IMG/VR virus record: IMGVR_UViG_3300036770_000877
Coordinates: 32,001 to 96,000 of that record
Source: a virus
Length of the DNA: 64,000 bases
Strand: one strand, 5' to 3'
Position numbers and translations under genes: made by a program. Below the pieces are notes generated by a model, which had not been told where the DNA came from, did no database searches, and was given only the letters and a program-made list of their open reading frames with translations. Positions 1-64,000 of this stretch are shown here, piece by piece (position 1 is the stretch's first letter; each line of letters opens with the position of its first letter).

Positions 1-1145
1 ATTATAGATGCAAGACCAGACTTCAATGCGTTTGCAGACTCAGAAGCATTAATTCCTCCTTCACGCATAGCTGTAAGGAACAATGCTAAATCTTTAACGT
101 CTCCTCCAAGTTGTCTTACTACTGGACCAGCTTTTGGAATTGCTGTTACTAAGTCATTAAGGCTTGTTGAAGTTTGGTTTTCAACTGCGTTAAGGAAGTT
201 AATAGATTCTGCTAATTCTTTTGTATTTAAATTAAAAGCACTTTGTAATGATAGAGTTGCAGACATAGCCTCTTGTCTATCTACTTCGCCAAGGATTGCT
301 AGACGTGTTGTTTCTGCTACTGACTCTAATAGTTCGTTACCAGTTTTACCAGTTGCAGCAATATCAGCAGCCAAACCTATGGTTTCGTTTGCTGCTGCTC
401 CAAGAGAAGCTGCTAGTTCTTTTGCAAGACCAGCTGTCTGTGTTTTAATTCTTTCAATTTCTGTTGTTGTTGCTCCACCAATATCACCATAAACCTTTGC
501 CAAACGTGTGAGTTGTTTATCTGTTTCACGGAATGCATTTGATGCTGTTGCTGCAAAAATAGTTAAAGGTACTGTTAAACCTACTGTTAACTGACGGCCA
601 GCCCACTGGGTATTTTTACCTAAGTTAATAAGCTCTGTAGAAACACCTTGAATGGATCTTCCAATAATTTTGAACTGCTCTGCACGTAGAGCTTTCATTG
701 TTGATGGGTCAAGTCTATCTAGACCTGTGGGTGTTGACAAAACGTTTCTAGCTTCACCCTGTGGACCAACCGTCGTTGTTAATATAGATCTCTGCAATTT
801 GACCTGCTCTTCAGCAAGTCTTCTGATCATTCCTCTTTGGCCCCGAACTTGTAAATTAAATTCTCGGAAATAATCTTTTAGCTTCAATCTACCTTGGTCT
901 AAGTGCCGACCAAATTCTCTTGTTTCATTTGCTACGTCTACGAATGTCGAAGACCATAGACGGGTGTTACGCATACCCTCAATAAATTGGTTATTTAAAT
1001 TATTTAATGAGGCATATGAAGCAGACCCAAGCCCATTAAGTTGTGTTTGAAGCGTAGCAATTTCTGCGTTTGCACGACGAACTTCCCCGATTAAATCGGA
1101 AAAGTTGGCATTCGCATTAAAGCTAATTACAACTTGTTGGGCCAT
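1..1145 (-). CDS. Tape measure protein, N-terminal part (TP901-like); runs off the window edge
   Basis: Open frame from ATG 1145 (MAQQVVISFNANANFSDL...GKNTQWAGRQLTVGLTVP...ESINFLNAVENQTSTSL...ANALKSGLASI); helical, TMP-like, downstream of the tail chaperones. Not in the ORF track because it is truncated. Confidence 0.9.
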   Translation of the reverse strand, partial: MAQQVVISFNANANFSDLIGEVRRANAEIATLQTQLNGLGSASYASLNNLNNQFIEGMRNTRLWSSTFVDVANETREFGRHLDQGRLKLKDYFREFNLQVRGQRGMIRRLAEEQVKLQRSILTTTVGPQGEARNVLSTPTGLDRLDPSTMKALRAEQFKIIGRSIQGVSTELINLGKNTQWAGRQLTVGLTVPLTIFAATASNAFRETDKQLTRLAKVYGDIGGATTTEIERIKTQTAGLAKELAASLGAAANETIGLAADIAATGKTGNELLESVAETTRLAILGEVDRQEAMSATLSLQSAFNLNTKELAESINFLNAVENQTSTSLNDLVTAIPKAGPVVRQLGGDVKDLALFLTAMREGGINASESANALKSGLASI

Positions 1146-1171
1146 ATGCTAATTATCCCAGATTTTCGATC

Positions 1172-1597
1172 CTAGTTCGCCCTAGCATCCCACTCTTCGT
1201 ACATTAAACCTTGGCCTACGCCAAAGCCTTCTTGTCTTGCAAGTGCACCCTTAAGGTTTGCTACGTCGTTTGTTGCAGGATCGTCTCCTAGTGCTTCCCT
1301 CCTAATGTCTTCAAATGTCTTGGCACCTGAAGAATTATTTTCATCTAAGTCTACCCCTTGAAGGGCAGCAAAGAATTTCTTATCTTCGTAGTCTTTTTTA
1401 TTTGCCTCTTCAAGAGTGTAAATAAGTTCGACTAGAGAAATACTCTCTTCTAATTCTTCGTAGTTTTTCCAAATACCAAGAAGGAAAGCTTGTTTTTCTA
1501 AGGCAGCGAGATCAAGATTCTCCCATGTGGTGGAAGACTTGGTTTTATTTGTTAGTTGGTCCCACTCATCTTGGCCGCTGCCGCTATTAAATTTGGG
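1172..1597 (-). CDS. Tail assembly chaperone GT extension, reached by -1 frameshift
   Basis: 142-codon open -1 frame with no ATG near its start (..TWENLDLAALEKQAFLLGIWKNYEELEESISL..KKFFAALQGVDLD..), beginning at slippery C CCA AAT TTA (1588-1597). Confidence 0.8.
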   Translation of the reverse strand, partial: PKFNSGSGQDEWDQLTNKTKSSTTWENLDLAALEKQAFLLGIWKNYEELEESISLVELIYTLEEANKKDYEDKKFFAALQGVDLDENNSSGAKTFEDIRREALGDDPATNDVANLKGALARQEGFGVGQGLMYEEWDARAN

Positions 1598-1887
1598 TCG
1601 CCTAGCTTAATACCTCCGCAGACCTCCATAATTTTCCAAATAGTCGGAACGTCTAGAGCTTCTTCTAGAGCATCTTTATTGTCTGCCAATTCTGGCAAGC
1701 TTTTTCTCAAAGCGATAGCGCTAGCCTCTAGAAAAATATCTATTGCTTCGTCTTCATCTTTTACTGTATCTAATTTTGTAACGACCTTCATAAATTCTTT
1801 TAGTCGTTTAATTGGCAGCGGTTTTAATGTTACCTTTCTGCCGTCCTGTAGTTCTACTTCTACAATATCGTATAGCTGGGTAGCCAA
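1552..1887 (-). CDS. Tail assembly chaperone (gpG-like)
   Basis: 111 aa between major tail and TMP; AGGAGG RBS; slippery site near the 3' end. Confidence 0.8.
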   Translation of the reverse strand: MATQLYDIVEVELQDGRKVTLKPLPIKRLKEFMKVVTKLDTVKDEDEAIDIFLEASAIALRKSLPELADNKDALEEALDVPTIWKIMEVCGGIKLGDPNLIAAAAKMSGTN

Positions 1888-1931
1888 AGTGACCTCCTAA
1901 ATAGTCTTAATTATTATAGCAATAATAATAT

Positions 1932-1967
1932 AAAAAGACAAGACCCCCACCATTTCTGGAGGGGGTC
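1932..1967 (-). terminator. Intrinsic terminator after major tail gene
   Basis: GACCCCC..GGGGGTC stem followed by a T-rich tract on the minus strand. Confidence 0.7.
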
Positions 1968-1986
1968 GAGCCAATTTTGGTTAAAT

Positions 1987-2658
1987 TTAGCCGATCAAGC
2001 GATCAACGATTCTTCCATATGTGTCGGAATAGCGTGGGTCACCCAAGAGACGGAATGTCACTGGGAAAACTGTAGCTTCGTTACGACGCAATGAGTGTGT
2101 TGAAGATTCAACGGAAAGAACACGACGAGCATAGTAAATACGCTCACGGTCTCCACCTGTTGCGGTGGTTGGTGCGTTTCCAACTGCGATGAATTGACGC
2201 TCTGTTGGCTCTTCGTTAAGAGCACCTACTGAGAGATCAAGACGGGAGTCAGCTACGCTGTCATAAGACTTAAGATTAGATTCCTTTTCACCAAAGACCA
2301 CCATAAGGTTACGAAGTGTACCTTCTGTAAGAGTTGTACGAAGCATAACACGCTGTGAAGACTTGAAGAGCTTCGCAACGTCGAGCTGCTGGTCAACTTC
2401 TACTTCACCGTATGTTGGTTCATACATAACTTCAAGACCTTCGGATGTAAATCCTACGTCTTTCCATTTTGTTGAGTCCAAAACCTTACCTGATCCTAGG
2501 TTAGCATCGCTAACATATGAACCTGTTGGTTGTGGGCTAACTGCGAATGGATCTAGACCGTCCTGATATGAGTCAGACCAGTCTGGCGATGTTGAGTCCT
2601 TTGCAGAAATAAAAATTCTTGCTGCACCGATAATAATATTACGAACGTTTGTTGCCAT
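1987..2658 (-). CDS. Major tail (tube) protein
   Basis: NIIIGAARIF, DVGFTSEGLEVMYEPTYGEVEVDQ, FPVTFRLL motifs typical of actinophage tail tube proteins; strong GGAGGAGG RBS. Confidence 0.85.
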   Translation of the reverse strand: MATNVRNIIIGAARIFISAKDSTSPDWSDSYQDGLDPFAVSPQPTGSYVSDANLGSGKVLDSTKWKDVGFTSEGLEVMYEPTYGEVEVDQQLDVAKLFKSSQRVMLRTTLTEGTLRNLMVVFGEKESNLKSYDSVADSRLDLSVGALNEEPTERQFIAVGNAPTTATGGDRERIYYARRVLSVESSTHSLRRNEATVFPVTFRLLGDPRYSDTYGRIVDRLIG

Positions 2659-2742
2659 TTATTTAATTTCACCTCCTCCTTTTTATAGGATATAAAGTTT
2701 TGCGGCATTTCCTCAAATCCAATAATACTTGAACTGGGGTTA

Positions 2743-3261
2743 TTAGGCAAATCTTCCTTCCGTATTTAAATTCCTTGTGTAGGCGTAGACTATTGATATG
2801 TCTGCCTCCAGGCGACCAGCCAATTCGTCGGCTGGATCTGGAGAGTTTGCCTCTGTCAGGGAAAAGTATTTATATCTAAAAGGGCTTGTGGGATTTACCG
2901 ACTTTACGTAGGTATTCACATTAGCCGCTGATTCATCAAATCTTCTAAATAGGTCTAGCATGATATTCATGATTTCTATTACCTTATCGAAGTCTGGAGC
3001 ATATATCTTAAATGTTAGTCTTTCTTTACATATAACCCACTCTACATCATATGACATTGTGTCAAAATCATAAACTAGGTAAGGAGCTTCTGGATTTGAT
3101 ATTAAATTCTTTGTTTCATCTTCTTGTGTTGGAAATATAGGCATCAATCTTTTTCCGCCAACTATTGGATAGTCTATTTCTGAAAGCGCACCGTTATCTT
3201 TTAGTTCTTTCCAAAGTATTCCTATAACATCAGATATCGCTGTTTTAGTATAATCAGCCAT
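2743..3261 (-). CDS. Putative tail terminator
   Basis: Position directly upstream of major tail; PYLVYD motif; size. Confidence 0.6.
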   Translation of the reverse strand: MADYTKTAISDVIGILWKELKDNGALSEIDYPIVGGKRLMPIFPTQEDETKNLISNPEAPYLVYDFDTMSYDVEWVICKERLTFKIYAPDFDKVIEIMNIMLDLFRRFDESAANVNTYVKSVNPTSPFRYKYFSLTEANSPDPADELAGRLEADISIVYAYTRNLNTEGRFA

Positions 3262-4003
3262 TTGTTACCTCGTCTGCATATTGATATGCTCTTGTTACTT
3301 GTCTAATATGTTTAGATACATTTGATTCTGCTATACGCTTAAATGATCCAGTAGAAGATTTTCCAGATACAGATGATGGCATTTCTCTACCCGCCAAAGC
3401 CTGGGCTGCTTCTATTCTTCCAATTATTCCAGATTCTTGTATATCAACTAACAGTCTTGAACTTGCTAAAAATCTATTTAATGTTTTTCTATAGGATCCC
3501 TTAACTTGTTTTCCTCCAGGAGTTTTTACAGTTACATATTTTCCTCTAGGAATAAATACTGGGTCTCCATCTTTTGAATAAAAATGTAATGCCTGAGCGT
3601 TCCTAGCAGTAATTCTTACGGGTTGTCCTTTTTCCATAACCTCAGCTTTAAATGTAAATTTGCTTCTTCTTGATCCATATTTGTTTGGTGAAAATGTTTT
3701 TGATGGTCTAAATTCAGATGATAGAACAATAGATCCAGATTTATATACTCCGTCTATTTTCCACAGTCTTCCCAACGTTTTACCTGTTTGATTCCATTCA
3801 TATACATGGTGCAACGATCTTGGGCTTAAACGTGCTTCCGAATCTATAAATTTACCTAAAGATACTTTAGCAATAGTTGTTATAGCCTGACCAATTTCTT
3901 TATCTACATCAAATGAGCGTGTGGCGGTAGCAACACCTTCAACATATGCCCCCACGTTTCTCATGGCATCCAAAGCATTAGAGTCAATCTTAAGAGAAGG
4001 CAC
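3254..4003 (-). CDS. Neck/tail-completion protein (start probably GTG 4003; ORF track gives 4036)
   Basis: Basic protein with LHHVYEW motif, in the head-tail gene block. Confidence 0.55.
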   Translation of the reverse strand: MPSLKIDSNALDAMRNVGAYVEGVATATRSFDVDKEIGQAITTIAKVSLGKFIDSEARLSPRSLHHVYEWNQTGKTLGRLWKIDGVYKSGSIVLSSEFRPSKTFSPNKYGSRRSKFTFKAEVMEKGQPVRITARNAQALHFYSKDGDPVFIPRGKYVTVKTPGGKQVKGSYRKTLNRFLASSRLLVDIQESGIIGRIEAAQALAGREMPSSVSGKSSTGSFKRIAESNVSKHIRQVTRAYQYADEVTNG

Positions 4004-4418
4004 CTTGAATGTCGCTCCTCTGAAGAGTATTCTCATACTCTAGTATTTGACCAAATCCATCCAGTATCGGTGTAGATCCCACAATGTTAAATATTGTAGC
4101 TGGACTGTTTAAAACTTCTGCCTCTTCCCATAAAACATTACCCTGCAAATCTTTAATGTTACTTATCTTAGCGTTTCTTGGTAACTTATCAAGTGTCATA
4201 ACCTTGATAATTTCTTCAATCACATATCTTGAATCTACTGTTTTATCGTTTGACGGAGTTCTTACTCCAGATGAAATAATTGATTTAGCAAGGCACGGAA
4301 CGGTTTCTGCGTATATCCACTGTCTTTTAACTTGACCTGTTCCTGTCTGGGCAATTTGAACACGATAAATATCCATTGTCATGGCATATTTAGCCTCTAC
4401 TGAATATGACCCAATCAT
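3990..4418 (-). CDS. Head-to-tail stopper (head closure)
   Basis: Size, beta-rich sequence, position after the adaptor. Confidence 0.6.
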   Translation of the reverse strand: MIGSYSVEAKYAMTMDIYRVQIAQTGTGQVKRQWIYAETVPCLAKSIISSGVRTPSNDKTVDSRYVIEEIIKVMTLDKLPRNAKISNIKDLQGNVLWEEAEVLNSPATIFNIVGSTPILDGFGQILEYENTLQRSDIQGAFS

Positions 4419-5350
4419 TAGATCACCGCCATGTTTGTAGACTTAAACTCATCTAGGAGTTTGTCTGCGTAGAAGTTACCTGTCCCCCTGAAAGCTAGTT
4501 TAGAAAATTCCATATCTGTATCGCCATAAGATACGTTTTGTACAAATCTGGCTCTCCAAATATTATCTTTACCAAAATAGTCTTTCATCAACATGACCAT
4601 TGCCTGTTGAACTTTTTCTGGCACGAACTTCCATCCGAATACACCAGTAATCTCATATCTGTAACCATTGTAAAAATTACCACGAAGTGGATAAACAATG
4701 TCCAGCTTGCCGCCTTCATTGATATCATCTCCAATAGAAACAATTCTCAAGGAGTGGTTGGTATCTGTGATCTCCACGGGAAAATTAAAGCTGTTGGTAT
4801 TTGCTACTGTATCAATAACAGTTTTACCATTCTCTTTAATAGAAGTGTAGGAAATAATTCTTTCCCCCAAATAAAGAACGTCGGCGTCTTGGCCATACGC
4901 ATTTATTGTCTTTGTATATTTTCCAAACTTTACCCCAGTGTAGTTTTCTACCATAAAACGAGCAAACTTCTCTGCCTGTTGCATCTCGTGAAAATGAATA
5001 TAGTTATTATCTCCCTCTTCACGACCCGCATGCAATCTTGTATAAGCCTCAGAAATAGAAATATATGGAGTTATAACAGAATAGTAGTTTGTAGAAGTCA
5101 TTGGATTTCCATCAATAGAGTAGCTCCAGACAGCCTTTAGGGTCTTGTCTGTCATCACATAGTTGTCTAGAATCCTAAATGAATAGTGACCTTCATCATT
5201 TATTTCAGGGTTAGCAAATCCACTGATGATTAAAACATCAGTATCCCCATCATATATTGATACTGTTGGATTTGAATCCGCTAATCTTAACTCATCCTCT
5301 TCATATACATCAAGGTATATGTCTTGGGTGAGACCTGTGTATAACTCCAT
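4418..5350 (-). CDS. Head-to-tail adaptor
   Basis: YEITGVFGWKFVPEKVQQAMVML and GTGNFYADKLLDEF motifs typical of adaptors. Confidence 0.7.
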   Translation of the reverse strand: MELYTGLTQDIYLDVYEEDELRLADSNPTVSIYDGDTDVLIISGFANPEINDEGHYSFRILDNYVMTDKTLKAVWSYSIDGNPMTSTNYYSVITPYISISEAYTRLHAGREEGDNNYIHFHEMQQAEKFARFMVENYTGVKFGKYTKTINAYGQDADVLYLGERIISYTSIKENGKTVIDTVANTNSFNFPVEITDTNHSLRIVSIGDDINEGGKLDIVYPLRGNFYNGYRYEITGVFGWKFVPEKVQQAMVMLMKDYFGKDNIWRARFVQNVSYGDTDMEFSKLAFRGTGNFYADKLLDEFKSTNMAVI

Positions 5351-5357
5351 TAATTAA

Positions 5358-5756
5358 TTAGGAGTAAAACTCCTGTACCTCCTTGGGAGTGGCAAGTCTG
5401 AAACCTTCCTGTGTGTCAAAAATCTCCTGTGCGTCCTTCTCGGACATTACGATAAATGGATTTTCTTTTGTAAATGTAAACTCATTTACATCATATCTTG
5501 GATTCATTCTTTCCATCTTTACTAAGACTTGTCCACCTTTAAGCTCTGTTAGTGGCTTTGATCCCGTTGTTTTTCTTGGTTCTAAATCTGCTTCTGCTTT
5601 TTCTGCATTATTAAAACTATTATACATTTCGTAGCTTACGCCCTCTTCTGCGAGTAGGGCAACTAGGTCTGCCTTATTTTTGGCTGACTGGTGGTCTACC
5701 GCAAAATCTTCTGCGACCTTTCGAAGCTCTTCAAGCTTCATATTACTAAAAGACAT
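5358..5756 (-). CDS. Hypothetical head-associated protein with N-terminal Rho-N/SAP-like helix pair
   Basis: MKLEELRKVAEDF..KNKADLVALL; located after the capsid gene. Confidence 0.55.
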   Translation of the reverse strand: MSFSNMKLEELRKVAEDFAVDHQSAKNKADLVALLAEEGVSYEMYNSFNNAEKAEADLEPRKTTGSKPLTELKGGQVLVKMERMNPRYDVNEFTFTKENPFIVMSEKDAQEIFDTQEGFRLATPKEVQEFYS

Positions 5757-5800
5757 TTATTCTCCTCTCAGTCTTTTCCTTCTAATTATAGCACCCATAT

Positions 5801-5839
5801 GACTAAAGGGGAACCCCTTTTTGGAGTTCCCCTTTAGAC
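5801..5839 (-). terminator. Stem-loop terminator after major capsid gene
   Basis: CTAAAGGGGAAC / GTTCCCCTTTAG inverted repeat. Confidence 0.7.
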
Positions 5840-5859
5840 TATTTAGTTTTTAAAGGTTG

Positions 5860-6846
5860 TTAGGCATTAACTTTTACGTTCTTGACCACAACGAAAGCCT
5901 CTGGATTTTCAATTGCACATCCTGTTCTTACGAACATTGTGTATTCAATTGTATCCTTCTTTGGCTTGAATTCACGGTAAACCTGGATTTCACGCTTGAC
6001 ACCAACAACAAAGTTGTTAGCAAATGTCAAGTGGATATCTCCATGGTCACCTGTAGCACCTGAGTAATCTCCGTCTTGAGTCTCATCGATTAGAGGAACC
6101 TCAACGACTGGAATACCAAATGCGAATGGAATTACTCCACCTGGCGCACCTGCTGGTCCGTTTGGATTTCCACGAAGAATTGACGATGCAATGTCTTCTG
6201 GAGTTCCACCGTTACCAATGGTTGTCAAGTTATAGAGATAATCCTGCACAAGGTTTGAACCTGTAAAGAAACGTAGTTCATTACGACGTTGCTTGTACTT
6301 ACGTGGCATAGCCTTGATTGCATTGTTGAATACTGCCTTGCTGATGTTTGCACCGCCTGCGTTTACAACGTTAGCTGATTCAAGTGCAAGTGCACGGAAT
6401 CCCTTAAACGCTGACATTAGGCCTGAACCAGTTCCAACGCCGTTGATCAAAAGATCTTCGATGTCGTTACCAGCCTGAGTTGCCATAAGACGTGCAATGT
6501 GATCTTCGAGATCTGCACCTTCGATGTTATCTTCTAGTGCTTCGCTTGAAAGTTCCCAGTCAAGACGTAGTTTCTTTGTGGTAAGAGAAATCTTGGAGAA
6601 TGTAACTGCTGCATTAGCACCTGTTTGGGTAGCTTCTGTAGCAACTGTCATCAATCTAGTACCAACACCTACCTTATCAATGTCGGCAGTGTTAGAACGC
6701 ATACGAACTGTTCTGGCTGCACGGGCAAGGATTGTAGCATCAAACATGTAATCAATGAAACGGTTTGCCTGCTCTGTGTTTAGAAGACCACCATTTGCTG
6801 ATCCAACGTTAGTTGTGTCTACTACTTTTTGTAGAATATCGCTCAT
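5860..6846 (-). CDS. Major capsid protein (HK97 fold)
   Basis: GGLLNTEQANRFID, KKLRLDWELSSEALEDNIEG, REFKPKKDTIEYT; start moved to ATG 6846 behind GGAGGTG. Confidence 0.9.
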   Translation of the reverse strand: MSDILQKVVDTTNVGSANGGLLNTEQANRFIDYMFDATILARAARTVRMRSNTADIDKVGVGTRLMTVATEATQTGANAAVTFSKISLTTKKLRLDWELSSEALEDNIEGADLEDHIARLMATQAGNDIEDLLINGVGTGSGLMSAFKGFRALALESANVVNAGGANISKAVFNNAIKAMPRKYKQRRNELRFFTGSNLVQDYLYNLTTIGNGGTPEDIASSILRGNPNGPAGAPGGVIPFAFGIPVVEVPLIDETQDGDYSGATGDHGDIHLTFANNFVVGVKREIQVYREFKPKKDTIEYTMFVRTGCAIENPEAFVVVKNVKVNA

Positions 6847-6879
6847 TTTTTTATTTTTCACCTCCGTTATTTTTATAGA

Positions 6880-8190
6880 TTAGATGTTGCGGACGCTGAG
6901 GAAATGCCCGCCCCACTTACTTGTTGTTTTTTGTATTGTTACATCTGACCCGTCCAGATCAGAAGACTTGCGAATCGCAGTATCTTTCTCTACTCCGTCG
7001 ACCCTCTTTTCGACGCCTGAGATAGTTGACTTAATGTTATTGACAACCTCTGCGAGTTCATTATATTTATTGGTTACTTCAGCAATTTTCTGATCAACCT
7101 GTGTAGCAAGGCTTGATACTGCTTCCGCAGTAGCGGTCTTGCTAATTTCTGTTGAGATAAAGCTCTTCATTTCATCAAACATTTTTGCAAAGTCAGTCTC
7201 TTCAACTTCAACTTCGGAAATGTCTGCGGCTTCCTCAACAGCAGCAGGAGCTTCTTCGGCTTCTGCTTTCGGTGCCTCTTCGGTTGCTGGTGCTTCTGGA
7301 GCATCAGCTGACTTGGCGAGGTCCGTTTCTGTGACTTCTTCAACTTGAGCAACTTGCTCAGTTGTAGTCTCTTCAACGGTGTTTGTTGTATCTTCTGCCA
7401 CAGTAACACCTCCTTCTGTGTTTTGATTTGTTTCAACCTGTTTTGCAAAATCAGGTTGTACCTTAGACTGCTTGTATGCGTCAAGGATTCTTTCGATTTC
7501 TGCAGACTTATTTGTATCTGCTGTTTCTACCCAACCGATCATTTCAAGATTCTTATTTGTGGTTGGTGATGTAAATTCTGATTCTGTTGACAAATAAACT
7601 TCGTCTGTATCTTTATCGTAAAAAACATTTTCTACTTGAACTTCTGTTGCAATTCCTTTTAATACAGTTCCATCAATTGTCTTTTCAATAGAAACAATGT
7701 TTGATAATTGGTTTGCTGGATTGTCTACCAATGAAAGCTCTGTTAGATCATACTCTTTAATTACACGAATTGATTTTTCTAGTGTTGGATTATATTCATC
7801 AACGGCTTTTGTAATGTTCCCGCCGATTGAGAAACCTGATAGTGTGCCATCAAGAACTTTTTCCCAAGTATCTTGTGCGCCCTTTGATACATAAGCATTA
7901 ACAAATACTCCGCTGTATTCTTTTCCTGATGACTTGTCAAATAATTTTTCTTTACGGAAAGATACCATCTTACCTACTGCAAGAGGCTGGTGCATTTCAC
8001 GAATATTCCCACGGAATCTTTCGAATGCTTTAGCAGAAGCGTCTGAAGAAACAATGTCTCCATGCTGATCAATATTGTCTAGTGTGGCGAATCCTGATAC
8101 AATTCTTTTTTCCCTATCGATTTTTGCGATAGGCATCGATAGGCGGAGAGTGTCTCCGTCAGAATGCCAGTTTGCCTTTTTTATTTCCAT
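6880..8190 (-). CDS. Prohead protease fused to acidic scaffold domain
   Basis: IREMHQ, GFSIGG, ELSLVDNPAN (HK97 protease motifs); Glu/Ala-rich linker and coiled-coil C-terminus. Confidence 0.9.
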   Translation of the reverse strand: MEIKKANWHSDGDTLRLSMPIAKIDREKRIVSGFATLDNIDQHGDIVSSDASAKAFERFRGNIREMHQPLAVGKMVSFRKEKLFDKSSGKEYSGVFVNAYVSKGAQDTWEKVLDGTLSGFSIGGNITKAVDEYNPTLEKSIRVIKEYDLTELSLVDNPANQLSNIVSIEKTIDGTVLKGIATEVQVENVFYDKDTDEVYLSTESEFTSPTTNKNLEMIGWVETADTNKSAEIERILDAYKQSKVQPDFAKQVETNQNTEGGVTVAEDTTNTVEETTTEQVAQVEEVTETDLAKSADAPEAPATEEAPKAEAEEAPAAVEEAADISEVEVEETDFAKMFDEMKSFISTEISKTATAEAVSSLATQVDQKIAEVTNKYNELAEVVNNIKSTISGVEKRVDGVEKDTAIRKSSDLDGSDVTIQKTTSKWGGHFLSVRNI

Positions 8191-8231
8191 AGCAACACTA
8201 ATTTTATCAACTATTTGTTAGTAATGCAAAA

Positions 8232-9803
8232 TCAGGGCGTAATTCGACCTTCACCTTGAGGATTTCTTGCTTCACCGTTAGAGTCAGAAGCATTTGCTGT
8301 TCTCTCTTGATCTCTTCTTCGGTTTCCAGTTCCCCTCGCAGTTTGGTCAGAAGCCTGCTGTCCTGTTAGGACAACTGGCTCATCGCCGCCTGGTAAACCA
8401 GGCATTCCGAGTCTTGCACGAACTTCATTAGGCACAATGGTCTTCATTCGTAGGTATCTCTCATCAATCTTAGACTGGGTGTCTTCGTCTGTGAGTGTAA
8501 GTTCATTAAACTTTAAAACAAAAGCATCTGTAAATTCTGCAATTAGACGATTTAATTTCTTTTCTAAATTTCTTTGGGCTGGTCTAGCAACCTGCTCTTT
8601 AAATGTCTTATCTGCATCTTTAGCTGCTGCAAGAGAGACGCCCTCTGGCAGACCCAGTTTTGATATTGGGGTTCTATGTGCAATTAAAATTTCATCTCTA
8701 TTTGATTGACGATATTTGTTGAATGATGAATCTTGTACGTCCGCCTCAACAGCTTCCATCTTAAACTCAACCTTATTTCCTTCATCGTCTGCTGGAAGAG
8801 GAATATAAATTGATCTATGGTTCTTGCCCTTTAGATTGGTCTGGAAGAACTCAAGCAATTTGCGTTCTGCTTCACGGCTAAGAGTTGCACCCTTTACTGT
8901 AATTATATATCTTGGGACAGCTTTATTCTCAAAATAATCTAAATTAAATCTTGAAGCAAATTCATCTCCCGCTAGGGCAGTCTTTGCTGGAATAATATCT
9001 GGCACACCATAGTATCCATTTGTTGGTGTGTACTTCTTAATGTGAATAACTTCATTAGGACGAGCATCGTCTCCAATTGGATTAGGTGTCGAATCATCTT
9101 GAAAATTACGGAAGAATACTACCTTATTTCCGATTACCTGAACAAATCCATCTCTGTCCTTACGAACACGCATGGATGTTGCTGGAATATGTCCAACGAA
9201 ACCAATCTCTCCATTTACTTTTCGGCCAACTTCGATATAACCATTGCCAGTTGCTTCGAAATCTAGGTATACCTTTGTTAGTGTCTCTGTAAATGTATCC
9301 TCTTGGTTCATTGACTCAAGTAGGTCGTACAGGTCTTCTCTCATCCGCTCTAACTTAGCACGGAATCTTTGTAGGCTTTCTGGAGTATCAGAAAGATCTG
9401 CAATCTTTTCTTTCGTTGCACGAGTGTGCGAAAAATCATATCCCAAGCCAACAATATTTGCTGCCTTAGCATTACATGCCGCAAAGTGTGGCGATGATAC
9501 TTCGTAAATCTTAGCTAGATAATCTAGGTTGTATGGTGGAGTAATAACATCAAGGATGTCGTAACCCATAAGTATTTCTTGCTCATACTTTTTAGACCTT
9601 GCTTGTCCGTCTGCACCCTGTTGGAACTTCTGGATTAATCTTGTGTTCTTTCTTTTAAAGTTAGGAGAGAATCCACGATATTTAGATAGGTCCTCTGCCT
9701 TTACATAAAACGGATCTGACTCTTCTGCTGGTCTTTCTGTAAAGAAGTCTCCAGACAATACCGCAGATACTTCGTTTAAATTATCTTCTATTGCGTCTGA
9801 CAT
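8232..9803 (-). CDS. Portal protein
   Basis: GNGYIEV, HIPATSMRV, NEVIHIKKY..YYGVPD, NEVRARLG portal motifs. Confidence 0.92.
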   Translation of the reverse strand: MSDAIEDNLNEVSAVLSGDFFTERPAEESDPFYVKAEDLSKYRGFSPNFKRKNTRLIQKFQQGADGQARSKKYEQEILMGYDILDVITPPYNLDYLAKIYEVSSPHFAACNAKAANIVGLGYDFSHTRATKEKIADLSDTPESLQRFRAKLERMREDLYDLLESMNQEDTFTETLTKVYLDFEATGNGYIEVGRKVNGEIGFVGHIPATSMRVRKDRDGFVQVIGNKVVFFRNFQDDSTPNPIGDDARPNEVIHIKKYTPTNGYYGVPDIIPAKTALAGDEFASRFNLDYFENKAVPRYIITVKGATLSREAERKLLEFFQTNLKGKNHRSIYIPLPADDEGNKVEFKMEAVEADVQDSSFNKYRQSNRDEILIAHRTPISKLGLPEGVSLAAAKDADKTFKEQVARPAQRNLEKKLNRLIAEFTDAFVLKFNELTLTDEDTQSKIDERYLRMKTIVPNEVRARLGMPGLPGGDEPVVLTGQQASDQTARGTGNRRRDQERTANASDSNGEARNPQGEGRITP

Positions 9804-10132
9804 TAGTCGTTCCTCAAATTCTTTAGGCTATCTTTGTACTCACCAATATCCAGTGGATCTGGTGTTAGTCCCCACTTCAACCTCTGTTGCTGTTCTTCAT
9901 ACTCTTCATCGTTAATCTTTCTTTGTCCCGACAAAAATACTGCTTGGCCTGTTTGAATGCCATAACCTTTGATAGCTTCGGTAAGAGCGTTAATTCTATT
10001 TTGGTCTCCCTTAAATGCAGAAACTGATAAATAGTTTCCATTATCATCGCCTACCCAGCGTCCGTCTGGCATTTGCCACACATAAACCCCTAATCGGGTT
10101 TCTTCAACAATAGATGTTTTAATTGATTTCAT
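9803..10132 (-). CDS. Hypothetical protein upstream of portal
   Basis: 109-aa ORF coupled to the portal; -10 TATCAT 6 nt before the ATG. Confidence 0.7.
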   Translation of the reverse strand: MKSIKTSIVEETRLGVYVWQMPDGRWVGDDNGNYLSVSAFKGDQNRINALTEAIKGYGIQTGQAVFLSGQRKINDEEYEEQQQRLKWGLTPDPLDIGEYKDSLKNLRND

Positions 10133-10192
10133 ATAGTAATGATACCATCTTTTATTGCAAATAGCCAGAGTTTGTAATAGAATATGCCAAAA

Positions 10193-12637
10193 CTATGCTC
10201 TTTGCCAGGCAACTAGGTACGGAGTAAGGCCATAATCAATTATATTAAACGCAATTTGTTCCTCGCCCAAGCTTTCTTGGGGAGACCCTACAAGAACCTC
10301 ATACTCTGTTTCGGCATCAAACTGATCTAGGGTATATGCGGCCATAGCAAATAAGCCAAGAGTAATGTCCGTCTGATTTGCTCCCGCATCATCTGAACCC
10401 ACATATATATTAGATCCAGCATTAATCTTTGAAGTCGACGTTAATACAACATGTACCCAATCGTTTATCATAGCTTGATTGTTAAATGATTCTTGTCCAT
10501 TTACATACATCTTAGAAAATCCTGAATGCTGCCAAGAAGTCCCGTCCCAGTATAAAGATTTTGAGCCAGACTCCAAAATGTACGTATTTGCCACTAAAGG
10601 TACATTTATCTTAAATACCATGGAAATAGACTTAGTTCCGTTAAATCCTCCAGAATCATAATTACTTGATTGAGACGGGATTGTTAAATATGAATCTCCA
10701 GATAATCTAATACCAGACTGATCTAGTCTATCTAATACTTCGACATCATCATCAAATATAATCGCATCATCGATATTTACTATTGTTGCAGATTCATTTG
10801 TATTATCTGAAACCACCCGCTTCATTCCTTGGGTATATGCATATAGACCAATGTTTGACAAGATTGGCAGATCGTCTTCGGAGTCATTAGTAAATAATGT
10901 AGCTTTTATATTATATTCCGTTACCTGATTTGCAGGGTTATCTACCAGAGTAGGCATAGAAGCCATTCTAGGCCATTGTAAGCCGTTATTATAGGTAACT
11001 GATACATTTGATGAGGAAGTTGTATAAAAGGCCAGAGAACCGCTGTAATCGACAGCAGGCAATGTTATAAGGCCTTCTATCTTTCCATATTGAGACCATT
11101 TAAGATTGTTATTCATCTTGAGAATGAATGTTGCTTCTTCATTATATAATGTGTAATCAGTTAAGCTTTCATTCTGAATTCCTGATTTAATTGCTATCCA
11201 AGTTACTGGACATACGGCATATAGGTCATTTACTTTTCCTACATATAAATCTGTTATTGTTTGCAAGTAGTCTACGGATGTAAATATGCTTGATCCATTT
11301 AGGTATACATTAAGAGAGCCTACTTTATTTTCTATTAGGATCTCATTCCATCCCGCCGCAGGGCTTGTTGTAGTTGTAGTATCAATACCGTTTAGACTAA
11401 AAACAAAATCATCTGAGGCATCTACTCTAATATTAAAACTCTGGCTTGACTGAAAATTATACATCGATACTAGACCTTTTTCTGGTGCTAGTGGATTATG
11501 ATAAAAGCTTAGAGATACTGCTGTACCACTTTCTGCCAATCTTATAACTGTTGATAAATCAAGGTAGGCCCCAGCCCCCAGGGACAAGCAGTTTCTGGCA
11601 TCTACTACAGAATGAGTTTCAGTACCACCAGATACCGTAGCGTGTGATATGTATCTTAAAGATACTTGATTATTTGAATTAACAAGAGCGTTATCAAAAT
11701 CAAATCCTGTCCAATTATTGGCGAACTTATAGGCTAGCAGGCAGTCTTTATTACTTGGTTCATAGTAAACCTGAGAGTTTGCATTATAGTATCTGTCTTT
11801 AAGAATTGTTTTTCTTGATAAGTTCATGTGCTCTGCTGCACGAACATAATCTAATACATATCCATATAGAGCAACTGCGTCAACTGTTATGTCGTAATTA
11901 TCAGATCCATAAGTTCTCATGGCTCCTGGGTTTTGGCTAAACTGAAATATTTCAGATAAATCTGCAGATGATTTTGTTGATACATTTACTCCATTTACAA
12001 TTAAAGATATTCCATTAGATGAATAGTTGGCAACAATGTGATATCTCCTCTTCCAGTCTGGAACCTGATAAGAAACATAATAATTTATTAGTGGGTCTGG
12101 CCTAAAATAAATCTTGTTCTTATAAACATAAACTCCATAAGGAGCTAATACTGTTGCATTTAATATTTGATCATATGTCTCAAATGCAGCTAAGACATCT
12201 GAGTATGTGTCGTAGTCGTCAATTAAATCTGTATATGTCTGTATCAAAGAGTTTTCTGATGTTTGTAAGCTGGCTTTGTTTCCAAACAATACAATTTCTT
12301 CAGAGATAGAAAGAGAGTCTTCATTTAATTTAAAATAAAGCTCTACGCTAAATGATTGATTGCTTTTTCCTTTTGTCCATAGGCTACCGTCAATCCATGA
12401 CTGTCCCGACCCTGAAGCACCTGGTATTGGATAATAAATGCTAGCAGTAGAATCTGTTAGCCTAGTACCATAAATACCATTGGCTACCAATGGTATTGCT
12501 TCATCGAATATCGATCCAGTATATGCGCCATTAGAACCACTGCCTGTGGCCTCTCTAGCTATACCAGTCGTAACGTCGTCATCTAAAGGCCAAAAAGACA
12601 GCGGGTTCTGAGATATAATTACTTCTCTGTAACCCAT
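10193..12637 (-). CDS. Virion protein with concanavalin-A/LamG-like domains
   Basis: NPLSFWPLDD, FSVELYFK, YHIVANY, DAVALY, WVHVVLT LamG-type motifs. Confidence 0.7.
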   Translation of the reverse strand: MGYREVIISQNPLSFWPLDDDVTTGIAREATGSGSNGAYTGSIFDEAIPLVANGIYGTRLTDSTASIYYPIPGASGSGQSWIDGSLWTKGKSNQSFSVELYFKLNEDSLSISEEIVLFGNKASLQTSENSLIQTYTDLIDDYDTYSDVLAAFETYDQILNATVLAPYGVYVYKNKIYFRPDPLINYYVSYQVPDWKRRYHIVANYSSNGISLIVNGVNVSTKSSADLSEIFQFSQNPGAMRTYGSDNYDITVDAVALYGYVLDYVRAAEHMNLSRKTILKDRYYNANSQVYYEPSNKDCLLAYKFANNWTGFDFDNALVNSNNQVSLRYISHATVSGGTETHSVVDARNCLSLGAGAYLDLSTVIRLAESGTAVSLSFYHNPLAPEKGLVSMYNFQSSQSFNIRVDASDDFVFSLNGIDTTTTTSPAAGWNEILIENKVGSLNVYLNGSSIFTSVDYLQTITDLYVGKVNDLYAVCPVTWIAIKSGIQNESLTDYTLYNEEATFILKMNNNLKWSQYGKIEGLITLPAVDYSGSLAFYTTSSSNVSVTYNNGLQWPRMASMPTLVDNPANQVTEYNIKATLFTNDSEDDLPILSNIGLYAYTQGMKRVVSDNTNESATIVNIDDAIIFDDDVEVLDRLDQSGIRLSGDSYLTIPSQSSNYDSGGFNGTKSISMVFKINVPLVANTYILESGSKSLYWDGTSWQHSGFSKMYVNGQESFNNQAMINDWVHVVLTSTSKINAGSNIYVGSDDAGANQTDITLGLFAMAAYTLDQFDAETEYEVLVGSPQESLGEEQIAFNIIDYGLTPYLVAWQRA

Positions 12638-12651
12638 AATATTCCCTACTA

Positions 12652-12855
12652 CTAAGCTAGAACAGCTGTTATTTGAGCTTGCTTTTCTGCAATTGAAGCA
12701 TTGAGCTCAGCAATCTTATCTGAGTCAGGAGATGTCTTTGCATTTTCTGCAATTTTTTCTACCTCAAGTGCGTACATCTGGTATTCAAGACTTCTTGCAG
12801 CCGCCTCTTGGATAGCTGTTTTTTCGTCTTCAGTTAGTTTTGTGTATGTTGGCAT
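12652..12855 (-). CDS. Small helical hypothetical protein
   Basis: 67 aa; GAAAGGAGG RBS. Confidence 0.65.
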   Translation of the reverse strand: MPTYTKLTEDEKTAIQEAAARSLEYQMYALEVEKIAENAKTSPDSDKIAELNASIAEKQAQITAVLA

Positions 12856-12885
12856 TTTTCCTCCTTTCCAAATTATATCAGTATA

Positions 12886-13065
12886 TTATAAATCTGACAA
12901 TAGGTCTTGGCACACCTGCTTTTTTAATATAGCATCGTCCAATATTAACCTATTTGATTCTTTATCAGGGCCAACCTCATCTGCATATGGGGTAAGCCTT
13001 TCTATTAAATCTTCTAGTCTCTGTATTTCAGATAACAAGAATTCTGTTTTATCGCTTATGTTCAT
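12886..13065 (-). CDS. Small hypothetical protein
   Basis: TAATG coupling to the upstream gene. Confidence 0.55.
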   Translation of the reverse strand: MNISDKTEFLLSEIQRLEDLIERLTPYADEVGPDKESNRLILDDAILKKQVCQDLLSDL

Positions 13066-15101
13066 TATAGCCACGCAGTATAACTTGAGTAGGAAGAGTT
13101 TCCTGCAGAGTTAGTTGCTCTTGCCCTCCATCTAGCATAAGAATAAGTTGAGCTATTTCTTGTAACTGTTTTTGTTCCGCTTCCGCTTACGCTACCAGAA
13201 GCAGAAGCTTCAACGGTAGAGGTATTGGAATCAGAAAGTTGTAGATCCCAGTCATAACCAGTTGGTGTTCCACCAGAACCCTGGTTAATTGTAAGAGTCC
13301 AAGTATAGTATCCGTTTATGTATCCATCATAATTATTTGACACCGACGGTACCCCAGGAGTTGTAACTGCAGATGTTGTAGATGCAGTAGCTGGACCAGA
13401 CCAAGCGGAAGTTCCCCCTGGACCAACTGATCTAACCCAAACATACCATGTTGTTCCAGATGCTAAACCACTAATTGTTTTAGATGTACCAGTTTGATTA
13501 AAATCTACATAACTTCCTGGATTATAGTTGGTGCTATTATAGTAAATATCATATGAAGTAGTATTAGCCATTGCATTCCAAGATGCCGTTATTGAAGATG
13601 TTCCTCCAGAAGATGCACTTAGTCCAGTAGGAGCGCTTGGTGCTGGTACTGGATATGTTCCAGAACTTGTTCCAGTTCCGCTAGTAGCATCAGACAAACT
13701 AAGGCTACTTGATCCAGATAGTGTTCCAGCTAACGAGGCCCCCGTTGTATAAGCAGTAACTGAAGAAACAGATATATTAGTTCCAGCAAGTGTCAGGGAG
13801 TTTCCATTCACCTGTTGACTTCCAGAAGATCCATCTGCAACATAACTAACAATATAATAAGAAGCTCCACTAGAACTTGTCCAAGATATCGTTGCCTGCT
13901 TATTTGTATTTACTGCATAAACTCCTACAGAGTAACTGCTACCTGGTGTTGCTCCCCAGTTATCATTTGTAACATATCTAGCATTAGATCTGTATCCTTC
14001 TGAACCGCCGCTGATATAAGAAAAATAATAACTAGCATTAGATGTAGCATTCCAGGTATAACTAACGTTGTTTGAGGCAAATGTTAGTCCAGAAACTGAT
14101 GGTGTACCAGGAGTTGCTGTAGCATTTGATATGCTATAAGTAAAAGCACTTAATGTTGTAATTGTTGCAGTTGAGCTATAAGTATATCCAGATCTTTTAT
14201 CTGAAGTTGCTACAGAATACTGTACTGCGTAACCTTGATAATTTGTCGATCTTGGTGCAATTGTATAAAAAGTTGTAGACGAGTTAGCGTTGGTATAAAT
14301 TTCCGTTATTGTTTGACCAACTGAATACCCAGATGCCGAAACAGTTTTCCAAGGGGATCCCGATCCAAAAGTACCAACCCAAATTTCATATGAAGAAGCT
14401 CCAGCTACATGCTGCCACTGAATAATAACCTGCCTGTTTGAATTAACAGATCTAATACCTACTTGAACATTTCCAGCCGTACCAGTTCCAGAATATGTTC
14501 TATTTATTTGATCAAAGCTAGATATAGAACCGTTAGTTGTAGTATATTCATAAGCGGTTGTATTTGCGGTTGCTGACCATGATCCAGAGTAGGTACCCGT
14601 CCCAGTACTAATGCTTACAGAACTTGGAGAGCTTGGTGTAATTGTATAATCATAAACTGTTGCGGATGCAAGATATGGCAACTCTATAACTGATGTAGAA
14701 ACTGTAATAGGTGTTTGACCTCTACTGTTTGTTGCTGTTATGGTTACTGAAATAACTGTTTCAACATCATCTGATGTAGTTGTATACGTTTGAGATGTTG
14801 CACCAGATATATTTGCGCCATTTCTTTTCCATTGATAAGAGTATGAAGTTGGATTATATGCATCTTCATTTCTCCAAGTACCGCTACTAATTGAATAAGT
14901 TGATCCTAGTCTTCCTATAGAACCAACTGTAGCCACTATAGATGGGTATACAATTATGGATGGGTATTCTGGATAATTAATCTTCCATGAAGATCCATTC
15001 CAAATCCATCCTCTTACGGCTTTTTTAAATGTAGAATTGTTATAAACATTTAATTTTATTGCTTGCTTAAAATCTGAACCATTGTATATTTTTAAAGCCA
15101 T
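13065..15101 (-). CDS. Ser/Thr-rich virion protein with Ig-like and fibronectin type III domains
   Basis: YSYQWKRNGANISGATSQTY (Ig); PSAPTGLSA..SITASW..ISGLASGTTWYVWVRSVGPGGTSAWS (FN3). Confidence 0.8.
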   Translation of the reverse strand: MALKIYNGSDFKQAIKLNVYNNSTFKKAVRGWIWNGSSWKINYPEYPSIIVYPSIVATVGSIGRLGSTYSISSGTWRNEDAYNPTSYSYQWKRNGANISGATSQTYTTTSDDVETVISVTITATNSRGQTPITVSTSVIELPYLASATVYDYTITPSSPSSVSISTGTGTYSGSWSATANTTAYEYTTTNGSISSFDQINRTYSGTGTAGNVQVGIRSVNSNRQVIIQWQHVAGASSYEIWVGTFGSGSPWKTVSASGYSVGQTITEIYTNANSSTTFYTIAPRSTNYQGYAVQYSVATSDKRSGYTYSSTATITTLSAFTYSISNATATPGTPSVSGLTFASNNVSYTWNATSNASYYFSYISGGSEGYRSNARYVTNDNWGATPGSSYSVGVYAVNTNKQATISWTSSSGASYYIVSYVADGSSGSQQVNGNSLTLAGTNISVSSVTAYTTGASLAGTLSGSSSLSLSDATSGTGTSSGTYPVPAPSAPTGLSASSGGTSSITASWNAMANTTSYDIYYNSTNYNPGSYVDFNQTGTSKTISGLASGTTWYVWVRSVGPGGTSAWSGPATASTTSAVTTPGVPSVSNNYDGYINGYYTWTLTINQGSGGTPTGYDWDLQLSDSNTSTVEASASGSVSGSGTKTVTRNSSTYSYARWRARATNSAGNSSYSSYTAWL

Positions 15102-15103
15102 GG

Positions 15104-16999
15104 TTAAGCCTCATGCTGTATATATATGTCGCCAGCAACTAGATTAGAAACTGGTTGTGTTCCACTGCTATTATAATAAACCTTATTAGCATTTCCAGGT
15201 GTTGTACCATTAGAGTATGCTGATGTTGTTATTTGTGCCCATGAAGCCGTGGTGCCATTTGTTGTAAGAAAATAACCAGAAAATCCAGATTGAGAAGGAA
15301 GATCACTTACCGTAGTAGATCCACCCAAAGTAACGTTAGTTCCATTAATTGTTATGTAGTTATATTCTAGTTCGCTATTTAATACACTTGCTGTGCTTGT
15401 CAATATACCCGATGAATTTGTTTTTACAAATCCAGATATTACAAGCGGGGTTGTTATTGAACCAGTAAATATTGGAGATTCTGATGGAGCACGAGTATCT
15501 ATTTGATCTTGTAAGTTGCTTTTAGCATTATCTAGATATGATATCTCTGTATCGGTAATATTTGCTACCGCATTTTGTAATTTTACCCATGTGCCACCGT
15601 GGGCAAAACTCATAGTCCCATCTTGATGAGAGTGTGCTAGTGCACCATGATATGTTGAAGCACTTGGAAACTCTGTCTGATTGTTGTAATAAAAAGGAAT
15701 TATATTTGAAACAGCTGGTGCTGTAATTGCCCCTGTATCAGATATAGTTACAAGAGAGTCTTGTAAAAGCTTACCAGTTGTAGCATCAAATCTTACTATT
15801 GCGTTATCTGTTGAAGAAGCTGGACCTACTACATCTCCTAAACCGCCGCCTGTTGATGTTACCGTTGCCCATGAAACGCTTGTTCCATCTGTAGTTAAAT
15901 ACTTACCAGAATTTCCTGTTTGTGATGGATAAACTCCGCTTAATGTTGCTCCAGTAAAATTAACACTTCCAGTAAATGTTGGGGAAGCTAGTGGTGCCTT
16001 TAAGTCTAAAGCAGACTGAGTAGCGGTAGATATTGGCTTGTTAGCATCTGATGTATTATCGACATTTGCTAACCCAACCATTCCTTTTGTAATACCAGAT
16101 ACCGTTCCTGTAAATGTTGGATTATTTAATGGGGCTTTTGCTGCCAAAGAGTTTGTTACGGTTGTGGCAAATGATGCGTCTCCGCCTAATGCGTCTGATA
16201 ATTCTTTTAATGTATCTAGGGCTGCTGGAGCAGAGTTTACAAGATTGGATATTGCTGTATCTGTATATATGTTTGCTGCTGATTGTGCTGCCGCCGCAGA
16301 TCCATCTGCGTCATACAGAATGTCTGCTTCTGATTGTGTTAAATATTGTGGATGTGGGTCTGCTGCTGCTAGGTGTCCAGAAAGATCTCCACCAGTAGCA
16401 CTAATTGTAATTGTGTCTGTAAGTGGATCTGTTGTAATTGTAACATTGCTTCCAGCGGTAAGATTAAGAGTGTCAACTGTAGAGTCTGCAGATACTGTAG
16501 TCTGACCTGAAACTGCTATGTTAGAAAATGTATTTGGAACTACTGTTCCTACTGCTGCAACGTTTGCCCATTTGGTTCCTGTTGCAGTTGTGGAGTCGGA
16601 AACCAAAACATAATCGTTGGTTCCTGGAGTAATAATAGAAACACCGCCAGCGGTACCAATTGGGATAGCTCCCTTTACTCCGCTAATTGCTGATGTATTT
16701 AAATAATCTGTATGGACATGTGATAACCCTGAATAAAGGGTGTCATGTGTATGTGTATTTTGAGAATATCCTGCAAGGTCTGACGTCTCTAGGTATTCTG
16801 TATGGGTATGTGTTGTATTTGCATAAACCCCCTCATGTGTGTGAGTGGTTGTAGCGTAAACGCCATTATGAGTGTGGGTAGTCTGTGAATAATTATTTAA
16901 ACTAGTATCTACTGCTTGTGCGAGTAATTGAATGTCCTGTGGGACATTTGGGTCATCAGACGAGGTGGGATATGGGAATCCCTTACTGGTATTTGGCAT
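15104..16999 (-). CDS. Tail fibre-like protein
   Basis: HTH(xx)Y fibre repeats; APAALDTLKELSDAL motif; GLANVDNTSDANKPISTATQSAL; GKYLTTDG repeats. Confidence 0.8.
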   Translation of the reverse strand: MPNTSKGFPYPTSSDDPNVPQDIQLLAQAVDTSLNNYSQTTHTHNGVYATTTHTHEGVYANTTHTHTEYLETSDLAGYSQNTHTHDTLYSGLSHVHTDYLNTSAISGVKGAIPIGTAGGVSIITPGTNDYVLVSDSTTATGTKWANVAAVGTVVPNTFSNIAVSGQTTVSADSTVDTLNLTAGSNVTITTDPLTDTITISATGGDLSGHLAAADPHPQYLTQSEADILYDADGSAAAAQSAANIYTDTAISNLVNSAPAALDTLKELSDALGGDASFATTVTNSLAAKAPLNNPTFTGTVSGITKGMVGLANVDNTSDANKPISTATQSALDLKAPLASPTFTGSVNFTGATLSGVYPSQTGNSGKYLTTDGTSVSWATVTSTGGGLGDVVGPASSTDNAIVRFDATTGKLLQDSLVTISDTGAITAPAVSNIIPFYYNNQTEFPSASTYHGALAHSHQDGTMSFAHGGTWVKLQNAVANITDTEISYLDNAKSNLQDQIDTRAPSESPIFTGSITTPLVISGFVKTNSSGILTSTASVLNSELEYNYITINGTNVTLGGSTTVSDLPSQSGFSGYFLTTNGTTASWAQITTSAYSNGTTPGNANKVYYNSSGTQPVSNLVAGDIYIQHEA

Positions 17000-17041
17000 T
17001 TATTCTCCTTGGTCTATTATACCAATTATAAGTGCTAAAGG

Positions 17042-18580
17042 CTAAGAAAAGCTTATTGTTCCTGAACCAGACGTAAATGATGTTACTTTATATCCAGCAA
17101 CTGCTGTAGATGTTGAATATGCTAATCCAGCAGAGACATTTATTGTCTTATCATTTGGATATTTAACAATCACTATACCAGAACCACCATTTCTACCATA
17201 GTTAGTTGTATCTGTTCCTCCGCCGCCACCAGAACCAGTATTAGATGATGCAGCTGTAGCAGTAGTACCTTCTTGCTGACCACCGCCTTGTCCTGCTCCA
17301 GCACCTCCAGGAGCTCCACCTCCTACGTGTCCACCTCCACCACCGCCTGCTGCGTATACTACAGATGATCCAGTAATTGTTGAAGTAAACCCACTTCCTC
17401 CAGCACCTCCACGAGCAGCGCTAGTTCCATTTAATCCTGCGCTACCTTTACCACCTCCACCGCCTGCTCCTGCTGCGCTTCCTATATAACCAGCTCCTCC
17501 AGAATTACCTTGACCAGATGTTCCAGCACCTCCAGAAGACCCCTGACATCCCGCACCACCACCTGAACCACCAGGTCTACCATTGTTATCGTGTGGACCT
17601 CCTCCACCACCACCAACTGTTGTTAAATTATGAAATACTGAACTCTCTCCGTCTGTTCCATAACCAATCGACCCAGTTCTACCAAGGCCTCCAGATCCAA
17701 CTGTTACTGTGTAAGACAATGAAGGTGTAATAGATGTTGATCCAGAAAGAAGACCTCCAGCTCCACCGCCTCCGCCGCCTTCTCTATATGCTCCATTACC
17801 CAATCCTCCTCCACCTCCACCTGCAACAACAAGATAATCTGTTGTAAATGGTTGTGGAACTATAGAGGTAATGCTAAATGTTCTTGATGTAGGTTGGTTC
17901 GACCCATCACTTGCATTAAGAGTAAATGTATATGTCGTATCTGAAGAAATGTCTGGCAATGTTCCAGATATAACTCCTGTTGATGAATTTAACGTTATTC
18001 CAGAAGGTAAGGTAGAGCCACTTGCTAGAGAATAGGTAATACTATTATTTTCTTCATCAGAAGCTGCGACTGAAACAGATATTGATGTTTGTTCATAAAA
18101 TGCACCTAAAGAACCACTTGATGTTGTCCAAATTGGTGAATCATTAACAGTAACTATATCATAGTAAACTCCATAAAGATTTGATGGATTTGTAACCTTA
18201 ATATCATAGGGTTCTTTATCTTTTGATAACGGTCCAAACTGGGCCTGTATTAACTGTGTGTTTGATACAGTTGTAGTAGTTGCAACATATTCCGTTCCGT
18301 CATTTCCTACCAAAGTTGCAACTGCTCCAGTAGCAAAAGCAGTTCCTGTTATGTTTAATGAGTTAACAGAATTTGTTTCAAGAACTGAGCCAGTGTACCC
18401 TACAACCCCTGGAGTTTCTGCAATTATATTTTGCCAACCATAAGTGGGCCCTGTATAAAGCTCAAGTCTTTGAAGCTCACCATTTGAATATAATTTTCCA
18501 ACCCCTGGATTTGCTGGACGACCAGCTGTATTACCATAGGGAATTCCTCCACCAGTAATATCTGAGAATTTAATTGTCAT
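17042..18580 (-). CDS. Glycine-rich virion protein with putative Ig (He_PIG) domain
   Basis: LPSGITLNSSTGVISGT; DYLVVAGGGGGG..GGSGIVIVKY glycine-rich domain; ATGA coupling at 18580. Confidence 0.8.
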   Translation of the reverse strand: MTIKFSDITGGGIPYGNTAGRPANPGVGKLYSNGELQRLELYTGPTYGWQNIIAETPGVVGYTGSVLETNSVNSLNITGTAFATGAVATLVGNDGTEYVATTTTVSNTQLIQAQFGPLSKDKEPYDIKVTNPSNLYGVYYDIVTVNDSPIWTTSSGSLGAFYEQTSISVSVAASDEENNSITYSLASGSTLPSGITLNSSTGVISGTLPDISSDTTYTFTLNASDGSNQPTSRTFSITSIVPQPFTTDYLVVAGGGGGGLGNGAYREGGGGGGAGGLLSGSTSITPSLSYTVTVGSGGLGRTGSIGYGTDGESSVFHNLTTVGGGGGGPHDNNGRPGGSGGGAGCQGSSGGAGTSGQGNSGGAGYIGSAAGAGGGGGKGSAGLNGTSAARGGAGGSGFTSTITGSSVVYAAGGGGGGHVGGGAPGGAGAGQGGGQQEGTTATAASSNTGSGGGGGTDTTNYGRNGGSGIVIVKYPNDKTINVSAGLAYSTSTAVAGYKVTSFTSGSGTISFS

Positions 18581-18969
18581 CCTAGTCTCCATCCAAGAGT
18601 CGAACCAGTATATATTAATACCGCCGCTGCTTTATCTACGTCAATTATAGCATTTTCTGCTACCCCGTTAATATTTTTATTATTACGGTTAATAGTAATG
18701 TTATGTGTTCCCGCCGTTCCAGATGCATCAAAGATCTGAACTTCGTCTCCTAAAGAAGGGTTTAATGGAAGTGTAATAATTCTTTCAGATGAAGTGTCTA
18801 CAAAGTAGCGATAACCAACCTGGGCGGTTATATTAGAGGCTACGGTTGCAGAAACTTCTTTCTTTCTTTGAATAAGATCTGCTTGTGTTACATAATCTGG
18901 CGGAATAGCAGCCATTATACCTACATTTACCCATTCAGTTCCGCTCCACACTTTAATTGTTTTAGCCAT
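18577..18969 (-). CDS. Small fibre-associated protein (paralogue of the 22351-24219 C-terminal domain)
   Basis: YFVDTSS..ITLPLNPSLGDEVQIFDASG..NITINRN..YTGSTLGW. Confidence 0.75.
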   Translation of the reverse strand: MAKTIKVWSGTEWVNVGIMAAIPPDYVTQADLIQRKKEVSATVASNITAQVGYRYFVDTSSERIITLPLNPSLGDEVQIFDASGTAGTHNITINRNNKNINGVAENAIIDVDKAAAVLIYTGSTLGWRLG

Positions 18970-20507
18970 TAGAATGTCACCGTTCCACTTCCTGCGGTAA
19001 ACTTGTAAACCTTATACCCAGGTCTACCAATAGTATCTAATGTATATGTTAATCCAGCACTAATACTTGAAATATTTAGATATGAATCTGGATATGCAAC
19101 AATAATCACTCCAGAGCCACCATTACCAGCTGGTGGCGCATCATCACCACGCATTGAACCTCCACCAGAACCTGTGTTGGCTGCACCACTAGTTGGAGTA
19201 CCTCCAGCATTTGCTCCATTTCCTCCAATACCAGACCCTCCAAGACCTATCGTTCCGTCTCCAGAACCACCGCCTCCGCCTCCATAGTAAAGAGTTGTTC
19301 CAGTAATAGAGCTGGCAATTCCAACACCTCCAGATGGAACGTTACCATTTCCGCCTGCTCCTCCACCGCCAGAAGAATTTTGAACTGTATATGAAACGCC
19401 AGGGTTATTTTGTGGAGATCCAGAAACTCCACCAGATCCAGTTGTTCCTGGTCCAGAGAATCCCCCTAAACCACCTCCTCCAGTAAATCCAAATGCTGAT
19501 GTTGGAAAACCATTTTGCTTGCTATTAGTTGCTGTAGATCCAACTCCACCAGCCCCCACTGTAAAAGTATATTGTGTTCCAGGTGTAACGGCAACTGTTC
19601 CTGTATAATAACCACCAGCTCCTCCTCCTGCTCCATAACAAGCACCAGGAGTTCCTTTAGCTCCAGAAGCACCTCCGCCTATTAAGAAATACTCTACGCT
19701 TGATGGAGCAACTACATTACTTACAACAACATTGAATGATCTAGATGAAGTATTAACTCCATCTGAAGCGGTAACAGTAAAAGAATAAGTTGTATCTGAT
19801 AAAATTTGAGGAGCTGTTCCAGTTAATAAACCAGTTGATGAGTTAATAGATATCCAAATAGGAAGATCAGATGATGAATAAATTATTGAGGTTCCATCTG
19901 GGTCTGTTGCAGAAACAGAAACGTTTAATTGTGTTCCTTCATAAATATTAGCAATATTTCCAGATGCTGTATTCCATATTGGAGTACCACCAGCGTCCAA
20001 AGAATTTTCTAATAAACCAAATTGTCCGTCTGGGTTTACAACTCTAATGTCATATGGTTCGTAGGCTACTGGTAAAACAGGTGTTGTCGCTGTTGCTGAA
20101 GTAACATCTATAAAAGTAGCAGTTGGAGAATTATATGAAATTAAATTTGTTCCAATAAATTGAACTGTTAATCCTGGTTTAAAATTTGAACCAGATATAG
20201 TAATCACTGTTCCAGATATTGCAGATGTTGTAGGCAATATGCTAGCAACTTGTGGAGCTGGATCTGTAGACACCTTTTCCCATCCTGCGACTCTATATGC
20301 AATTAAAGCATTCAATGTTGTGTCAAAGTATAAGTCGCCTATTGATGGTGATAAAGGTCTATTTAATGTTGTTCCACGCCCAACGTGTCCGTTTGCTGCC
20401 GTCGCATGTGTTGAAACTGCGGCGGATACAGCAGAAGAAACCTCAGCATCAGTAGCAATAGCTGTATTTGCTGATAGTATATTTGCTATATCTCTGGCTT
20501 TAGACAT
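18969..20507 (-). CDS. Glycine-rich virion protein with IPT/Ig domains
   Basis: MSKARDIAN start; ITISGSNF..YDIRVVNPDG; He_PIG-like segment; glycine-rich C-domain. Confidence 0.8.
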   Translation of the reverse strand: MSKARDIANILSANTAIATDAEVSSAVSAAVSTHATAANGHVGRGTTLNRPLSPSIGDLYFDTTLNALIAYRVAGWEKVSTDPAPQVASILPTTSAISGTVITISGSNFKPGLTVQFIGTNLISYNSPTATFIDVTSATATTPVLPVAYEPYDIRVVNPDGQFGLLENSLDAGGTPIWNTASGNIANIYEGTQLNVSVSATDPDGTSIIYSSSDLPIWISINSSTGLLTGTAPQILSDTTYSFTVTASDGVNTSSRSFNVVVSNVVAPSSVEYFLIGGGASGAKGTPGACYGAGGGAGGYYTGTVAVTPGTQYTFTVGAGGVGSTATNSKQNGFPTSAFGFTGGGGLGGFSGPGTTGSGGVSGSPQNNPGVSYTVQNSSGGGGAGGNGNVPSGGVGIASSITGTTLYYGGGGGGSGDGTIGLGGSGIGGNGANAGGTPTSGAANTGSGGGSMRGDDAPPAGNGGSGVIIVAYPDSYLNISSISAGLTYTLDTIGRPGYKVYKFTAGSGTVTF

Positions 20508-22351
20508 TATGCATTATTCAGGTATCTTACGATAACAATACCCGACCCTCCGTTTCCTCCAGTAGATCCAGTTGTATTTGTAAATCCTCCTCCGCCACCG
20601 CCAGTATTGGCAGCACCAGAAACTCCAGGCACTCCAGAACCATTTGATCCTGCACCACCACCGCCTTGACCTCCAGTGCTACCAGGATATGGAGATGTAT
20701 GAGCAGAACCGCCACCACCACCAGCAAACCAACCTGCAGCACCATATGTTGTACCAAAGTACGAGCTCATGTTTCTTCCTACACCACCATTACCATTTGA
20801 ACTTTGTGTTGTAGGTCCACCAGCTCCACCAGCTCCGCCTCCACCTGCTGAATAATAAGGAGGGCTTTGTGATGCACTACTTGGATCATCTCCTCCAGGA
20901 AATCCTTGACCAGGTGTATATCCACCACCTACGTAAGGACCGCTTGATGATTGAGTTCCTCCTGATCCGCTACCCCAAACATTTAGAGTTGTTGGTGGTT
21001 GCCAATCCCAACCATATGCACCTTGTCCTCCATTTGCAATAGAGACTCCAGTTATTGCTGGAGTTATGGATGTATTTTGACCATCCTTAGATGTTGATTG
21101 ATCTGAACCACCAGGTCTTGGAGTATATCCAGTGCCTCCCGCTCCTACTAAAACGCTATATGTTCCTGCTGGTGCTGTAATATTTTCGGCAAACATCAAG
21201 CCGCCAGCTCCACCGCCTGCTGCTCCACCAGCTCCGCCTCCTGCAATTAACATGTAGTCTGCTGAAACAGGTTTATTTATTTTAAGTGTTGAGGTTCCAG
21301 TTGTCGTAAAAACATGCATCTTATAGTTTCCAAAAGTTGTTATCGTTCCACCTTCCATTGCTGGACCTAAATAAAATATTCTATCTACATAGTTTCCACC
21401 AGTATCTATAGCTCTTACTGTTATTTCTGAAAATACTTCTTGAGATGGTGTTCCAGAAATAACGCCAGTTTCTTGATTTAAAGATAATCCACTAGGTAAA
21501 GTTCCATACACAATTGAATAATCAATATCTGTATTTTCAGTATCAGATGCTAATAATGTTGTAGAATAAGGAACTCCAGTAGAAATTACTGGCAGATTTG
21601 AATTTGTTTGCCATGATGGAGAAGATCCAGCAGTTATACTATTTGAAAGAATATGTAAATTAGATCCTGTAGGAGATGTTACTCCTGGATTTGTTACCTT
21701 TAAAGAATATGTTCCTGGTGCAAAGCTATCTGGTCTTACAAATGTAATTGATGTATTAGATACACGAGTAAATGATTTAGGTGTTATTTCATTATTATTT
21801 GAGTCTACTATTTTTAAATCTACGTTTAATGCAAAATTTCCACCAGTAATAGTTGCTGAATCATCTATATTTACTAAAGCTGTTGGTGTAACTGAAGATA
21901 AAAATGGTCCTGCGGTTGTTTGAGATGTAGTTGTATCTGCAGTAAATGTTGTTTTATAGCTAAATGAAAGCAGGTCTCCCTGTGACCCACCTATAACTAC
22001 TATTTTATTAAAGTTACCAGTAGCATTTAATGATGGGGACTTTGTGTATCCAACAACTGAGCCATCTCCTGAATATACATATATGTCGTAAGTAGCATCT
22101 CCAAGAGCTGAATTAATTGTGTAAGCTCCAGCAAAGTATTCTTTTGTAAATGTGGCAGTTGTAACTGACCCATTGAGAGTTACGTTAAAGTCATTTGCTC
22201 CTGTTGCTGGAAGCCATCCAGAAGATGTATAAATTTCTTGTACGCCGAGTGTACCATTATAAAATGTTTGGCCAATTGCTGGATTTGCAGGTCTATCTGA
22301 AGATGTACCAAAAGGTACCCCTCCAAGCGCAGATGTTCTAATATCGCTCAT
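20507..22351 (-). CDS. Glycine-rich virion protein with IPT/Ig domains
   Basis: Paralogue of the two genes above; TAATG coupling at 22351. Confidence 0.8.
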   Translation of the reverse strand: MSDIRTSALGGVPFGTSSDRPANPAIGQTFYNGTLGVQEIYTSSGWLPATGANDFNVTLNGSVTTATFTKEYFAGAYTINSALGDATYDIYVYSGDGSVVGYTKSPSLNATGNFNKIVVIGGSQGDLLSFSYKTTFTADTTTSQTTAGPFLSSVTPTALVNIDDSATITGGNFALNVDLKIVDSNNNEITPKSFTRVSNTSITFVRPDSFAPGTYSLKVTNPGVTSPTGSNLHILSNSITAGSSPSWQTNSNLPVISTGVPYSTTLLASDTENTDIDYSIVYGTLPSGLSLNQETGVISGTPSQEVFSEITVRAIDTGGNYVDRIFYLGPAMEGGTITTFGNYKMHVFTTTGTSTLKINKPVSADYMLIAGGGAGGAAGGGAGGLMFAENITAPAGTYSVLVGAGGTGYTPRPGGSDQSTSKDGQNTSITPAITGVSIANGGQGAYGWDWQPPTTLNVWGSGSGGTQSSSGPYVGGGYTPGQGFPGGDDPSSASQSPPYYSAGGGGAGGAGGPTTQSSNGNGGVGRNMSSYFGTTYGAAGWFAGGGGGSAHTSPYPGSTGGQGGGGAGSNGSGVPGVSGAANTGGGGGGFTNTTGSTGGNGGSGIVIVRYLNNA

Positions 22352-24219
22352 TATCCAACCTTCCATCCATAGGTGCTACCAGTATAAAGTAATGTATACC
22401 AGCCACCATTATTGTCAATTATTAAATTGCCAGTCCCGCCATTTATTTTATTGCCGTTTCTAGCCACAGTTATATTATACGTTGAAGCGTTCCCAGAAGC
22501 ATCTACGATCTGAATCTCATCGTTTAGCGCAGGTGACGCAGGTAGCGTCAATGTAAGCGCAGAAGCCGATGTAACAAAATATCTCTTTTTAGCTACCAAG
22601 TTAGTGTTAGCAGATATTGATAATGGGGCTACTGAAGTATTGGCAGCAAGTAAGGCATCTGTTTCTGCCTGTGTATATGTATCTACTGCATTAAAATTAG
22701 TTACTGTAAGTACTTCAATTATATCCCCCGCCGTTGCGTCGGCAGTAAGAACAACTGTATGCTCTGTAGGTGTTGTATAGTCTGTAGTACGAATAAGCAG
22801 AATACCATTCATAAATACCTGCTCGTATCCAGGAATGAATGGAACAGTTGTAGTAAATGTATCTTGTTCTGCTACTGCTGTAAATACTTGACGACGTACT
22901 AGATTTGGATCAAATACGTCAACCTCATCATCTGAGTCAATCCATATCTGTCCTACTTCTGGAGATGTTGGAGCAGTTGTTTGATACAGGGCACCTGGTT
23001 GTGTAGATGCATCAATCTGATCAATAACGAATGCTGTTGTAGCAATTTGTGTAGTATCTGTTCCTACCGCTGCTGTCGGCGCTGTAGGTGTACCTGTAAA
23101 TGTAGGCGATGCTGATGGAGCCTTAGTTCCAAGAGCTGTTGTTACCGTGGCTGCAAATGATGCGTCATCATTAATAGCCGCTGCTAATTCATTTAAAGTA
23201 TCTAGTGTTGCAGGAGCTGCATCTACAATTGCAGCAGCCGCTGCTGAAGCAGCGTTATCTGCATAAGTCTTTGTAGCTAGGTCTGCGGTATTTGCAATAC
23301 CGTGAATATTAGTTGTGTCTGATTCATGTGATGATAAAGCAGATGCTGCAGCAGATTGTGCTGCTGCTGCTGATCCAGCGGGATCAAATAGGTTATCAAT
23401 AGTCTGATTAGTCCATAGCCCAGTAGTTGAGTTATATCTTAGTACCTGATTATTTTGCTTCCCGCTTATGTAGACATCATGAATTTCATCTAGCTCAAAC
23501 CCGTTTTGAACCTTTACAAAGATAGATCCTGTGTTTACTTGGGCTCTAGTTACAATACCTACAAATACTAAATGCTGTGGAGCATATGGCTTATTAGCCA
23601 AACCATAAATTACTGAACCTGGAGTAGATCCTAGCCATACTGGATCTCCTGGTTGAGCTGTTGAAGTATCAATGCCTTCAATAAGACCTTCGGTTACTAC
23701 CGTTCCAATTGCACCGTCTGCTACGGTATCTTCCATAATTCCAAAAGTTTTAGATGATGTTGATTCGGCAGAGTTTGAAGAAAGAACTACTCTAAGTTGA
23801 CCCGATGCTCCTACAGCCCCAGCTGCGGAAACTACCTGACCTTTATAAATAGTTGAACCAGTATTATTTACTACTTCTTGAGAAATTTTATTTGCAGTTC
23901 CACCAACACCAGTTAGTATTACTTGGTTTCCTACGTCGTCATATGTGGCGGTAAGGTTGACATGGTTTGCATGGTTAAAAAGGGCTGCCGAAGCATCCTG
24001 AGCCATTTCGTCTGTATATGTAGGAACAGTCTCTAATTGACGTACTCTATAGTCAAGGCTAGTGGTATTTGCCGAGTTGTTTATTCCAACCTTAGTCTCT
24101 AAGGCTTCAATGGCATCATTCGCATCCGCATGTTGCTGAGAGTGCGATGGAGCATCTAGTTCGTTTGTGCTGGCGGGATTTGTTAGGTTATCCAGCGAAG
24201 TCGGGAAATTGGTAGCCAT
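22351..24219 (-). CDS. Tail fibre-like protein
   Basis: MATNFPTSLD..HADANDAIEALETKVG; APATLDTLNELAAAI; FTGTPTAPTA..TQIATTAFV. Confidence 0.8.
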   Translation of the reverse strand: MATNFPTSLDNLTNPASTNELDAPSHSQQHADANDAIEALETKVGINNSANTTSLDYRVRQLETVPTYTDEMAQDASAALFNHANHVNLTATYDDVGNQVILTGVGGTANKISQEVVNNTGSTIYKGQVVSAAGAVGASGQLRVVLSSNSAESTSSKTFGIMEDTVADGAIGTVVTEGLIEGIDTSTAQPGDPVWLGSTPGSVIYGLANKPYAPQHLVFVGIVTRAQVNTGSIFVKVQNGFELDEIHDVYISGKQNNQVLRYNSTTGLWTNQTIDNLFDPAGSAAAAQSAAASALSSHESDTTNIHGIANTADLATKTYADNAASAAAAAIVDAAPATLDTLNELAAAINDDASFAATVTTALGTKAPSASPTFTGTPTAPTAAVGTDTTQIATTAFVIDQIDASTQPGALYQTTAPTSPEVGQIWIDSDDEVDVFDPNLVRRQVFTAVAEQDTFTTTVPFIPGYEQVFMNGILLIRTTDYTTPTEHTVVLTADATAGDIIEVLTVTNFNAVDTYTQAETDALLAANTSVAPLSISANTNLVAKKRYFVTSASALTLTLPASPALNDEIQIVDASGNASTYNITVARNGNKINGGTGNLIIDNNGGWYTLLYTGSTYGWKVG

Positions 24220-24243
24220 ACCTTCCTATTATACCCCGAATAT

Positions 24244-24528
24244 CTACCAAAAGTGCTTTATGATAGCAGCTGAAGCCAAAATAGACCATCCTATATTAAA
24301 ATATATAATAGTAGGCAAAGTCTTGACTGTTGAAGTAAGTATCAAGGTCAAGCTTGATGCGAGAGCAAATATGTAAAGCCACCAAAACTGAACCCCGAAA
24401 AGAAGTCCAGGAAATATGATTGCAAGTTTTGTTGAGAATGCCCAGAACTCAATAATATTGGTTTTGTTCCAATATGACTTTTGTCCTAGTTGTTTTGTTA
24501 CTTCTACGATTTCTTTAGGCTTTATCAT
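24244..24528 (-). CDS. Small multi-pass membrane protein
   Basis: About three hydrophobic segments; ATGA coupling. Confidence 0.7.
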   Translation of the reverse strand: MIKPKEIVEVTKQLGQKSYWNKTNIIEFWAFSTKLAIIFPGLLFGVQFWWLYIFALASSLTLILTSTVKTLPTIIYFNIGWSILASAAIIKHFW

Positions 24529-25229
24529 TCGTAGCTTTTCTTTGCCCAAGCATTGTCTCTATACCACCCTAAAATTTTTCTTACGGACTTACTAGATGCT
24601 TTCCAACCTTCTAAAATAATATCTTTACAGTATTCTGAGATCCACTTATCTCTTTTAAATGGAATAATCTGGAAAAGAGGTGTTCCCATTTCTATGATAC
24701 CGCTAAAATCTTCTTTTAAAAATATTGAATAGTTTCCTGGAAATAAAGGATATTTATCAGTATCTATAATTGCAGACAAACCATAGAATGGTAGGTCTGG
24801 TCTATTAAATGGTTGAGTTATAAGTATGCTATATCCTGGTGGTGTTTTTATATATAACGGATGGCTTAATGTATAGTGAACATCTGAATATCCAGCCATT
24901 TTTGGCATAAATCCAGATTGGGCGCTATCTCTAACTCCAATTATGTTATCTTCTTTTTCTTTCCATCTTATATTTTGAATCCCAGTATTTTCATCTTTTA
25001 TCACATAAAGATCTGCCCATAGCTCAAAAATATATCCAGAAATCATAGCGTCCGTAAATGGCATACAAACTTTAAAAGTTTTTTTAGCATTTAGCAAATT
25101 TTCGTCTGGCGTCCCCATGAATCTAGGAGTTTTTTTAAACCACTCTGGAAGATAAGACTTTGCTGGCTTTGGAAAAGATATATCCCAAAGCCTGTCTGAT
25201 AGAGCAAACTTTATTGTTTTATTTTTCAT
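24525..25229 (-). CDS. Hypothetical beta-rich protein (DUF6065/dUTPase-fold-like)
   Basis: CMPFTDAM..GY, TPPGYSILITQP, GTPLFQIIPFKR motifs. Confidence 0.6.
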   Translation of the reverse strand: MKNKTIKFALSDRLWDISFPKPAKSYLPEWFKKTPRFMGTPDENLLNAKKTFKVCMPFTDAMISGYIFELWADLYVIKDENTGIQNIRWKEKEDNIIGVRDSAQSGFMPKMAGYSDVHYTLSHPLYIKTPPGYSILITQPFNRPDLPFYGLSAIIDTDKYPLFPGNYSIFLKEDFSGIIEMGTPLFQIIPFKRDKWISEYCKDIILEGWKASSKSVRKILGWYRDNAWAKKSYE

Positions 25230-26808
25230 TATGGATATTTTCCTTTAGCCATTGATACATAGTTGGTGAAGCATCTGCTTCTTCCTGCCAAAGTTTACGG
25301 AATAGATCCCATGTCTTCCACGTATCTTTGCAGTATTCATAATAATCGATACCGTCATAGTGATGCCATCTTTCTACTGTATCTTTAGTAACAGGGAAAT
25401 AATTAAGTCCTGTAGCAATACAGTGGATTCCACCAACCCCGTCATATCTTTGACGATTAATGTGAATATCACCCATATCTTGGAATCCAATAACCATAGA
25501 TGGATTTAATTCTTGAAGATCTGGCTGGAATGTCTTATCTGTAATATCCTGCCAATATTTTGTATCTTGTCTATTTGAAAGAGCATAATGTTGAGCAACA
25601 AACTCCTTAAATCCAAGATACTGTCTACGTGTTGTCATATTATAAACATCACGATCTGTTTGTGTTACCGTTCCACGGCTTAATGTCTTTACTAGCTTAT
25701 CTAGAAACTCATGGACTGTAAATAGACCATTAGATTCTAGCGGCTCAATAAATCCAGCAGCAAATCCAATAGCAACAACATTCTTTACAAATGTGCGCTT
25801 ATGAATTCCCACCTTAAACTTAATATACCTGTATTCAAAATTATCTACATCACGATTTGGATCATGTATAGTCATCTTATCTGATCTTAAGTGATCCTTA
25901 AATTCCTGCAGAGCATCTTCCTTTGAGATGTACTTATCGCTAAATACATATCCTGTTCCGATACGTTCCCATGAAGGAATATTCCATACCCAGCCATTTT
26001 CAATGGCAATACAGTTAGTGTATGGCTCCATCTCTTTTTCCTTATCCGTATAAGGAATACGAGTAGCCCATGCGCTGTTATTTGGAAGCATATGCTCAAA
26101 ATCATCCCATGGCTCGTTCAATGCACCTTCGAGCAACATTGATTTAAATCCAGTACAGTCAATAAATAGATCTGCAGTTATCTTTTCTCCAGTAGTTAGA
26201 GTTACTGATTCAATTCCCGCATCATTTGTAGAAACCTCAGTTACTGTATCTGCTACTACTATAACTCCACGAGGAATACAGTAGTTATTCTTTAGCCACT
26301 GACCAAACTTAGTAGCGTCAAAGTGGTATGCGACATCTTGCTTAAAGTTAAAGTTACCCAACTTGCCCGATTCATTCCATGACAGCTTATTCTGTTCTGC
26401 CAAAGTAAGGGCGGGGAAGAAAGTGCGAGCATAATCTGCTACATCTAGATCTGGAAACTTAGCCTTCTTAACATACCAGTCATTAAGACCATTAACTGTT
26501 CCATCTAGGAATACCTTACCAAATGGGTAGTGGAATCCACCAGCATCCTTATTATAAAAATCTGTAAACTTAATAGACATCTTATATACAGCATCTGTTG
26601 CTGGCATAAAGTCTTTTTCATCAATACCAATCCAATTAGCCCATCCAGTAATCCCGCCTAATGTAGATTCTCCCACACCAATAATCGGATAATCTGGGGA
26701 TTCTATTACAACAATTTCCTTATCTGGAAATGCTCTAATCATGGAAGCGGCTGACATCCAGCCAGCTGACCCTCCACCAACAATAACAATCTTATTTAAA
26801 TTAATCAA
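25219..26808 (-). CDS. Flavin-dependent (tryptophan) halogenase family protein
   Basis: GGGSAGW FAD motif, IGVGEST, conserved Lys in YKMSIKF, AYHFDA, FIDCTGF, GWVWNIP, GFIEPLES. Confidence 0.9.
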   Translation of the reverse strand: MINLNKIVIVGGGSAGWMSAASMIRAFPDKEIVVIESPDYPIIGVGESTLGGITGWANWIGIDEKDFMPATDAVYKMSIKFTDFYNKDAGGFHYPFGKVFLDGTVNGLNDWYVKKAKFPDLDVADYARTFFPALTLAEQNKLSWNESGKLGNFNFKQDVAYHFDATKFGQWLKNNYCIPRGVIVVADTVTEVSTNDAGIESVTLTTGEKITADLFIDCTGFKSMLLEGALNEPWDDFEHMLPNNSAWATRIPYTDKEKEMEPYTNCIAIENGWVWNIPSWERIGTGYVFSDKYISKEDALQEFKDHLRSDKMTIHDPNRDVDNFEYRYIKFKVGIHKRTFVKNVVAIGFAAGFIEPLESNGLFTVHEFLDKLVKTLSRGTVTQTDRDVYNMTTRRQYLGFKEFVAQHYALSNRQDTKYWQDITDKTFQPDLQELNPSMVIGFQDMGDIHINRQRYDGVGGIHCIATGLNYFPVTKDTVERWHHYDGIDYYEYCKDTWKTWDLFRKLWQEEADASPTMYQWLKENIHNEK

Positions 26809-26884
26809 TGATATACCTATCTCTAAAAAGACTAATGCCTCTACTTATAGGTTACTATAATAGAGGCATTTTGTCAATGCTTTT

Positions 26885-27169
26885 TTATGAAAGCTTTATC
26901 CAAGCTGTGGTTTCTTCGTCCCAGCGATAAACTCCATCTTGAGGGGCTAATCCTGCTGGAGATTCCCACTCATAAGTTTCTTCATTAAATATCCAGGAAT
27001 TCCATGGTTTAATATCTATAAATTTATTGGACTCAAAATCATATGTTGATCCAATATGAGCATCTCTTGTTGACTCTGTTACTCTTACGTATCCAGCAGA
27101 GTTAAAAGATTCATCTCCAACAATTATATTAACTACTGTATTATTTATTACTTGTGCAAACTTAATCAT
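26885..27169 (-). CDS. Small protein that follows glycine-rich genes (putative chaperone)
   Basis: FAQVINNTVVNIIV..IGSTYD..FI..KPWNSW..W..P..Y.WDE; paralogue of 31210-31503. Confidence 0.75.
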   Translation of the reverse strand: MIKFAQVINNTVVNIIVGDESFNSAGYVRVTESTRDAHIGSTYDFESNKFIDIKPWNSWIFNEETYEWESPAGLAPQDGVYRWDEETTAWIKLS

Positions 27170-28254
27170 ACGATATAGTACCTCACTATCACTGCACCAG
27201 ACACTGCATTTTCAGTGCTTGAACCACCAGTTCCTCTTCCTCCAGCGCCATAATATCTTTCTGTAGCATATACTCCAGCTCTTCCAGGGCTATGCTGAGC
27301 TCCGCCGCCGCCAGATCCATAATATCTAGTTGTTCCTTCAATGTCTGAAGCATGCCCAGGTCCACCTGGCCAATCGCTATTAAATGAATTTCTTGTAAAT
27401 GCGCTTGGTGAACCAGCTGCGCCTGCTCCACCTACTCCATAATGATCTCCATTATTATGCTGAACATTGCCACCAGCAAAACCTCCGTGATGGGTTGGTG
27501 AGCCTGTAGTACCTAATCCAGTTCCTGCTGTTTGTGCTATTCCAGCTCCTCCAGTATATAATGATCCATTACTGTGCGCTCCAGCTCCGCCACCATTACC
27601 TCCAGCAATTCCGTTTTCATTATTACACCTTCCGCCGCCGCCGCCGAGAGCGTAAACATTTCCAAAATAAGTTGAGCCACCTACTTGCCCCGTACCAGAA
27701 CTAGAACCACCATATCCAACTGTAACTGAAGTGGTTCCCACTGCTTGGTATGCATTAAGCTTAACAACGTTTCCGCCACCTCCGCCGCCTCCATAGTGTG
27801 CTCCACCTCCGCCGCCTCCAACTAAAAGAACATTGATTAGTGGAAGTGCGTTATTAGGTAATACAAAGTTTCCTGATGATGAGATTACGGAAGGGAATGA
27901 AGCAATTGCTAGTTTACCTATAGATGGGTCTGCATCAAACGGGTTATTGTAAACAGATGTTGCCTTAACTTGCGCCTTATACAAAGAAATCATATCATTT
28001 GTGGGGGCAATTATATCAACTCTTGTAAATGAATGGCTAATGTAGGTAAGTTTATTTAATGCTGCTCCAGTACTTGTTCCAGCTCCAACAAAATATGCAT
28101 AACCATTTTCTTGGTTAGTTGAGTAAAGAGCATAGTACCCTGCTGAACCTCCTTGAGACCAAGAGCGATTGAAAGTTTCCATATGAACAGAAGCTATAAA
28201 ATTTAAATTTGCTTGGCCTCCGCCAGCTTGAGAAGGAAAACTGTTAATTGCCAT
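27166..28254 (-). CDS. Glycine-rich virion protein
   Basis: NVLLVGGGGGG..GAVIVRY; paralogue of 31500-32585. Confidence 0.8.
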   Translation of the reverse strand: MAINSFPSQAGGGQANLNFIASVHMETFNRSWSQGGSAGYYALYSTNQENGYAYFVGAGTSTGAALNKLTYISHSFTRVDIIAPTNDMISLYKAQVKATSVYNNPFDADPSIGKLAIASFPSVISSSGNFVLPNNALPLINVLLVGGGGGGAHYGGGGGGGNVVKLNAYQAVGTTSVTVGYGGSSSGTGQVGGSTYFGNVYALGGGGGRCNNENGIAGGNGGGAGAHSNGSLYTGGAGIAQTAGTGLGTTGSPTHHGGFAGGNVQHNNGDHYGVGGAGAAGSPSAFTRNSFNSDWPGGPGHASDIEGTTRYYGSGGGGAQHSPGRAGVYATERYYGAGGRGTGGSSTENAVSGAVIVRYYIV

Positions 28255-28586
28255 TAAACGTCAAGCTCCGCTCCAAAGACGTTGAATGATACTAGGCCAG
28301 ATGACGACTGAACTGTAACTACGTCATTTTGATTAAGTGTAATTCCAAGATTGAGCGATGTTGTTGAGTTTGAATTAACTTGAACATCATATGCTAGATA
28401 CATGTCGTCTGTTAATGTAGCTCCATCTGGGCGTACTGAAATTCTATATGTAGCAGAGTTTGCATCTCTATTCGCTACTGTAATACAGTTAATAATAGCG
28501 TCTTTTGTTCCGCTAACTGTGTAAATGTCCCAGCTAGTATTTGCTGCTGGTGACTTTTGTCCTAAAACCTTATATCTAATTGCCAT
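28254..28586 (-). CDS. Small beta-sandwich virion protein
   Basis: YKVLGQ..YTV..ITVANR..LAYD..SFNVFGAE; paralogue of 32585-32920. Confidence 0.75.
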   Translation of the reverse strand: MAIRYKVLGQKSPAANTSWDIYTVSGTKDAIINCITVANRDANSATYRISVRPDGATLTDDMYLAYDVQVNSNSTTSLNLGITLNQNDVVTVQSSSGLVSFNVFGAELDV

Positions 28587-28590
28587 ATTT

Positions 28591-28953
28591 TTATATTCCT
28601 ACCGTAAAGAATGGATGTAGCGATGCTCCCGCTCCAGATACCTGGTTAATTGCGGAAACTCTTGCAGATTCAATATCAGCTAACGCAGTCGCCCTGTCTG
28701 AGTTAACATCTGACAAAGAGTTTACACGCTTTGTCTCTAATGAAGCTAAAGAAGTTGTTGTCTTTGTATCAAGTTCTGTGATCTTTGCTGCTGTGGCTGC
28801 TACGATGTCATTAACACCTAGTAGTCCTCCAAGTTCGCCTAGAGCCTTAGCCATGTAAATCATGTCTTGGGCGTTCATAGCCGTGCTTGAAATTGCGCTT
28901 GTCATTTCTGACTTTAGCGCATCAATTTGTGTTGATAAACTATCGTATGCCAT
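28591..28953 (-). CDS. Coiled-coil virion protein
   Basis: LGVNDIVAATA..LETKRVNSL; paralogue of 32922-33290. Confidence 0.75.
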   Translation of the reverse strand: MAYDSLSTQIDALKSEMTSAISSTAMNAQDMIYMAKALGELGGLLGVNDIVAATAAKITELDTKTTTSLASLETKRVNSLSDVNSDRATALADIESARVSAINQVSGAGASLHPFFTVGI

Positions 28954-28991
28954 TCATAATCACCAACCTTAGTATAGCACGAGTCATATTA

Positions 28992-29582
28992 TTAGATCCC
29001 CAATCCTAGCTCTAGGCTTGTTATTCTAGCATTAAAGCTATTTACTGTGGCTGTTAGGGAAGCTATTTGAGATGCTACCTCCGCCGCAAAGTTGGGGTTG
29101 TCGTTTAGAGCGTCTGACAGTTCGCTAAGCGTATTAAGAAGGGCTGGGGCAGCTCCTACAAGATTTGATATTGACGTGTCAGTATACGAGTTAGCAGAAG
29201 ACAGAGCGTTGGCTGCCGCTGAGGTTGCAAAAGTCTGGGTAGCCAGGAGAGCTGTATTGGCAATACCATGAACATTTGTAGTTACTGAGTTGTGGGTAGA
29301 TATATCTGAAGCCACTGATGAATTTGTAGCAAGAACTGCGGTGTCTGCAATTCCGTGGACATCTGTAGTATCATTATTATGAGCAGTAATTGCTGATGTT
29401 AAGTCTGAGGCTAGTAAGTTAGCATAATTTAAAATTCCCCAGGCTGAGGATCCATTACCAATCTTAAACTTATTTAATGTAGTATCAATTCCAATTTCCC
29501 CCGCTTGAAGAACTGGATTATAGGTAGTCCAATTTGCTGTAGTGTCTCTACGCAACTTAAAAGTAACATTCATTGTTGTCAT
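28992..29582 (-). CDS. Fibre protein with hyaluronidase/Mtd N-terminal-like domain
   Basis: LRRDTTANWTTYNPVLQAGEIGIDTTLNKFKIGNG; VHGIADTA repeats; APALLNTLSEL. Confidence 0.8.
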   Translation of the reverse strand: MTTMNVTFKLRRDTTANWTTYNPVLQAGEIGIDTTLNKFKIGNGSSAWGILNYANLLASDLTSAITAHNNDTTDVHGIADTAVLATNSSVASDISTHNSVTTNVHGIANTALLATQTFATSAAANALSSANSYTDTSISNLVGAAPALLNTLSELSDALNDNPNFAAEVASQIASLTATVNSFNARITSLELGLGI

Positions 29583-29785
29583 GCTGGGTTTGCGTCCCCT
29601 CCGTCATAAGAGACCATTGATGCTAGTCCACCTGTAACTAAATCTCCATCATATGTATGAGTATGTTCAAATACTACTGCTGGATCTGTAAATAGTTCCC
29701 AAAAAACTCCAGTCCAACGCCATCTAATGCCGTTAGATTCATATGTTTGACCAACCGCAGGGCTGGATGGAAATATTGTAGCCAT
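29579..29785 (-). CDS. Small virion protein
   Basis: MATIFPSSPAVGQTYESNGIRWRWTG; TATAAT 6 nt before ATG 29785. Confidence 0.7.
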   Translation of the reverse strand: MATIFPSSPAVGQTYESNGIRWRWTGVFWELFTDPAVVFEHTHTYDGDLVTGGLASMVSYDGGDANPA

Positions 29786-29792
29786 AAAACTA

Positions 29793-31196
29793 TTATACCC
29801 TAACAGCGTATGAAGGAACAGTAATCTGTGATTGTGTTTGTGCAACTAAATAATAGTTGCTATTCTCTGTATAGTGTGCATATTGTGTTGCGCTTCCAGG
29901 TGTCTTTGCAACATTAAGAACTGGTGTTGGAGCCCAATACTGTGGTTTTTCAACTGGTGTTGGAAGGAATCCTGTAGCGATATAATCAGCCTTTGAATAC
30001 TTGTTATTAAACTTATCATACAAGTGTGTGGCATCTTCGTGGTATGTTCTACCATTCATGTGTCCGAGGGTAGTAAATGATGGTCCCTCTGAGAGCCCGA
30101 CGGTCTTAAAGTTCTTAATAGTTGTATATGAGTTAGTTGCTGGGTCGTAATATCCAAACCAGTAGTCAAATAAGACTCTTGATCCCTTATCTACTGCTGT
30201 ATAACGAGCACCTGAAATATAAACCTTACCCTGATAGGTAAAGATAAATGTTTCGTCTGCAGAAACTGACGGGAACCCATTCATCTTAGCAATTGGAGAC
30301 CATGTATTTGTAGTACCATTCCACTTATAGGCTAGATTTCCATAGTAATGAGATGTAGGAACATTTGATGTTTCTAAATAGTGCTGTCCAAATGTGTAGA
30401 CATTTCCGTCTCCAGGAGCAGCCATAAGAATATTCATTGTATTTAATGAGTCTGGGTATGCAGCCTTTGCTGTTTGAGTAAATGAATGTGTTGACATATC
30501 TTTTTCAATAAATGTTGTATACATTGTCTGGCTATGAGATTGAACTCCACCGCTTGAATTGTATACGCCGCCGCCAATGACATAAACTTTATTGTTTACA
30601 TAATCATGTGCAAATGAAGCACCACGATAGTTATTTGAATATAAATCTTGTGAAGCAAATGTTGAGCAGTTTACTACCTTACCAGCATAGTAAGCATTTG
30701 TAGATACATTATATGTAGGGTATGTCCATGCATAGTCAGTCCCGCCAACATTTCTTGTTGTAATAGTATTTGTTAGCTGAGTTGCTGGGGTTGTAGGAAT
30801 AGTAATGCTTGGTGTAGTATTAGTATTTGAACTAAGACCAGAAGCTACTGTAGCATTTGAGTTTGCTGGCCAGTAGATATAATCGCTATCGCTAACAAGA
30901 ATTATCTTTGCCCATTGCTTTGATGGGTTAAAGTTAAATGTAGTAGTTAGGTCTGGGTTTTCAAAAGACTCGTCAATTACGTTTCCGTCGCCATCTAAAA
31001 TATTAATATAGGCAACATTTGTAGGATTTGCTCCTGTAAATGTTAGGTTATAAATACCAGCATTTACAAGCATACCTACGTTAAGAATAAATATTCTTTG
31101 TTTGATTTGTGTTGATGTAGATGGGGCCTTAAACGTCAAAGTACCGCCTAGTGCGGGTAAGGAGTTTTTAGATACTAGATCTAAGGTTACTGCCAT
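29793..31196 (-). CDS. Kelch-like beta-propeller virion/receptor-binding protein
   Basis: KVYVIGGG, NVYTFG..YKWNGTTNTWSPIAKM, KVYISG..YDPATNSY. Confidence 0.65.
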   Translation of the reverse strand: MAVTLDLVSKNSLPALGGTLTFKAPSTSTQIKQRIFILNVGMLVNAGIYNLTFTGANPTNVAYINILDGDGNVIDESFENPDLTTTFNFNPSKQWAKIILVSDSDYIYWPANSNATVASGLSSNTNTTPSITIPTTPATQLTNTITTRNVGGTDYAWTYPTYNVSTNAYYAGKVVNCSTFASQDLYSNNYRGASFAHDYVNNKVYVIGGGVYNSSGGVQSHSQTMYTTFIEKDMSTHSFTQTAKAAYPDSLNTMNILMAAPGDGNVYTFGQHYLETSNVPTSHYYGNLAYKWNGTTNTWSPIAKMNGFPSVSADETFIFTYQGKVYISGARYTAVDKGSRVLFDYWFGYYDPATNSYTTIKNFKTVGLSEGPSFTTLGHMNGRTYHEDATHLYDKFNNKYSKADYIATGFLPTPVEKPQYWAPTPVLNVAKTPGSATQYAHYTENSNYYLVAQTQSQITVPSYAVRV

Positions 31197-31209
31197 TTAT
31201 TTCCTCCTA

Positions 31210-31503
31210 TTAAGAAACTTCAAGCCAATCTTGTTCTTGTTCGCTCCAGGCCCATTTTCCACTAGCAGGCTTTTCTTTTGGTGGAGTCCATTCAAAAGAT
31301 TCTTCATCTAGAGTCCACGAATCAAATGGCCTGGATATAATAAACTTATTTTTTTCTTTAGAATAAAGTGATCCTGGTCCAGCCCATCCAGTTTCTTCTG
31401 TAACTTCAACATAGATTCCTTCTATCTCATCGATAAGAGATGGAACTGCTACTATTACTGATTCAACAATATTTTCTGAATTAATTTTTGCAAAGTTTTT
31501 CAT
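31210..31503 (-). CDS. Small protein that follows glycine-rich genes (putative chaperone)
   Basis: Paralogue of 26885-27169. Confidence 0.75.
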   Translation of the reverse strand: MKNFAKINSENIVESVIVAVPSLIDEIEGIYVEVTEETGWAGPGSLYSKEKNKFIISRPFDSWTLDEESFEWTPPKEKPASGKWAWSEQEQDWLEVS

Positions 31504-32585
31504 GGTATATAGTACCTCACTATAACAACTCCTTGATCTGATCTATAAGGATTATTATTTCCGCCGCCTGAATCATGACTATGTCCACCTGATCTTCCAC
31601 CAAATCCGTAACCAGAGAATCCTGCAGTGTATTGTTCTGATCCGCTTCCATTATGGTGACCAGCACCACGACCTCCACCAGCATAAGATAAGTTTGTTCC
31701 AGTTATGTCAGAGTTATGGGCTAGACCTCCATTGCCTCCGCTGCCGTCAGCACCATTTCCTCCAGCACCGCCTGCTCCACCGCCGCCGCCGCCTCTACTG
31801 TTATGACTATTTCCTCCAGTAGAATTTCCTCCAGCAAAACCTCCGTGATATACGGGAGAACCTGCTGTTCCTAAACCTGTTGATGAAGTTTGTGTTATTC
31901 CAGAACCACCAGAGAATTGGCTATTATGTGCACCTGCGCCACCACCATTTGCACCAGAATGACCATTTCCACCATGGTGATTTCCATAACCTCCACCTAA
32001 AGCATAAACATTTCCAAAATATGTAGGATTTCCATTATTTCTTCCATTTGTTTGAGCACCTACAGTTACAGAAGTTGTACCGACTGCTTGATAAGCTGTA
32101 AGCTTTACAACTCCACCGCCACCGCCACCTCCGCCGCCATGATGGTCTCCACCAGATCCTCCTCCACCACCGACAAGCATTACGTTTACTAGTGGTAAAG
32201 CATTGTTAGGTAAAACAAAGTTTCCTGATGATGAGATTATTGATGGAAATGATGAAAAGTTTGCAAAGGCGTTTGGAAACTCTGTTGTTGCCTTAACTTT
32301 TGCTTTATACAAAGAAACCATGTCATTTTGAGGTGCTATAATATCAATCCTTGTAAAGCTATGAGAAATATTTGCAAGTCTGTTTAAAGCTACTCCTGTT
32401 GTAGTTGCTCCAACAAAATAGGCGTATCCATTTTCCTGATTTGTTGAATAAAGAGCATAGTATCCTGGAGTTCCACCTTGAGCCCATGAACGATTGTATG
32501 TAGACATATGAATAGATGCTACATATGTCATATTAGCCTGGCCCCCGCCACCTCCGACGGCTGGTAGTGTGTTAAATCCTGGCAT
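31500..32585 (-). CDS. Glycine/His-rich virion protein
   Basis: Paralogue of 27166-28254. Confidence 0.8.
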   Translation of the reverse strand: MPGFNTLPAVGGGGGQANMTYVASIHMSTYNRSWAQGGTPGYYALYSTNQENGYAYFVGATTTGVALNRLANISHSFTRIDIIAPQNDMVSLYKAKVKATTEFPNAFANFSSFPSIISSSGNFVLPNNALPLVNVMLVGGGGGSGGDHHGGGGGGGGGVVKLTAYQAVGTTSVTVGAQTNGRNNGNPTYFGNVYALGGGYGNHHGGNGHSGANGGGAGAHNSQFSGGSGITQTSSTGLGTAGSPVYHGGFAGGNSTGGNSHNSRGGGGGGAGGAGGNGADGSGGNGGLAHNSDITGTNLSYAGGGRGAGHHNGSGSEQYTAGFSGYGFGGRSGGHSHDSGGGNNNPYRSDQGVVIVRYYIP

Positions 32586-32920
32586 TATGCATCAAGCTCC
32601 GATCCGAATAGATTGAATGCGATTGATGTTGAGGCTGCATAAACTTCAACGATATCGCCTGCTGATACTGTCATAGAGAGTTGTAGTGCCTGTGAGACAC
32701 CGCCAGCTGCTGCTGTGTCATAAACAAGAGTTTGCTTGTTTGCTGCTGCTTCGCCAGCTACACGAACACGCACACGATATAAAATGTCGTCTGCTGTTAA
32801 ATTTGCTACGGTAAGAGATGAGCATACTGCCTCCTTACCTGTTGGAACAGCGTATAGCTGTGTCCATGTGGCATTAGCAGATGGTACTGCTTGCCCTAAA
32901 ACCTTATAATGAATTGCCAT
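32585..32920 (-). CDS. Small beta-sandwich virion protein
   Basis: Paralogue of 28254-28586. Confidence 0.75.
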   Translation of the reverse strand: MAIHYKVLGQAVPSANATWTQLYAVPTGKEAVCSSLTVANLTADDILYRVRVRVAGEAAANKQTLVYDTAAAGGVSQALQLSMTVSAGDIVEVYAASTSIAFNLFGSELDA

Positions 32921-32921
32921 A

Positions 32922-33290
32922 TTAAATCATGCTCCCTATGAATAGCACATTGAAATTTGTTGATGCGCCAGTAATTTGATTTAGAGCACTTGTTTTAGCA
33001 GAATCAATATCTGCCAATGCTGTTGCTCTGTCAGCATTTACGTCAGCTAATGAGTTAACTCTCTTTGTTTCGAGGTTAGCCAAAGCTGTAGTCTTAGCTG
33101 TATTAACTTCAGTAATTTTATCTGCTGTAGCTGCTACAATGTCATTTACTCCGAGCATCCCGCCCAAAGTTTGTAGTGCTGATGCAAGGTAGACTAGATC
33201 TTGTGCGGTATAGGTAGAAGTACCTACGCTTGCAGCGATCTCCGACTTGATAGCGGTAATTTCATTCGCTAACGAAGTATAATCAGGCAT
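32922..33290 (-). CDS. Coiled-coil virion protein
   Basis: Paralogue of 28591-28953. Confidence 0.75.
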   Translation of the reverse strand: MPDYTSLANEITAIKSEIAASVGTSTYTAQDLVYLASALQTLGGMLGVNDIVAATADKITEVNTAKTTALANLETKRVNSLADVNADRATALADIDSAKTSALNQITGASTNFNVLFIGSMI

Positions 33291-33514
33291 TACATCAACT
33301 CCATTTTATTCATTTTTAGTGCCATGGCTATTTGGTAACCCATTTTTTGCCAGCCACCTTTTGTGTACTGCTCAAGTGTATCATGAGTGGTATTAAAATA
33401 CAGGTCCCCGTGTGAAGGATTCTGTGGTCTTTCTTCTGCTGTTCCGACTGGAATTGCTGAGGCTGGAGCGGTAGAAGTAACAATTGTTGACGAGCTAGCC
33501 ACTCTTATACTCAT
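33290..33514 (-). CDS. Small fibre-associated protein
   Basis: PVGTAEERPQNPSHGDLYFNTT..LEQY..GW module. Confidence 0.7.
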   Translation of the reverse strand: MSIRVASSSTIVTSTAPASAIPVGTAEERPQNPSHGDLYFNTTHDTLEQYTKGGWQKMGYQIAMALKMNKMELM

Positions 33515-33813
33515 GGTGTTATTACACCTGAAATATGAAATTTAACACCAGCTGTAGAAGCTAGTCCTGTAATTTGCAGATTCTGTGCAAGCACAGTACG
33601 CATGTCAAGGATCATGGTGTCGTTTGCGCTAACAGCAATTTCGTCTAGATACTCTACGCCGTCAAATAGAATTGTTGCGGTAGTTGCTGAAGCTCCTGTA
33701 TTTGTAATAGAGATATTGGTTACGATGGCAGTCTTGTTTGCGGGAACGGTATACAACAATGTTGATGTTGTATTTGCTGCTCCCCTGAAAAACTGTACTG
33801 GTGTATTTGCCAT
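33511..33813 (-). CDS. Small beta-sandwich virion protein
   Basis: LYTVPANKTAIVTNISITN..FHISG; distant paralogue of 28254 and 32585. Confidence 0.7.
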   Translation of the reverse strand: MANTPVQFFRGAANTTSTLLYTVPANKTAIVTNISITNTGASATTATILFDGVEYLDEIAVSANDTMILDMRTVLAQNLQITGLASTAGVKFHISGVITP

Positions 33814-33819
33814 AATCTC

Positions 33820-34530
33820 CTACAATGCTCCCATAATTATACCAATTTCAGTGTCCAAAACGGAAGCTTTTGTTGCATTGATTTCATTATACACTGAAGT
33901 AGCAAAATCTGCATTATCTCCAATAGCCGCTGCAATTTCATTAAGCGTATCTAGGGCTCCAGGAGCTGAATCTATAAGATTTGTTACTCTTGTGTCAGTA
34001 TAAGCATTTGCGGTTGTTATAGCCCCAGCAACGGCTGTTGCAGTGGCATCTATGGCTCTTTGATTGGTAAAGTATCTATTATTTGTGCCTTCAGATAATG
34101 AATCTGTAGTTCTAGCTAGAAAATCAGAGGCAAAACTAGTTGATGAATATGGTGTTACCCAAGTTGTATCATAATCATTTGTTGAAGATTTTGCTGGAAC
34201 CTGCCCAACTGTACCGCCAGTTGGAAGACCAGGGCCAGAAGGTCCAACAGGTCCAAGCGAAACTTCTACCCAATATGTTCCATCATAAGTATAGAAATGT
34301 GGATCTACGTTATTAAACCAAAGATCGCCTTCTGTTTGTGATGTTGGTGGGTTTGACCCAATGTGTACTGCTGCTCCGCCGCCAGATCCAACTTCGACCC
34401 AGCCTGTGGCGGTATAAACTCTAAAATTATTTGTAGTGGTGTTTAAATAAAAATCACCAAGTTTTGGATTGGTTGGATTAGATGCTAATGAAACTGCATT
34501 TAAGGGAACTAATCTCTTTATAGAAGACAT
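33820..34530 (-). CDS. Fibre-like protein
   Basis: GDLWFN, GGTVGQVPAKSSTNDYDTTW, LSEGTNNRYFT, APGALDTLNEIAAAI. Confidence 0.75.
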   Translation of the reverse strand: MSSIKRLVPLNAVSLASNPTNPKLGDFYLNTTTNNFRVYTATGWVEVGSGGGAAVHIGSNPPTSQTEGDLWFNNVDPHFYTYDGTYWVEVSLGPVGPSGPGLPTGGTVGQVPAKSSTNDYDTTWVTPYSSTSFASDFLARTTDSLSEGTNNRYFTNQRAIDATATAVAGAITTANAYTDTRVTNLIDSAPGALDTLNEIAAAIGDNADFATSVYNEINATKASVLDTEIGIIMGAL

Positions 34531-34541
34531 TTATTTCCCCC

Positions 34542-35849
34542 TTAGCCTACTATTACTACCTTGTATGCTCCTGAAGCTGGTGCTACTGCAAATGTTAGTG
34601 CTACTTTTGCCTGAGTAGGTCTTGAAATTCCACATTCTACGTTTTCGTAAGTAGCAGCGTCGTAAACCTGAACTTGTACATCATATGTATCCATTCCATG
34701 GCTTACTTCAAATGATGTTGCTGCTCCGTCACCGATTGTTGCTACGAACTTCTTTGCTAATCCATAATATGTAGATCCGCCATCAGAAATTGTCCATGTG
34801 TCTGCTGTTTCGTCCCACAGAATTTCAACATCTGTTTCTGTTCCACGCTCTACACGAAGTCCTGCATTTGCTACTGGTGTTCCAGTAACATTAGAATTAA
34901 GGTTTACCTTGTTATCAACAATGTTGATTTCTGTAGTGTTTACAGAGTTTACTGTACCTACTACGTTTAGGTTTCCGCCAACTTGTAGGTCTCCAGTAAT
35001 GTTTACATTATCTGGCAAGCCAATTGTTACGCTTGTGCCTTCTCCAGAAGTTGGAGTTACTGTTACCTCACCTGTGGTTCCAGTAATGTTAGCTACATAA
35101 TCACCTGTGGTTTGTGTTCCAAGGTTTACGTTCTTGATTGTAACCGCACCAGATGTTACTGTAAAGTCTGTTGAATCGAATGAAGCAACACCCTTATTAG
35201 TATAAGTTGCATCTTCTGCAGCTACTGTAATTGTATTGTTTGTTACAGCAACATCGATTCCTTCTCCACCAGATACTGTTAGAGTGTCAGTAAGAAGATT
35301 TACTGTATCTGTTCCAGTGTCACCTGCGATTGAAAGTGATGTTGCTACTGTTACAGTTCCTGCTGCGGTCAAACGACCTTGTGCATCTACTGTAAATGTT
35401 GGGATCGCTGTTTGTGATCCATATGAACCTGCTGTAACGCCTGTGTTGGGAAGGTCAACGTTAACTGCAGCTGTTTCAGATCCTGAACCAGTTACTGTAA
35501 TTGTACCGCCAGAAGACGCTACTGTTGCTACATAGTTACCAGTTGTATCTGTACCTAGGTCGATGGAGTTTGCATTAATTGTGGCATTAAGTGTTACATT
35601 TCCATCTGTATCTGTTGTTGCGGTTCCTGAAAGGTCGCCGCCAAGAGTAATTGAGACAAGACCAGTTGCTTGCCAGTTAGTTCCATTATAATAATAAAGC
35701 TTATTTGTAGTAGTATTGAAGAATACTCTACCCTTAAATACCGATTCTGAACCTGACGCTACTGTTGGATTCGAAAGTGCATTTTCAATGCGAAGCTTTT
35801 GAATCTCCAGACCCGTCATATCAATCGGGGTTAAAAATTTACGTGCCAC
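34542..35849 (-). CDS. Fibre/decoration protein
   Basis: MARKFLTPID; LGTDTTGNYV repeats; GVTAGSYGS..IPTFTVDAQGRLT; GLRVERG. Confidence 0.75.
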   Translation of the reverse strand: MARKFLTPIDMTGLEIQKLRIENALSNPTVASGSESVFKGRVFFNTTTNKLYYYNGTNWQATGLVSITLGGDLSGTATTDTDGNVTLNATINANSIDLGTDTTGNYVATVASSGGTITVTGSGSETAAVNVDLPNTGVTAGSYGSQTAIPTFTVDAQGRLTAAGTVTVATSLSIAGDTGTDTVNLLTDTLTVSGGEGIDVAVTNNTITVAAEDATYTNKGVASFDSTDFTVTSGAVTIKNVNLGTQTTGDYVANITGTTGEVTVTPTSGEGTSVTIGLPDNVNITGDLQVGGNLNVVGTVNSVNTTEINIVDNKVNLNSNVTGTPVANAGLRVERGTETDVEILWDETADTWTISDGGSTYYGLAKKFVATIGDGAATSFEVSHGMDTYDVQVQVYDAATYENVECGISRPTQAKVALTFAVAPASGAYKVVIVG

Positions 35850-35874
35850 TTTGTATAACTCCTAGGTTTTTAAA

Positions 35875-36330
35875 TTACGACAGATATGCCTTCCCAGAAA
35901 ACTCTGCCGCAAAACTAATTATAACAGTATTGTCATTCTGGTACTGGACATGCCCTTCCACTTGGTTTCCATTATTATCTACCACAGTAACGTTTGGCTT
36001 AAAGGCCAATTTATGCATTGAAACTGGAATTGTCCATGTTGTTGAAGAGATTAGCTGCTCAAAAGCATATACTGACTCTGGTAGGGTAAATAGATCAACT
36101 GGAGTACCCCAGCTACCTGAATAGGTTCTTGGACCATACATCAGATACTCTGGAAGCTTTAGGTAGAAATCTCCTTCTACTGCTTCTGATGGAAATGTTG
36201 ATGTAGGTGTTTGGGTACCACTTAATATTGATTTACCTCTAGGACCTGGTTGACCAGTATCAGAAATGATTACATCATTATCTACTGTGGTAATATCAAT
36301 GATATTAGAATTATCAATATAATTTACCAT
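35875..36330 (-). CDS. Virion protein with short collagen-like segment
   Basis: GQPGPRG; TWTI..H.L.F.PNVTVVD..FSGKAYLS. Confidence 0.7.
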   Translation of the reverse strand: MVNYIDNSNIIDITTVDNDVIISDTGQPGPRGKSILSGTQTPTSTFPSEAVEGDFYLKLPEYLMYGPRTYSGSWGTPVDLFTLPESVYAFEQLISSTTWTIPVSMHKLAFKPNVTVVDNNGNQVEGHVQYQNDNTVIISFAAEFSGKAYLS

Positions 36331-36680
36331 TAAACTACCGTCACCGCCCTAGAAACTTCTAACCATCCTTCTACAAGTCTTGTTAGTTGACCTGTTGGTA
36401 TATGTTCAACAACTAAATCATATGCTGATTTTGGATAAGCAAACTTTGATGTTTTATCTGGAGCTGCATTTACTTCAATTTTTCCCTGGAGGGGAGTAAC
36501 AGTAATGCCATTACCTTGAGTCAAAGAAGCTAATACTTTCTTTGAACCTGGTGCAGATTTGATATCCATAAATACACGATATTGTGTTAAATCAATTGGA
36601 TCTCCGTCGGGATCTTTATAAATAAGGGTAAAGGTAAAGTTAGTAGATTGATCTACTTTAAAATTTTTAATACCAGCCAT
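36330..36680 (-). CDS. Ig-like (BppU/LtfC-type) virion protein
   Basis: VDQSTNF..YKDPDGDPIDLT..YDLVV..RLVEG.L.V. Confidence 0.65.
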   Translation of the reverse strand: MAGIKNFKVDQSTNFTFTLIYKDPDGDPIDLTQYRVFMDIKSAPGSKKVLASLTQGNGITVTPLQGKIEVNAAPDKTSKFAYPKSAYDLVVEHIPTGQLTRLVEGWLEVSRAVTVV

Positions 36681-36725
36681 TAATTAATCCCTCCAGATTA
36701 ATTCAATTTTATCACAAAAGCCGTT

Positions 36726-38660
36726 CTATGCTGATGTGGTAGTTAGGTCTACTACTTCGCAATTATCTGCGCTGCAGGCAAAGGTCTGGCTACCAGAAGT
36801 CATATCTTCTTTTTCATAGAAAGACAAATCTGACCAATTAATTGCTGAAGGCATCTTGGCCAAGAGCTCTAGGTATTCCAGTTCGGTTACTTCTTGATAC
36901 GGAGCCTGCTTATAGGTATGATCTGAATACGGTAAAAATGAAATTCCAGATACCTCGTCAAAATGGTCGTATACCCATGCCCCTACAGCCATCCATTCAT
37001 CATCACGAACAGATACGGTAATTGAAGGCTTATGCTCACACCATTCTCTCTGATATACCAACCATGTATTTAAATGGTCAATAGCAGTAAGGTCATTTCT
37101 AACAATTGCACCCTCTGGTGCTTTTACTGGGAATGAAAATACAGTTGTTGAGTCTGGCTTCATAAAGTCTGGTTCATTTGGAACCTCGTATGCCTTCATC
37201 AATTCTGTTAATGGATCTTTATTGTCTGCACGTACTGTACGGATATAGTATTCTGAGTGCCATGGGTGCATTCCTGAAGATACCCCAACCAACTGTGATA
37301 CTGTACCTGAAGGCTTAACGCATGTAATAGCTGCGGACTCAGGAATAGAAAGCTTTGCTGCTTCTTCCTTATTAGTCTCTCTTGCATAATCACGAAGACG
37401 GGCCAAGAAGTCAGAAAGGTCTTTAAGGTCTTCTTTTCCAGACATAAACTTGTGACCAAATTGTCCTGTTAAAGATACTCCTAGTAGTCTTTCTTCTTCT
37501 GTATTATCTTTCCATATTTTACGAAGATACTTAAAGTCTGTAAGTGTTGACTGCCATGTTCCAAGAACTGTGGCTAGACGAACCTTGTTTGCAATTGTTT
37601 CCTTAGTGTCATTTTCACGAATTACAACTTCGGATAGATTACAAAATTGATAAGGTCTAAGGATAATTTCTGAGCATGGGTTAGTTCCGTAGTGGATTTC
37701 TGGATCTCTACGCCCCCATCTGGCTGCCTGCTTTTGAGCAGCTGCCACATTGTATATACCACGCTCTCCTGATTTTGAGTCATATAAGTTTTTCCATTCT
37801 GCTATAAATTGTTCCATCTCTGGCTTACGAGAATATGCAACAGAGTTGTTAGACAAAGCACGTTGAGAATTATTCTCCCACCAGTTTCCAGTTTTTGCTT
37901 GTGCCATTTCAATATCATTGATATTAGAAAGTGAAATCATTGCAGAACGACGAACACCACCTACAACAACAATCTCACCAATCTTGCACATGATGTCATG
38001 ACATTCGATTGGCTTTAGTTGACGACCAACTGCATTCTTAAACTTTGCAATTGTAAAGTCAAAAAGATTTACTAGCGGTTGAGGTCCTGAAGAACGACCA
38101 CCCATTGTCTTAAGACGTGCACCAGCTGGGCGAAGTCTAGAAACATCAATTACTGGAATCTGTCCTGCCCAAAGCATTGCAAGAAGTTCCTTGTATGCCT
38201 TTGCCCATCCCTGCTTGGAATCTTCTACAACTATTGTGGTTGTAGTCTTTTCTAATTTTTCGGGGACAGCAGGAAGTTTATTAATGTATTTATACTCAAC
38301 AGAGAATCCTACACCTGTTCCACACATCAAGATATACATTGTTTCATCAAATGATCTTGGAGAATCAACTGGAACAAACGAACAGTTATAGCCTGCAACA
38401 TTATCTCTTTCTAGTGCAGCACCTGCAGTCATGACAGATCTCATTGATGGCATGATATCTAAATTGTAAACTGCATTACGAAGTTCTTTAAGTAGTTTTT
38501 CGTCTGGAGTATATCCGTGATTTTTACCTAAGTGATTTGTAACAAATGCAAAATATCTATCTACTGTCTCACCCCAGGTTTCTCTACGATTCTCGGACTC
38601 TATATATCTTGCATAGCGAGATAAAGCAATAAACTCCTGATATGGTGATGGTAACGACAT
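36726..38660 (-). CDS. nrdJ: Class II adenosylcobalamin-dependent ribonucleotide reductase
   Basis: RRETWGETVDR, MPSMRS, YNCSF, GTGVGFS, GGVRRSA, TNPCSEI, CVKPSGT, C-terminal ACSADNC; start at ATG 38660 behind AGAAGGAG. Confidence 0.95.
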   Translation of the reverse strand: MSLPSPYQEFIALSRYARYIESENRRETWGETVDRYFAFVTNHLGKNHGYTPDEKLLKELRNAVYNLDIMPSMRSVMTAGAALERDNVAGYNCSFVPVDSPRSFDETMYILMCGTGVGFSVEYKYINKLPAVPEKLEKTTTTIVVEDSKQGWAKAYKELLAMLWAGQIPVIDVSRLRPAGARLKTMGGRSSGPQPLVNLFDFTIAKFKNAVGRQLKPIECHDIMCKIGEIVVVGGVRRSAMISLSNINDIEMAQAKTGNWWENNSQRALSNNSVAYSRKPEMEQFIAEWKNLYDSKSGERGIYNVAAAQKQAARWGRRDPEIHYGTNPCSEIILRPYQFCNLSEVVIRENDTKETIANKVRLATVLGTWQSTLTDFKYLRKIWKDNTEEERLLGVSLTGQFGHKFMSGKEDLKDLSDFLARLRDYARETNKEEAAKLSIPESAAITCVKPSGTVSQLVGVSSGMHPWHSEYYIRTVRADNKDPLTELMKAYEVPNEPDFMKPDSTTVFSFPVKAPEGAIVRNDLTAIDHLNTWLVYQREWCEHKPSITVSVRDDEWMAVGAWVYDHFDEVSGISFLPYSDHTYKQAPYQEVTELEYLELLAKMPSAINWSDLSFYEKEDMTSGSQTFACSADNCEVVDLTTTSA

Positions 38661-38750
38661 TTTATGAAAACTCCTTCTAGTGCCCCCTGGCACTTTTAAA
38701 TTTTTGTTGGAATACAATCTTACCACAAGCTTTTACAAGTGCGGAAGTGT

Positions 38751-39734
38751 TTATGCAATGTTTTTTAAATGGGAAAAAGCTTTTTCGGTAAGTGTGTCCC
38801 AATTAAACTGATCATAAATTTTTGTAGTATTCTTTAGTGCAACTGCACTGTGTTTCTCAAAGTTTGATACTGCGTCTAACATTAAAGTCTTTAAGTGGTC
38901 TTTATTTGGGAAGAAAACTTTTCCAGGATGCATTAAAGGCCAAGGTGAGTCCCCAAGTGTTGACTCTAGCTTTAGAGTTATAAGATCTGCATATGGAGCC
39001 CAGGCGGATGTGCAAATGGTTGGCATTGCTGTAGCCATTGCTTGAAGCGGGATAAATCCAAAACCCTCTCCATAGCTAGGATATACAAGACAGTCATGTT
39101 GATGCATTAACATTACTAGACCTTCATCGGTCATTTCATTTACAACAAACTTAATATTGGGATATTGTGATTTTATATCCATATGGTTTCCAAACATGTC
39201 TTTATATCTAATCGTATTAGCATTATGACATTTTAATGTTAATTCATATTGGGGGTCATTTCCAAATAATTCTATAAAAGCTTGAATTACTAACTCTCCG
39301 CCTTTTCTAGGGGCAGGTTCTCCAATGTGTAAAAATCTAAACTTTGATCCAGGCTTTCTTACTTTAGGCTTCTTCCAAACATCATGTATTCCGTGACGAT
39401 AAACTTTAATAGGTTTTTCTACACCAGCATCTATAAAGAACTTAGCAGTCATTGCTGATGTAGCCCACACCTCATCACATTTATTCATATTTTCTAGCCA
39501 ATACATAGGCAAAACAGTTGACTCCCAGGGTGTATATCCGATAGTATATTGAGTAGGGTTGTTGAACTTATAGTATGTAGGTTGAACAAAATTAAGCTGA
39601 AGATCGGCATCTTCGTTATTCAAAGTGACGAGATGCCCTAATTTTTGGAGTGAGGAGACTATTCCGATTCCCGCCTGGCCGTATCCAACGGTGGAGTTAA
39701 ATCCAGACTCAGACGAGAAAAAACTTATATGCAA
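38751..39734 (-). CDS. GT-B (family 4-like) glycosyltransferase
   Basis: GYTPWES, FLHIG..RKG, YPSYGEGFGFIPLQAMA. Confidence 0.85.
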   Translation of the reverse strand: MHISFFSSESGFNSTVGYGQAGIGIVSSLQKLGHLVTLNNEDADLQLNFVQPTYYKFNNPTQYTIGYTPWESTVLPMYWLENMNKCDEVWATSAMTAKFFIDAGVEKPIKVYRHGIHDVWKKPKVRKPGSKFRFLHIGEPAPRKGGELVIQAFIELFGNDPQYELTLKCHNANTIRYKDMFGNHMDIKSQYPNIKFVVNEMTDEGLVMLMHQHDCLVYPSYGEGFGFIPLQAMATAMPTICTSAWAPYADLITLKLESTLGDSPWPLMHPGKVFFPNKDHLKTLMLDAVSNFEKHSAVALKNTTKIYDQFNWDTLTEKAFSHLKNIA

Positions 39735-39797
39735 GGGGTATTACCTTTCGCTTCAGAATATTTTCAGTATATCACAAAGATTTTTTAAAAAAAAGTC

Positions 39798-39826
39798 TTG
39801 ACAAGGTACAAGAAAGAGGTTATTAT
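39798..39826 (+). promoter_or_regulatory. Sigma-A promoter; leaderless start of the SLT gene
   Basis: TTGACA-17-TATTAT, ATG 6 nt downstream. Confidence 0.7.
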
Positions 39827-39832
39827 AATAAT

Positions 39833-40456
39833 ATGAGTAAAAACCTAAGTATTAGGTTACTTAGTTATTTATTAGTATTTATATTAGGAATTAATATTAC
39901 TCCTAGTATAGATTTTAGTAAATATACAAAAGAACCGTTAAAAAAGGTAAGTAACTTAGAAGATTTAAAGACTACTAAGGAATATCAAGAGTATCTTGAA
40001 TCTTTAAAGAAAACCATGGAAATTGTGAAAGCTAGAACTAATAAGCTTGAGCAATTTAAAAAGGCTAAGAAGTTAACCGATGAAGACCTTGCTATTTTAT
40101 TATATTTAGTAGGCTTTGAGGGTAATGAGCTTAAGAAGGCCTGGGCTATCGCTAAAACGGAGTCTAATGGCCGCCCCGTGGCATATAATGGTAATACAAA
40201 AACTGGAGACAGTTCTTATGGCATATTCCAAATCAACATGATTGGAAGCCTAGGGCCAGAGCGTCGAGAGAAGTTCGGGCTTGAGAGCAATAAGGAGTTG
40301 CTAAATCCAGTTACCAATGCAGAAATTGCATTTCATATGTCTAAGGGTGGAGAAAATTGGTCCTCATGGGTCAATTCAATCCAGAAAGCCAAAACATGGG
40401 TACTTAACTTCCCGAAAGTGGATCTAACCCCTTATAAAATACCTGTCGAAGCATAA
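39833..40456 (+). CDS. Membrane-anchored lysozyme-like transglycosylase (SLT)
   Basis: N-terminal TM segment; AIAKTESNG catalytic Glu; SYGIFQINM; NPVTNAEIA..GGENWSSW. Confidence 0.8.
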   Translation: MSKNLSIRLLSYLLVFILGINITPSIDFSKYTKEPLKKVSNLEDLKTTKEYQEYLESLKKTMEIVKARTNKLEQFKKAKKLTDEDLAILLYLVGFEGNELKKAWAIAKTESNGRPVAYNGNTKTGDSSYGIFQINMIGSLGPERREKFGLESNKELLNPVTNAEIAFHMSKGGENWSSWVNSIQKAKTWVLNFPKVDLTPYKIPVEA

Positions 40457-40494
40457 CCTTGACATTCGGTAAAATAAAATGATACAGTTAATCT

Positions 40495-40707
40495 ATGACA
40501 ATAGATAACACTGGGGTAATTGATATCAGAGTCGTAAGGCAATGGCTTGATACTCGCACAGACTTTTCCCATAATGTTTCTTGCGGTGTCAAGCTACTTG
40601 CTGGTTTTGACGACGACGGAGTATATCTTTTTTGTCTAGAATGTAGTGATAGAGTGTATGTAGGAATGGACACATATAGAACAATGGAACGGGAATTAAA
40701 TGGCTGA
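40495..40707 (+). CDS. Hypothetical Cys-containing protein
   Basis: Promoter TTGACA..TACAGT directly upstream; CLEC motif. Confidence 0.6.
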   Translation: MTIDNTGVIDIRVVRQWLDTRTDFSHNVSCGVKLLAGFDDDGVYLFCLECSDRVYVGMDTYRTMERELNG

Positions 40708-40885
40708 AGAAAACGACAACATCTTACTTGGAATCTATATACAACTATCAAGGGTGTATGATATGCTTATGATAATAGCAGATGGTGTTGGTAAAGGTGA
40801 AGAAGCATTAGAGATTAGAAATCTACATGCAGAAGGAAAGATTCTCACACCACCGCCATCATTAGTGGAGGATGAAGATGCCTAA
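40700..40885 (+). CDS. Hypothetical protein
   Basis: Coupled ORF. Confidence 0.6.
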   Translation: MAEENDNILLGIYIQLSRVYDMLMIIADGVGKGEEALEIRNLHAEGKILTPPPSLVEDEDA

Positions 40886-41054
40886 ATATTTTGTCACATT
40901 GAATCTGGAAGTGGATATTAATAAGTATGACAACATAGAGGCCATAGTCGACTCTTTTGACCTAATCGGTTCTGCTGAAAACACAGAAGTGTTAGATGTT
41001 AGTTACGAGAAGGAAGAAGAGTTTGAAGATGACTTCGAAGAAGAAGAATATTAA
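40878..41054 (+). CDS. Acidic hypothetical protein
   Basis: GGAGG RBS before ATG 40878. Confidence 0.55.
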   Translation: MPKYFVTLNLEVDINKYDNIEAIVDSFDLIGSAENTEVLDVSYEKEEEFEDDFEEEEY

Positions 41055-41094
41055 AAAATAATCCCCCAGGATTTCTCCTAGGGGATTATTTTTT
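41053..41094. terminator. Bidirectional intrinsic terminator
   Basis: AAAAAATAATCCCC..GGGGATTATTTTTT between convergent genes. Confidence 0.8.
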
Positions 41095-41102
41095 AGAGCT
41101 TA

Positions 41103-41900
41103 TTAGCCCTTTAGAGCCTTGAATGTTTTTTGATCAACAATACCAGTCTCTGGAAGACCTTTGGCCTTCTGAAATGCTTTTACAGCCTTTTCTGTTACTG
41201 GACCAAAGTCTCCGTCATCCTTAAGTTTTAGAGCCGCTTGAACAACTTTTACTTTTTGTCCTTTAGATCCAACTTTTAGATTAACAAACTCCTTTGGCGC
41301 AGCAGGTGCTGCTGGTTTAGCTGGTTTAGCAGGTGTTGCAGAAGTATCAGAAGATCCAACCTTAGACAATAGCGGTAGGTTTTCTTCGCCAGCATATACT
41401 GGACGACCCCAACCAACTACAGCATTAATTAGCTTCTTCTTGTTATTCTTTACATATGCACGAGTTTTCTCTACGCACATACCACCGTTACGCTGATCCC
41501 CTTTAGCAGTTCCTGAAGTATTTCCTTCAATGACTTGGATTGTTCCATCGCCATTATTTTTAATACAAAGACCTACGTGTGAAATACGATTTACTCCATC
41601 ATCTGGGAAATCGAAATAAATCCAGTCTCCTGGAGTAGGATCATCGTTACGAGCATCTGCCCAACGATTATTTTTCTTAAACCAATCAGACGCTGCAATT
41701 GTTGCAGCAGTTTTAGGGTACTTCTTTGGATCTAGTCCAGAAGTAAATGCACACCAAGAAACAAATGATTGGCACCATGGAAGAAAGTTTGCACCTGTCC
41801 ACTTTCCATACTTTGTCTCGTTGTCTTTAGGACCTTCAATAGTCCCAACTTCCTTTTTAGCAATTTCAATAATTGCTTCTAAAGATCCCTTTGTTGCCAC
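41103..41900 (-). CDS. Endolysin: CHAP amidase plus PG_binding_1 domain
   Basis: PWCQSFVSW, SHVGL, IEGNTS; C-terminal DGDFGPVTEKAVKAFQKAKGL..GIVDQKT. Confidence 0.9.
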   Translation of the reverse strand: MATKGSLEAIIEIAKKEVGTIEGPKDNETKYGKWTGANFLPWCQSFVSWCAFTSGLDPKKYPKTAATIAASDWFKKNNRWADARNDDPTPGDWIYFDFPDDGVNRISHVGLCIKNNGDGTIQVIEGNTSGTAKGDQRNGGMCVEKTRAYVKNNKKKLINAVVGWGRPVYAGEENLPLLSKVGSSDTSATPAKPAKPAAPAAPKEFVNLKVGSKGQKVKVVQAALKLKDDGDFGPVTEKAVKAFQKAKGLPETGIVDQKTFKALKG

Positions 41901-41902
41901 TA

Positions 41903-42214
41903 CTACTTCACCGTCTTCTTAGATGCTGTTTTCTTAGCTGCTGATGTAGACGCTGCTGTCTGTAGTTTCTTTGTTGCTTCTGCAGCAACTGATGTTGCTA
42001 CACGACCAAATGCTGGGTCCTTCTTATTCGCCCAACGGATTAATGTTGGAACGGCAGATGACCAAAGAGCATTTGCTACTAGTAACCATTCAGATGCACC
42101 AAAATCAACTGGTGATCCGACATTAGCTGTTTGCATTACGATTACAATAGCACCTACTACTTGACCAGCAAGGTTACGTGCATATGAATCTAGCATTGCT
42201 TTATTGATTGACAT
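41903..42214 (-). CDS. Putative holin
   Basis: Two hydrophobic segments, RWANKKDPAFG, basic tail; adjacent to the endolysin. Confidence 0.65.
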   Translation of the reverse strand: MSINKAMLDSYARNLAGQVVGAIVIVMQTANVGSPVDFGASEWLLVANALWSSAVPTLIRWANKKDPAFGRVATSVAAEATKKLQTAASTSAAKKTASKKTVK

Positions 42215-42270
42215 ATATGTTTTCTCCTTCTAATATCCTCAATGGATATTATATATTGTATCAGATAAAT

Positions 42271-42367
42271 AAAAAATGAGCAGTTTACATGGCCATGCTC
42301 AGGGCCCTTATGCCCGCACTAAGCTATCCGCAAGAAAGGTAGAACGGAAAGTAACACGGCGGTGCAC
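42271..42367 (-). ncRNA. Candidate ~95-nt small RNA (anti-SD loop plus 3' pseudoknot)
   Basis: Own -10 TATAAT (42374-42379); hairpin with loop UCUACCUUUCUU; H-type pseudoknot GGCC-CUGAGCAU-GGCC..AAACUGCUCA; U-tract. Confidence 0.55.
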
Positions 42368-42381
42368 ATATTAATTATAGC

Positions 42382-42804
42382 CTATTTTATTTTAATTTGT
42401 CTAGGCTTTTTCTCTTCTGGAATTTCTCTTTTTAGAACTACATAGAGAATTCCATCATTGTAGTCAGCAGAATCTACTTCCCAATACTCCCAAAGAGTAA
42501 TAGTTTTAGCAAACTTCCGAGTTGCAATACCCTTATGTAGGTACTTTGGCTCTTCTTCCTGCTTTTCTTTTTCTCCTGAGATAGTTACAACATCGTCTTC
42601 GATCTTGATGGTTAGCTCGTCCTTTGCAAAACCAGCGGTAGCTAGTTCAAGGACACGAGTATCCTCATCGATTTCTCTGATATTAAATGGCGGGTATGAA
42701 TCCTGCCATGATGTTGCCGTAGTAGTCCATGTTTGATTCCATAACTGATCTACGAACTTGAATGGGTCATAAATGCTGACCATTGAGTTATTGTAATTTA
42801 CCAT
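42382..42804 (-). CDS. hsp20: Small heat-shock protein (Hsp20/alpha-crystallin)
   Basis: YPPFNI, LELATAGF, YLHKGIATRKF, DGILYV.L.REIPEEKKPR.I.I. Confidence 0.95.
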   Translation of the reverse strand: MVNYNNSMVSIYDPFKFVDQLWNQTWTTTATSWQDSYPPFNIREIDEDTRVLELATAGFAKDELTIKIEDDVVTISGEKEKQEEEPKYLHKGIATRKFAKTITLWEYWEVDSADYNDGILYVVLKREIPEEKKPRQIKIK

Positions 42805-42832
42805 TTTTGCTCCTTTATTAAGCGAGTTTAAA

Positions 42833-42859
42833 TTAGCACTCCCCGAAGCAGAGTGCCAA
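42833..42859. promoter_or_regulatory. CIRCE element (HrcA operator) upstream of hsp20
   Basis: TTAGCACTC-N9-GAGTGCCAA, one mismatch to consensus TTAGCACTC-N9-GAGTGCTAA. Confidence 0.85.
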
Positions 42860-43023
42860 CTATATTATATCATCTGGATAGAGGTCTAGCCAGTCTGGGC
42901 CATCTTCCCTATCACATCTACCATCATTTTTTTTATTTCTACTCATATAATCATAATATCATATGGAGTGATCAGTGCGCCGAAAATATGACACCCCCAA
43001 TAAATATGCCGTATAATAGCTAT

Positions 43024-43368
43024 ATGAACCTATACGATCAATTAACCCCCGTAGAGAAAGCCTACCACGATGCCTTGCTTTCAGTAGTAGATAAATTTGG
43101 ACCTTTCGATAAGGGCAGCGGATCTGTCTGGGTCGGATATGAAGATGGCTCTAATAATGAAAATGCCTCCATTGGAGTAAAATGCGGAAACTGCTCCTTC
43201 CATGTAGAAATGCAGGGGATGTCAGAGCTAGGATGTAAAATTTTATCCTTTAAGGTAGAAGAAAATGGATTATGTAGATTGGCTGCTATTCCAGATGGAT
43301 TAGTGAATGCCGAAAATGATAACACCGATAATGAAAATATGGATAAATTCTGGAAGGGCATATTCTAA
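43024..43368 (+). CDS. Hypothetical protein with HiPIP-like four-Cys motif
   Basis: CGNC..C..V..NGLC; leaderless ATG 6 nt after TATAAT (43012-43017). Confidence 0.6.
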   Translation: MNLYDQLTPVEKAYHDALLSVVDKFGPFDKGSGSVWVGYEDGSNNENASIGVKCGNCSFHVEMQGMSELGCKILSFKVEENGLCRLAAIPDGLVNAENDNTDNENMDKFWKGIF

Positions 43369-43748
43369 TGTATACTTATTACACTAAAATTGAAAATGTC
43401 GTCGATGGCGACACTGTAGATGTTTTTATCGATCTTGGCTTTAAGGTATGGAGATCAGAGCGTATTCGCCTTGTAGGGGTAGATACAGCCGAAAAGAATA
43501 CTCCCTATGGCAAAGCTACCAAGGCATACCTTACCCAACTTTTGGCGGGGAAGCTCGTAAAACTCGAAGTCTTTAAACCAGATAAGTACGGTAGATACCT
43601 AGGTAAGATATATATCAATAGCGATATTTCGATCAATGACCAAATGGTAGCTAAAGGTATGGCTAAGGGTTATATGGGAGATTCCAAAGTAGGACTTTGG
43701 ACTCAAGAAGAGCTTAATAAGACTACTATAGATATTACTCTGGAATAA
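43368..43748 (+). CDS. Thermonuclease (SNase-like)
   Basis: VVDGDTVDV, RIRLVGVDTAE, DKYGRYLG. Confidence 0.9.
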   Translation: MYTYYTKIENVVDGDTVDVFIDLGFKVWRSERIRLVGVDTAEKNTPYGKATKAYLTQLLAGKLVKLEVFKPDKYGRYLGKIYINSDISINDQMVAKGMAKGYMGDSKVGLWTQEELNKTTIDITLE

Positions 43749-44144
43749 AGTCATCTAGGGCAAGGAGAATTTCTCTTGCTATCCCGTCGAAATTTATTGA
43801 TCCATTATTAAAATACTTACCTGACTGTATAAGCTTTTGTAGCGTATCAGCTAGATATTGCTGTTTTGTCATATCCCGTCCTCCTAATTTATTAGACGTA
43901 GATAATCAATTATAAGTTATATAGTCATTATTAGCAAAATACTCTATATGCCCTGTTTATTTATATATTGGTATTTTGTTAATAAAATTTTAAATTTTAC
44001 AAAGGTGTTTTCGTATATAGCTATGGGATCCTATTTTGAAAATCCCCCCACCCTTTCCATATTTACCAAAATGTTAGTAAATTTTTAATTTGTATGATGC
44101 AGCATTTTGCGATGTCCGATTTGTCCTAATAGCGAGCACAGATT

Positions 44145-44160
44145 TGTGAGCAAGGTCACA
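44145..44160. promoter_or_regulatory. CRP/GlxR-type box
   Basis: TGTGA-gcaagg-TCACA, perfect match. Confidence 0.7.
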
Positions 44161-44208
44161 AAGTTTTTTTTCAAAATGTCCGATTTATCCGTGTTGTCCC
44201 CTTGAAAA

Positions 44209-44230
44209 TGTCAGACCCCTCTGCTAGACT
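44209..44230 (+). promoter_or_regulatory. PafBC/RecA-NDp-type promoter (first of 13 exact copies)
   Basis: TGTCAG-N10-TAGACT. Confidence 0.75.
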
Positions 44231-44279
44231 TTAGTCATAGAAAGTTGATAAAGGTTATCAACAAAGAAAGGAAAACAAA

Positions 44280-44492
44280 ATGTTTTCACTAAGTTATAAA
44301 ATTCAATCAAAGTCCGAAAGTAATGTGTTCGGCACTTGTCTAGGTGTCGTGTTCGATACCGAACAAAAGGCTTGGTCATATCTTGACCTAGTAGAAAAGG
44401 ATAACTACATCCTTGAATGTAATCTAAAAGAATTAGAAAACTACAAGCCTAGCAAGCGTGTAGTATTCGCTACTACTAGAAGTTGGGAGTAA
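44280..44492 (+). CDS. Early hypothetical protein
   Basis: AGAAAGGA RBS. Confidence 0.7.
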   Translation: MFSLSYKIQSKSESNVFGTCLGVVFDTEQKAWSYLDLVEKDNYILECNLKELENYKPSKRVVFATTRSWE

Positions 44493-44496
44493 TTCA

Positions 44497-44697
44497 ATGA
44501 ATGAACAAACTCTACTAACTAAAATGGGTTTCTCTACTCATTCCGCCGTTTCATCTTCTATCGTATCCGATGGGTGGGAGCGTTTTGCCACCTGCTCAAA
44601 ATGCGGTTTAGATATATCTGCCTTTTGGGTAGATGATGAAGACCGCCTTAGCGGTTGGTCATCTTGGAAAGCCACTAGTGGCTTATGCCAGGCGTGA
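44497..44697 (+). CDS. Early hypothetical protein (CxxC)
   Basis: ORF; its stop codon overlaps a CRP-like box. Confidence 0.65.
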   Translation: MNEQTLLTKMGFSTHSAVSSSIVSDGWERFATCSKCGLDISAFWVDDEDRLSGWSSWKATSGLCQA

Positions 44698-44804
44698 TAT
44701 AAATCACATCCAGCTCTCGGCGTGTCGCCTTGATATTGTCGGGAGTATCTGATAGTATTTACATATACAAATAAATAAATAAGAACCTAAAGAAAGGGGA
44801 CAAA

Positions 44805-45005
44805 ATGTCCGCAAATGTATATTCAATCGAAAACCTATTAGTAGGTAAAACCTATCGCTCAAATAGCCTAACAGGTGAAATAATCTCAGCCGAGCCTCAC
44901 CCTAAAGGTGTATGGTATGAGGGTTGCGATTCCTACTTAGTAGAAATCCGTAATGCTAATGGCGGTTATTCTTATCGCACAATAGCGGTAAAGGTAGGTG
45001 AGTAA
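44805..45005 (+). CDS. Early small beta-barrel-like protein
   Basis: AGAAAGG RBS; resembles 47793-48008. Confidence 0.7.
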   Translation: MSANVYSIENLLVGKTYRSNSLTGEIISAEPHPKGVWYEGCDSYLVEIRNANGGYSYRTIAVKVGE

Positions 45006-45007
45006 TA

Positions 45008-45166
45008 ATGAAAATCACTTACTCAATATGGCAGGGCTCTATTATCAAGGGCTCAGGATTCACCGCCTCTAAAATGTCGGAGGTCGCTGATACAATAAAA
45101 GAACTAAACGCAACAGACACTAAACCAAAGTTTGAGGCGTATATTAGCAAAATCGAACAGAACTAA
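45008..45166 (+). CDS. Early hypothetical protein (52 aa)
   Basis: MKITYSIWQG..; below the ORF-track cutoff. Confidence 0.55.
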   Translation: MKITYSIWQGSIIKGSGFTASKMSEVADTIKELNATDTKPKFEAYISKIEQN

Positions 45167-45184
45167 CGAAAGGAAAACTAAAAA

Positions 45185-45349
45185 ATGGAAATACAAATCG
45201 AATTCTCAAAATGGGGTTTTGGTTTTTACTCTGATTTTCTTGCGCTAGATTTTACTTGGGGTTTTCTTGGCTCTCTTGTAGTAATCTATTTCGTAAATAA
45301 AATTCTAAAGCGTAATGAAATAAAATTATTTCGTAAAAGAGTAAAATAA
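45185..45349 (+). CDS. Early small membrane protein (54 aa)
   Basis: GAAAGGA RBS; one hydrophobic segment and a basic tail. Confidence 0.55.
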   Translation: MEIQIEFSKWGFGFYSDFLALDFTWGFLGSLVVIYFVNKILKRNEIKLFRKRVK

Positions 45350-45350
45350 A

Positions 45351-45521
45351 ATGATGACTAGAAAAGACTACATCACCGCTGCGGATATTCTAAATCAAGC
45401 ATATCCAGAAAATCCCGAACTAATTTTAGAGATGGCTTCTGATTTCTCTGATTATTTCGCAAAGGATAATCCTAGATTTTCCCGCCCTCGATTTTTTGAG
45501 GCAGTAAAAAAGGGCTGGTGA
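45351..45521 (+). CDS. Early hypothetical protein (MTRKDY..DNPRF type)
   Basis: MMTRKDYITAADIL..FAKDNPRFSRPRFFEA. Confidence 0.65.
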   Translation: MMTRKDYITAADILNQAYPENPELILEMASDFSDYFAKDNPRFSRPRFFEAVKKGW

Positions 45522-45564
45522 GATAACTCACAAAACTGATCGGCGTGTCGCCTTGACAAATCTG

Positions 45565-45588
45565 CGACACGCCCGACAGCGGCGGGCC
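45565..45588 (+). repeat. 24-bp intergenic direct repeat, copy 1
   Basis: CGACACGCCCGACAGCGGCGGGCC. Confidence 0.95.
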
Positions 45589-45590
45589 TT

Positions 45591-45606
45591 TCGAACAGAT
45601 GTTCGA
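45591..45606. promoter_or_regulatory. Actinobacterial LexA SOS box
   Basis: TCGAAC-agat-GTTCGA, perfect match. Confidence 0.8.
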
Positions 45607-45751
45607 TTTAAGAGAGCCCCAAAATGTGGTGTAAATCACAAAACAAAATGTCCGATTTATCCGATTACTGGTCAGTAAATGTCAGTGGTCTATGGTAGGA
45701 TACTAGGTATCAAGATGAGATAAAGGTTATCTCAAAGAAAGGTGGTCTAAA

Positions 45752-45964
45752 ATGGCTACATTAGAAATATTCGAAATGAACGAAAATGGTGCTGGTTGGG
45801 TATCATTAGAAAATGCTTCACAATCTACAAAACTAGATTTGGAATTAGCAATCATAACAAATGCTCCCGTGCAAATGTTGTGCTTCAAATGTCATACACC
45901 AATTCCAAAAGGAAATGTGTGTTTCAATCATAAAAATGTGAGAGGTGGTATCTACCTTGACTAA
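45752..45964 (+). CDS. Early hypothetical Zn-finger protein
   Basis: CFKC..C..H; AGAAAGGTGG RBS. Confidence 0.7.
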   Translation: MATLEIFEMNENGAGWVSLENASQSTKLDLELAIITNAPVQMLCFKCHTPIPKGNVCFNHKNVRGGIYLD

Positions 45965-46063
45965 AGATGTTTTTGGATTTGAAAATGCAATTCAATTAGA
46001 CCATTTAACTTTAGAAGAGTTAAAAGAATTAGAAAATATTTTAGAAAAAATAAAATAATTTTT

Positions 46064-46136
46064 GGTGCGTTAGATTAGTGGTTAAATCACTACACTGTCA
46101 CTGTAGAGATCATGGGTTCAAATCCCATACGCATCG
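46064..46136 (+). tRNA. tRNA-Asp (GTC), CCA not encoded
   Basis: Cloverleaf: acceptor GGTGCGT/ACGCATC, D arm GATT/AATC, anticodon arm CTACA-CTGTCAC-TGTAG, T arm ATGGG-TTCAAAT-CCCAT. Confidence 0.9.
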
Positions 46137-46143
46137 CTAGCTG

Positions 46144-46167
46144 CGACACGCCCGACAGCGGCGGCCC
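46144..46167 (+). repeat. 24-bp intergenic direct repeat, copy 2
   Basis: CGACACGCCCGACAGCGGCGGCCC (one mismatch). Confidence 0.9.
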
Positions 46168-46176
46168 TGTGGATAA
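46168..46176. promoter_or_regulatory. DnaA box
   Basis: TGTGGATAA = reverse complement of TTATCCACA. Confidence 0.5.
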
Positions 46177-46216
46177 CTTTGTCAATACGACACGCCGTAA
46201 AAACGCTGGAAATTTT

Positions 46217-46265
46217 TGTGATTTCTAACACAATGTGACGCACAACACATGTGATGTGGCTCACA
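46217..46265. promoter_or_regulatory. Three tandem CRP-type boxes
   Basis: TGTGA-N6-ACACA (46217), TGTGA-N6-ACACA (46234), TGTGA-N6-TCACA (46250). Confidence 0.75.
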
Positions 46266-46350
46266 ATGTCCGATTTATACCTATTTTCGGCGGGAAAATG
46301 TCAGTCCCCCCTGCTAGAATTGTGGCATAGAAAAAAGAAAGGATAACTAA

Positions 46351-46479
46351 ATGAAAATTTGTTGCTTCTGCGAAATTGACTTAGATAATGACGCTAAGTT
46401 TTGCTGGAATTGCCTAGAGTATAAAGGCGTAATGTCCGTTGAGGATTTTGAAAAATACTATGGAGAAAGGATTTCCTAA
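46351..46479 (+). CDS. Early small Cys-rich protein (42 aa)
   Basis: CCFC..CWNC; AGAAAGGA RBS. Confidence 0.55.
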   Translation: MKICCFCEIDLDNDAKFCWNCLEYKGVMSVEDFEKYYGERIS

Positions 46480-46670
46480 TGTCAGATTATCTTGATTATC
46501 TAGATGAAATCTACGAGGAACTCGTAGACGAATTCGGTCATGAAATTGAAAGTAATTGTATTCATGACTAAAATGTGAGGTATCTCACACCGACACTAGG
46601 GGCTAAATCCCCCAAAATGTCAGCCCCCAATGCTAAAATTGTATCCATAAAATAAAGAAAGGAAGTCAAA

Positions 46671-46853
46671 ATGACTTACACGATTAGACTAGAAACCTTC
46701 AATGGTTCAGTATCCAAAATCAACCTACCTTCTAAAGGTGCGGTTGCTCAATTCATCAACACTTATCCAAATCAACTCCCTGTCGGTATTTCCGTCAAGT
46801 TTGATTGCGACTTGCTCGGTGTTCGTGGTGTTCTAAAAGGAAAGGGAAAATAA
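46671..46853 (+). CDS. Early hypothetical protein
   Basis: AGAAAGGAAG RBS. Confidence 0.7.
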   Translation: MTYTIRLETFNGSVSKINLPSKGAVAQFINTYPNQLPVGISVKFDCDLLGVRGVLKGKGK

Positions 46854-46854
46854 A

Positions 46855-47046
46855 ATGGAACTTTCTACACTAAATAAAATCAGCGATTTATTCAAGCAAC
46901 TAGAGGAAAAAAGATTTCCTAATAGTTCATCAAATAGCACGACCTCAATGGCTCGACAAATCGGCACAATGTCGGTTTTCGTTTCAGAAAAAAATGCTAA
47001 GCAAATAATTAAAATGTTAGAAAGAGAAATTGGAGAAATTGAATAA
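46855..47046 (+). CDS. Early hypothetical protein
   Basis: Coupled ORF. Confidence 0.6.
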   Translation: MELSTLNKISDLFKQLEEKRFPNSSSNSTTSMARQIGTMSVFVSEKNAKQIIKMLEREIGEIE

Positions 47047-47197
47047 TGAAAAAAAATGTTTTAATCTCGTATGTTGTAGAGGCTGATACCGACCTATCCG
47101 CTATCTTTGCTTTACAAAAATCCCTGCGCTATTTACCTGATAGCGAATTAATTAAGTTTGACGCTTTCGAAGTTCTAGAAGTAAAGGAAAATAAATA

Positions 47198-47467
47198 ATG
47201 ATTAGCACCGCTCTAAAAATTCAAGACGCAACACAAAAAGCCGTTATGGATGAAAACATAATGAAAATGGCAGGCTTTATTTATACTCATAGAAATGATG
47301 TTGATGACGAAATGATGGCTAAAATCATTTTTGAATATTCCGCAAATTTATCTGCTCTCGTTGCTACTTTGGTAAGCGAAGCAATTTTATCAGAAACCCA
47401 AATGAAAGAAATGATTTCAGAAATCGAAAGTTTTGAAAAAATTTCTAAAGAAGTTTTAGGAGAATAA
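47198..47467 (+). CDS. Early hypothetical helical protein
   Basis: AAAGGA RBS; TAATG coupling. Confidence 0.65.
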   Translation: MISTALKIQDATQKAVMDENIMKMAGFIYTHRNDVDDEMMAKIIFEYSANLSALVATLVSEAILSETQMKEMISEIESFEKISKEVLGE

Positions 47468-47601
47468 AATGACAACAAATAGAATTTTAACAACGCTGGT
47501 TCAATTAATTTTAGCTGGCGTAACAATTCCACTTTTAATTTTAGCGATTAAAGATTTTAAACACGATCTAAAAAATAGATAGTTTAATTTTCAACTAAAT
47601 C

Positions 47602-47625
47602 CGACACGCCCGACAGCGGCGGGCC
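47602..47625 (+). repeat. 24-bp intergenic direct repeat, copy 3
   Basis: CGACACGCCCGACAGCGGCGGGCC. Confidence 0.95.
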
Positions 47626-47792
47626 TGATTTGTCCGATTTACGGCATTATGTCCGTTTTGCCAGAATTTCCAGATTTTTTTGTGAAATTTATCACACGAC
47701 ACGCCGTATCAAAATATGAGATTACTTACGAGTAGGTTGAAAAATGTCAGTGGGTTTTGGTAAACTTGTAGGTATAAAGAAAGGAAAAACTA

Positions 47793-48008
47793 ATGCGTTC
47801 ATACTCAATTGTAGATTTGCTAGTAGACCAATACTATGCGCCTACTTCTCTCCGCCGTCGTTTCAACGGAGGTATCATAAACTTTGCGGAAAAGCGTGAA
47901 GATGTCTATTTATCTGAAGGCTATGAAGCCTTCGCTATTCGCTTCCGCCCTACGGGATCTTTTCAAGACCAATGGGCGACAGTTGCCGTCAGGGTTTCCG
48001 ACTACTAA
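47793..48008 (+). CDS. Early small beta-barrel-like protein
   Basis: YSIVDLLV.. resembles 44805-45005. Confidence 0.7.
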   Translation: MRSYSIVDLLVDQYYAPTSLRRRFNGGIINFAEKREDVYLSEGYEAFAIRFRPTGSFQDQWATVAVRVSDY

Positions 48009-48056
48009 ATGTCGGAGGCTTCTGCTAGACTTGTTCTATAAAGAAAGGAAAAGAAA

Positions 48057-48218
48057 ATGTCTGCTATAAAAAGACTAATTGAAAACATACTCGCTTGTGA
48101 TACCTGCTATGGAAAAGGTTTTATGGGTTGGGTTTCTCCAGACGGAGACTATGACTTTGAGTATTGCGATTGTAATCCTCATAACCTAGTTTTGGAAGGA
48201 AGCGAGGTAATTTTCTAA
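48057..48218 (+). CDS. Early Zn-finger protein (53 aa)
   Basis: CDTCYGKG..YCDC; AGAAAGGA RBS. Confidence 0.6.
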   Translation: MSAIKRLIENILACDTCYGKGFMGWVSPDGDYDFEYCDCNPHNLVLEGSEVIF

Positions 48219-48327
48219 TGGAAATTTTTCTCTGCGATAAATGCGATACTCTCGCCCAAGTATCCCGAATTGGTGATACAATAAAAATAACTAAGTGTGC
48301 TTGCCTAGCACTAGATTGGAAAGACTA

Positions 48328-48537
48328 ATGGACTACTTATACTCGCTAACTATCTCCTATGACGGAGAATTGGTTTCAACAACCCGCTCATCGGATTTGC
48401 TAGAAATAGTAAATGCGTGGAATAAATGCGTGGACTTTGGAGATGCTAAAGAATACGCAACCTACAATTTATCAGACCCTAGTGGTAAGATGTATACCAA
48501 GAATTTCTACAGAAATGGAGTAGTAAATGGGAAGTAA
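48328..48537 (+). CDS. Early hypothetical protein
   Basis: TAATG-coupled start MDYLYSL. Confidence 0.6.
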   Translation: MDYLYSLTISYDGELVSTTRSSDLLEIVNAWNKCVDFGDAKEYATYNLSDPSGKMYTKNFYRNGVVNGK

Positions 48538-48805
48538 TCTATCAACCGAACTATCAAGTGGGCTATTGGATTTGGATTTGGAGCAACAGATAACTATTCA
48601 GTTGCGTTCTAATCATTACCCGCCCGTTCCGTATTCAATGGTTTCAGTTTGTATTGAAGCGATTGACGCATACAACGAAGGCGAACACAATAAAGAAATA
48701 ACTTTGCCTGAAGGCGTAAGTTGGCGTGGAAAAAATTCTGCACCTGCTTATTCAATTATTGACGGGCACCACTTGTGGGATTGGATTATCGAAAGCGAAT
48801 TGTGA
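48527..48805 (+). CDS. Early hypothetical protein
   Basis: LRSNHYPPVP..CIEAIDA..HHL.DW. Confidence 0.7.
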   Translation: MGSNLSTELSSGLLDLDLEQQITIQLRSNHYPPVPYSMVSVCIEAIDAYNEGEHNKEITLPEGVSWRGKNSAPAYSIIDGHHLWDWIIESEL

Positions 48806-48842
48806 TCTAAATCATAAAAGCTGCGGCGTGTCGACTTGACAA

Positions 48843-48866
48843 CGACACGCCCGACAGCGGCGGGCC
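48843..48866 (+). repeat. 24-bp intergenic direct repeat, copy 4
   Basis: CGACACGCCCGACAGCGGCGGGCC. Confidence 0.95.
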
Positions 48867-48947
48867 TCAAATGTCCGATTTATGAGCTTTAAGTAGAAAC
48901 GCCGAAATTTTGTGGAATGTCAGTGGGTTATGCTAGACTAGTTTATT

Positions 48948-49082
48948 ATGAGAAAGAAAACGACTGAGGAATTACGGCGACTAATGGAGTTGCGCCGTAG
49001 TAATGCAGCCACGCCTGTAAAAAATAAAAAGGCGTATTCTCGCAAGCGCAAGCATAAATGTCGCCCCTATGGTGTAGAATAA
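48948..49082 (+). CDS. Basic 44-aa peptide with ArfA-like C-terminal motif
   Basis: ..LRRSNAATPVKNKKAYSRKRKHK; ATG 8 nt after the -10 of a PafBC-type promoter. Confidence 0.55.
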   Translation: MRKKTTEELRRLMELRRSNAATPVKNKKAYSRKRKHKCRPYGVE

Positions 49083-49104
49083 AATAAAGAAAGAAAGGTG
49101 CCCC

Positions 49105-49824
49105 ATGAAACTAAAACGCTCTAATGATAGAAAGGTTGCAAATGCAGTCTCAAGAAATGGAAAAACCCCAACAATTGCCAACACTTTTGGATTGCCTGCT
49201 GGAAAAGACTTCTCGTGTCCTGGTGCCACTAGTGTTTGTGAAAGCGTTTGCTATGCAGGAAAACTCGAAAGAGTATACAAGGGAGTAAAGGCTGTCCTGC
49301 TGCATAACTGGGAACTCCTACGCAATGCAGATATGGAAACAATGTCTCTATTGATTGATGAGATGATTGTTGACTTTGTTGCAGATTGTGAGAAAAAGTC
49401 TGCAGATAAATTATTCCGTATCCACTGGGACGGTGATTTCTTCAATGACACTTACGCATACGCATGGAAGGCTGTTATTGCTAATCATCCCGACGTACAA
49501 TTTTGGGTATACACTCGTGTAAAGTCTGCTGCTCTAATTCTAAAAGATATTCCTAACCTATCACTCTATTATTCTACTGATGATGAGAATAAAGAAATTG
49601 CTCATGAACTAAAACTAAATGACGGTATTCGCCTTGCTTATCTAGGAAAAACTTTCGCTGTCACCGAAGACAAAATGAAAGAACTAACTGGCAAGCCTGG
49701 TGCAAAATGCCCTGAGAATGCAAAACGTATTCCGTTGATTTCAACTAACGGTAGCGCATGCGTGTCATGCGGTCTATGCGTTTATGGTAAAGCAGATATT
49801 CGATTTAGCGCAACTAAAAAATAA
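49105..49824 (+). CDS. Gp88-like protein (Fe-S/radical-SAM-like Cys cluster)
   Basis: CPGATSVCESVCYA, FRIHWDGDF, FWVYTR, C-terminal CP..CVSCGLC. Confidence 0.75.
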   Translation: MKLKRSNDRKVANAVSRNGKTPTIANTFGLPAGKDFSCPGATSVCESVCYAGKLERVYKGVKAVLLHNWELLRNADMETMSLLIDEMIVDFVADCEKKSADKLFRIHWDGDFFNDTYAYAWKAVIANHPDVQFWVYTRVKSAALILKDIPNLSLYYSTDDENKEIAHELKLNDGIRLAYLGKTFAVTEDKMKELTGKPGAKCPENAKRIPLISTNGSACVSCGLCVYGKADIRFSATKK

Positions 49825-50185
49825 GGAGAAAAATGAAACTATACAATGCATACATGGCCCTGTACTTAGGAAATGAAGAACAACAACAAGCTGCACAAGA
49901 ATATCTCGACTCCTTGGAAGAATTAAAAGAAGAGGACCAGGAGTAATTGGGTTACGTATTTGTAGCTTTATCTGTTGGGATCTTCTTGGTCCCCGCCGCT
50001 ATAGTTTATTTACTATATAAGAAAAGCTGAGGCCCGCCCCGCATAAAGCGATTTGTCAAATTACGACACTGTGATTTTTCCCACAAAAGTTTTTGAGAAA
50101 ATGTCCGATTTGACCCATTTCTAAGTTGCGCTCTGTCGGTCTGAAATGCTAAACTATTATTACCAACAAACGAAAGGAAGCAAAA

Positions 50186-50335
50186 ATGGCTAAGACACCA
50201 AAAATCGGTGAAACCATTACAACTGCTCAGAGCAAAGTTTCTGGCGTTGTAAAGGAAGTCGTAAAGAACCCATCTGGCTCGGTGCGTGTTCGTCTTGATG
50301 TAGAGGGCGAAACTCGCTGGACTACTATCAAGTAG
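50186..50335 (+). CDS. Early small SH3-like protein (49 aa)
   Basis: KIGETITTAQSKVSGVVKEV..RWTTIK; resembles 50948-51130. Confidence 0.6.
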   Translation: MAKTPKIGETITTAQSKVSGVVKEVVKNPSGSVRVRLDVEGETRWTTIK

Positions 50336-50350
50336 TTTATCAGATAAAAC

Positions 50351-50381
50351 TGACCTGAGCAAGTCAATGCTAAACTGCTCA
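50351..50381 (+). ncRNA. H-type pseudoknot element (second copy)
   Basis: TGAC-CTGAGCAA-GTCA-ATGC-TAAACTGCTCA. Confidence 0.5.
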
Positions 50382-50442
50382 CCAAGTTTATTCTGTCGGT
50401 GTGGTCTGATAGAATAGTAATACCAACTAAGAAAGGAAAAAA

Positions 50443-50865
50443 ATGGCAAGAAACGGCAAGGCGATAAATGTAAAAATCGCTACAACCAAAGTAATCAAGG
50501 CACTTGAGGGTGCGTTGGCTAAATTGGAAACTGAGTATGCTTCACAAGAAGCAAACGAGGCTAAGTATGAAAAGGCTCGTAAGGCTTGGGCTAAAGAAGT
50601 GGGTAAGTTAGCACTTGCTCAAATCTCAAAGGCAGAGAACCTAACTGCTTCTAAACGCTACAACAACGAGGTAAATGTTGATTTCAACTTACCTGCTGGA
50701 ACTATCGTTCTACCTGATGAACCTAAAAAGGATTTCACCACAATGAACGAGTGGAACTATCGTGAGCAGAAAGAGGAAATTGAGAACGCTATTCGTATTC
50801 TCAAGATGACCGACGAGGAAGTCGTTTCCACTTCAACTTACAACGCTATCGCTAGATACTTGTAA
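50443..50865 (+). CDS. Early hypothetical protein
   Basis: AGAAAGGA RBS; 140 aa. Confidence 0.75.
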   Translation: MARNGKAINVKIATTKVIKALEGALAKLETEYASQEANEAKYEKARKAWAKEVGKLALAQISKAENLTASKRYNNEVNVDFNLPAGTIVLPDEPKKDFTTMNEWNYREQKEEIENAIRILKMTDEEVVSTSTYNAIARYL

Positions 50866-50947
50866 TCCTGATGGGGGAGGGGTGTTTGACCTCCCCCACC
50901 AAATCTGATAAACTAAATATAAGCAAACAAAACGAAAGGAAAAACGA

Positions 50948-51130
50948 ATGTCCCCAGTATTCGGAAATAACAGCGATAGTTTCTATCGCAAGGGTGATGT
51001 ATTCACAACTGGCAAGTCAGGTATCACAGGTCGCTTGGAGGAAATCGTATCAGTTAGACCAAATCTAACTAAGATTGCTCTACGCACACCTAACAACCAA
51101 CTTCGCTGGGCAATGGTAAAGATTGGCTAA
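50948..51130 (+). CDS. Early small SH3-like protein
   Basis: GAAAGGA RBS; TTGACC-17-TAAACT promoter upstream. Confidence 0.65.
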   Translation: MSPVFGNNSDSFYRKGDVFTTGKSGITGRLEEIVSVRPNLTKIALRTPNNQLRWAMVKIG

Positions 51131-51488
51131 TCGATAGCCGATAGAAACAGTGGCAGTTTCGGGAATGTTCTCGCCACATGTCTTAAGTAAGAATTCCCAC
51201 CAAATTTCCCCTGGATGATCATGCGGAGTACAAAACAAAAATAGTAGACTCGTCAGAAGACGTCCAGGGGCCCAATTGGGCCACGGTCCATTCGAATGCA
51301 GTCAGCTTGGTTACCTTTCTTTCCAGGCTGGCTGCAAGGCCCGCCCCGCCAAACCACGCTTGTCAAGTTACGACGATGTGATTTTGCCCACTAAAAAATG
51401 TCCGAATTGCCCTAGTTTGCCAATCTAACTAGACATAGCCCACCTATGTATGCTAGACTTGATAAGTATCCAATAGAAAGGAAAAAAA

Positions 51489-52520
51489 ATGGCTACAAAT
51501 CTCGCTCATAAGCAAGAAGTAGAAAACGGCGATGTGTCGTTTGCTCTTGTTGATTCCCGCTCAAATCCTGCTTGGCACTCTTTTGCCAATAAGGTGTTCG
51601 ATTCAGATTCAGGAGATGTTTCAATCTCCGACATAATGAATGGTGCTAAACTATCCAACTGGAATGTCCGTCTTGAAGATGTTGCGCCTCTTGCGCCACA
51701 ACACAATTTCATTACTGATTCATTCCTTGTTGTTCGTGATAACCCAATGACCGATGGTGCTACTGATGTGCTATCTGTTGTCGGTTCTCGCTATAAGGTT
51801 GTTCAGAATGAAGAACTATTCTCATTCGCTGAAAATCTCCACGATGGAAATCCTGATGTAAAGGTTGATTCTGCTGGTTCTCTAAAGCAGGGTCGCATTG
51901 TTTATGGTTCTTGGTCTTTGCCAAATGAACTAATCATTGACCCAAAGGGTGTTGCTGATAAGACAAAACTTTATCTTATCGTTTGGACATCTCACGATGG
52001 TTCTGTTGCTGTTCAAGCAGCAATCACACCTGTTCGTGTTCGTTGCCAAAACACTCTAAACCTTGCGATGAAATCTGCTAAGCAATCTTTCAAGATTCGC
52101 CACACGCAGACCGCAGATGGAAAGATTCTCGCTGCTCGTGAGGCTCTTGGTTTATCTGTTGCTTACTTTGACCAATTCTCAAAGCAGGCTAATGAACTTT
52201 ATCAGGCTTCTATTACCGATAAGCAGTTTTCTGACCTTATCCGTAATCTTTACCCAAAGCCTGAAAAAGACGCTAAGGGTGCGTTGAAGAAGTGGGAAAA
52301 TAAGGTTGTCTTGATTGACGAACTTTATCATAACTCACCAACTAACGCAGGAATCAAAGGCACAAAGTGGGGTGCGCTAAATGCTCTAACTGAGCGTTTG
52401 GATTATTTCCGTTCTGCTCGTAAGGGTAATACGGAATCTCTTTCCGCTTCCGCTTCAGGTTTTGACCCTGTTATCACCGCAGAGAAAAATAAAATTCTCA
52501 AAGCGGTTGTCGCATTGTAA
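51489..52520 (+). CDS. DUF932 (TIGR03299-type phage/plasmid) protein
   Basis: PAWH, VGSRYKVVQNEELF, AGSL..GR, SHDGS..TPVRVRCQNTL, IRHT, GTKWGALNA.TE..D. Confidence 0.9.
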   Translation: MATNLAHKQEVENGDVSFALVDSRSNPAWHSFANKVFDSDSGDVSISDIMNGAKLSNWNVRLEDVAPLAPQHNFITDSFLVVRDNPMTDGATDVLSVVGSRYKVVQNEELFSFAENLHDGNPDVKVDSAGSLKQGRIVYGSWSLPNELIIDPKGVADKTKLYLIVWTSHDGSVAVQAAITPVRVRCQNTLNLAMKSAKQSFKIRHTQTADGKILAAREALGLSVAYFDQFSKQANELYQASITDKQFSDLIRNLYPKPEKDAKGALKKWENKVVLIDELYHNSPTNAGIKGTKWGALNALTERLDYFRSARKGNTESLSASASGFDPVITAEKNKILKAVVAL

Positions 52521-52528
52521 AATGCTAC

Positions 52529-52559
52529 GGGGGCGCAGAAATGCGCCCCCTATTTTTTT
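52529..52559 (+). terminator. Intrinsic terminator
   Basis: GGGGGCGCA-GAAA-TGCGCCCCC followed by TATTTTTTT. Confidence 0.85.
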
Positions 52560-52714
52560 GATCTAAAGCTCGGCGTGTTGATTTGACAAAACAAGTTTTG
52601 CGGGGCGGGTCTGACTGTTTATTTTATCATTACGTCACAAGTTAAAAATGCCCTGGAATTTGCAGGATGTCAGTCCCATGGTGTAGTATTGTATTAAGGA
52701 TAGAAAGGTAGATT

Positions 52715-52924
52715 ATGAGTTGGCAATTAGAAGCCAGTTGCAGCGAGGACCAGCATGACTTGTTTTTCTCGCAGGCTAAAGGTAAAATGGATAGAGCAAT
52801 ACAAATTTGTGGCTCGTGCTCTGTAAAGGGTGAGTGTCTTAAGTTTGCTATTGATGAAAAAGTAGAGTTCGGCATATTCGGTGGTCTCACACCGCAAGAG
52901 AGGAAAAAGAAATGGCTGATATGA
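52715..52924 (+). CDS. whiB: WhiB-family Fe-S transcription factor
   Basis: W..EASC..DLFF..AIQICGSCSVKGECLKFA..FGIFGGLTPQER. Confidence 0.92.
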   Translation: MSWQLEASCSEDQHDLFFSQAKGKMDRAIQICGSCSVKGECLKFAIDEKVEFGIFGGLTPQERKKKWLI

Positions 52925-53145
52925 CAGACGACCTATTCTCAGATAGAATAGGAGAACATATTTTAGGTGCTATTCAAGTAGATATCGAAGAGCAACTATT
53001 TGAAGATTGGAATAACTCTAATCTAGATGAAGGCAATCTTTATGCAGAATGGAGATTTTTTGAATTCGCTACACCTGAAATCAAGAAACAATACAACGAG
53101 CACTACGGATATACAGAAGAGGATGAGTATTACTTATCATGCTAG
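52912..53145 (+). CDS. Acidic hypothetical protein
   Basis: ORF with RBS. Confidence 0.65.
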   Translation: MADMTDDLFSDRIGEHILGAIQVDIEEQLFEDWNNSNLDEGNLYAEWRFFEFATPEIKKQYNEHYGYTEEDEYYLSC

Positions 53146-53312
53146 GTTATACTGCAGATGATGTTGAACGTATGATTAATGCGGTTCATGATTCTAAATT
53201 ATTTTATCTTAGATACCCGTCAGACTTAATTGATAAGTCACAGTTACGTGCAGATCTAGAAGATACGGTCAGCTTTTTACAAGGTGTACTAGCCGAGGGG
53301 CACGTCCAATGA
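53139..53312 (+). CDS. Hypothetical protein (57 aa)
   Basis: MLGYTADDVERMI..FLQGVLAEGHV. Confidence 0.55.
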   Translation: MLGYTADDVERMINAVHDSKLFYLRYPSDLIDKSQLRADLEDTVSFLQGVLAEGHVQ

Positions 53313-53571
53313 GCACTAGACATAAACAGTGTACACAATGCTATAATGGAAAGTATTACTTTTACAATGGTAAAGACGAACTAGTCGCTATCCCGTGCCC
53401 ATTTTGCTAGGAGATAAAATGAGTAAAGAGTTTAAAGAACTTGTTGGAAAAGGCATTCTAGGTTTTTTGGGCCTAGGTGCCATAGTTATATACGTTATCT
53501 ACAAAATATTTGTGGCCTAAGTCACACCTATATTCGTTGAATTTGTCCCCGTTAACTGTTAGGATAGATAT

Positions 53572-53781
53572 ATGGAAAAACTAATAGAATATATGAATAT
53601 ACATCTTGTCAGTCTTCTGCAAGATTTAGAATCTTTGGAAGAACAAATGGAGCGATTGGATATGAACTCTAAGGACTTTATTGAGTTAGACTTTGAATTC
53701 AATAATATCTCAGGGCAAACCATTGCTACCCGCCACCTAATGTCAGTTGCTCGTGATATCCTAGAAGAACAGAAAGGATAA
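53572..53781 (+). CDS. Hypothetical protein (leaderless)
   Basis: TTGAAT-17-TAGGAT, ATG 6 nt later. Confidence 0.65.
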   Translation: MEKLIEYMNIHLVSLLQDLESLEEQMERLDMNSKDFIELDFEFNNISGQTIATRHLMSVARDILEEQKG

Positions 53782-53783
53782 CA

Positions 53784-54065
53784 ATGATTGAATCAGCCGA
53801 GGCTATCGAACCACGCTTACAGAAACTAGTTGATTTGGGTTGCACTGGTATTGACATAATGCACGGGGAACTCAAGAATCTTATGCTTGAAGCAGAGCAG
53901 GAATATTCTAACTATGTAAAGATTGAAGAAGAAACTGACTATGATGACGCTATGGATTCTATGGAGCGTAAATATTGGGAGGGCATGCTAGACGCATACT
54001 CCCACATGTATAAAATGACCTACGACCTATCGTTTGCTATTAGTGCTAAGGAGGCAGGAGAATGA
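53784..54065 (+). CDS. Hypothetical protein
   Basis: AGAAAGGA RBS. Confidence 0.7.
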   Translation: MIESAEAIEPRLQKLVDLGCTGIDIMHGELKNLMLEAEQEYSNYVKIEEETDYDDAMDSMERKYWEGMLDAYSHMYKMTYDLSFAISAKEAGE

Positions 54066-54361
54066 AGGCAGGAGACAAAGACAAACTAAATAAATGTTTA
54101 GAGATTCTAGATACAACTGACCTAGGCCTATCATTAGTTTGGCTATGGACATGGAGTACTATCAAGAACTTTATGGAAGATGAAACATTTATCATGAAGA
54201 AAACTGAAGATGAAATGTGGGATTGTCTATGTGAGGCTGTTGAGGCTGGACATGGATTTTCTTTGGAGTATGGAGCAGAACAACATCATGACGACGTAAT
54301 GGAATGGATGTTAAATCGGGAGTACATGGTAGATTCCATGTTTGAAGAGGAAGAGGAATAA
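54062..54361 (+). CDS. Hypothetical protein
   Basis: ATGA coupling. Confidence 0.7.
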   Translation: MKAGDKDKLNKCLEILDTTDLGLSLVWLWTWSTIKNFMEDETFIMKKTEDEMWDCLCEAVEAGHGFSLEYGAEQHHDDVMEWMLNREYMVDSMFEEEEE

Positions 54362-54585
54362 TGTATCACAAACCAATGCTTGAAATACTTGAAGTAGAAT
54401 ACTCAGTTTCCCCTGGTGGTGTAGATGAGTTTGAGGTTTATTCATTACATGAAGAAGATGTTATGAATCCCCCGCTATTTACTACCACCGATCTTTTGGA
54501 AGCAGTTCAATTCTGTTATAGTTTAGGAAAAGATTTTGTTGTGCGAACATTAGCAGAGTGGGAAGAAAGACAAATGCTTATCTAA
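54361..54585 (+). CDS. Hypothetical protein
   Basis: TAATG coupling. Confidence 0.65.
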   Translation: MYHKPMLEILEVEYSVSPGGVDEFEVYSLHEEDVMNPPLFTTTDLLEAVQFCYSLGKDFVVRTLAEWEERQMLI

Positions 54586-54666
54586 AGCTGGCGGGTCGGG
54601 TCTGTCTCAAAATATGGACATTACGTACAACTTGAAAAATGCCCTGGAATCCTGTATTATTAAGAT

Positions 54667-54858
54667 ATGACTGAAACAACCCTGGAATATGTGTTAACAA
54701 ATAATGATAGATGTGACCGTTGTTCTGCCCAAGCTTTATATTTATGCAAAGGTATTACGGGTGAGCTAATGTTTTGCGGTCACCATTTCAATTCAAATAA
54801 AGAATCATTAACTAACTGGGCTTACGAGATCGTAGACGAGTCCTCTAAAATTTCTTGA
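54667..54858 (+). CDS. Small actinobacterial-type Zn-binding protein
   Basis: DRCDRCSAQA..GELMFCGHH motif, resembling small actinobacterial host proteins. Confidence 0.7.
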   Translation: MTETTLEYVLTNNDRCDRCSAQALYLCKGITGELMFCGHHFNSNKESLTNWAYEIVDESSKIS

Positions 54859-54883
54859 CAATCCGCCCTGAATTTTCTATAAT
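54855..54883 (+). promoter_or_regulatory. Consensus sigma-A promoter
   Basis: TTGACA-17-TATAAT. Confidence 0.85.
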
Positions 54884-54910
54884 TAATATATAGACAGAAA
54901 GGAGATGCAA

Positions 54911-55033
54911 ATGACAAAGCGAGAGTACCTAGTTTCCCTTGGACAAAAAGTCGGCAAGCGTGGACGTTTTTCCAAAGAGCAGGTAGAATTGATTAAGAAG
55001 GCTGAAGCACAAGGCACAGTTTTCACAAAGTAA
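54911..55033 (+). CDS. 40-aa Lsr2 DNA-binding-domain-like peptide
   Basis: REYLVSLGQKVGKRGRFSKEQVELI; AGAAAGGAG RBS. Confidence 0.55.
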   Translation: MTKREYLVSLGQKVGKRGRFSKEQVELIKKAEAQGTVFTK

Positions 55034-55062
55034 ATATCCACTACTAAGAAAGGTAGGCCCCC

Positions 55063-55827
55063 ATGCCAAATTGGGTATATAACACTTTGACCATACAAGG
55101 TCCTAAAGAGGAAATTGATTCAATTAAAGAAAGATTGAATCGTCCTTTTACACTAGCGCAAGAGACATTCGGAATGGGCGATATTAGTTCATCTGGATTC
55201 CCGACTAAAATCACACAGGTAAGTTATTCTAATCCTGTATTTTCATTTCATAATATCCATTCGTATAAGGACGAAGGCATTACTGATGAAGAGTATGCCT
55301 GCCAGCCTGACCGTAGTGGTGTAGATATGAATGACCCTGACTGGTTCCGCAAGTCTGTTGAGTTTGCTAAAACTCAAAAGGATTGGTATTCATGGAACAA
55401 CTCCAACTGGGGCACCAAATGGGATGTCGCAGTTCGTGATGATGACGAATATCCAAATACTGAGTTACTTGAGTATAAGTCAGAGGGTCATGACAACTGG
55501 CTTGTATACAAGTACGAGACTGCTTGGTCACCTGCAGTAACTATCTTAACTAAACTATCTAACTTGGTTCCTAACTCTCTCCTTACACTGGAGTATGAAG
55601 AGGAACAAGGTTGGGGCGGAGAACTAGAAATTCTTCGTGGTGATGTTAAAACAATTCTAGAATATGAAACTCGTTGCTATGCATGTCAATCTTATGACTG
55701 TGTTGAGTATTGTGAGAATGACTGTGGTCAATTCTGCTCTGAATGCAATGAGGGTTCATGGCGAGATGAAGAAGCAATGGCAGAATGCGAAGAGCACAAG
55801 CCTTTACTTGAAAAGGTAGAGGTGTAA
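55063..55827 (+). CDS. DUF1281/YubB ferredoxin-like domain protein
   Basis: MPNWVYNTLTI.G, WYSWN..NWGTKWD, YETAWSP, LEYEEE.GWGG; Cys-rich tail. Confidence 0.8.
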   Translation: MPNWVYNTLTIQGPKEEIDSIKERLNRPFTLAQETFGMGDISSSGFPTKITQVSYSNPVFSFHNIHSYKDEGITDEEYACQPDRSGVDMNDPDWFRKSVEFAKTQKDWYSWNNSNWGTKWDVAVRDDDEYPNTELLEYKSEGHDNWLVYKYETAWSPAVTILTKLSNLVPNSLLTLEYEEEQGWGGELEILRGDVKTILEYETRCYACQSYDCVEYCENDCGQFCSECNEGSWRDEEAMAECEEHKPLLEKVEV

Positions 55828-56480
55828 TGTTTGACCAAAGCTTTACGTCAACCAAGCACACATTTGTCTGTGACCCAGACGAATGTGACACCTTGGTGGA
55901 AATAACTACTTCAGACAAGTTTGGATTCCCTTCTGGATGGATCCATAATACATGTCCCTGCGGTAGACAAATGTCACTGATATCCAGTACAATAGAAGAA
56001 AACCCAACTATAGAAAGGCACCAACCCATGGAATCAACAACTACGGTCCCTGAGACCTATAATGCAAATCTTCTTGTAACATATAAGAAGATTGAGAATG
56101 GCGAGACATCCTTCCCAGTCATCAAGGTAAATGACCTTGAATGGACCTTGGAGCAGGCCCGCCGCACAGATACCCGTGCAAACAATCTGCAGTCGACAAT
56201 TAATAAAATCATTGATTGTTTAACTGAAGACCACTGGTTTAATCCAAACACAGAACTATCAGACGTCCTAGAAGAACTGTGCGAAATCCTTAACCACAAC
56301 CCAGTTAAGACTGTAACGTGGGAGGCCAGCATAACGGTCCGAGGAGAAGTTGAAGTTCCTCTGGCTGAATTCGAAGACTTCGATTTAGATTCTCATATTT
56401 CTGAGAACTTAACTATTGACTCATATGACGGCAATACCACAATTGACACATATGATGTTGACTATGTAACTGAGCGATAA
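55827..56480 (+). CDS. Hypothetical protein with N-terminal Zn ribbon
   Basis: CDPDEC..CPCG. Confidence 0.7.
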   Translation: MFDQSFTSTKHTFVCDPDECDTLVEITTSDKFGFPSGWIHNTCPCGRQMSLISSTIEENPTIERHQPMESTTTVPETYNANLLVTYKKIENGETSFPVIKVNDLEWTLEQARRTDTRANNLQSTINKIIDCLTEDHWFNPNTELSDVLEELCEILNHNPVKTVTWEASITVRGEVEVPLAEFEDFDLDSHISENLTIDSYDGNTTIDTYDVDYVTER

Positions 56481-56558
56481 CATGGGGATGAGTGGTGGGG
56501 GTCATCTTGCCGACCCCCACCCTCTTATGATACAATCAAATGCGGAAAGGTGTGGATA

Positions 56559-56855
56559 ATGGCAATAGGCGATAAAGACATAGACGAAGGTAAGTTGGCT
56601 GGCATTGTTGAAGACTACTTATCTGATGTCAGATTTAGCAAACTCAACTTCGCTTGGCACATGGGCAACAAGTCCCCACGAATACAGGAAGAGTTTTGGA
56701 ATACTCTGTGGGCGTGGATAGAGGAGATGTCTGAGTATTACAGGCGAGGCATGGTAGATACCAAGCACTTCAGAGTGGCAAAAATGTGTCATGAGATTAG
56801 GGCTCACATGGAGGGCGAAACTTGGGTGGATAACCAACTCACGCTTGAGTTGTAA
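56559..56855 (+). CDS. Hypothetical protein
   Basis: GAAAGGTG RBS. Confidence 0.65.
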   Translation: MAIGDKDIDEGKLAGIVEDYLSDVRFSKLNFAWHMGNKSPRIQEEFWNTLWAWIEEMSEYYRRGMVDTKHFRVAKMCHEIRAHMEGETWVDNQLTLEL

Positions 56856-56990
56856 GCTGCCCTGGTTTTTGATATAATATATATGATCAATCTTAGTAGA
56901 TGGTGCAGCTATCAGGTGCCGACCAAGTTGTTAAATAAAGCCCGTCCTGGGGGTGTTGACGGAACAGCAGCCATCTGCTATATTTGATAT

Positions 56991-57239
56991 ATGGAACTAA
57001 ATGAATATATAACCAAGGTCAAGCAGGATTTCCCTAATGGCTTCTCTGATTACGTCAAAGAGCACGGGGATAAGACAGAATGGTGGTTTCAATACTATAA
57101 GGCTAATAACCTTGTAGAGCAAGTAAATGGCTACGTGTTTGATTATTCTGAGATGGCTATGATGAGCCATTGGGAGAATGAGAAATGGTGGTCGTTTATG
57201 GGAAATGTAGAATACGAGTTCAACAAAGAATATAACTAA
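56991..57239 (+). CDS. Hypothetical protein (leaderless)
   Basis: TTGACG-17-TATATT just upstream. Confidence 0.65.
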   Translation: MELNEYITKVKQDFPNGFSDYVKEHGDKTEWWFQYYKANNLVEQVNGYVFDYSEMAMMSHWENEKWWSFMGNVEYEFNKEYN

Positions 57240-57253
57240 CAAAGGAGCAAGGT

Positions 57254-57610
57254 GTGGGAGCAAGATGTACGTTCGTATTTAAAACAGATGAGAATCATGC
57301 AGTGGCATTGTATAGCCATTGGGGTGAAGATTCTCTCTATGAAGATTTAGCCGCAGCATTAAATCATGCAAAGCCTAGATGGTCTGACCCATCGTATGGC
57401 ACCCGTATGGCAATTAGTTATCTAATGCAGGATAGCATTTTAGATGAAACGGGATTCGGGATTTATGGATGTGACCCATCAGACCAGGGATTTATGGATA
57501 CACCAATCACAATTGATTTTACAGATAATACTGTAGGCAATGGGGAGGATTGGCATTCCTTTGAAGAGTTTGTTAATTATCATGGGAATGTGTTAGTTAA
57601 ATCCAGTTAG
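57254..57610 (+). CDS. Hypothetical protein
   Basis: GAR..F..VALYSHWG..RWSDPSY..ETGFGI; AAAGGAG RBS. Confidence 0.7.
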   Translation: MGARCTFVFKTDENHAVALYSHWGEDSLYEDLAAALNHAKPRWSDPSYGTRMAISYLMQDSILDETGFGIYGCDPSDQGFMDTPITIDFTDNTVGNGEDWHSFEEFVNYHGNVLVKSS

Positions 57611-57615
57611 CTTAT

Positions 57616-57635
57616 GTCCCCGCTTCGGCGGGGAC
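57616..57635 (+). terminator. UUCG hairpin ending the early operon
   Basis: GTCCCCGC-TTCG-GCGGGGAC. Confidence 0.65.
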
Positions 57636-58408
57636 TAAGACTCTAAACTTAATAAAATGTCTACCATTACGACTAGATCTAAAAAATCGTGGAATATTTG
57701 AGAAATATATCTCTAAATATCTAGTTAGACATTACGACCATATGTAAAAAATCGCAGAATTATAGCAATATGACAATAGATTGTCAAGAGCTATTTTCTG
57801 CATATAGATCTATTATCCTTTCTTCTGTGGTTTATTTATTCTCTTAGTGTTATTGTTACCTTTAGATTTCCCGCCTTTAAAATCTCTGCCAAACTTATTA
57901 TTCTTCTGTGGGCCCCGCTTCGGGGCGGCGGAATCAGAAGTAACTACATTATCCTTGCTCATTAATACCTCCTATATTACGAAGCATATCATAAAATGCT
58001 AGAAATATCTACAAAAATGTACAAATATGATCATAATAATGTAAAATAGAATAAATATTGATCTATATTGTACGAAATTTAGTCAAAATAAATGCCATAT
58101 TTAGGCATAATTTATGCCATATTTTGGCATATCTATTGACAATATTTTATCCATATGGTATATGCTTATTAGCCCTGTATTTATATATGTCCATATATTG
58201 AGATTTATATATAAAAGCTATTGACATTACGAACGGATTATGATAGTCGTTCCAATACCCATATAAATAACATATAACTATCTAACACTGTTTATTCTAT
58301 TTACTATACTCCATATCTCTCCACTTTACTCCACAATACACCACTATAAAGCCTTAAAAAGGTCTATAACAAGGTGAAAATGGGAGGGGGTAGTGGAAAA
58401 GCTTGATA

Positions 58409-58615
58409 CTATCTTATAGGTCCTATAAAGGGTGTTATTGGACCTTTGTAATCATCATCTGACCATTTGCCTGTAGCAAATCCTACTCTTTGATCATTAT
58501 CCTTGTATTGTTCTATATGGGGAGAATGCTCTTCTTGAGCTTCCCGCCCTAAATTTCTATACCATACATATAATAAAAACAGGGCATATGAGCATGCAAA
58601 AAATATTTCGATCAT
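58409..58615 (-). CDS. Small membrane protein
   Basis: N-terminal TM segment; ATGA coupling. Confidence 0.55.
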   Translation of the reverse strand: MIEIFFACSYALFLLYVWYRNLGREAQEEHSPHIEQYKDNDQRVGFATGKWSDDDYKGPITPFIGPIR

Positions 58616-59151
58616 TGGTCTTCACTTTTCGCTTCACTCTTAGAGCCTTTAATATCCCATAACTTTTCCATATTATAATATCTAGCCATAACAAATAATA
58701 GATCAGATAATCTATTTAGATATCTAGGGATATCACGACTAAACTTAATTTCATCATTTGTCTCATGTATTTCTATAGCAAGCCATACTGTTCTTTCGGC
58801 TCTTCTTACTATTGCCCTAGCATTATGTAATGGTCCTGTAGGTAGGATAAAAGACCTTAGTGGCTCTAGGTATTCGTTATAATCATCTATAAGGGATTCT
58901 AGCCACTCTATTCTTTCTGGGGTAATTTTGATATCTTTAGACCCCGCCAATTCTGCTCCAAGATCAAATAGGTCCTGCTGGATACTATCTATGATATCGG
59001 TTCTATCAGTCATACCTATGGCTGAGTTTGCCTCATCAACCGTACCTATAGCTTCTATCAGAGGCGTTATCTTGCTTAGCCTTTGGTTATTGGCAATTGA
59101 TGTAAATCCATCATCACCCGTCTTTGTGTATATTTTAGTTAGGTTTACCAT
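58612..59151 (-). CDS. pduO: PduO-type ATP:cob(I)alamin adenosyltransferase
   Basis: KIYTKTGDDG, GTVDEANSAIG, QQDLFDLGAEL, FILP, ARAIVRRAER, YLNRLSDLLFVMAR. Confidence 0.93.
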   Translation of the reverse strand: MVNLTKIYTKTGDDGFTSIANNQRLSKITPLIEAIGTVDEANSAIGMTDRTDIIDSIQQDLFDLGAELAGSKDIKITPERIEWLESLIDDYNEYLEPLRSFILPTGPLHNARAIVRRAERTVWLAIEIHETNDEIKFSRDIPRYLNRLSDLLFVMARYYNMEKLWDIKGSKSEAKSEDQ

Positions 59152-59266
59152 CAGTGCCCCGTAACCGATCTCCATAGATCAATGCTTATTTTATTTGCTA
59201 CATATAATGCAAATAAAGTTATACCTACTTGAAAGATTATTTCAATAGACATTCTGTTCTTAGTTT

Positions 59267-59722
59267 TTAAGGCCATCTTAATTTCCCTTCAGTTGAAAAT
59301 ACTAGACCTAATGAATCCCCTTCAGAAAGGTATGTCTCATTGATACCTTTTTGAGCCCACCCCCACTCATTATTCGGAAATGGGATTACATTCTTTTTCT
59401 TTATGATGACTGCCCAATACGCCTCTGCTGGTGGCATTGATTCACAAGATTCAAATGATTCTCCTGGCAAACCATTGACCCTGCATACAACAGCATCTCC
59501 ATATTTTTGGGTTCCTTCAATTTTATAATTTTCATTCTTTAAAAGCTCTAGTGCATTTACTTCCCCGCTAGCAGGAATACATTTTGTTATTTTAGATCCA
59601 TTGTCCAATGTACCATAATCAATATATAGATTAATACAACCCTTATCAGAGTTTATATGATTAATTCCACCAAGAATCAATCCAATTAGCATCAAATATC
59701 CTATTAGTTTTTTTATGTCCAT
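59267..59722 (-). CDS. Exported DUF4430/transcobalamin-C-like (SCO2322-like) protein
   Basis: Signal/TM segment; VCRVNGLP..C..MPPAEAYWA..W.WAQKG....L.EGDSLGLVF. Confidence 0.55.
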   Translation of the reverse strand: MDIKKLIGYLMLIGLILGGINHINSDKGCINLYIDYGTLDNGSKITKCIPASGEVNALELLKNENYKIEGTQKYGDAVVCRVNGLPGESFESCESMPPAEAYWAVIIKKKNVIPFPNNEWGWAQKGINETYLSEGDSLGLVFSTEGKLRWP

Positions 59723-59913
59723 CGTCTCTCCTCTGGTAAATCTAATGGGGTAGGGGGAGTGATCTTACATCCACATGCATAACATTCACACTCTTTTAGC
59801 CCATACCCCGCTATTTCATAGGTTTCTGGGTCGAACATTACGACCATTTTAAAATGATCATTTCCACACATTGGGCATATTGGTGTGGGGAGTCCTTCTA
59901 GTTCGGCGTTCAC
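59713..59913 (-). CDS. Zn-ribbon hypothetical protein
   Basis: CPMCG..CYACG..PTPLD. Confidence 0.65.
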   Translation of the reverse strand: MNAELEGLPTPICPMCGNDHFKMVVMFDPETYEIAGYGLKECECYACGCKITPPTPLDLPEERRWT

Positions 59914-60089
59914 TTTTTCGGCCCCATATTATCTAATAACTTTTTAGCAGTATCAGTATCATCTAAATCCATATTCATGGTTACACAATATACATATTCT
60001 CCACGCATACCTATAATCCATGCCACTGCTCGTAATACCTTTGACTTCCATCTAGGCATCTCAAGTATTTCGATAAAATTGTCTGACAC

Positions 60090-60476
60090 TTACTTGCCTT
60101 CTGTCCCCGAAGCTTCGTGGACAAAGCCATGCTCTCTATCGAACAATATGAAATCTAATACCTGCACATCAAAGGTCTCCTTGAATATAGACAAGACCTT
60201 ATCTAGTTCTAGTTGGCCACATGTGTATAGGTCGAACTGTACCAATGCTGGATCAACCTCATCCCAGATATGGAAAGCAATATGGCTAGTTTCTATCATT
60301 ACAATAGCAGTAAGACCCTTGTTGCCGTCTTTATCTACATAGCTGGCAAATGGGCCCTTGATGATCTTCATATCAATTCTATTAACTAGATTGGTAAGAA
60401 AATCTATACCTTCTTGTTCTGTATTTATTGGGTTTCGCACCTTAGCATTTACCAATAAATGTTTGTGATATATCAC
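60090..60476 (-). CDS. speD: S-adenosylmethionine decarboxylase proenzyme-like
   Basis: HKHLLV, GLTAIVMIETSHIAFHIWDE, QFDLYTCG; GTG start at 60476 behind AGAAGGAG. Confidence 0.85.
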   Translation of the reverse strand: MIYHKHLLVNAKVRNPINTEQEGIDFLTNLVNRIDMKIIKGPFASYVDKDGNKGLTAIVMIETSHIAFHIWDEVDPALVQFDLYTCGQLELDKVLSIFKETFDVQVLDFILFDREHGFVHEASGTEGK

Positions 60477-60607
60477 CTTTTCTCCTTCTCGTAATCTTTG
60501 AAGCATTTACTGCATACAAAGAATATCTTTTCTCCTACCGTCACAATCTGCATTAAATTCTGTGGAAATTGTTTTAAACAGTCGTGACACCTGCCTTTTA
60601 AACCCAT

Positions 60608-61051
60608 TTAATCCCCTTCAAAATTTATGCCGTCAAACGGCAATTGGCTATCTTCATATTTCGGCTCACTCTCGACCAAATATATTACTTCATCTATAAG
60701 ATTAGCTCTTAATGCAGTATTAATCATCTGGTCTGATGATCCACCTTCTCTAGGCTTAGATGAGAAATAGACTGTGTAATGAGCCTCTGGGTTTACTGCT
60801 TTTAGCAGGGCACCGTTGGCTATAGCCTTCTTTACACTGTCCGTTCTCTTGGCTCCTGGACGCTTCTTGTTGCCCTCGTAGCCACCTTTAGCCTCTATGT
60901 ATCTACCATCAGCAAGGAAGTCTATCTCGACCCCAGCTCCTGGAATAAATACATTCTTCTGTATATCTGTAAGTCCTAAGTTTGTTAGTTCTTCAAAAAC
61001 TATGTCTTCGAAATCTCCGCCAGACTTTTTAGACTCTGACTGGAAATTCAT
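60608..61051 (-). CDS. PD-(D/E)XK nuclease-like protein
   Basis: G.DFE, EIDF, IEAKGG, RTDSVKKAIANG. Confidence 0.7.
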   Translation of the reverse strand: MNFQSESKKSGGDFEDIVFEELTNLGLTDIQKNVFIPGAGVEIDFLADGRYIEAKGGYEGNKKRPGAKRTDSVKKAIANGALLKAVNPEAHYTVYFSSKPREGGSSDQMINTALRANLIDEVIYLVESEPKYEDSQLPFDGINFEGD

Positions 61052-61284
61052 TTCTTTTTCTTGACTTGGGCCTTCTTAGCTATTTTCTTTGGAGCATCTT
61101 CTGCTTCCAATATTTGTCTAATTAGACTGTTGGTATGGGTAGCAATAGCAACCTCTTCCTTTGTCCAAACTTCAATGACAAAATAAAAATGAATAATCTC
61201 AAATGTAAGTGCTTTTATATAGTGGCAGTAGTTAATACCAAAACCCCATGAGTCCCATTTTCCTGCAAAAAACTTAATCTTCAT
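61048..61284 (-). CDS. Hypothetical protein
   Basis: Coupled ORF. Confidence 0.6.
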   Translation of the reverse strand: MKIKFFAGKWDSWGFGINYCHYIKALTFEIIHFYFVIEVWTKEEVAIATHTNSLIRQILEAEDAPKKIAKKAQVKKKK

Positions 61285-61483
61285 TGTTCTCCTCTATTTC
61301 TGGTCTGTTTATCCAGATCCATTTACCGTACCCAATCCCTCTGTAAGATCCTTGGTACATTCTTCCGTTCTCCATATCAATAAGCACCCATTTTTCTGGC
61401 GCTTTTGTATGGACAGTTAATTCAACAACATCGTCAAGCTCTGGAACCTCTCCACCGCTTGCTAATTTTCTACTTTTTGCCAT
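61274..61483 (-). CDS. Hypothetical protein
   Basis: TKAPEKWVLIDMENG. Confidence 0.6.
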   Translation of the reverse strand: MAKSRKLASGGEVPELDDVVELTVHTKAPEKWVLIDMENGRMYQGSYRGIGYGKWIWINRPEIEENNED

Positions 61484-61922
61484 ATTTCATTTGAATGTAG
61501 CATACAAACCAGCCAACAGCAAAACCTGCTAGCAACCACAATGGGTGTAGGTAAGTAACGTCCATTACTTGTGCTCCTTTAATATATGATTGTTTAATGT
61601 CATGTGTGCAAAACCTGAGCGTACCTCGATATCACGATTACACTTAGGGCATGTAACTAATCTACTGCTAGCCATATCTACCATTTCTCTAGTGGACAAC
61701 TGTTATATATATATTGTACAAGATATTCACCAGATTGTCTACACCTTCCGTCCTTTAATATAAATAAAGGACATTCTAAGCATATCTCTGTGCGCTTATC
61801 TAGCTCATCAAATGTTATATTCATCGTCTTCTTCATCTGAGAAGTCAAAATCTACTTCTTTAAAAGCGTCCATAATAGACATTACGACGAAGTAAACTGC
61901 CCCTCCCAAGATTGCGAAGATG

Positions 61923-62111
61923 CTACCTATTTGTAGTAGTTTTTTCATTCTTCTCCCATAGCACTAGGTTACTATCATTGATCCAAGCATTCTTATACTT
62001 GTCTCTTTCATTCTTTAAATCTTTAATTATCTTGTTAGACTTCATCCACTTTTGGGCATTCCACCATACAGCTATGATTAAATAGAATATGACTACTTGT
62101 TCGATACTCAT
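61923..62111 (-). CDS. Small membrane protein
   Basis: TM segment plus coiled coil. Confidence 0.55.
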   Translation of the reverse strand: MSIEQVVIFYLIIAVWWNAQKWMKSNKIIKDLKNERDKYKNAWINDSNLVLWEKNEKTTTNR

Positions 62112-62410
62112 GGCCTACCAGCGTCTTCCCAGAACTTTTCCCGACCCATAGCATCAGTTACCTGCATTGGACTTGACTCGTATTCTTGTGTATCTGGATA
62201 GGATGCGAGTATGTGATTACATAGCGGAACTATAGCTTTATTAGATTTGTTTAGTTCCATTAAAGCTGGAGAGACATTAAGATCTTCTGAATATTTTCGC
62301 AGAAAGTCTACAAAAAGCTTATCAAATTCTGTAGAAATTGGGTGTGCCTCTGCTGCTGCAAGCACAATGTTTGATAAACCAAAGGGTGGTGGCAAAGGAA
62401 TGTCTGACAT
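62108..62410 (-). CDS. Hypothetical protein
   Basis: Coupled ORF. Confidence 0.6.
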   Translation of the reverse strand: MSDIPLPPPFGLSNIVLAAAEAHPISTEFDKLFVDFLRKYSEDLNVSPALMELNKSNKAIVPLCNHILASYPDTQEYESSPMQVTDAMGREKFWEDAGRP

Positions 62411-62694
62411 TAGAAAAGTTTCCTTATCTCTGGTAGTGGTAGAGCACCTACATTTCTAGTATATTCACCGTTATTATAAGAAATAAGGGTAGGGACGGAT
62501 TGAACTTCCATCTCTCTTGAGATCCCAGCATTTTCATCTACGTCGATTCTAACGTACTTTATGTCTGGCTGTTCCTGCAAAAATGTGTCAATGTTTGGCT
62601 GCATACGCTTACATGGATTACACCATTCAGCAGTAAAATGTACTAAAACCCTGTCATTTTGGGCCACTATGTCATTTAATTCATGCTTGTTCAT
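62410..62694 (-). CDS. trxA: Thioredoxin
   Basis: FTAEWCNPCK, IDVDEN, VQSVPTL. Confidence 0.9.
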   Translation of the reverse strand: MNKHELNDIVAQNDRVLVHFTAEWCNPCKRMQPNIDTFLQEQPDIKYVRIDVDENAGISREMEVQSVPTLISYNNGEYTRNVGALPLPEIRKLF

Positions 62695-62869
62695 TTAAAG
62701 CCTTCTCTACTTCCTCTTTAAAAGTCTTTAAAACAAAGTCGGTAACGGATGCACAATAGGCCATCTTGGTGTCCGCTTCGACAAGATCCATATCCTTTCC
62801 GTTATATAGGGTATGGAAAAGCTTTTTGGCTACTTCTGCTGCAATAATACTTAGATCTTCGTTATCCAT
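62681..62869 (-). CDS. Hypothetical protein
   Basis: GGAG RBS. Confidence 0.55.
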   Translation of the reverse strand: MDNEDLSIIAAEVAKKLFHTLYNGKDMDLVEADTKMAYCASVTDFVLKTFKEEVEKALNEQA

Positions 62870-63025
62870 TTTTACTCCATTTGATTATGTTTTGTAGGTT
62901 TTTTATTTTTTCTTCTAGCCTAGTATCCATCTCTAATCTTTTAGATTCAGACATCTGGTTATATACGGCCAGTAATTCTTCTATTGCACCCAGCATATTT
63001 GCCAGATGCTTTGTTATATCGTCTC

Positions 63026-63562
63026 TCATTCGCTTAGGTAAAGGAATGGGGGCTCTACTCCCATTGTATATTCAGCAGACGCCTCTAGAGCTTTTGTAAG
63101 GCGTGTGCGAGGGCTCTTGATGTGCTTTGTTGAGTGTAAGCTTCCAAGAGCAAACTGGTAACCGCTTCCAATGGCAAAATACTTGTCGTAGTACTCTCCC
63201 ATATTAAAGTCAGTGTCCATTACAAATAGTCGACCATGGATACCAATAATTAAATCTGATATATTGTCGTCATCTTTGTCAATAACAAAATTATTTTTGG
63301 CAAGACACTTCTGAATAGCATCAACAAAGTCAATGCACATTGTCTTTTCTAAGTTTCTTTTACTAGGAACTGGAGGATAAAAGTCATACTGTAGAAGTTG
63401 ACCCATTCTAAAGCTATTTGAAAAACCAATTATGTATTCATCTACCATAAAAACTTTGGCATCTTTTCTTTTGTGAACTGATCCAATATCTGAATCGCTG
63501 GCTGCGCTGTCACAAGCCATGTGAACTTTACCGTTATGAATTACTCCTACTACACAGGTCAT
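63026..63562 (-). CDS. HslV/proteasome-beta-like Ntn peptidase
   Basis: N-terminal M-T-C (Thr nucleophile), ACDS, KVF, AIGSGYQFALGSL. Confidence 0.8.
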   Translation of the reverse strand: MTCVVGVIHNGKVHMACDSAASDSDIGSVHKRKDAKVFMVDEYIIGFSNSFRMGQLLQYDFYPPVPSKRNLEKTMCIDFVDAIQKCLAKNNFVIDKDDDNISDLIIGIHGRLFVMDTDFNMGEYYDKYFAIGSGYQFALGSLHSTKHIKSPRTRLTKALEASAEYTMGVEPPFLYLSE

Positions 63563-63676
63563 ATTTTGGCCCCCTCTGCCCTCATTCTATGATACCCTAA
63601 GTTTTTCATCAGGTCAATAACCCTGTTATAATTAGATAGAAATCCATTTACAATTAAATAAGGAGACATTTTACGC

Positions 63677-64000
63677 ATGGAAAGCACTATAGTAGTTGCC
63701 ATATTAGGTATTTTGGGTAGTTTTTTTACATACCTATTTACCAAGCCCCAGCAAAAAGCTGATGTTACTGGTGTAATTTCTGCGGCAGCAGAAACTTCTG
63801 TAGATACATTACTTAAAGTAATGGAAGAATTACGTGCTGGAATGGATGAAATTAGATCCACCAATGAACTCCTAAAGTGTGAGATTGATAAACTTGTTGA
63901 AGAAAACGTTCTTCTTCAGGGAGAAATTCACGAACTTAAATTGCAAAACGAAAAGCTTTTGGCAGAGAATGTCAAGCTTCGTAAAGAAATTCATAAACTT
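63677..64000 (+). CDS. Membrane-anchored coiled-coil protein (truncated)
   Basis: AAGGAG RBS; MESTIVVAILGILGSFF.. followed by heptad repeats. Confidence 0.7.
   Translation, partial: MESTIVVAILGILGSFFTYLFTKPQQKADVTGVISAAAETSVDTLLKVMEELRAGMDEIRSTNELLKCEIDKLVEENVLLQGEIHELKLQNEKLLAENVKLRKEIHKL

What the first reader, a model, noticed from the sequence alone, without database searches (positions are those of the whole stretch)
42271..42367. Candidate small RNA presenting an anti-Shine-Dalgarno loop
Seen: own -10 (TATAAT 42374-42379, with TAGACA 18 bp upstream inside the hsp20 3' end); stem UCCGU/GCGGA closing the 12-nt loop UCUACCUUUCUU; 3' pseudoknot and U-tract. The loop is complementary over 11 nt to the RBS of whiB (AGAAAGGTAGA, 52702) and of the DUF1281 gene (AAGAAAGGTAG, about 55047). 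Established: actinobacterial 16S rRNA ends in ..CCUUUCU. Inference: a 16S-tail mimic that silences AGAAAGG-led early or host mRNAs while sparing leaderless genes.
Basis: partly seen in the sequence, partly recalled or inferred. Interest (0 to 1): 0.7.

Follow-up and report, generated by a model that had tools for sequence, protein, structure and literature searches.

The report
Pseudoknot-capped phage small RNA, 16S-like loop
A lake phage of actinobacteria carries a real gene for a folded RNA of about 97 bases: it ends in a knot-like fold shared by well over a hundred phage contigs, and its tip copies the end of ribosomal RNA, so it may block ribosome-binding sites, though that job is untested.

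Summary
On the minus strand, 42367 to 42271, a near-consensus promoter (TAGACA-N18-TATAAT) precedes a 97-nt RNA. It consists of a long 5' hairpin (P1 closing P2) tipped by the loop UCUACCUUUCUU, then an H-type pseudoknot abutting U6. It matches no Rfam family and no conserved ORF.

1. The pseudoknot is the constant module of a large family found almost only in phages: at least 118 IMG/VR stretches against 6 hits in 185,579 genomes. Both stems covary. A second copy lies at 50351-50381. Earlier notes of this scan describe a similar pseudoknot placed after stop codons in other phages.

2. The CU-rich loop is a second, portable module (UUCWWCCUUUCUU). It is invariant in 20 variants at three different loci while the stems covary. 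However, sister lineages replace it with UUCG or lack P2 entirely.

3. The whiB and DUF1281 ribosome-binding sites are the two best predicted partners of 266 start regions. Orthologous sites in relatives without the loop lack the match. Even so, composition-matched shuffled loops reach 11 nt in 23% of trials.

Verdict: a real, uncatalogued, pseudoknot-capped phage small RNA. Anti-Shine-Dalgarno action is plausible (about 0.3) but unproven. A purely cis role as a boundary or stability element is the main rival.

The parts
42398..42403 (-). -35 hexamer TAGACA of the small-RNA promoter, inside the last codons of hsp20
   Evidence: An equivalent -35 sits in non-coding or different upstream sequence in L185 (TAGACA-N17-TATACT) and L159 (TGGACA-N18-TATAAT).
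42374..42379 (-). -10 hexamer TATAAT; the conserved RNA sequence begins 6 nt downstream
   Evidence: TATAAT or TATACT is kept in all 13 variants, always 6-7 nt before GUGC.
42271..42367 (-). The predicted 97-nt small RNA, from GUGC to the end of the U-tract
   Evidence: GC about 0.5 against 0.38-0.40 around it. No Rfam match. No conserved ORF on either strand.
42310..42367 (-). 5' domain. P1 is GUGC-A-CCGC (42367-42359) paired with GCGG-GCAU (42317-42310); it closes the variable P2.
   Evidence: MFE folds of 13 variants all give P1. The distal 4 bp read CCGC/GCGG, CUAA/UUAG, UCUA/UAGA, CCU/AGG, UUUUC/GAAAA, CCAC/GUGG.
42327..42348 (-). Apical hairpin P2b, stem UCCGU/GCGGA, with the CU-rich loop. 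The conserved 13-nt motif UUCUACCUUUCUU is at 42344-42332.
   Evidence: The loop is invariant at 11 positions in 20 variants, and 9 of 10 stem pairs change on both sides.
42277..42306 (-). H-type pseudoknot. S1 42306-42303 with 42294-42291; L1 C42302; S2 42301-42296 with 42282-42277; L3 AUGUAAAC 42290-42283.
42271..42276 (-). U6 tract directly abutting S2; presumed transcript end
   Evidence: A T-rich tail follows the pseudoknot in about 52% of 114 unique instances.
42255..42263 (-). Extended -10-like TGATACAAT, the likely separate promoter of the 103-aa gene
   Evidence: Conserved as TGATACAAT or TGATAGAAT in relatives. Absent in L147, L185 and L260, where the RNA runs straight into the next gene's RBS.
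42231..42247 (-). Covarying hairpin at the 5' end of the downstream mRNA leader (AUAUCC..GGAUAU), just before RBS GAAGGAG
   Evidence: AUAUCC/GGAUAU becomes GUGUC/GACAC or GUGCUG/CAGCAC in relatives.
42382..42804 (-). hsp20 gene immediately upstream
   Evidence: Pfam HSP20, E 3.5e-18.
41103..42214 (-). Downstream genes: a 103-aa gene of unknown family and a CHAP plus PG_binding_1 endolysin. A strong terminator at 41095-41052 closes the unit.
50351..50381 (+). Second copy of the pseudoknot (S1 UGAC/GUCA). It lies 15 nt after the stop of a 49-aa ORF and before a TGTCGG-N10-TAGAAT promoter.
52701..52713 (+). whiB start region, complementary to the loop over 11 nt (ATG at 52715)
55046..55058 (+). 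DUF1281_C gene start region, complementary to the loop over 11 nt plus a G-U pair (ATG at 55063)

Best explanation
The stretch is a genuine small non-coding RNA gene of a freshwater actinophage (the record encodes WhiB). A near-consensus sigma-70-type promoter inside the end of hsp20 starts transcription at about G42367. The first 58 nt fold into a long hairpin, P1 closing P2, whose tip displays a 12-13-nt CU-rich loop. The last 30 nt fold into a compact H-type pseudoknot. Its second stem abuts U6, so it most likely both ends the transcript and caps its 3' end against decay. The pseudoknot is the constant module of a large, uncatalogued family found almost only in phages. The CU loop (UUCWWCCUUUCUU) is a second, portable module that copies the last 7-8 nt of 16S rRNA. 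Its most likely action is antisense pairing with AGAAAGG-type ribosome-binding sites, in this phage best with whiB and the DUF1281 gene, which would hinder 30S binding. Shown: promoter and terminator motifs, helices with covariation, loop conservation, complementarity. Inferred: that the transcript is discrete, that the pseudoknot terminates or protects it, and that the loop represses translation. My odds by layer: real structured RNA 0.95; own transcript 0.75; pseudoknot as terminator or 3' cap 0.6; loop acts by SD pairing 0.3-0.35; whiB/DUF1281 as specific targets 0.25.
For: Promoter: 11 of 12 consensus matches. It is kept in 13 variants, including ones where the -35 lies in non-coding or unrelated sequence. 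P1: six complementary sequence versions, and each variant folds P1 on its own. Pseudoknot: 122 sequences, 95.1% paired, covariation 0.246 against 0.062 (0 of 500 shuffles reach it), slid controls 0.054 or less. S1 shows four Watson-Crick pair types at two positions. S2 shows G-C to A-U in 7 sequences. The two window copies were never matched in 100 shuffles. Phage bias: at least 118 viral stretches against 6 hits in 185,579 genomes. Position: always 12-85 nt after a co-oriented stop codon, with a T-rich tail in about half. CU loop: present in 20 of 148 unique contexts against a background of 0.002 per 75 nt, always in the apical loop; it is invariant while 9 of 10 stem pairs change on both sides, covariation 0.597 against 0.240, 0 of 500. 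Targets: loop duplexes of -15.7 (whiB) and -15.3 kcal/mol (DUF1281) rank 1 and 2 of 266 start regions (mean -4.6, sd 3.1). They exceed the 16S-tail duplexes at the same sites, -9.7 and -12.5. In loop-less relatives G001 and G003, whiB appears leaderless and the DUF1281 RBS is an ordinary AGAAGGAAG or AGAAAGGAAU. There is no conserved ORF on either strand.
Against: The loop is dispensable. Orthologous RNAs carry UUCG, CCCC-AG-GGGG or other loops, or only a pentaloop on P1, and the complete sister genome G001 has no such loop anywhere. Composition-matched shuffled loops reach 11 nt or more in 23% of trials, and 3 or more sites of at least 10 nt in 18%. Phages with the related loop UCAUCCUUUCUU have no extended target beyond the ordinary RBS. 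The base after GAAAGG does not shift genome-wide with the loop variant. The relatives that keep the whiB site are near-identical, so the co-occurrence rests on very few independent lineages. In L147, L185 and L260 the same promoter-P1-pseudoknot unit runs straight into the next gene's RBS with no U-tract, which looks like a 5' leader rather than a free small RNA. S2 as a terminator stem has a 14-nt interior, and the terminator scan did not call it. There are no expression data.
Confidence: 0.45

Rival explanations
1. It is a cis-acting gene-boundary module with no trans target. The hairpin plus pseudoknot ends and insulates the hsp20 unit from the lysis genes. It also shields transcript ends from exonucleases, as a 3' cap for upstream messages and a 5' stabiliser where it heads a leader. 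The short promoter-driven RNA is then a by-product, or serves only to load the boundary. The CU loop would serve folding or a protein, for example a loop-loop contact.
For: The pseudoknot, not the loop, is the conserved part. It lies 12-85 nt after a co-oriented stop codon in essentially all of 114 unique instances, while the distance to the next gene varies widely. It follows hsp20 without any internal promoter in L178. It occurs as a 5' leader in L147, L185, L260 and the L179 type. In the L177-type RNAs, an upstream hairpin loop UUCAUGAAAGG is complementary to the CU loop over 6-7 nt, which suggests an intramolecular contact. Earlier notes of this scan reached a similar reading for a related pseudoknot placed after stop codons. 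The coremin element (xrRNA-C), which shares the topology and a UAAAC linker, blocks an exonuclease (PMC10321173).
Against: A strong promoter kept exactly 6-7 nt before P1 in 13 variants is hard to explain for a pure boundary element. The 13-nt loop is invariant across 11 different stems, and at two of its three loci it has no partner loop. Ordinary strong terminators are available in the same phage. I found no significant pairing between the RNA and the downstream start region.
Confidence: 0.33
2. It is a protein decoy. The loop mimics the single-stranded 3' tail of 16S rRNA in order to occupy a protein that binds or cuts that tail. Candidates are a MazF-type toxin that removes the anti-SD, a maturation RNase, or ribosomal protein S1. 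On this reading the RNA protects ribosomes or diverts the factor during infection.
For: The loop shares CCUUUCU with the 16S end. Actinobacterial MazF toxins that cut at the 16S tail exist; MazF-mt11 cuts C|ACCU 11 nt from the end (PMC12274833). The loop is displayed unpaired on a very stable scaffold. The lack of extended mRNA targets in the L177-type phages fits a protein ligand.
Against: The window loop reads UACCU, not the CACCU consensus. The core anti-SD CCUCC is missing from the loop. No such toxin or partner protein was identified here. This is speculation from resemblance only.
Confidence: 0.07
3. It is a late-leader or antitermination element. This would be a constitutively made, terminated leader before the lysis genes, like lambda PR'-6S-tR', or a polymerase-modifying RNA like HK022 put. 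A factor or the RNA itself would let polymerase read on.
For: A strong promoter, a short structured RNA and a U-tract lie directly upstream of the 103-aa gene and the endolysin. There is one copy on each arm of the divergent region.
Against: The downstream gene has its own conserved extended -10 and a 5' hairpin. The unit holds only two genes and is closed by a strong terminator at 41095-41052, so no long operon needs processive antitermination. The element sits after many unrelated genes. I found no similarity to put, nut or EAR in Rfam.
Confidence: 0.05
4. It is not an RNA element at all, but a small protein gene, a DNA-level binding site or a chance fold.
For: A 32-codon ORF lies on the plus strand at 42276-42374. 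The single-sequence fold energy is unremarkable.
Against: ORFs on either strand change frame, length and sequence among variants. Compensatory changes occur in four helices, two of them crossing each other, which a dimeric DNA site would not give.
Confidence: 0.02

Closest known systems
Widespread phage pseudoknot after stop codons, as noted earlier in this scan (e1-5955828, e1-370971, e1-6006863; promoter-driven form e1-5976615). Uncatalogued.
   Same: Compact H-type pseudoknot with a 4-bp covarying S1. A linker ending in UAAAC. Placed shortly after a co-oriented stop codon. Nearly confined to phages. Sometimes adjacent to tRNA genes (L275, L278). Absent from Rfam.
   Different: Those notes describe units of 27-31 nt. 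Here the S1 loop is 8-9 nt and S2 is 5-6 bp of fixed sequence (UGAGCA/UGCUCA). I could not compare sequences directly: a look-up by shared words found only this genome. Same family or sister family is therefore open.
Coremin motif (xrRNA-C) and its Watson-Crick variant, from plant and other RNA viruses (PMC10321173)
   Same: A small hairpin. Then a G(U)UAAAC-type linker. Then a short segment that pairs with the hairpin loop, giving an H-type topology with a 1-nt L1.
   Different: Coremin has a 4-nt YGAD loop, a 3-bp S2, a CUAC spacer and a required downstream hairpin. Here the loop is 8-9 nt, S2 is 5-6 bp, and the obligatory hairpin lies upstream with a U-tract or RBS downstream. Exonuclease resistance is untested, and the relevant bacterial enzymes differ (RNase J, PNPase).
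Gram-positive base-pairing small RNAs that use C- or CU-rich loops against Shine-Dalgarno regions (S. aureus RNAIII and RsaE; actinobacterial 6C RNA, Rfam). From my own knowledge.
   Same: Own promoter and terminator. An unpaired pyrimidine-rich loop complementary to ribosome-binding sites. No Hfq-type motif needed.
   Different: No sequence or structure match to 6C or any other Rfam family. The gene is phage-encoded. The 3' end is a pseudoknot rather than a plain hairpin. The loop is present in only part of the family.
Intrinsic (Rho-independent) terminator
   Same: A helix (S2, 6 bp) directly followed by U6, at the end of a transcription unit and before the next promoter.
   Different: The 'loop' of that helix is 14 nt and pairs with upstream sequence to form a pseudoknot. 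The sequence is conserved rather than free. Half of the family members lack the U-tract. The consensus scan did not call it.
Lambda PR' 6S leader/qut, HK022 put, lambda nut boxB
   Same: A short promoter-proximal structured RNA in front of lysis genes, with one copy on each arm. The S1 hairpin GGCC-CUGAGCAU-GGCC loosely recalls boxB GCCCUGAAGAAGGGC (from memory).
   Different: No long operon lies downstream. The next gene has its own promoter. The element occurs after many unrelated genes. The pseudoknot pairing of the loop is supported by covariation, which a boxB-type pentaloop would not allow.

Membership tests
Phage hairpin-plus-pseudoknot family (uncatalogued; defined here by alignment A2) | 4-bp S1 that covaries | tested here: met
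   G-C, U-A, C-G and A-U at pair 1. A-U, C-G and U-A at pair 3. 96.7% of cells paired. The window copies read GGCC/GGCC and UGAC/GUCA.
Phage hairpin-plus-pseudoknot family (uncatalogued; defined here by alignment A2) | S2 formed between the S1 loop (UGAGCA) and the 3' segment (UGCUCA), crossing S1 | tested here: met
   94% of cells paired. G-C changes to A-U in 7 sequences, with G-U intermediates. The search patterns fixed part of these columns, so the support is thinner than for S1.
Phage hairpin-plus-pseudoknot family (uncatalogued; defined here by alignment A2) | Conserved L1 (C) and L3 (A-N2-4-UAAAC), with a variable hairpin immediately 5' | tested here: met
   Invariant columns in A2. An upstream hairpin is present in every context inspected.
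Phage hairpin-plus-pseudoknot family (uncatalogued; defined here by alignment A2) | Position shortly after a co-oriented stop codon; found almost only in phages | tested here: met
   12-85 nt after the stop in nearly all of 114 unique instances. 6 hits in 185,579 genomes against at least 118 viral stretches.
Trans-acting anti-SD small RNA (RNAIII / RsaE / 6C type) | Independent transcription unit (promoter, defined 5' end, terminator) | tested here: inconclusive
   The motifs are present and conserved. There are no expression data, and in some relatives the unit is a 5' leader.
Trans-acting anti-SD small RNA (RNAIII / RsaE / 6C type) | Unpaired pyrimidine-rich seed conserved among homologues | tested here: inconclusive
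   Invariant in 20 variants at three loci, but missing from about half of the orthologous RNAs after hsp20.
Trans-acting anti-SD small RNA (RNAIII / RsaE / 6C type) | Complementarity to start regions beyond chance and conserved with the seed | tested here: inconclusive
   The two sites rank 1 and 2 of 266 and are absent from the orthologues in loop-less relatives. But the match is within composition-matched chance, and no extended targets exist in the L177-type phages.
Trans-acting anti-SD small RNA (RNAIII / RsaE / 6C type) | Repression of target translation | not testable with these tools
   Needs reporter fusions or toeprinting.
Any Rfam 15 family (including 6C, PreQ1, SAM-II, pistol, EAR, ROSE) | Covariance-model match | tested here: not met
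   No hit at E up to 10 on 42100-42500. Only tRNA in the whole window. No hit at the motif in 15 related loci.
Coremin / xrRNA-C | hp1 with YGAD loop, GUUAAAC-CUAC spacer, downstream hp2, exonuclease stalling | tested here: not met
   The loop and spacer sequences differ and there is no downstream hairpin. The topology and the UAAAC linker are shared. Stalling cannot be tested here.
Intrinsic terminator | Stable G+C-rich hairpin with a short loop, followed by a U-tract | tested here: inconclusive
   U6 abuts S2. But the stem has 6 bp with a 14-nt interior and the scan does not call it. Only about 52% of family members have a T-rich tail.

The most novel reading that the evidence does not exclude
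A family of phage small RNAs uses an exonuclease-proof scaffold: a hairpin at +1 and a pseudoknot terminator at the 3' end. On that scaffold it displays a copy of the 16S rRNA 3' tail. This free-floating anti-Shine-Dalgarno competes with ribosomes for AGAAAGG-type sites. In this phage the loop has drifted (UACC for AUCC) together with the whiB and DUF1281 start regions. It therefore binds these two messages better than the ribosome does and switches off the phage's own WhiB regulator, which relatives without the loop express from a leaderless message.
Probability: 0.25. Interest if true: 0.85.

Novelty: new variant of a known kind. Interest (0 to 1): 0.62.

Why it matters
Few phage-encoded regulatory RNAs are known, and I know of none for phages of the abundant freshwater actinobacteria. 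This locus offers three testable things.

1. A compact, sequence-conserved pseudoknot serves where a terminator or end-protecting hairpin would be expected. It is used by well over a hundred phage contigs and almost never by bacteria.

2. A modular design places a portable effector loop on that scaffold.

3. A natural mimic of the 16S rRNA tail could show how a phage tunes Shine-Dalgarno-dependent translation in hosts where leaderless messages are common.

If the pseudoknot proves to be an efficient terminator or exonuclease block, it would also be a useful small part for RNA engineering in actinobacteria.

Tried and rejected
- **Rfam.** Gathering and permissive searches of the window, the locus and 15 related loci found nothing at the motif.
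- **Phage GenBank collection.** blastn of the locus gave no match.
- **Thermodynamic signal.** z = -0.36, uninformative, because the key fold is a pseudoknot and P2 is weak.
- **Coding.** No ORF is conserved on either strand.
- **Pairing with the downstream start region.** The 5' domain paired with the 103-aa gene's start region gave z from +1 to -2.5 across 11 lineages, with no consistent site.
- **Extra copies.** A covariance model with filters off and a generic UAAAC-pseudoknot scan found only the two copies, plus a 12-nt fragment inside a gene at 30660-30680 and a weak hit at 61864-61906 inside coding sequence. I judged both to be chance.
- **Extended targets of the related loop.** In five long phage records each has one perfect site, which is the RNA gene itself. 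The top predicted partners are simply strong ordinary RBSs.
- **Genome-wide shift of RBS sequence with the loop variant.** None found.
- **Scan for the loop 14-mer alone in viral contigs.** Swamped by unrelated hits and truncated, so uninformative.
- **Flanking proteins.** Pfam and PHROGs gave no clue to an RNA-binding partner.
- **Literature.** Searches for the motif, for pseudoknots in actinophages and for phage anti-SD RNAs found no description.
The complement of the E. coli ...AGCUCCACCA end, recalled from memory, is not visible in this RNA, so I judged it a different family. No dedicated search was run.
Full report
**What is there.** The window is part of a 104.5-kb IMG/VR virus record, with 39% G+C. 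It has a long minus-strand block of structural and lysis genes and a plus-strand early region that encodes WhiB, DUF932, GP88 and a DUF1281_C protein. The finding lies on the minus strand between hsp20 (42804-42382; Pfam HSP20) and a 103-aa gene of unknown family (42214-41903). That gene is followed by a CHAP/PG_binding endolysin.

Reading the minus strand gives, in order:
- TAGACA (42403-42398), an 18-nt spacer and TATAAT (42379-42374);
- six bases, then GUGC at 42367;
- a G+C-richer stretch of about 97 nt that ends in U6 (42276-42271);
- TGATACAAT, a small hairpin, GAAGGAG and the ATG of the 103-aa gene.

The promoter scores 11 of 12 and is among the four best in 40-58 kb.

**Is it a structured RNA?** The single-sequence fold energy is unremarkable (z = -0.36), and no Rfam family matches even at E = 10. 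The comparative evidence is decisive instead.

Homologues of hsp20 and of the 103-aa gene retrieved 134 viral loci. The intergenic region is recognisable in four sequence groups. A pattern scan and later scans added more, giving 13 distinct versions of the RNA.

In every version TATAAT or TATACT lies 6-7 nt before GUGC. Every version folds on its own into P1 (GUGC, a bulged A in most versions, then four pairs) closing a variable P2. The four distal P1 pairs read CCGC/GCGG, CUAA/UUAG, UCUA/UAGA, CCU/AGG, UUUUC/GAAAA and CCAC/GUGG.

The promoter is also kept where its -35 lies in non-coding sequence (L185, L250, L260) or in unrelated sequence (L159). ORFs on either strand change frame, length and sequence among versions, so this is not a peptide gene.

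**The pseudoknot is the conserved core and a widespread phage motif.** The 3' part reads GGCC-C-UGAGCA-U-GGCC-AUGUAAAC-UGCUCA.

A profile of this core found a second, weaker copy in the window at 50351-50381 on the plus strand. There S1 is UGAC/GUCA: four of its six differences from the first copy are two compensatory pairs. A degenerate pattern hits both window copies, with none in 100 shuffles. The whole virus record holds just these two copies.

On 122 distinct sequences (alignment A2) the crossing structure is 95.1% paired. The covariation score is 0.246 against 0.062 in shuffles (reached by 0 of 500) and at most 0.054 when partners are slid. S1 shows G-C, U-A, C-G and A-U at one position, and A-U, C-G and U-A at another. 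A scan that left S2 free found UAAGCA with UGCUUA, a G-C to A-U change, in seven sequences.

The search patterns fixed several columns, so S2 support is thinner than S1 support. Even so, both helices are supported, and because they cross, a protein-bound DNA palindrome is unlikely.

**Context of the family.** In 114 unique instances the pseudoknot lies 12-85 nt after the stop codon of a co-oriented ORF, always behind a variable hairpin. The distance to the next gene ranges from 10 to several hundred nt. About 52% have a T-rich tail directly after S2.

Two types appear.
- **Type A**, the window's main copy, has the shorter L3 (AYGUAAAC in most). It commonly carries a U-tract and is then followed by a long regulatory spacer.
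- **Type B**, the copy at 50351, has a longer L3 and often an RBS or a promoter soon after.

The flanking genes fall into a handful of conserved neighbourhoods: hsp20, a small RWTTWK-ending protein, a gene upstream of DUF932, and others. The number of independent contexts is therefore nearer ten than a hundred.

The unit can also head a message. In L147, L185, L250 and L260 the same promoter-P1-pseudoknot runs into an RBS within about 20 nt, with no U-tract and no second promoter.

Ordinary strong terminators exist in the same phage, at 52529 on the plus strand and 41095 on the minus strand.

Earlier notes of this scan describe a similar pseudoknot placed after stop codons in other phages, and a promoter-driven small RNA with a pseudoknot cap in another lake actinophage. 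They name the plant-virus coremin element as the nearest relative. I read that paper (PMC10321173). The shared features are the small H-type topology, a 1-nt L1 and a G(U)UAAAC linker. The loop, the spacer and the required downstream hairpin differ.

**The CU-rich loop.** The loop sits at the tip of P2, the variable part.
- Among the RNAs that follow hsp20, two lineages carry the identical UUCUACCUUUCUU on different stems, CCGU/GCGG and GGGGU/ACCCC.
- Other lineages have UUCG, CCCC-AG-GGGG or unrelated hairpins.
- The minimal form has only a pentaloop on P1.
- The complete sister genome G001 and two other relatives have no such loop anywhere.

By that measure the loop is an accessory. Across the wider family, however, 20 of 148 unique contexts carry UCNNCCUUUC within 75 nt upstream of the pseudoknot, against a background of 0.002 per 75 nt. 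In nearly all of them the predicted fold puts it in the apical loop of the hairpin just before the pseudoknot.

Aligned (A3), the loop is invariant at 11 positions (UUC, two variable bases, CCUUUCUU). Nine of ten stem pairs change on both sides, with covariation 0.597 against 0.240, reached by 0 of 500 shuffles. These RNAs lie at three different loci: after hsp20, after a gene ending ..VDSIDI, and after a gene ending ..MKWVNVE.

The loop is thus a selected, portable module.

The loop shares CCUUUCU with the 16S 3' end. Mycobacterial 16S ends ..C|ACCUCCUUUCU (PMC12274833).

In the ..VDSIDI type, an extra upstream hairpin shows the loop UUCAUGAAAGG, complementary to the CU loop over 6-7 nt. This could be an intramolecular contact or an internal competitor.

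**Targets.**
- AGAAAGG occurs 24 times in the window against 11 expected, mostly as the RBS of plus-strand early genes.
- The complement of the loop matches 11 contiguous nt at the whiB start region (ATG 52715) and 11 nt plus a G-U pair at the DUF1281_C gene (ATG 55063).
- Among 266 start regions these two give the best predicted duplexes with the 12-nt loop, -15.7 and -15.3 kcal/mol (mean -4.6, sd 3.1). That is stronger than the 16S tail at the same sites, -9.7 and -12.5.
- In the loop-less relatives G001 and G003, whiB follows a TGTCAG-N10-TAnnnT promoter by 5-6 nt and so appears leaderless. The DUF1281 orthologue (about 85% identical) has an ordinary AGAAGGAAG or AGAAAGGAAU RBS. AGAAAGGTAG is absent from all 104 kb of G001.

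That pattern is what co-evolution of seed and targets would give. The case remains weak for four reasons.
- Shuffled loops of the same composition reach 11 nt or more in 23% of trials, and three or more sites of at least 10 nt in 18%.
- The only relative that keeps the whiB site is nearly identical to the window.
- Phages with the related loop UCAUCCUUUCUU have no extended site other than the RNA gene itself. Their top predicted partners are simply strong ordinary RBSs, with a GP88-like gene recurring.
- The base following GAAAGG does not shift genome-wide with the loop variant.

Pairing between the RNA and the start region of the gene downstream is not significant.

**Reading.** The RNA is real and has its own conserved promoter. 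It is built from a stable scaffold: a hairpin that starts at +1, and a pseudoknot whose second stem abuts U6.

Three observations support this: it ends transcription units in both window copies, the U-tract touches S2, and the next promoter follows. That step is inferred.

The CU loop is the likely effector. Base pairing with AGAAAGG-type sites is the simplest mechanism and follows the precedent of Gram-positive small RNAs with pyrimidine-rich loops (my own knowledge). I put that at about 0.3, and the specific whiB/DUF1281 pair at about 0.25.

The main rival, at about 0.33, is that the whole unit is a cis-acting boundary and stability module and that the loop serves folding or a protein. A 16S-tail decoy for a protein, and a lambda-like late leader, are minor rivals. 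The late-leader idea is disfavoured because the downstream unit has its own promoter, holds only two genes and is closed by a strong terminator.

**Novelty and score.** The family is absent from Rfam 15 and from the papers I could search, but this scan has met related pseudoknots before on other DNA.

New here:
- the modular anatomy (promoter, P1/P2, pseudoknot-U6);
- the demonstration that the 16S-like loop is a conserved portable module;
- the seed-target pattern at whiB and DUF1281.

I class it as a new variant of a known kind, a base-pairing small RNA with an unusual pseudoknot terminator, with interest 0.62.

Noticed in passing
window 50351-50381 (+): A second copy of the pseudoknot with a fully compensated S1 (UGAC/GUCA). 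It lies 15 nt after the stop of a 49-aa ORF (50186-50335) and before a TGTCGG-N10-TAGAAT promoter and the 140-aa gene at 50443. It is conserved in L146 and L155.
   Followed up: yes
L177:1032-1093, L199, L248, L258 and about 12 others: In another subfamily the CU-loop hairpin is preceded by a second covarying hairpin whose loop UUCAUGAAAGG (SD-like) is complementary to the CU loop over 6-7 nt. This is a possible loop-loop contact in a 3'-UTR RNA of about 130 nt that ends in the same pseudoknot.
   Followed up: partly
L345 and L346 around position 1500 (whiB of G003 and G001); window 52668-52715: whiB appears leaderless in two relatives (TGTCAG-N10-TAnnnT, then ATG after 5-6 nt). In the window it has a leader of about 21 nt with AGAAAGGTAGA.
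   Followed up: partly
window 42231-42263 (-): A conserved extended -10 (TGATACAAT) is followed by a covarying hairpin at the very start of the leader of the 103-aa gene. This is the same 'hairpin at +1' design as the small RNA.
   Followed up: partly
window 41052-41095: A 20-bp perfect hairpin flanked by A- and T-runs lies after the endolysin gene. It looks like a strong bidirectional terminator closing the two-gene lysis unit.
   Followed up: no
L180, L184, L241, L257, L276 downstream of the pseudoknot: In many relatives the type A pseudoknot is followed by a spacer with tandem DnaA-box-like TGTGGATAAC repeats, GATC-rich stretches and TGTGA-N6-TCACA-like sites, upstream of a DUF932 gene. This is possibly an origin or early control region.
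   Followed up: no
L275:1907-1943 and L278:3475-3510: The pseudoknot sits directly next to tRNA genes. A tRNA starts about 10 nt after it in L275, and a tRNA lies about 60 nt before its hairpin in L278.
   Followed up: no
window 30660-30680 (-): An exact 12-nt GUAAACUGCUCA lies inside a coding region, without the rest of the pseudoknot. I judged it chance.
   Followed up: partly
L280-L285 (genome contigs): The six genome hits lie in metagenome-assembled bins of unrelated phyla. Several sit inside ORF-like sequence or on short contigs. They are probably mis-binned phage DNA or chance matches.
   Followed up: no
window 49105 start region; G006-G008: The GP88-like gene has an extended RBS (AAAGAAAGAAAGG..) and recurs among the best predicted partners of the CU loop in three other phages. 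In the window its RBS reads GGU where theirs read GGA, which matches the loop difference ACC versus UCC. This is a single observation.
   Followed up: partly

Follow-up and report, generated by a model that had tools for sequence, protein, structure and literature searches.

Introduction

The PafBC-dependent (RecA-NDp) promoters of Actinobacteria combine a TGTCRG element at –26 with a TANNNT –10 at a distance of N10 and have no –35, the GTC and the final G being their most conserved bases, and all these features are shared by the phage promoters described here (PMC8635444; PMC11804915). The published PafBC consensus is tGTCgg(N10)tA(N3)T, without a –35 (PMC8635444). In T4-type phages, early promoters likewise recur as repeated cassettes, the PeSL elements, on either side of small variable genes, and relatives differ by whole cassettes (PMC2839356). 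The middle promoters of T4, made of a MotA box and a –10 and used through sigma appropriation by AsiA/MotA, also have a –10 and an upstream element near –30 that replaces the –35. Class I CRP/CAP promoters of E. coli and actinobacterial CRP/GlxR sites carry the same 16-bp TGTGA-N6-TCACA upstream, placed in helical-turn steps. Finally, the stoperators of cluster A mycobacteriophages resemble one of the phage boxes, ATGTCCGATTT, in being short, asymmetric, present in many copies and mostly in one orientation to transcription; they lie inside transcription units genome-wide and are bound by a phage repressor.

How genes are controlled in phages of the abundant, hard-to-culture freshwater Actinobacteria is not known. 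The window analyzed here, a stretch of 64,000 nucleotides from the 104.5-kb record of an uncultured, low-GC actinobacterial phage, contains an array of about a dozen promoters in ~10 kb, each followed by a strong AGAAAGG-type ribosome binding site (RBS) and by one to five tiny genes. A preliminary description had left two roles open for it, a switchboard reading host regulators or a decoy titrating them. The best reading is a switchboard and not mainly a decoy: given PafBC-like promoters with precisely placed CRP-type and other boxes, the phage probably couples the expression of its small genes to host signals.

The Core Promoter

The promoter core consists of the –26 element TGTCRG, exactly 10 bp, and an extended –10, TGnTAnnnT. 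In the whole 104.5-kb record, for which motif counts were compared with 200 dinucleotide shuffles, TGTCRG-N10-TANNNT is found 16 times against 1.9 expected (shuffle maximum 7). Thirteen of these copies lie within 44209–53741; they share the + strand and point in the direction of the genes, and the – strand holds only one copy genome-wide. The spacing is strict, with 596 copies at N10 and 5 each at N9 and N11 in 80 related loci, where the strand bias is 596 to 16. When 294 promoters were chosen by extended –10, RBS and ATG alone, leaving the motif unused, T, G, T, C, R and G appeared at –16 to –11 from the –10 start with frequencies of 0.70–0.83, and no –35 signal was present (information content ≤0.15 bits at –38 to –27 from the –10 start). 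Motif and N10 spacing equal the published PafBC consensus (PMC8635444), and by this motif match the core promoter is predicted to belong to the PafBC “sigma adaptation” class.

Small actinobacterial genomes (1.3–1.4 Mb), chosen by size and GC, stand in for the host of the phage. In these host-like genomes the promoter motif of the phage also precedes recA and three further genes, which encode a DEDDh exonuclease, an RNase H-like protein and DUF6504. Several of these genes are leaderless, and the genomes share with the phage a preference for TGTCAG. At host-like recA, TGTCAG-N10-TANNNT is accompanied by a GACAC element and by an SOS box sharing the spacer of its phage counterpart. PafBC-like WYL genes form an adjacent pair in G001, and a pafB-like gene lies beside tatC in G233; of 301 genomes sampled across the class, a tally that includes 8 unpublished ones, 299 have WYL genes. 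The PafBC half of the switchboard idea is supported, the N10 motif being both the published consensus and a feature of host-like recA and repair genes.

A rather unlikely alternative is a phage-specific promoter class, in which a phage adaptor analogous to MotA/AsiA of T4 would read TGTCRG, one or more small phage proteins would bind the palindrome, ATGTCCGATTT and CGACACGCC, and the likeness to PafBC and CRP would be convergent or partial. It has a precedent in T4, cited in PMC8635444, and in Jay2Jay, a distantly related Streptomyces phage, early promoters are likewise preceded by a CGGACA-type repeat. The ssDNA that PafBC needs is awkward for immediate-early genes and counts against a PafBC reading. 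Against a phage adaptor stands the identical motif, with identical spacing, at host-like recA and repair genes, and for its first operon the phage has to rely on host polymerase that is as yet unmodified. No WYL, HTH_Crp_2 (CRP) or sigma r2/r4 match was detected in the phage record, which is ~85% complete, and 20 of its small ORFs have no HTH domain, which also argues against phage factors; an adaptor could be missed at this completeness and with dozens of small ORFs unannotated, the latter a point in favor of phage factors.

Organization of the Blocks

All motif elements of the preliminary description are present where it had placed them (positions are those of the window, all features on the + strand). 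Its stereotyped order, with a GC-rich repeat, a slot, a CRP-type palindrome, ATGTCCGATTT, ~32–33 bp, the promoter, an RBS and small genes, is shared by blocks 1, 4, 5, 7, 9, and 10. Block 1 (44112–44230) has ATGTCCGATTT at 44112 and 44176, a perfect palindrome (44145–44160) starting 64 bp before the –26 element (44209–44214), an extended –10 (44222–44230) and ORFs at 44280–44697. Block 4 (45517–45701) contains an inverted CGGCGTGTCG/CGACACGCC pair (45541 and 45565) with the 24-bp repeat (45565–45588), a perfect SOS box (45591–45606), a palindrome at 45625–45640 (–55) and ATGTCCGATTT at 45648 (–32), followed by the –26 element (45680), the –10 (45696–45701), ORFs (45752–46058) and a tRNA-Asp gene (46064–46137). 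In block 5 (46144–46320) the 24-bp repeat (46144–46167) is followed by a DnaA-type 9-mer (46168–46176), a second CGACACGCC (46188), three CRP-type palindromes (46217, 46234, and 46250), ATGTCCGATTT at 46266 (–33), the –26 element (46299), the –10 (46315–46320) and ORFs at 46351–46571. Block 7 (47602–47766) comprises the 24-bp repeat (47602–47625), TGTCCG boxes (47630 and 47649), a perfect palindrome at 47681–47696 (–64), CGACACGCC (47697), the –26 element (47745), the –10 (47761–47766) and an ORF at 47793–48008. Block 9 (48801–48939) has a palindrome with one mismatch (48801), an inverted CGGCGTGTCG/CGACACGCC pair (48824 and 48843) with the 24-bp repeat (48843–48866), ATGTCCGATTT (48871), the –26 element (48918) and the –10 (48934–48939), with the GP88 gene (49105–49824) downstream; an ATG (48948) lies just 8 nt past this –10. 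Block 10 (50031–50155) carries a GC-rich element (50031), a palindrome with one mismatch at 50070–50085 (–64), ATGTCCGATTT at 50101 (–33), the –26 element (50134), the –10 (50150–50155) and an ORF at 50186–50335.

The other blocks are shorter or deviate. Block 2 (44693–44758) has a one-mismatch palindrome at 44693–44708 (–44), CGGCGTGTCG (44718–44727), the –26 element (44737), the –10 (44753–44758) and ORFs at 44805–45166, and block 6 (46574–46639) a perfect palindrome at 46574–46589 (–44), the –26 element (46618), the –10 (46634–46639) and ORFs at 46671–47582. Block 3 (45075–45096) is a promoter-type motif within the ORF 45008–45166, upstream of ORFs 45185–45521; block 8 (48010–48031) is a bare promoter-type motif at the end of the ORF 47793–48008, followed by ORFs at 48057–48805, and block 11 (50394–50415) another bare one, with an ORF at 50443–50865. 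Block 12 (51338–51459), upstream of the DUF932 gene (51489–52520), contains a GC-rich element, a degenerate CRP-type site (51377), ATGTCCGAATT (51398) and an extended –10 (51451–51459); in correction of the earlier inventory, this promoter (about 51451) has lost its –26 TGTCRG, which most relatives keep. Block 13 (52529–52689) includes a canonical intrinsic terminator (52529–52557), CGGCGTGTTG (52571), the –26 element (52668) and the –10 (52684–52689), and leads into the WhiB gene (52715–52924) and downstream small ORFs. A possible variant promoter (53511–53565), read directly from the sequence, is TGTCCC-N10-TAGGAT (53544–53565), with a one-mismatch palindrome at 53511, upstream of the ORF 53572–53781. 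On its reverse strand the 24-bp repeat reads TGTCGG without a –10. Two further points of the earlier inventory need revision: CGGCGTGTCG is the reverse complement of CGACACGCCG, and the TTGACA beside it has no –10 at the right distance.

CRP-Type Palindromes

In the 104.5-kb record TGTGA-N6-TCACA occurs 4 times against 0.14 expected in dinucleotide shuffles. Four perfect and 8 one-mismatch sites lie at 44.1–53.5 kb; the remaining 95 kb hold 3, each with one mismatch. Upstream palindromes accompany 214 of 409 dereplicated promoters (1.4 in shuffles), and their starts peak at –44, –54, –64/–65, and –75 from TGTCRG, one helical turn apart, a phasing that resembles that of class I activators. In most array promoters the palindrome is on a fixed helix face, centered near –64.5, –74.5, –84.5, or –95.5 from the inferred start. 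Host-like CRP aligns with that of M. tuberculosis (3i54), the recognition helix being identical, and fits the expected reader of the palindrome, which speaks against phage factors. Helical phasing and this orthology support the CRP half of the switchboard idea as well. In G233 there is no perfect palindrome and no excess of near-perfect ones, and thus no sign of such a CRP regulon in that genome; the lack of enrichment in host-like genomes is a point for phage factors.

The geometry also bears on the decoy, in which the array would mainly titrate host PafBC, CRP, LexA, and DnaA, most strongly after phage DNA replication, with the promoters secondary. The counts are in its favor, with 13 PafBC-type promoters in ~10 kb of phage DNA against ~8 plausible ones in a 1.44-Mb host-like genome, and 4 perfect CRP palindromes against 0, as is the reverse-strand TGTCGG of the 24-bp repeat. 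The sites of a sponge, however, would be uncoupled from the expression of neighboring genes, and those of the array are fixed, helically phased and oriented with respect to promoters that lead into an RBS and genes, none of which a sponge needs; besides, just one SOS box is present and DnaA boxes are at chance level in the phage genome. As a main role, the decoy of the preliminary description is therefore highly improbable.

Other Boxes

Together with the CRP-type palindrome, ATGTCCGATTT, CGACACGCC and the single perfect SOS box are almost confined to the array region of the record. The expected enrichment over shuffles was found for the promoter motif, the palindrome, TGTCCGATTT (8 vs. 0.11), CGACACGCC (9 vs. 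0.07), and the SOS box TCGAAC-N4-GTTCGA (1 vs. 0.00), and not for the DnaA 9-mer TTATCCACA, which is at chance level (2 vs. 1.26). Relative to the –26 element, ATGTCCGATTT sits at –33, with a co-orientation to transcription of 86:16, and CGACACGCC peaks at –26, or at –18 when inverted. Neither is enriched in the host-like genomes, so that two or more of the box types may be read by a phage factor; their absence there as regulon motifs favors that alternative, and a host assignment for ATGTCCGATTT finds no support. The WhiA assignment goes back to the GACAC core, which CGACACGCC contains, and is not supported; the conserved phage motif is a 10-mer, far longer than the 5-mer WhiA motif (PMC10243135). 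The phage encodes WhiB.

LexA and DnaA sites, also proposed earlier, are weakly supported in the phage genome itself and recur across the clade. The SOS box, which shares 15 of 16 bases with the recA box of four host-like genomes and is found in 8 distinct contexts across the clade, neither overlaps nor abuts the nearest promoter, as it starts 89 bp before the –26 element (45680), with ~100 bp between it and the nearest inferred start downstream; the recA box of host-like genomes comes immediately after the –10. The DnaA 9-mer has 133 dereplicated contexts with non-conserved flanks across the clade, relatives carry paired inverted DnaA boxes upstream of DUF932, and the host-like oriC region contains TTATCCACA boxes.

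Conservation in Related Contigs

At least 80 other IMG/VR contigs (33–44% GC) have the same architecture, most of them sharing early genes at 26–100% amino-acid identity. As had been predicted, order is conserved and slots are swapped: orthologous blocks exchange SOS for ATGTCCGATTT and ATGTCCGATTT for CGACACGCC. Footprinting upstream of DUF932 (32 loci, 47–100% amino-acid identity) reveals that the –26/–10 core and the CRP site are kept and the flanks diverge. Among relatives, promoter-plus-gene units have also been inserted or deleted and sub-blocks replaced between conserved anchors, and the region of the 24-bp repeat shows 100% conservation in relatives whose identity is ~80% elsewhere. 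Both patterns, like the PeSL precedent (PMC2839356), would suit mobile regulatory cassettes that persist mainly as recombination substrates shuffling small early genes, the recurrence of motifs being largely due to common descent and gene conversion. This is improbable as the main explanation, for it leaves the strict N10, the 10-bp phasing of the palindrome and the short motifs in non-conserved flanks unexplained; it is compatible with host-dependent promoters and no true alternative to them.

Proposed Mechanism and Comparison With Known Systems

Judged from sequence, it is on balance probable that the array consists of modular promoters depending on host factors, through PafBC sigma adaptation and CRP. 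At least 12 such promoters, each serving one to five tiny genes, would recruit host RNA polymerase with SigA via the host PafBC heterodimer. Since PafBC is activated by ssDNA, the genes would fire once ssDNA appears, from sources such as the entry or replication of phage DNA, the breakdown of host DNA, or damage. Host cAMP-CRP would act as a class I-type co-activator, and interchangeable modules (ATGTCCGATTT, CGACACGCC or its complement, DnaA-type boxes, and an occasional LexA box) may tune individual promoters. More tentatively, it is possible that the DNA-damage promoter grammar of the host (PafBC –26, GACAC, SOS, and DnaA boxes with CRP sites) was taken over by a widespread clade of phages of freshwater Actinobacteria, and that host PafBC, an ssDNA sensor adapting SigA, switches on a dozen phage operons. 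This would make the array promoters the first such class in phages to be governed by a host sigma adaptor, and at high copy the array might also drain regulators from the small regulons of the host.

If the promoters need host PafBC and CRP, phage expression would be wired to the ssDNA/DNA-damage and cAMP signals of the host, and sigma adaptation, to date described only in mycobacterial DNA repair, would gain a second, viral use. As the PafBC motif is reported to be conserved phylum-wide, the idea is immediately testable with the in vitro transcription system published for M. smegmatis, with no need for host culture, and the array offers natural promoter variants for dissecting the combination of PafBC, CRP, and upstream boxes.

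Full-text searches of a literature collection returned no paper linking PafBC-type promoters to phages. Compared with the PafBC promoters described to date, which they resemble by motif, those of the array are phage-borne, come in at least a dozen copies, precede tiny genes lacking an assigned function, and add an extended –10 and phased CRP-type sites. T4 supplies the factors itself and remodels region 4 of sigma; no such factor is detectable in this phage, whose element equals the site of a host activator. With respect to class I CRP/CAP promoters, the palindrome is paired with a –26-type and not a –35/–10 core, and its peaks lie ~2–3 bp farther upstream than the E. coli CRP values, if the inferred start is right. 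Unlike stoperators, the boxes lie in one region, at set distances upstream of promoters, and no repressor was detected in the phage. PeSL cassettes, lastly, have another promoter type, and those of the phage are composites of several distinct boxes.

Phage Record and Probable Host

The IMG/VR virus record, of which the window is a part, is linear, 104.5 kb long, ~85% complete and ~40% GC, and its tiny ORFs are densely packed on the + strand from 43.9 to ~57 kb. Among the genes of this region are those for a GP88-family protein (49105-49824, + strand), a DUF932 protein (51489-52520, + strand) and WhiB (52715-52924, + strand). By megablast the region is without a match in GenBank phages. The DUF932 homologues found in GenBank phages belong in their great majority to actinophages (Mycobacterium 222, Streptomyces 116, Microbacterium 52 and Arthrobacter 50 records), so that the host is very probably an actinobacterium, and the low GC content together with freshwater-type relatives points to streamlined lake Actinobacteria. 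WhiB gives no host, as it has no relatives among the genome contigs and its homologues in the protein database are all phage-like. For the phage NrdJ, close homologues (53-83% identity; loci L126-L151) lie on contigs binned to MAGs of many unrelated taxa (Saccharibacteria, Bacteroidia, cyanobacteria, archaea and others), which are most likely mis-binned phage contigs.

PafBC-Type Promoters of the Putative Early Region

All the sequence elements listed in a preliminary description of the region were located where it had placed them. Their enrichment, measured over the whole record against 200 dinucleotide shuffles, holds for the promoter motif TGTCRG-N10-TANNNT (16 observed, 1.9 expected), the CRP-type palindrome TGTGA-N6-TCACA (4 and 0.14), TGTCCGATTT (8 and 0.11), CGACACGCC (9 and 0.07) and the SOS palindrome TCGAAC-N4-GTTCGA (1 and 0.00), and not for the DnaA 9-mer, which is at chance level in the phage genome (2 and 1.26). 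The elements CGGCGTGTCG and CGACACGCCG are reverse complements of each other and thus a single box in two orientations. The TTGACA adjoining CGGCGTGTCG was ruled out as a –35, since direct reading of the sequence gives no –10 at 16-18 bp downstream. Nearly all element copies fall within 44.1-53.8 kb, where the promoter-type motifs are all on the + strand and 12 of them have an AGAAAGG-type RBS and a start codon 8-88 nt downstream. In letters, spacing and absence of a –35 the motif is identical to PafBC promoters, whose in vivo consensus is tGTCgg(N10)tA(N3)T with the upstream part at –28 to –23 and without a –35; in this process, called sigma adaptation, the GTC triplet is read by PafB, and SigA region 4 is contacted by PafC (PMC8635444). 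PafBC is activated by single-stranded DNA (PMC11804915).

Individual sites show some variation. At promoter 9 (48934-48950) the ATG of a 44-aa ORF (48948-49082) lies just 8 nt past the –10, which suggests a leaderless transcript. The DUF932 promoter (51430-51459) has ATAGCC in this phage and in the related locus L002, TGTCAG in most relatives, and retains the extended –10; it is a natural loss-of-element variant. One promoter-type motif (43220-43241) lies within an ORF (42853-43368), and a staphylococcal-nuclease-like gene (43368-43748) follows it at a distance of 126 nt; the motif could be an internal promoter or have arisen by chance.

The 24-bp repeat was also considered as an RNA terminator hairpin, and this was rejected as a general explanation: an inverted partner is present in just two of the four copies, the other two have fold z-scores of 0.3 and –1.1, and the U-tract is absent. 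The phage does use ordinary terminators, as indicated by the canonical intrinsic terminator after DUF932 (52529-52557), in which a T-run adjoins a 9-bp GC stem; the 24-bp repeat is not of this kind. A strong 14-bp hairpin (51297-51336; local fold z-score –3.2) lies in the 360-nt non-coding gap before DUF932, and has a 12-nt loop with complementarity to the region's AGAAAGG-type RBS.

Conservation in Related Phages

The exact 24-bp repeat occurs in four further IMG/VR contigs, 80-98% identical to the window, and a looser promoter pattern was found in at least 120 stretches, with 80 loci (33-44% GC) carrying at least three promoter-type motifs on one strand. Putative early genes are common to the window and 72 of the 79 other loci, at 26-100% amino-acid identity, and the carriers are a diverged clade rather than a few near-identical genomes. 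The consensus of 409 dereplicated promoters is aaaTGTCAGtccc..cTGcTA.aaT, with no –35. Across the related loci the N10 spacing is strict (596 copies, against 5 with N9 and 5 with N11), and the strand bias is 596 versus 16. The same element emerges from a set of 294 promoters picked by extended –10, RBS and ATG alone, without use of the motif. At –16 to –11, counted from where the –10 begins, the base frequencies in this set are 0.77 (T), 0.72 (G), 0.77 (T), 0.76 (C), 0.83 (A/G) and 0.70 (G), and no –35 signal is found. That the blocks are promoters can be stated with high confidence, and that PafBC and CRP read them with moderate confidence.

The PafBC-Type Motif in Host-Like Genomes

The actinobacterial class was entered via an Aquiluna MAG containing a mis-binned phage contig, and complete genomes of 1.33-1.5 Mb and 45-49% GC served as stand-ins for the host, from which the actual host may differ. 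WYL-domain genes are present in 299 of the 301 sampled genomes of the class, a tally that takes in eight unpublished genomes (G007, G015, G024, G030, G032, G036, G043 and G263) used for this count alone. In four host-like genomes the recA upstream region has a GCGACAC element, then TGTCAG-N10-TANNNT and, directly after it, an SOS box that is identical at 15 of 16 positions, 4-base spacer included, to the one at 45591 in the phage. In the stand-in G233, fetched entire (1,436,726 bp, 45.9% GC), the motif is not in excess (16 copies, and 16 in the reversed-sequence control); ~8 copies lie immediately upstream of ORFs, among them those for an RNase H-like protein, a DEDDh exonuclease, a DUF6504 gene with an SOS box, and recA. 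Several of these promoters are leaderless, like promoter 9 of the phage, and a pafB-like gene adjoins tatC. The motif thus marks DNA-damage genes in this lineage, as in mycobacteria. PafBC-type copies are more numerous in 10 kb of the phage than in the whole G233 genome, with its ~8 plausible promoters.

The GCGACAC element lies 14-16 bp upstream of the recA –26 element (loci L156-L158; G233:C1:862600-862950), and of the 16 G233 copies, which include the ~8 plausible promoters, at least 4 have GACAC or GTGTC in the 40 nt before them. Six of the 16 are found within 24 kb (G233:C1:400800-424800), some before small ORFs of unknown family, and this cluster could represent an island for defence or one inducible by damage.

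Phased CRP-Type Palindromes

A CRP-type palindrome precedes 214 of the 409 dereplicated promoters (1.4 in shuffles). Counted from the initial T of TGTCRG, palindrome starts form sharp peaks at –44, –54, –64/–65 and –75, with centres at about –64.5, –74.5, –84.5 and –95.5 relative to the inferred start, which would lie about 7 nt past the –10, and a minor off-phase peak at –49. Such a 10-bp ladder is the signature of an activator obliged to face the polymerase. In the window, 8 of 12 sites are on the ladder (44145, 44693, 45625, 46234, 46574, 47681, 50070 and 53511, the last via the minor –33/–34 position). The preliminary description had also proposed a decoy array titrating host regulators, which is compatible with the site counts but leaves the fixed positions, the orientations and the genes behind each block unexplained; titration is at most a by-product when the copy number is high.

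Each host-like genome encodes one CRP, and that of G233 aligns over its full length to M. tuberculosis CRP, with an identical recognition helix. G233 has zero perfect CRP palindromes and no excess of near-perfect ones, and for this reason we only infer that CRP reads the phage palindromes.

Interchangeable Boxes

Box logos were built with 20-nt flanks. Short cores, namely aGTTATCCACAgg (133 dereplicated contexts), aaaTGTCCGATTTgt (73), CGACACGCCg (202) and SOS boxes of the form TCGAACAnnTGTTCGA (8 different contexts), are conserved within non-conserved flanks, which points to selection acting on each box and not only to common descent. ATGTCCGATTT peaks at –33 and also at –24, with 86 copies oriented as transcription and 16 opposite, and CGACACGCC peaks at –26, its complement at –18. 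The phage DnaA 9-mer is present in the G233 oriC region too, and in relatives an inverted DnaA box pair lies upstream of the DUF932 promoter.

The conserved order with swapped slots, which the preliminary description had put forward as a check, is seen when the orthologous block 45500-45745 is aligned with four relatives. CRP-type sites, an inverted GC-rich repeat and the –26/–10 core form an invariant frame in which two slots vary: the one after the 24-bp repeat holds an SOS box in the window and the related loci L001 and L002, and TGTCCG-type boxes in L003 and L005, and the one directly upstream of the –26 element holds ATGTCCGATTT in the window and L002, and CGACACGCC in L001, L003 and L005. 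Between ATGTCCGATTT and the right-hand half of this SOS box there is a difference of one base. A 60-nt repeat pair (52600-52659 and 54591-54650; 73% identical) ends in AAAAATGCCCTGGAAT, and its second copy, in which there is no TGTCRG element, lies upstream of an ORF (54667-54858, DUF7455).

The assignment of ATGTCCGATTT and CGACACGCC to host regulators is not supported by the stand-ins: ATGTCCGATTT is at chance level (1-3 per genome) and CGACACGCC occurs 3 times, against 5 in the control, so that these boxes, like the CRP palindromes, were ruled out as host regulon motifs there for lack of enrichment. That some or all of the boxes, ATGTCCGATTT and CGACACGCC above all, are read by a phage-encoded factor is a serious rival reading. 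Against it, no WYL, HTH_Crp_2 or sigma-70 region 2 or 4 match is found in the record, and Pfam finds no DNA-binding domain in 20 small ORFs; this is a weak negative, because the record is incomplete and profile searches often miss small phage regulators. CGACACGCC contains the WhiA core GACAC, and WhiA acts with WhiB at SigA region 4 (PMC10243135); given the phage-encoded WhiB, a WhiA link is a lead only.

Comparison With Known Systems

The evidence best supports a reading of the region as an array of host-factor-dependent promoters, in which PafBC-type cores would be combined with phased CRP-type co-activator sites and individual promoters diversified by the interchangeable boxes. In addition, the blocks resemble mobile regulatory cassettes in their behaviour, since relatives differ by whole promoter-plus-gene units; this is compatible with a host-factor-dependent array and has a precedent in PeSL elements (PMC2839356). 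A full-text literature search combining PafBC, RecA-NDp or sigma adaptation with phage returned no paper describing such phage promoters.

Among cultured phages, Streptomyces phage Jay2Jay has the closest DUF932 (48% identity). In its terminal-repeat early region (positions 1-14000, L253) small genes are arrayed singly, and before each of them stand CGGACA-type repeats and a TTGTAT...TGTAGACT promoter; TGTCCG, the core of the ATGTCCGATTT box, is complementary to the CGGACA core. The PafBC-type motif was not found in this early region, and the Jay2Jay early promoters are ordinary –35/–10 promoters. The phage palindromes share their 10-bp positional ladder with class I CRP promoters, and phage promoter arrays exploiting host transcription factors are the known kind to which the present finding belongs.

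Follow-up and report, generated by a model that had tools for sequence, protein, structure and literature searches.

Thirteen PafBC-type promoters precede a block of small genes in a virus of a probable freshwater actinobacterial host and may be read by the host's own activator

At the middle promoters of phage T4, which are controlled through sigma appropriation by AsiA and MotA, a normal sigma-70 -10 element is combined at fixed spacing with a MotA activator box at -30 that stands in for the -35 element. This appropriation has been compared with the sigma adaptation carried out by PafBC (PMC8635444), whose published consensus, tGTCgg(N10)tA(N3)T, has no -35 and is contacted at -23 to -28, the -26 element (PMC8635444). 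PafBC levels are unchanged by stress and the activator is switched on by single-stranded DNA (PMC6789036, PMC11804915). PafBC-type sigma adaptation has so far been known solely as a host DNA-damage response. Phage expression can also be wired to the host's damage regulator LexA, and promoters of CTXphi, coliphage 186 and GIL01 are reportedly under such control through SOS boxes. Our literature search found no published report of phage promoters of the PafBC type.

The locus described here lies on IMGVR_UViG_3300036770_000877, a metagenome-derived viral contig of 104.5 kb with 39% G+C and an estimated completeness of about 85%, from which a stretch of 64,000 nucleotides (the window, in whose coordinates all positions are given) was analysed. 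The phage carries two whiB genes, which points to an actinobacterial host, and its relatives are viral contigs from freshwater; the host is probably a low-GC freshwater actinobacterial lineage. Searches with Hsp20 and NrdJ, intended to link phage and host, yielded no host link. The original prediction had implied a mycobacterial setting, which has to be abandoned given that this is a metagenome virus of low G+C with freshwater relatives and not a mycobacteriophage. The best explanation is a lytic-type phage of roughly 105-120 kb with a low-GC actinobacterial host.

Thirteen PafBC promoters of the form TGTCRG-N10-TANNNT had been predicted upstream of early genes, and each of the thirteen coordinates proved to be an exact match on the + strand. 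When both strands of the window were counted, 15 matches were obtained, all on the + strand, where about one is expected (mean 0.97, maximum 4 in 100 dinucleotide-preserving shuffles of the window). Thirteen of these 15 fall within 44.2-53.8 kb; the other two, at 35285 (antisense to late genes) and 43220 (within an ORF and lacking a proper TG), equal the number expected by chance. Across the entire contig there are 15 forward matches and 1 reverse match, compared with 1 and 0 for a reversed control pattern. The sites and the accompanying elements are as follows.

44209..44230, + strand: PafBC-type promoter 1, TGTCAG-N10-TAGACT with TG, PWM score 31.3; ahead of gene 44280-44492 (70 aa)
44737..44758, + strand: PafBC-type promoter 2, TGTCGG...TAGTAT with TG; ahead of gene 44805-45005 (66 aa)
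45075..45096, + strand: PafBC-type promoter 3, TGTCGG...TACAAT with TG; within ORF 45008-45166 and ahead of gene 45185-45349 (54 aa)
45591..45606, no strand assigned: TCGAACAGATGTTCGA, a perfect LexA (SOS) box of the actinobacterial type; promoter 4 follows 74 nt downstream
45680..45701, + strand: PafBC-type promoter 4, TGTCAGTGG...TAGGAT with TG; ahead of gene 45752-45964 (70 aa)
46299..46320, + strand: PafBC-type promoter 5, TGTCAG...TAGAAT with TG, top PWM score (34.3); ahead of gene 46351-46479 (42 aa)
46618..46639, + strand: PafBC-type promoter 6, TGTCAG...TAAAAT with TG; ahead of gene 46671-46853 (60 aa), then small genes
47745..47766, + strand: PafBC-type promoter 7, TGTCAGTGG...TAAACT with TG; ahead of gene 47793-48008 (71 aa)
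48010..48031, + strand: PafBC-type promoter 8, TGTCGG...TAGACT with TG; ahead of gene 48057-48218 (53 aa)
48470..48491, + strand: TATCAG...TGGTAAGAT, possibly a degenerate site with one mismatch; gene 48527-48805 follows; alone not significant
48918..48939, + strand: PafBC-type promoter 9, TGTCAGTGG...TAGACT with TG; ahead of ORF 48948-49082 (44 aa), then GP88-family gene 49105-49824
49059..49080, + strand: TGTCGC...TAGAAT, possibly a degenerate site with one mismatch; GP88-family gene 49105-49824 follows; alone not significant
50134..50155, + strand: PafBC-type promoter 10, TGTCGG...TAAACT with TG; ahead of gene 50186-50335 (49 aa)
50394..50415, + strand: PafBC-type promoter 11, TGTCGGTG...TAGAAT with TG; ahead of core gene 50443-50865 (140 aa)
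52668..52689, + strand: PafBC-type promoter 12, TGTCAG...TAGTAT with TG shifted by 1; ahead of whiB-like gene 52715-52924 (69 aa)
53741..53762, + strand: PafBC-type promoter 13, TGTCAG...TATCCT with TG; ahead of gene 53784-54065 (93 aa)
54855..54883, + strand: TTGACA-17-TATAAT, a perfect promoter of the canonical sigma-70/sigma-A type; core genes 55063-55827 and 55827-56480 follow

The hexamer TGTCRG occupies -28 to -23 in all 13 sites, and a -35-like hexamer (TTGAAA/TTGATA type, 4-5 of 6 positions) is present in three. In agreement with the initial observation of an extended -10 at most sites and of gene starts close by, TG is found at -15/-14 in 12 of 13 (the exception being 52668) and an ATG lies 8-88 nt downstream of every site. 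AAAGAAAGGA stands in front of most of these ATGs, and each site has a ribosome-binding site and then a small gene downstream. Three near-matches had also been proposed, two of which, 48470 and 49059, do lie ahead of genes with one mismatch each, while at 53544 nothing is found within one mismatch; taken together, sites with one mismatch do not exceed chance (39 observed versus 29.5 expected). At promoter 9, ATG 48948 begins only 8 nt past the -10, so ORF 48948-49082 may be leaderless. The core gene behind promoter 11 was found in 27 of 27 relatives. Taken as sequence, the 13 sites are best explained as working promoters of the small-gene block, which is probably an early block and whose products probably serve host takeover or anti-defence.

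The same arrangement recurs in 80 related contigs or loci, which hold 1004 forward and 4 reverse matches, compared with 11 for the reversed control pattern. Spacing is rigid (N10 in 1004 cases, N9 in 8 and N11 in 3), and 1004 of the 1362 forward TGTCRG hexamers in these relatives stand in promoter register. A logo of 780 distinct family sites, in which TGTCRG is invariant by construction, reads aAA-TGTCAG-T-S-S..T.TGnTAtAAT; it holds nothing of comparable information at -35, with only an A-tract and a weak T upstream (at most 0.5 bits), and continues with a Y-A step 7 nt past the -10 and then a purine-rich ribosome-binding site. The G of the extended -10, at position 15, is present in 83% of family sites, and relatives of 45-46% G+C mostly have TGTCGGTGG. 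Among 945 distinct family sites, ATGs opening at least 40 codons peak 6 and 7 nt past the -10 (23 and 19 cases, other offsets having 0-6 each); on its position, this peak is the leaderless-mRNA geometry of actinobacteria, and examples occur in relatives L285 and L310. Individual phage genomes carry 13-20 sites, with 20 in a single relative's 21-kb locus, and the cargo genes downstream vary greatly across relatives while the motif stays constant. Every array retrieved from IMG/VR came from a single broad phage family, with portal proteins 53-59% identical.

On the host side, the phage hexamer, the N10 spacing and the position at -28 to -23 with a sigma-A -10 equal the published PafBC consensus (PMC8635444), in support of the original prediction on this point. 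Of 301 genomes sampled from one actinobacterial class, 284 have a PafC-type helix-turn-helix. Among 21 small actinobacterial genomes, which are candidate relatives of the phage host and not the host itself, 20 carry tTGTCRG(T/A)GG at N10 ahead of recA. In the lower-GC small genomes a LexA box directly follows the motif at recA; higher-GC genomes of the host class have TGTCGG at recA, in parallel with the prevalence of TGTCGGTGG in the phage relatives of higher G+C. A check of candidate host genomes for pafB and pafC had been proposed along with the original prediction. Tandem WYL genes are present in three of the small genomes, of about 45% G+C (G233, G265 and G280), and the G265 pair matches M. 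smegmatis PafB (E 2e-36) and PafC (E 6e-30), with the recognition stretch RMFERDK of the DNA-reading helix identical in both. Phage sites further share the extended consensus TGTCAGT[GC] with host sites that drive leaderless genes, and these host genes are grouped in an island encoding a type II DNA methyltransferase, a CAAX/Rce1-like protease and a trypsin-like peptidase. Host-class genomes contain 13-16 motif matches each, about as many as of the control pattern, and this rarity indicates that the motif is not a general housekeeping promoter.

The phage sites thus share with PafBC-dependent (RecA-NDp, recA P1-type) promoters tGTCrg at -28 to -23 with N10 to TAnnnT (PMC8635444, PMC11804915, PMC6789036), the lack of a -35, the non-palindromic orientation and the occurrence of this motif upstream of recA in small, PafB/PafC-encoding genomes of actinobacteria. 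They differ in being phage-borne, 13 within 9.5 kb, in fronting small genes without annotated function and not repair genes, in having mostly A at position 5 with an A-tract upstream, and in carrying an extended -10 TG at nearly all sites. T4 supplies its own activator and co-activator, whereas here none is recognisable and the box equals the site of a host activator. As in the LexA-controlled phages, expression would be wired to a host DNA-damage regulator, and one perfect SOS box is present; LexA, however, is a repressor operating temperate switches, whereas here an activator site is repeated at many promoters. The closest cultured relatives found, on the strength of two proteins, are Streptomyces BE-cluster phages of the Stanwilliamsviridae such as Jay2Jay (DUF932 protein 48-50% identical, NrdJ about 65%, portal not compared), in whose terminal-repeat early cassettes small genes are likewise numerous and are each accompanied by a hairpin, a promoter with a TAGACT-type -10 and a ribosome-binding site. 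The cassettes of Jay2Jay differ in having, by eye, a CCGGACA box and a -35-like TTGTAT, and TGTCRG-N10 is not enriched in Jay2Jay (0 forward, 2 reverse).

Our best reading of the array, which we hold to be probable though far from certain, is that the phage has it read by host PafBC. Host RNA polymerase with sigma-A would recognise the extended -10 (TGnTAnnnT), and TGTCRG at -28 to -23 would replace the -35, as at the PafBC-dependent promoters of the host. PafBC, constantly present and activated by single-stranded DNA, would slot between sigma region 4 and the DNA and read TGTCRG, so that transcription would start, or be boosted, about 7 nt past the -10. Infection would supply the single-stranded DNA signal, and the gene block would thereby be tied to the host's LexA-independent DNA-damage alarm. 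In this scheme we infer PafBC as the reader, infection as the source of the single-stranded DNA and the early timing of the block. Several observations count against it. In IMG/VR the arrays are limited to one phage family, which equally fits a family-specific phage factor, and Jay2Jay lacks the motif although its host has PafBC-type regulators. Extended -10 elements work without a -35 in many bacteria, and with 12 of the 13 sites so equipped PafBC may not be required; PafBC also requires single-stranded DNA, which would have to be available by the time these genes fire. Because the contig is incomplete, a further phage gene may exist outside the sequenced part.

Such a gene would be central to a different account, in which a phage-encoded or virion-carried factor that escapes recognition reads TGTCRG at -26 and redirects host RNA polymerase in the manner of MotA/AsiA, the likeness to PafBC being convergence or mimicry of its geometry. 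The confinement of the arrays in IMG/VR to a single family suits this account, as do the lack of a known family for most early ORFs and the perfect canonical promoters in the block, such as the one at 54855 upstream of core genes with unassigned function, whose products might be expressed first and go on to act at the remaining promoters. We nevertheless consider it improbable: host recA promoters have the identical hexamer, flank (TGTCAGT[GC]), N10 and TG-extended -10, a likeness too detailed to be expected of convergence, and the motif is stable while the cargo genes are highly variable. A six-frame search of the contig for WYL, PafC-HTH and sigma70_r2 gave no match, a general Pfam search of 36 early ORFs, not aimed at MotA or AsiA, gave no DNA-binding family other than WhiB, and predicted models of two core proteins showed neither a helix-turn-helix nor an informative fold match.

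The TG at -15/-14 also invites a reading in which host RNA polymerase with sigma-A fires alone and TGTCRG serves as a PafBC sink or modulator, drawing the activator from damage and defence genes or adding a damage boost. The 13-20 sites per phage genome would at least equal the 13-16 matches, chance ones included, of a small host-class genome, and the motif-driven leaderless host genes cluster in the methyltransferase/protease/peptidase island. Yet all boxes stand in exact promoter register ahead of genes, which a sink does not need, their spacing is as rigid as that of a working activator site, and the idea of PafBC as a limiting factor lacks support, all of which makes this reading rather less credible still. 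Least plausible, in our view, is that another host regulator or an alternative sigma factor with a TGTC-type half-site is involved, or that the motif acts on DNA and not in transcription. The link of the sites to PafBC is one of sequence, and the perfect LexA box and repeated hairpins indicate several kinds of signal in the spacers; but the -10 is that of a housekeeping promoter, the motif is always oriented with the genes and is followed by start-site and ribosome-binding signatures, and a 10-nt spacer is, to our knowledge, used by no known actinobacterial sigma factor.

If host PafBC does read the array, this would be the first virus to switch on its own transcription through a host WYL-type activator that works by sigma adaptation, a natural counterpart of T4 MotA/AsiA in which the virus contributes DNA sites only, and infection would be directly coupled to the LexA-independent damage response in actinobacteria, among them the most abundant bacteria of fresh water. 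The proposal lends itself to testing, since the promoters are short and an in vitro system for PafBC exists, and conservation of the motif across actinobacteria makes model hosts usable for a phage whose host is uncultured. The motif also offers a simple signature for an early block and an actinobacterial host in hundreds of uncultured viral contigs. As a tentative and rather speculative extension, an entire family of abundant freshwater actinophages may have exchanged the -35 of its early cassettes for the PafBC -26 element, with the single-stranded DNA alarm firing takeover or anti-defence genes and tens to thousands of box copies perhaps drawing PafBC from the promoters of host damage genes and the defence island.

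The block contains further signals and a largely unassigned gene content. The canonical promoter at 54855 is a second promoter class of the block, and canonical TTGACA-17-TATAAT promoters were found in other parts of the window, in line with the suggestion that ordinary promoters operate elsewhere. No promoter overlapping the SOS box at 45591-45606 (consensus TCGAAC-N4-GTTCGA) was identified; 16 of the 80 relatives have one copy of the box each. Besides the LexA box, the intergenic spacers also hold repeated hairpins. No recognised lysogeny genes occur in the window. Pfam searches of the 36 early ORFs returned only WhiB, DUF7455, SNase, DUF1281_C, DUF7230 and a PspC-type ToastRack domain, the matches to DUF7230 and ToastRack being below the Pfam cut-off, and most early ORFs have no known family; two further early ORFs, scanned separately, belong to GP88 and DUF932. 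The protein of core gene 55827-56480 has a conserved Cys cluster.

A pattern search of the window for TGTCRG-N10-TANNNT returned 15 matches, every one on the + strand, against an average of 0.97 and at most 4 in 100 dinucleotide-preserving shuffles; across the whole contig there were 15 forward matches and 1 reverse match. The original prediction had read 13 of these, at 44.2-53.8 kb, as promoters for the host activator PafBC, most with an extended -10 and each shortly upstream of a gene start. Every one of the 13 coordinates is exact, TG occupies -15/-14 in 12 of the 13, and an ATG lies 8-88 nt downstream of every site, usually preceded by the ribosome-binding site AAAGAAAGGA. The two additional matches, at 35285 (antisense to late genes) and 43220 (within an ORF, lacking a proper TG), add up to what chance alone predicts. 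Three near-matches had also been proposed: those at 48470 and 49059 hold up as one-mismatch versions ahead of genes, while at 53544 nothing lies within one mismatch. Taken as a class, one-mismatch sites are not above chance, and a weight-matrix scan of the contig found no sites beyond those already in hand.

The window spans bases 32001-96000 of an IMG/VR virus record of 104.5 kb, which is ~85% complete and has a G+C content of ~39%; its metagenomic origin and this base composition rule out a mycobacteriophage. A search for near-identical DNA among cultured phages gave no match. Its structural genes lie on the strand opposite to the motif sites.

Structural genes of the window
1-39 kb, - strand: structural genes, including many fibre-like proteins and a head maturation protease
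8232-9803, - strand: portal
5860-6861, - strand: major head protein

The motif block is dense with small ORFs on the + strand and includes a tRNA-Asp (GTC) gene at 46064-46137, between two PafBC-type promoters. Pfam families above cut-off in the early ORFs (36 in one run and two searched apart) were WhiB, DUF7455, an SNase-type nuclease, DUF1281_C (YubB-like), GP88 and DUF932, with DUF7230 and a PspC-type ToastRack domain below cut-off; the DUF932 and DUF1281_C proteins bring to mind the leading regions of conjugative plasmids. Among the gene products of the contig are two WhiB-family proteins, one of them encoded directly behind site 52668; because WhiB is, to our knowledge, confined to actinobacteria and the phages that infect them, this identifies the host as an actinobacterium. 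Just past the end of the window (G000:C1:96757-96977, - strand), the second whiB-like ORF is immediately preceded by the contig's sole reverse-strand motif match (TGTCGGAAATATTAAATAAGCT); in the whiB frame close to this match, we found no ordinary start codon.

We gathered 80 related viral contigs via the DUF932 protein (63-100% identical), in which the motif occurs 1004 times forward and 4 times in reverse, compared to 11 matches for a reversed control pattern. The spacer is rigid (N10, 1004; N9, 8; N11, 3). A logo of 780 distinct sites reads aAA-TGTCAG-T-S-S..T.TGnTAtAAT. No -35 in it comes close in information; a pyrimidine-A step lies 7 nt past the -10, and a purine-rich ribosome-binding site further downstream. 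When 945 distinct sites are pooled, ATGs at the head of long frames peak 6-7 nt past the -10 (23 and 19, vs 0-6 elsewhere). This is the geometry of leaderless actinobacterial mRNAs, and it independently supports TAnnnT as a functional -10 whose start lies ~7 nt downstream. The arrays extend to relatives of 45-46% G+C (contigs L285 and L310), in which the box is mostly TGTCGGTGG and several genes begin exactly 6 nt past the -10. Genes behind the promoters vary widely, many being found in just 0-2 of 27 relatives, and the promoter is constant; the core genes that persist are 50443-50865, 51489-52520, 57254-57610, 48295-48537 and 55063-55827. The gene content of 44000-58000 thus turns over fast, while the promoters and a few core genes stay. 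Scanning IMG/VR for pairs of TGTCGG sites, we found arrays confined to this phage family; the remaining pairs are either artefacts of tandem repeats (L283, L341) or dispersed coincidences, and so do not show use of the motif by unrelated lineages.

Judged by two proteins, the closest cultured relatives we identified are the Streptomyces BE-cluster phages, whose NrdJ is ~65% identical to that of the contig and whose terminal repeats encode a protein 48-50% identical to its DUF932 protein (51489-52520). One of them, Jay2Jay, has no motif enrichment, and the trait can therefore not be studied there. Its early cassettes (L124, bases 1-14000) share the layout of hairpin, promoter, ribosome-binding site and small gene, with a -10 of the TGTAGACT type, but by eye carry a CCGGACA box and a -35-like TTGTAT in place of TGTCRG.

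On the host side, we ran a class-wide search centred on one actinobacterial MAG, reached by chance. Of the 301 genomes sampled from its class, 284 contained a PafC-type HTH, some of them just 1.3-1.5 Mb in size (the tally takes in the unpublished genomes G007, G015, G024, G030, G032, G036 and G043, used nowhere else). Of 21 small genomes, 20 have tTGTCRG(T/A)GG ahead of recA at N10 spacing, often with TG before the -10 and, in lower-GC genomes, with the SOS box TCGAACagatGTTCGg directly after. Three closed small genomes of ~45% G+C (G233, G265 and G280) each encode two adjacent WYL genes, and the G265 pair matches M. smegmatis PafB (E 2e-36, full length) and PafC (E 6e-30). An RMFERDK stretch that is identical between G265 and M. 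smegmatis PafB contains the two GTC-reading arginines, which are spaced by four; we infer the correspondence of these arginines, the residue numbering of the deposited chain being offset by 2. The reading helix of PafB is conserved in G265, a candidate small-genome relative of the likely hosts. Attempts to reach the host through other phage genes were uninformative. A scan of genome contigs with NrdJ matched just phage-like contigs binned into MAGs of many phyla and so carries no host information, and Hsp20 gave no useful match in 30 actinobacterial genomes. Close NrdJ relatives (53-83% identical; L092-L117) sit in MAGs labelled Saccharibacteria, Bacteroidia, cyanobacteria, archaea and others, and are most likely misbinned phage contigs.

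The motif is rare in G233, G265 and G280, with 13-16 occurrences in each, no more than for the control pattern, and is therefore not their general promoter. Between 7 and 9 of the matches per genome are concentrated in one island of 20-60 kb.

Motif-rich islands (loci L141-L145)
G265:C1:411-432 kb
G233:C1:386-448 kb
G280:C1:431-459 kb

Two islands were examined (G233 and G265); in these, most motifs have an ATG 6-7 nt past the -10, a leaderless arrangement. The true sites in these genomes have T as the seventh base and G or C as the eighth, matching the phage sites. The genes driven by the motif encode a type II DNA methyltransferase, a CAAX/Rce1-like protease, a trypsin-like peptidase, an RNase_H_2-superfamily protein, a TPR protein and unknowns, which raises the possibility of a defence or mobile island induced by damage.

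The published in vivo consensus for PafBC is tGTCgg(N10)tA(N3)T, with PafB contacting -23 to -28, a canonical -10 and no -35 (PMC8635444); when TAnnnT is set at -12 to -7, the phage hexamer falls at -28 to -23, the positions of these contacts. PafBC is activated by ssDNA (PMC11804915) and its levels are unchanged on stress (PMC6789036), and Rafique et al. 2025, as cited in PMC12848934, reportedly links pafBC to mycobacteriophage resistance. Full-text literature searches turned up no account of such phage promoters.

The simplest account, as originally proposed, is that host RNA polymerase with sigma-A and host PafBC read the 13 promoters, and we consider this probable, because the sites are identical to host recA promoters in sequence, flank, spacing and -10 type, and because the phage offers no candidate of its own. 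This account is weakened by the confinement of the arrays to one phage family and by the different promoter type of cultured Jay2Jay. A phage-encoded factor could instead read the promoters, which we regard as unlikely; six-frame searches of the contig detected no WYL domain, PafC-type HTH or sigma-70 region 2. The extended -10 might suffice without an activator, which also counts against PafBC, and the promoters would then fire independently of it, with the boxes serving as sinks or modulators; we hold this to be less likely still, and other readings to be the least likely.

Alongside PafBC-type promoters, the region contains canonical ones and thus has two promoter classes.

Canonical promoters and SOS box
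54855-54883, + strand: perfect TTGACA-17-TATAAT, ahead of core genes 55063-55827 and 55827-56480
57787-57759, - strand: perfect TTGACA-17-TATAAT
39798 (+), 42988 (+), 42403 (-), 12900 (-): canonical promoters scoring 11/12
45591-45606: perfect actinobacterial LexA (SOS) box TCGAACAGATGTTCGA, 74 nt upstream of promoter 45680

The perfect pair (54855, 57787) brackets the point where the small-gene block ends. Of 80 related loci, 16 contain a single copy of CGAAC-N4-GTTCG, in most cases 67-175 nt ahead of a PafBC-type site, compared to 0-2 matches in total for three control palindromes. Intergenic modules recur at 45540-45595 and 47608-47624, and also at 44712-44736; one consists of a hairpin, GGCGTGTCGC...GCGACACGCC, with TTGACA in its loop, followed by a GC hairpin, GCCCGACAGCGGCGGGC, that is present twice. 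These modules may be terminators between cassettes.

Contigs from four riverine/aquatic metatranscriptome libraries span much of 43-58 kb at 95-99% identity; such contigs cannot show starts, strand or level and may reflect DNA carry-over, and we draw no conclusion on transcription or start sites from them. For the core proteins, PDB fold searches with models of 55827-56480 (pLDDT 67) and 57254-57610 (pLDDT 85) gave no informative match, and sequence searches of the PDB and a protein atlas with 55063-55827 and 55827-56480 returned nothing functional. In the 217-aa core protein encoded by 55827-56480, C15 and C20 are invariant and C45 nearly so across 15 relatives, in the pattern CxxxxC...CxC; a zinc-binding module may form the N-terminus of this protein, with a long helix after it.
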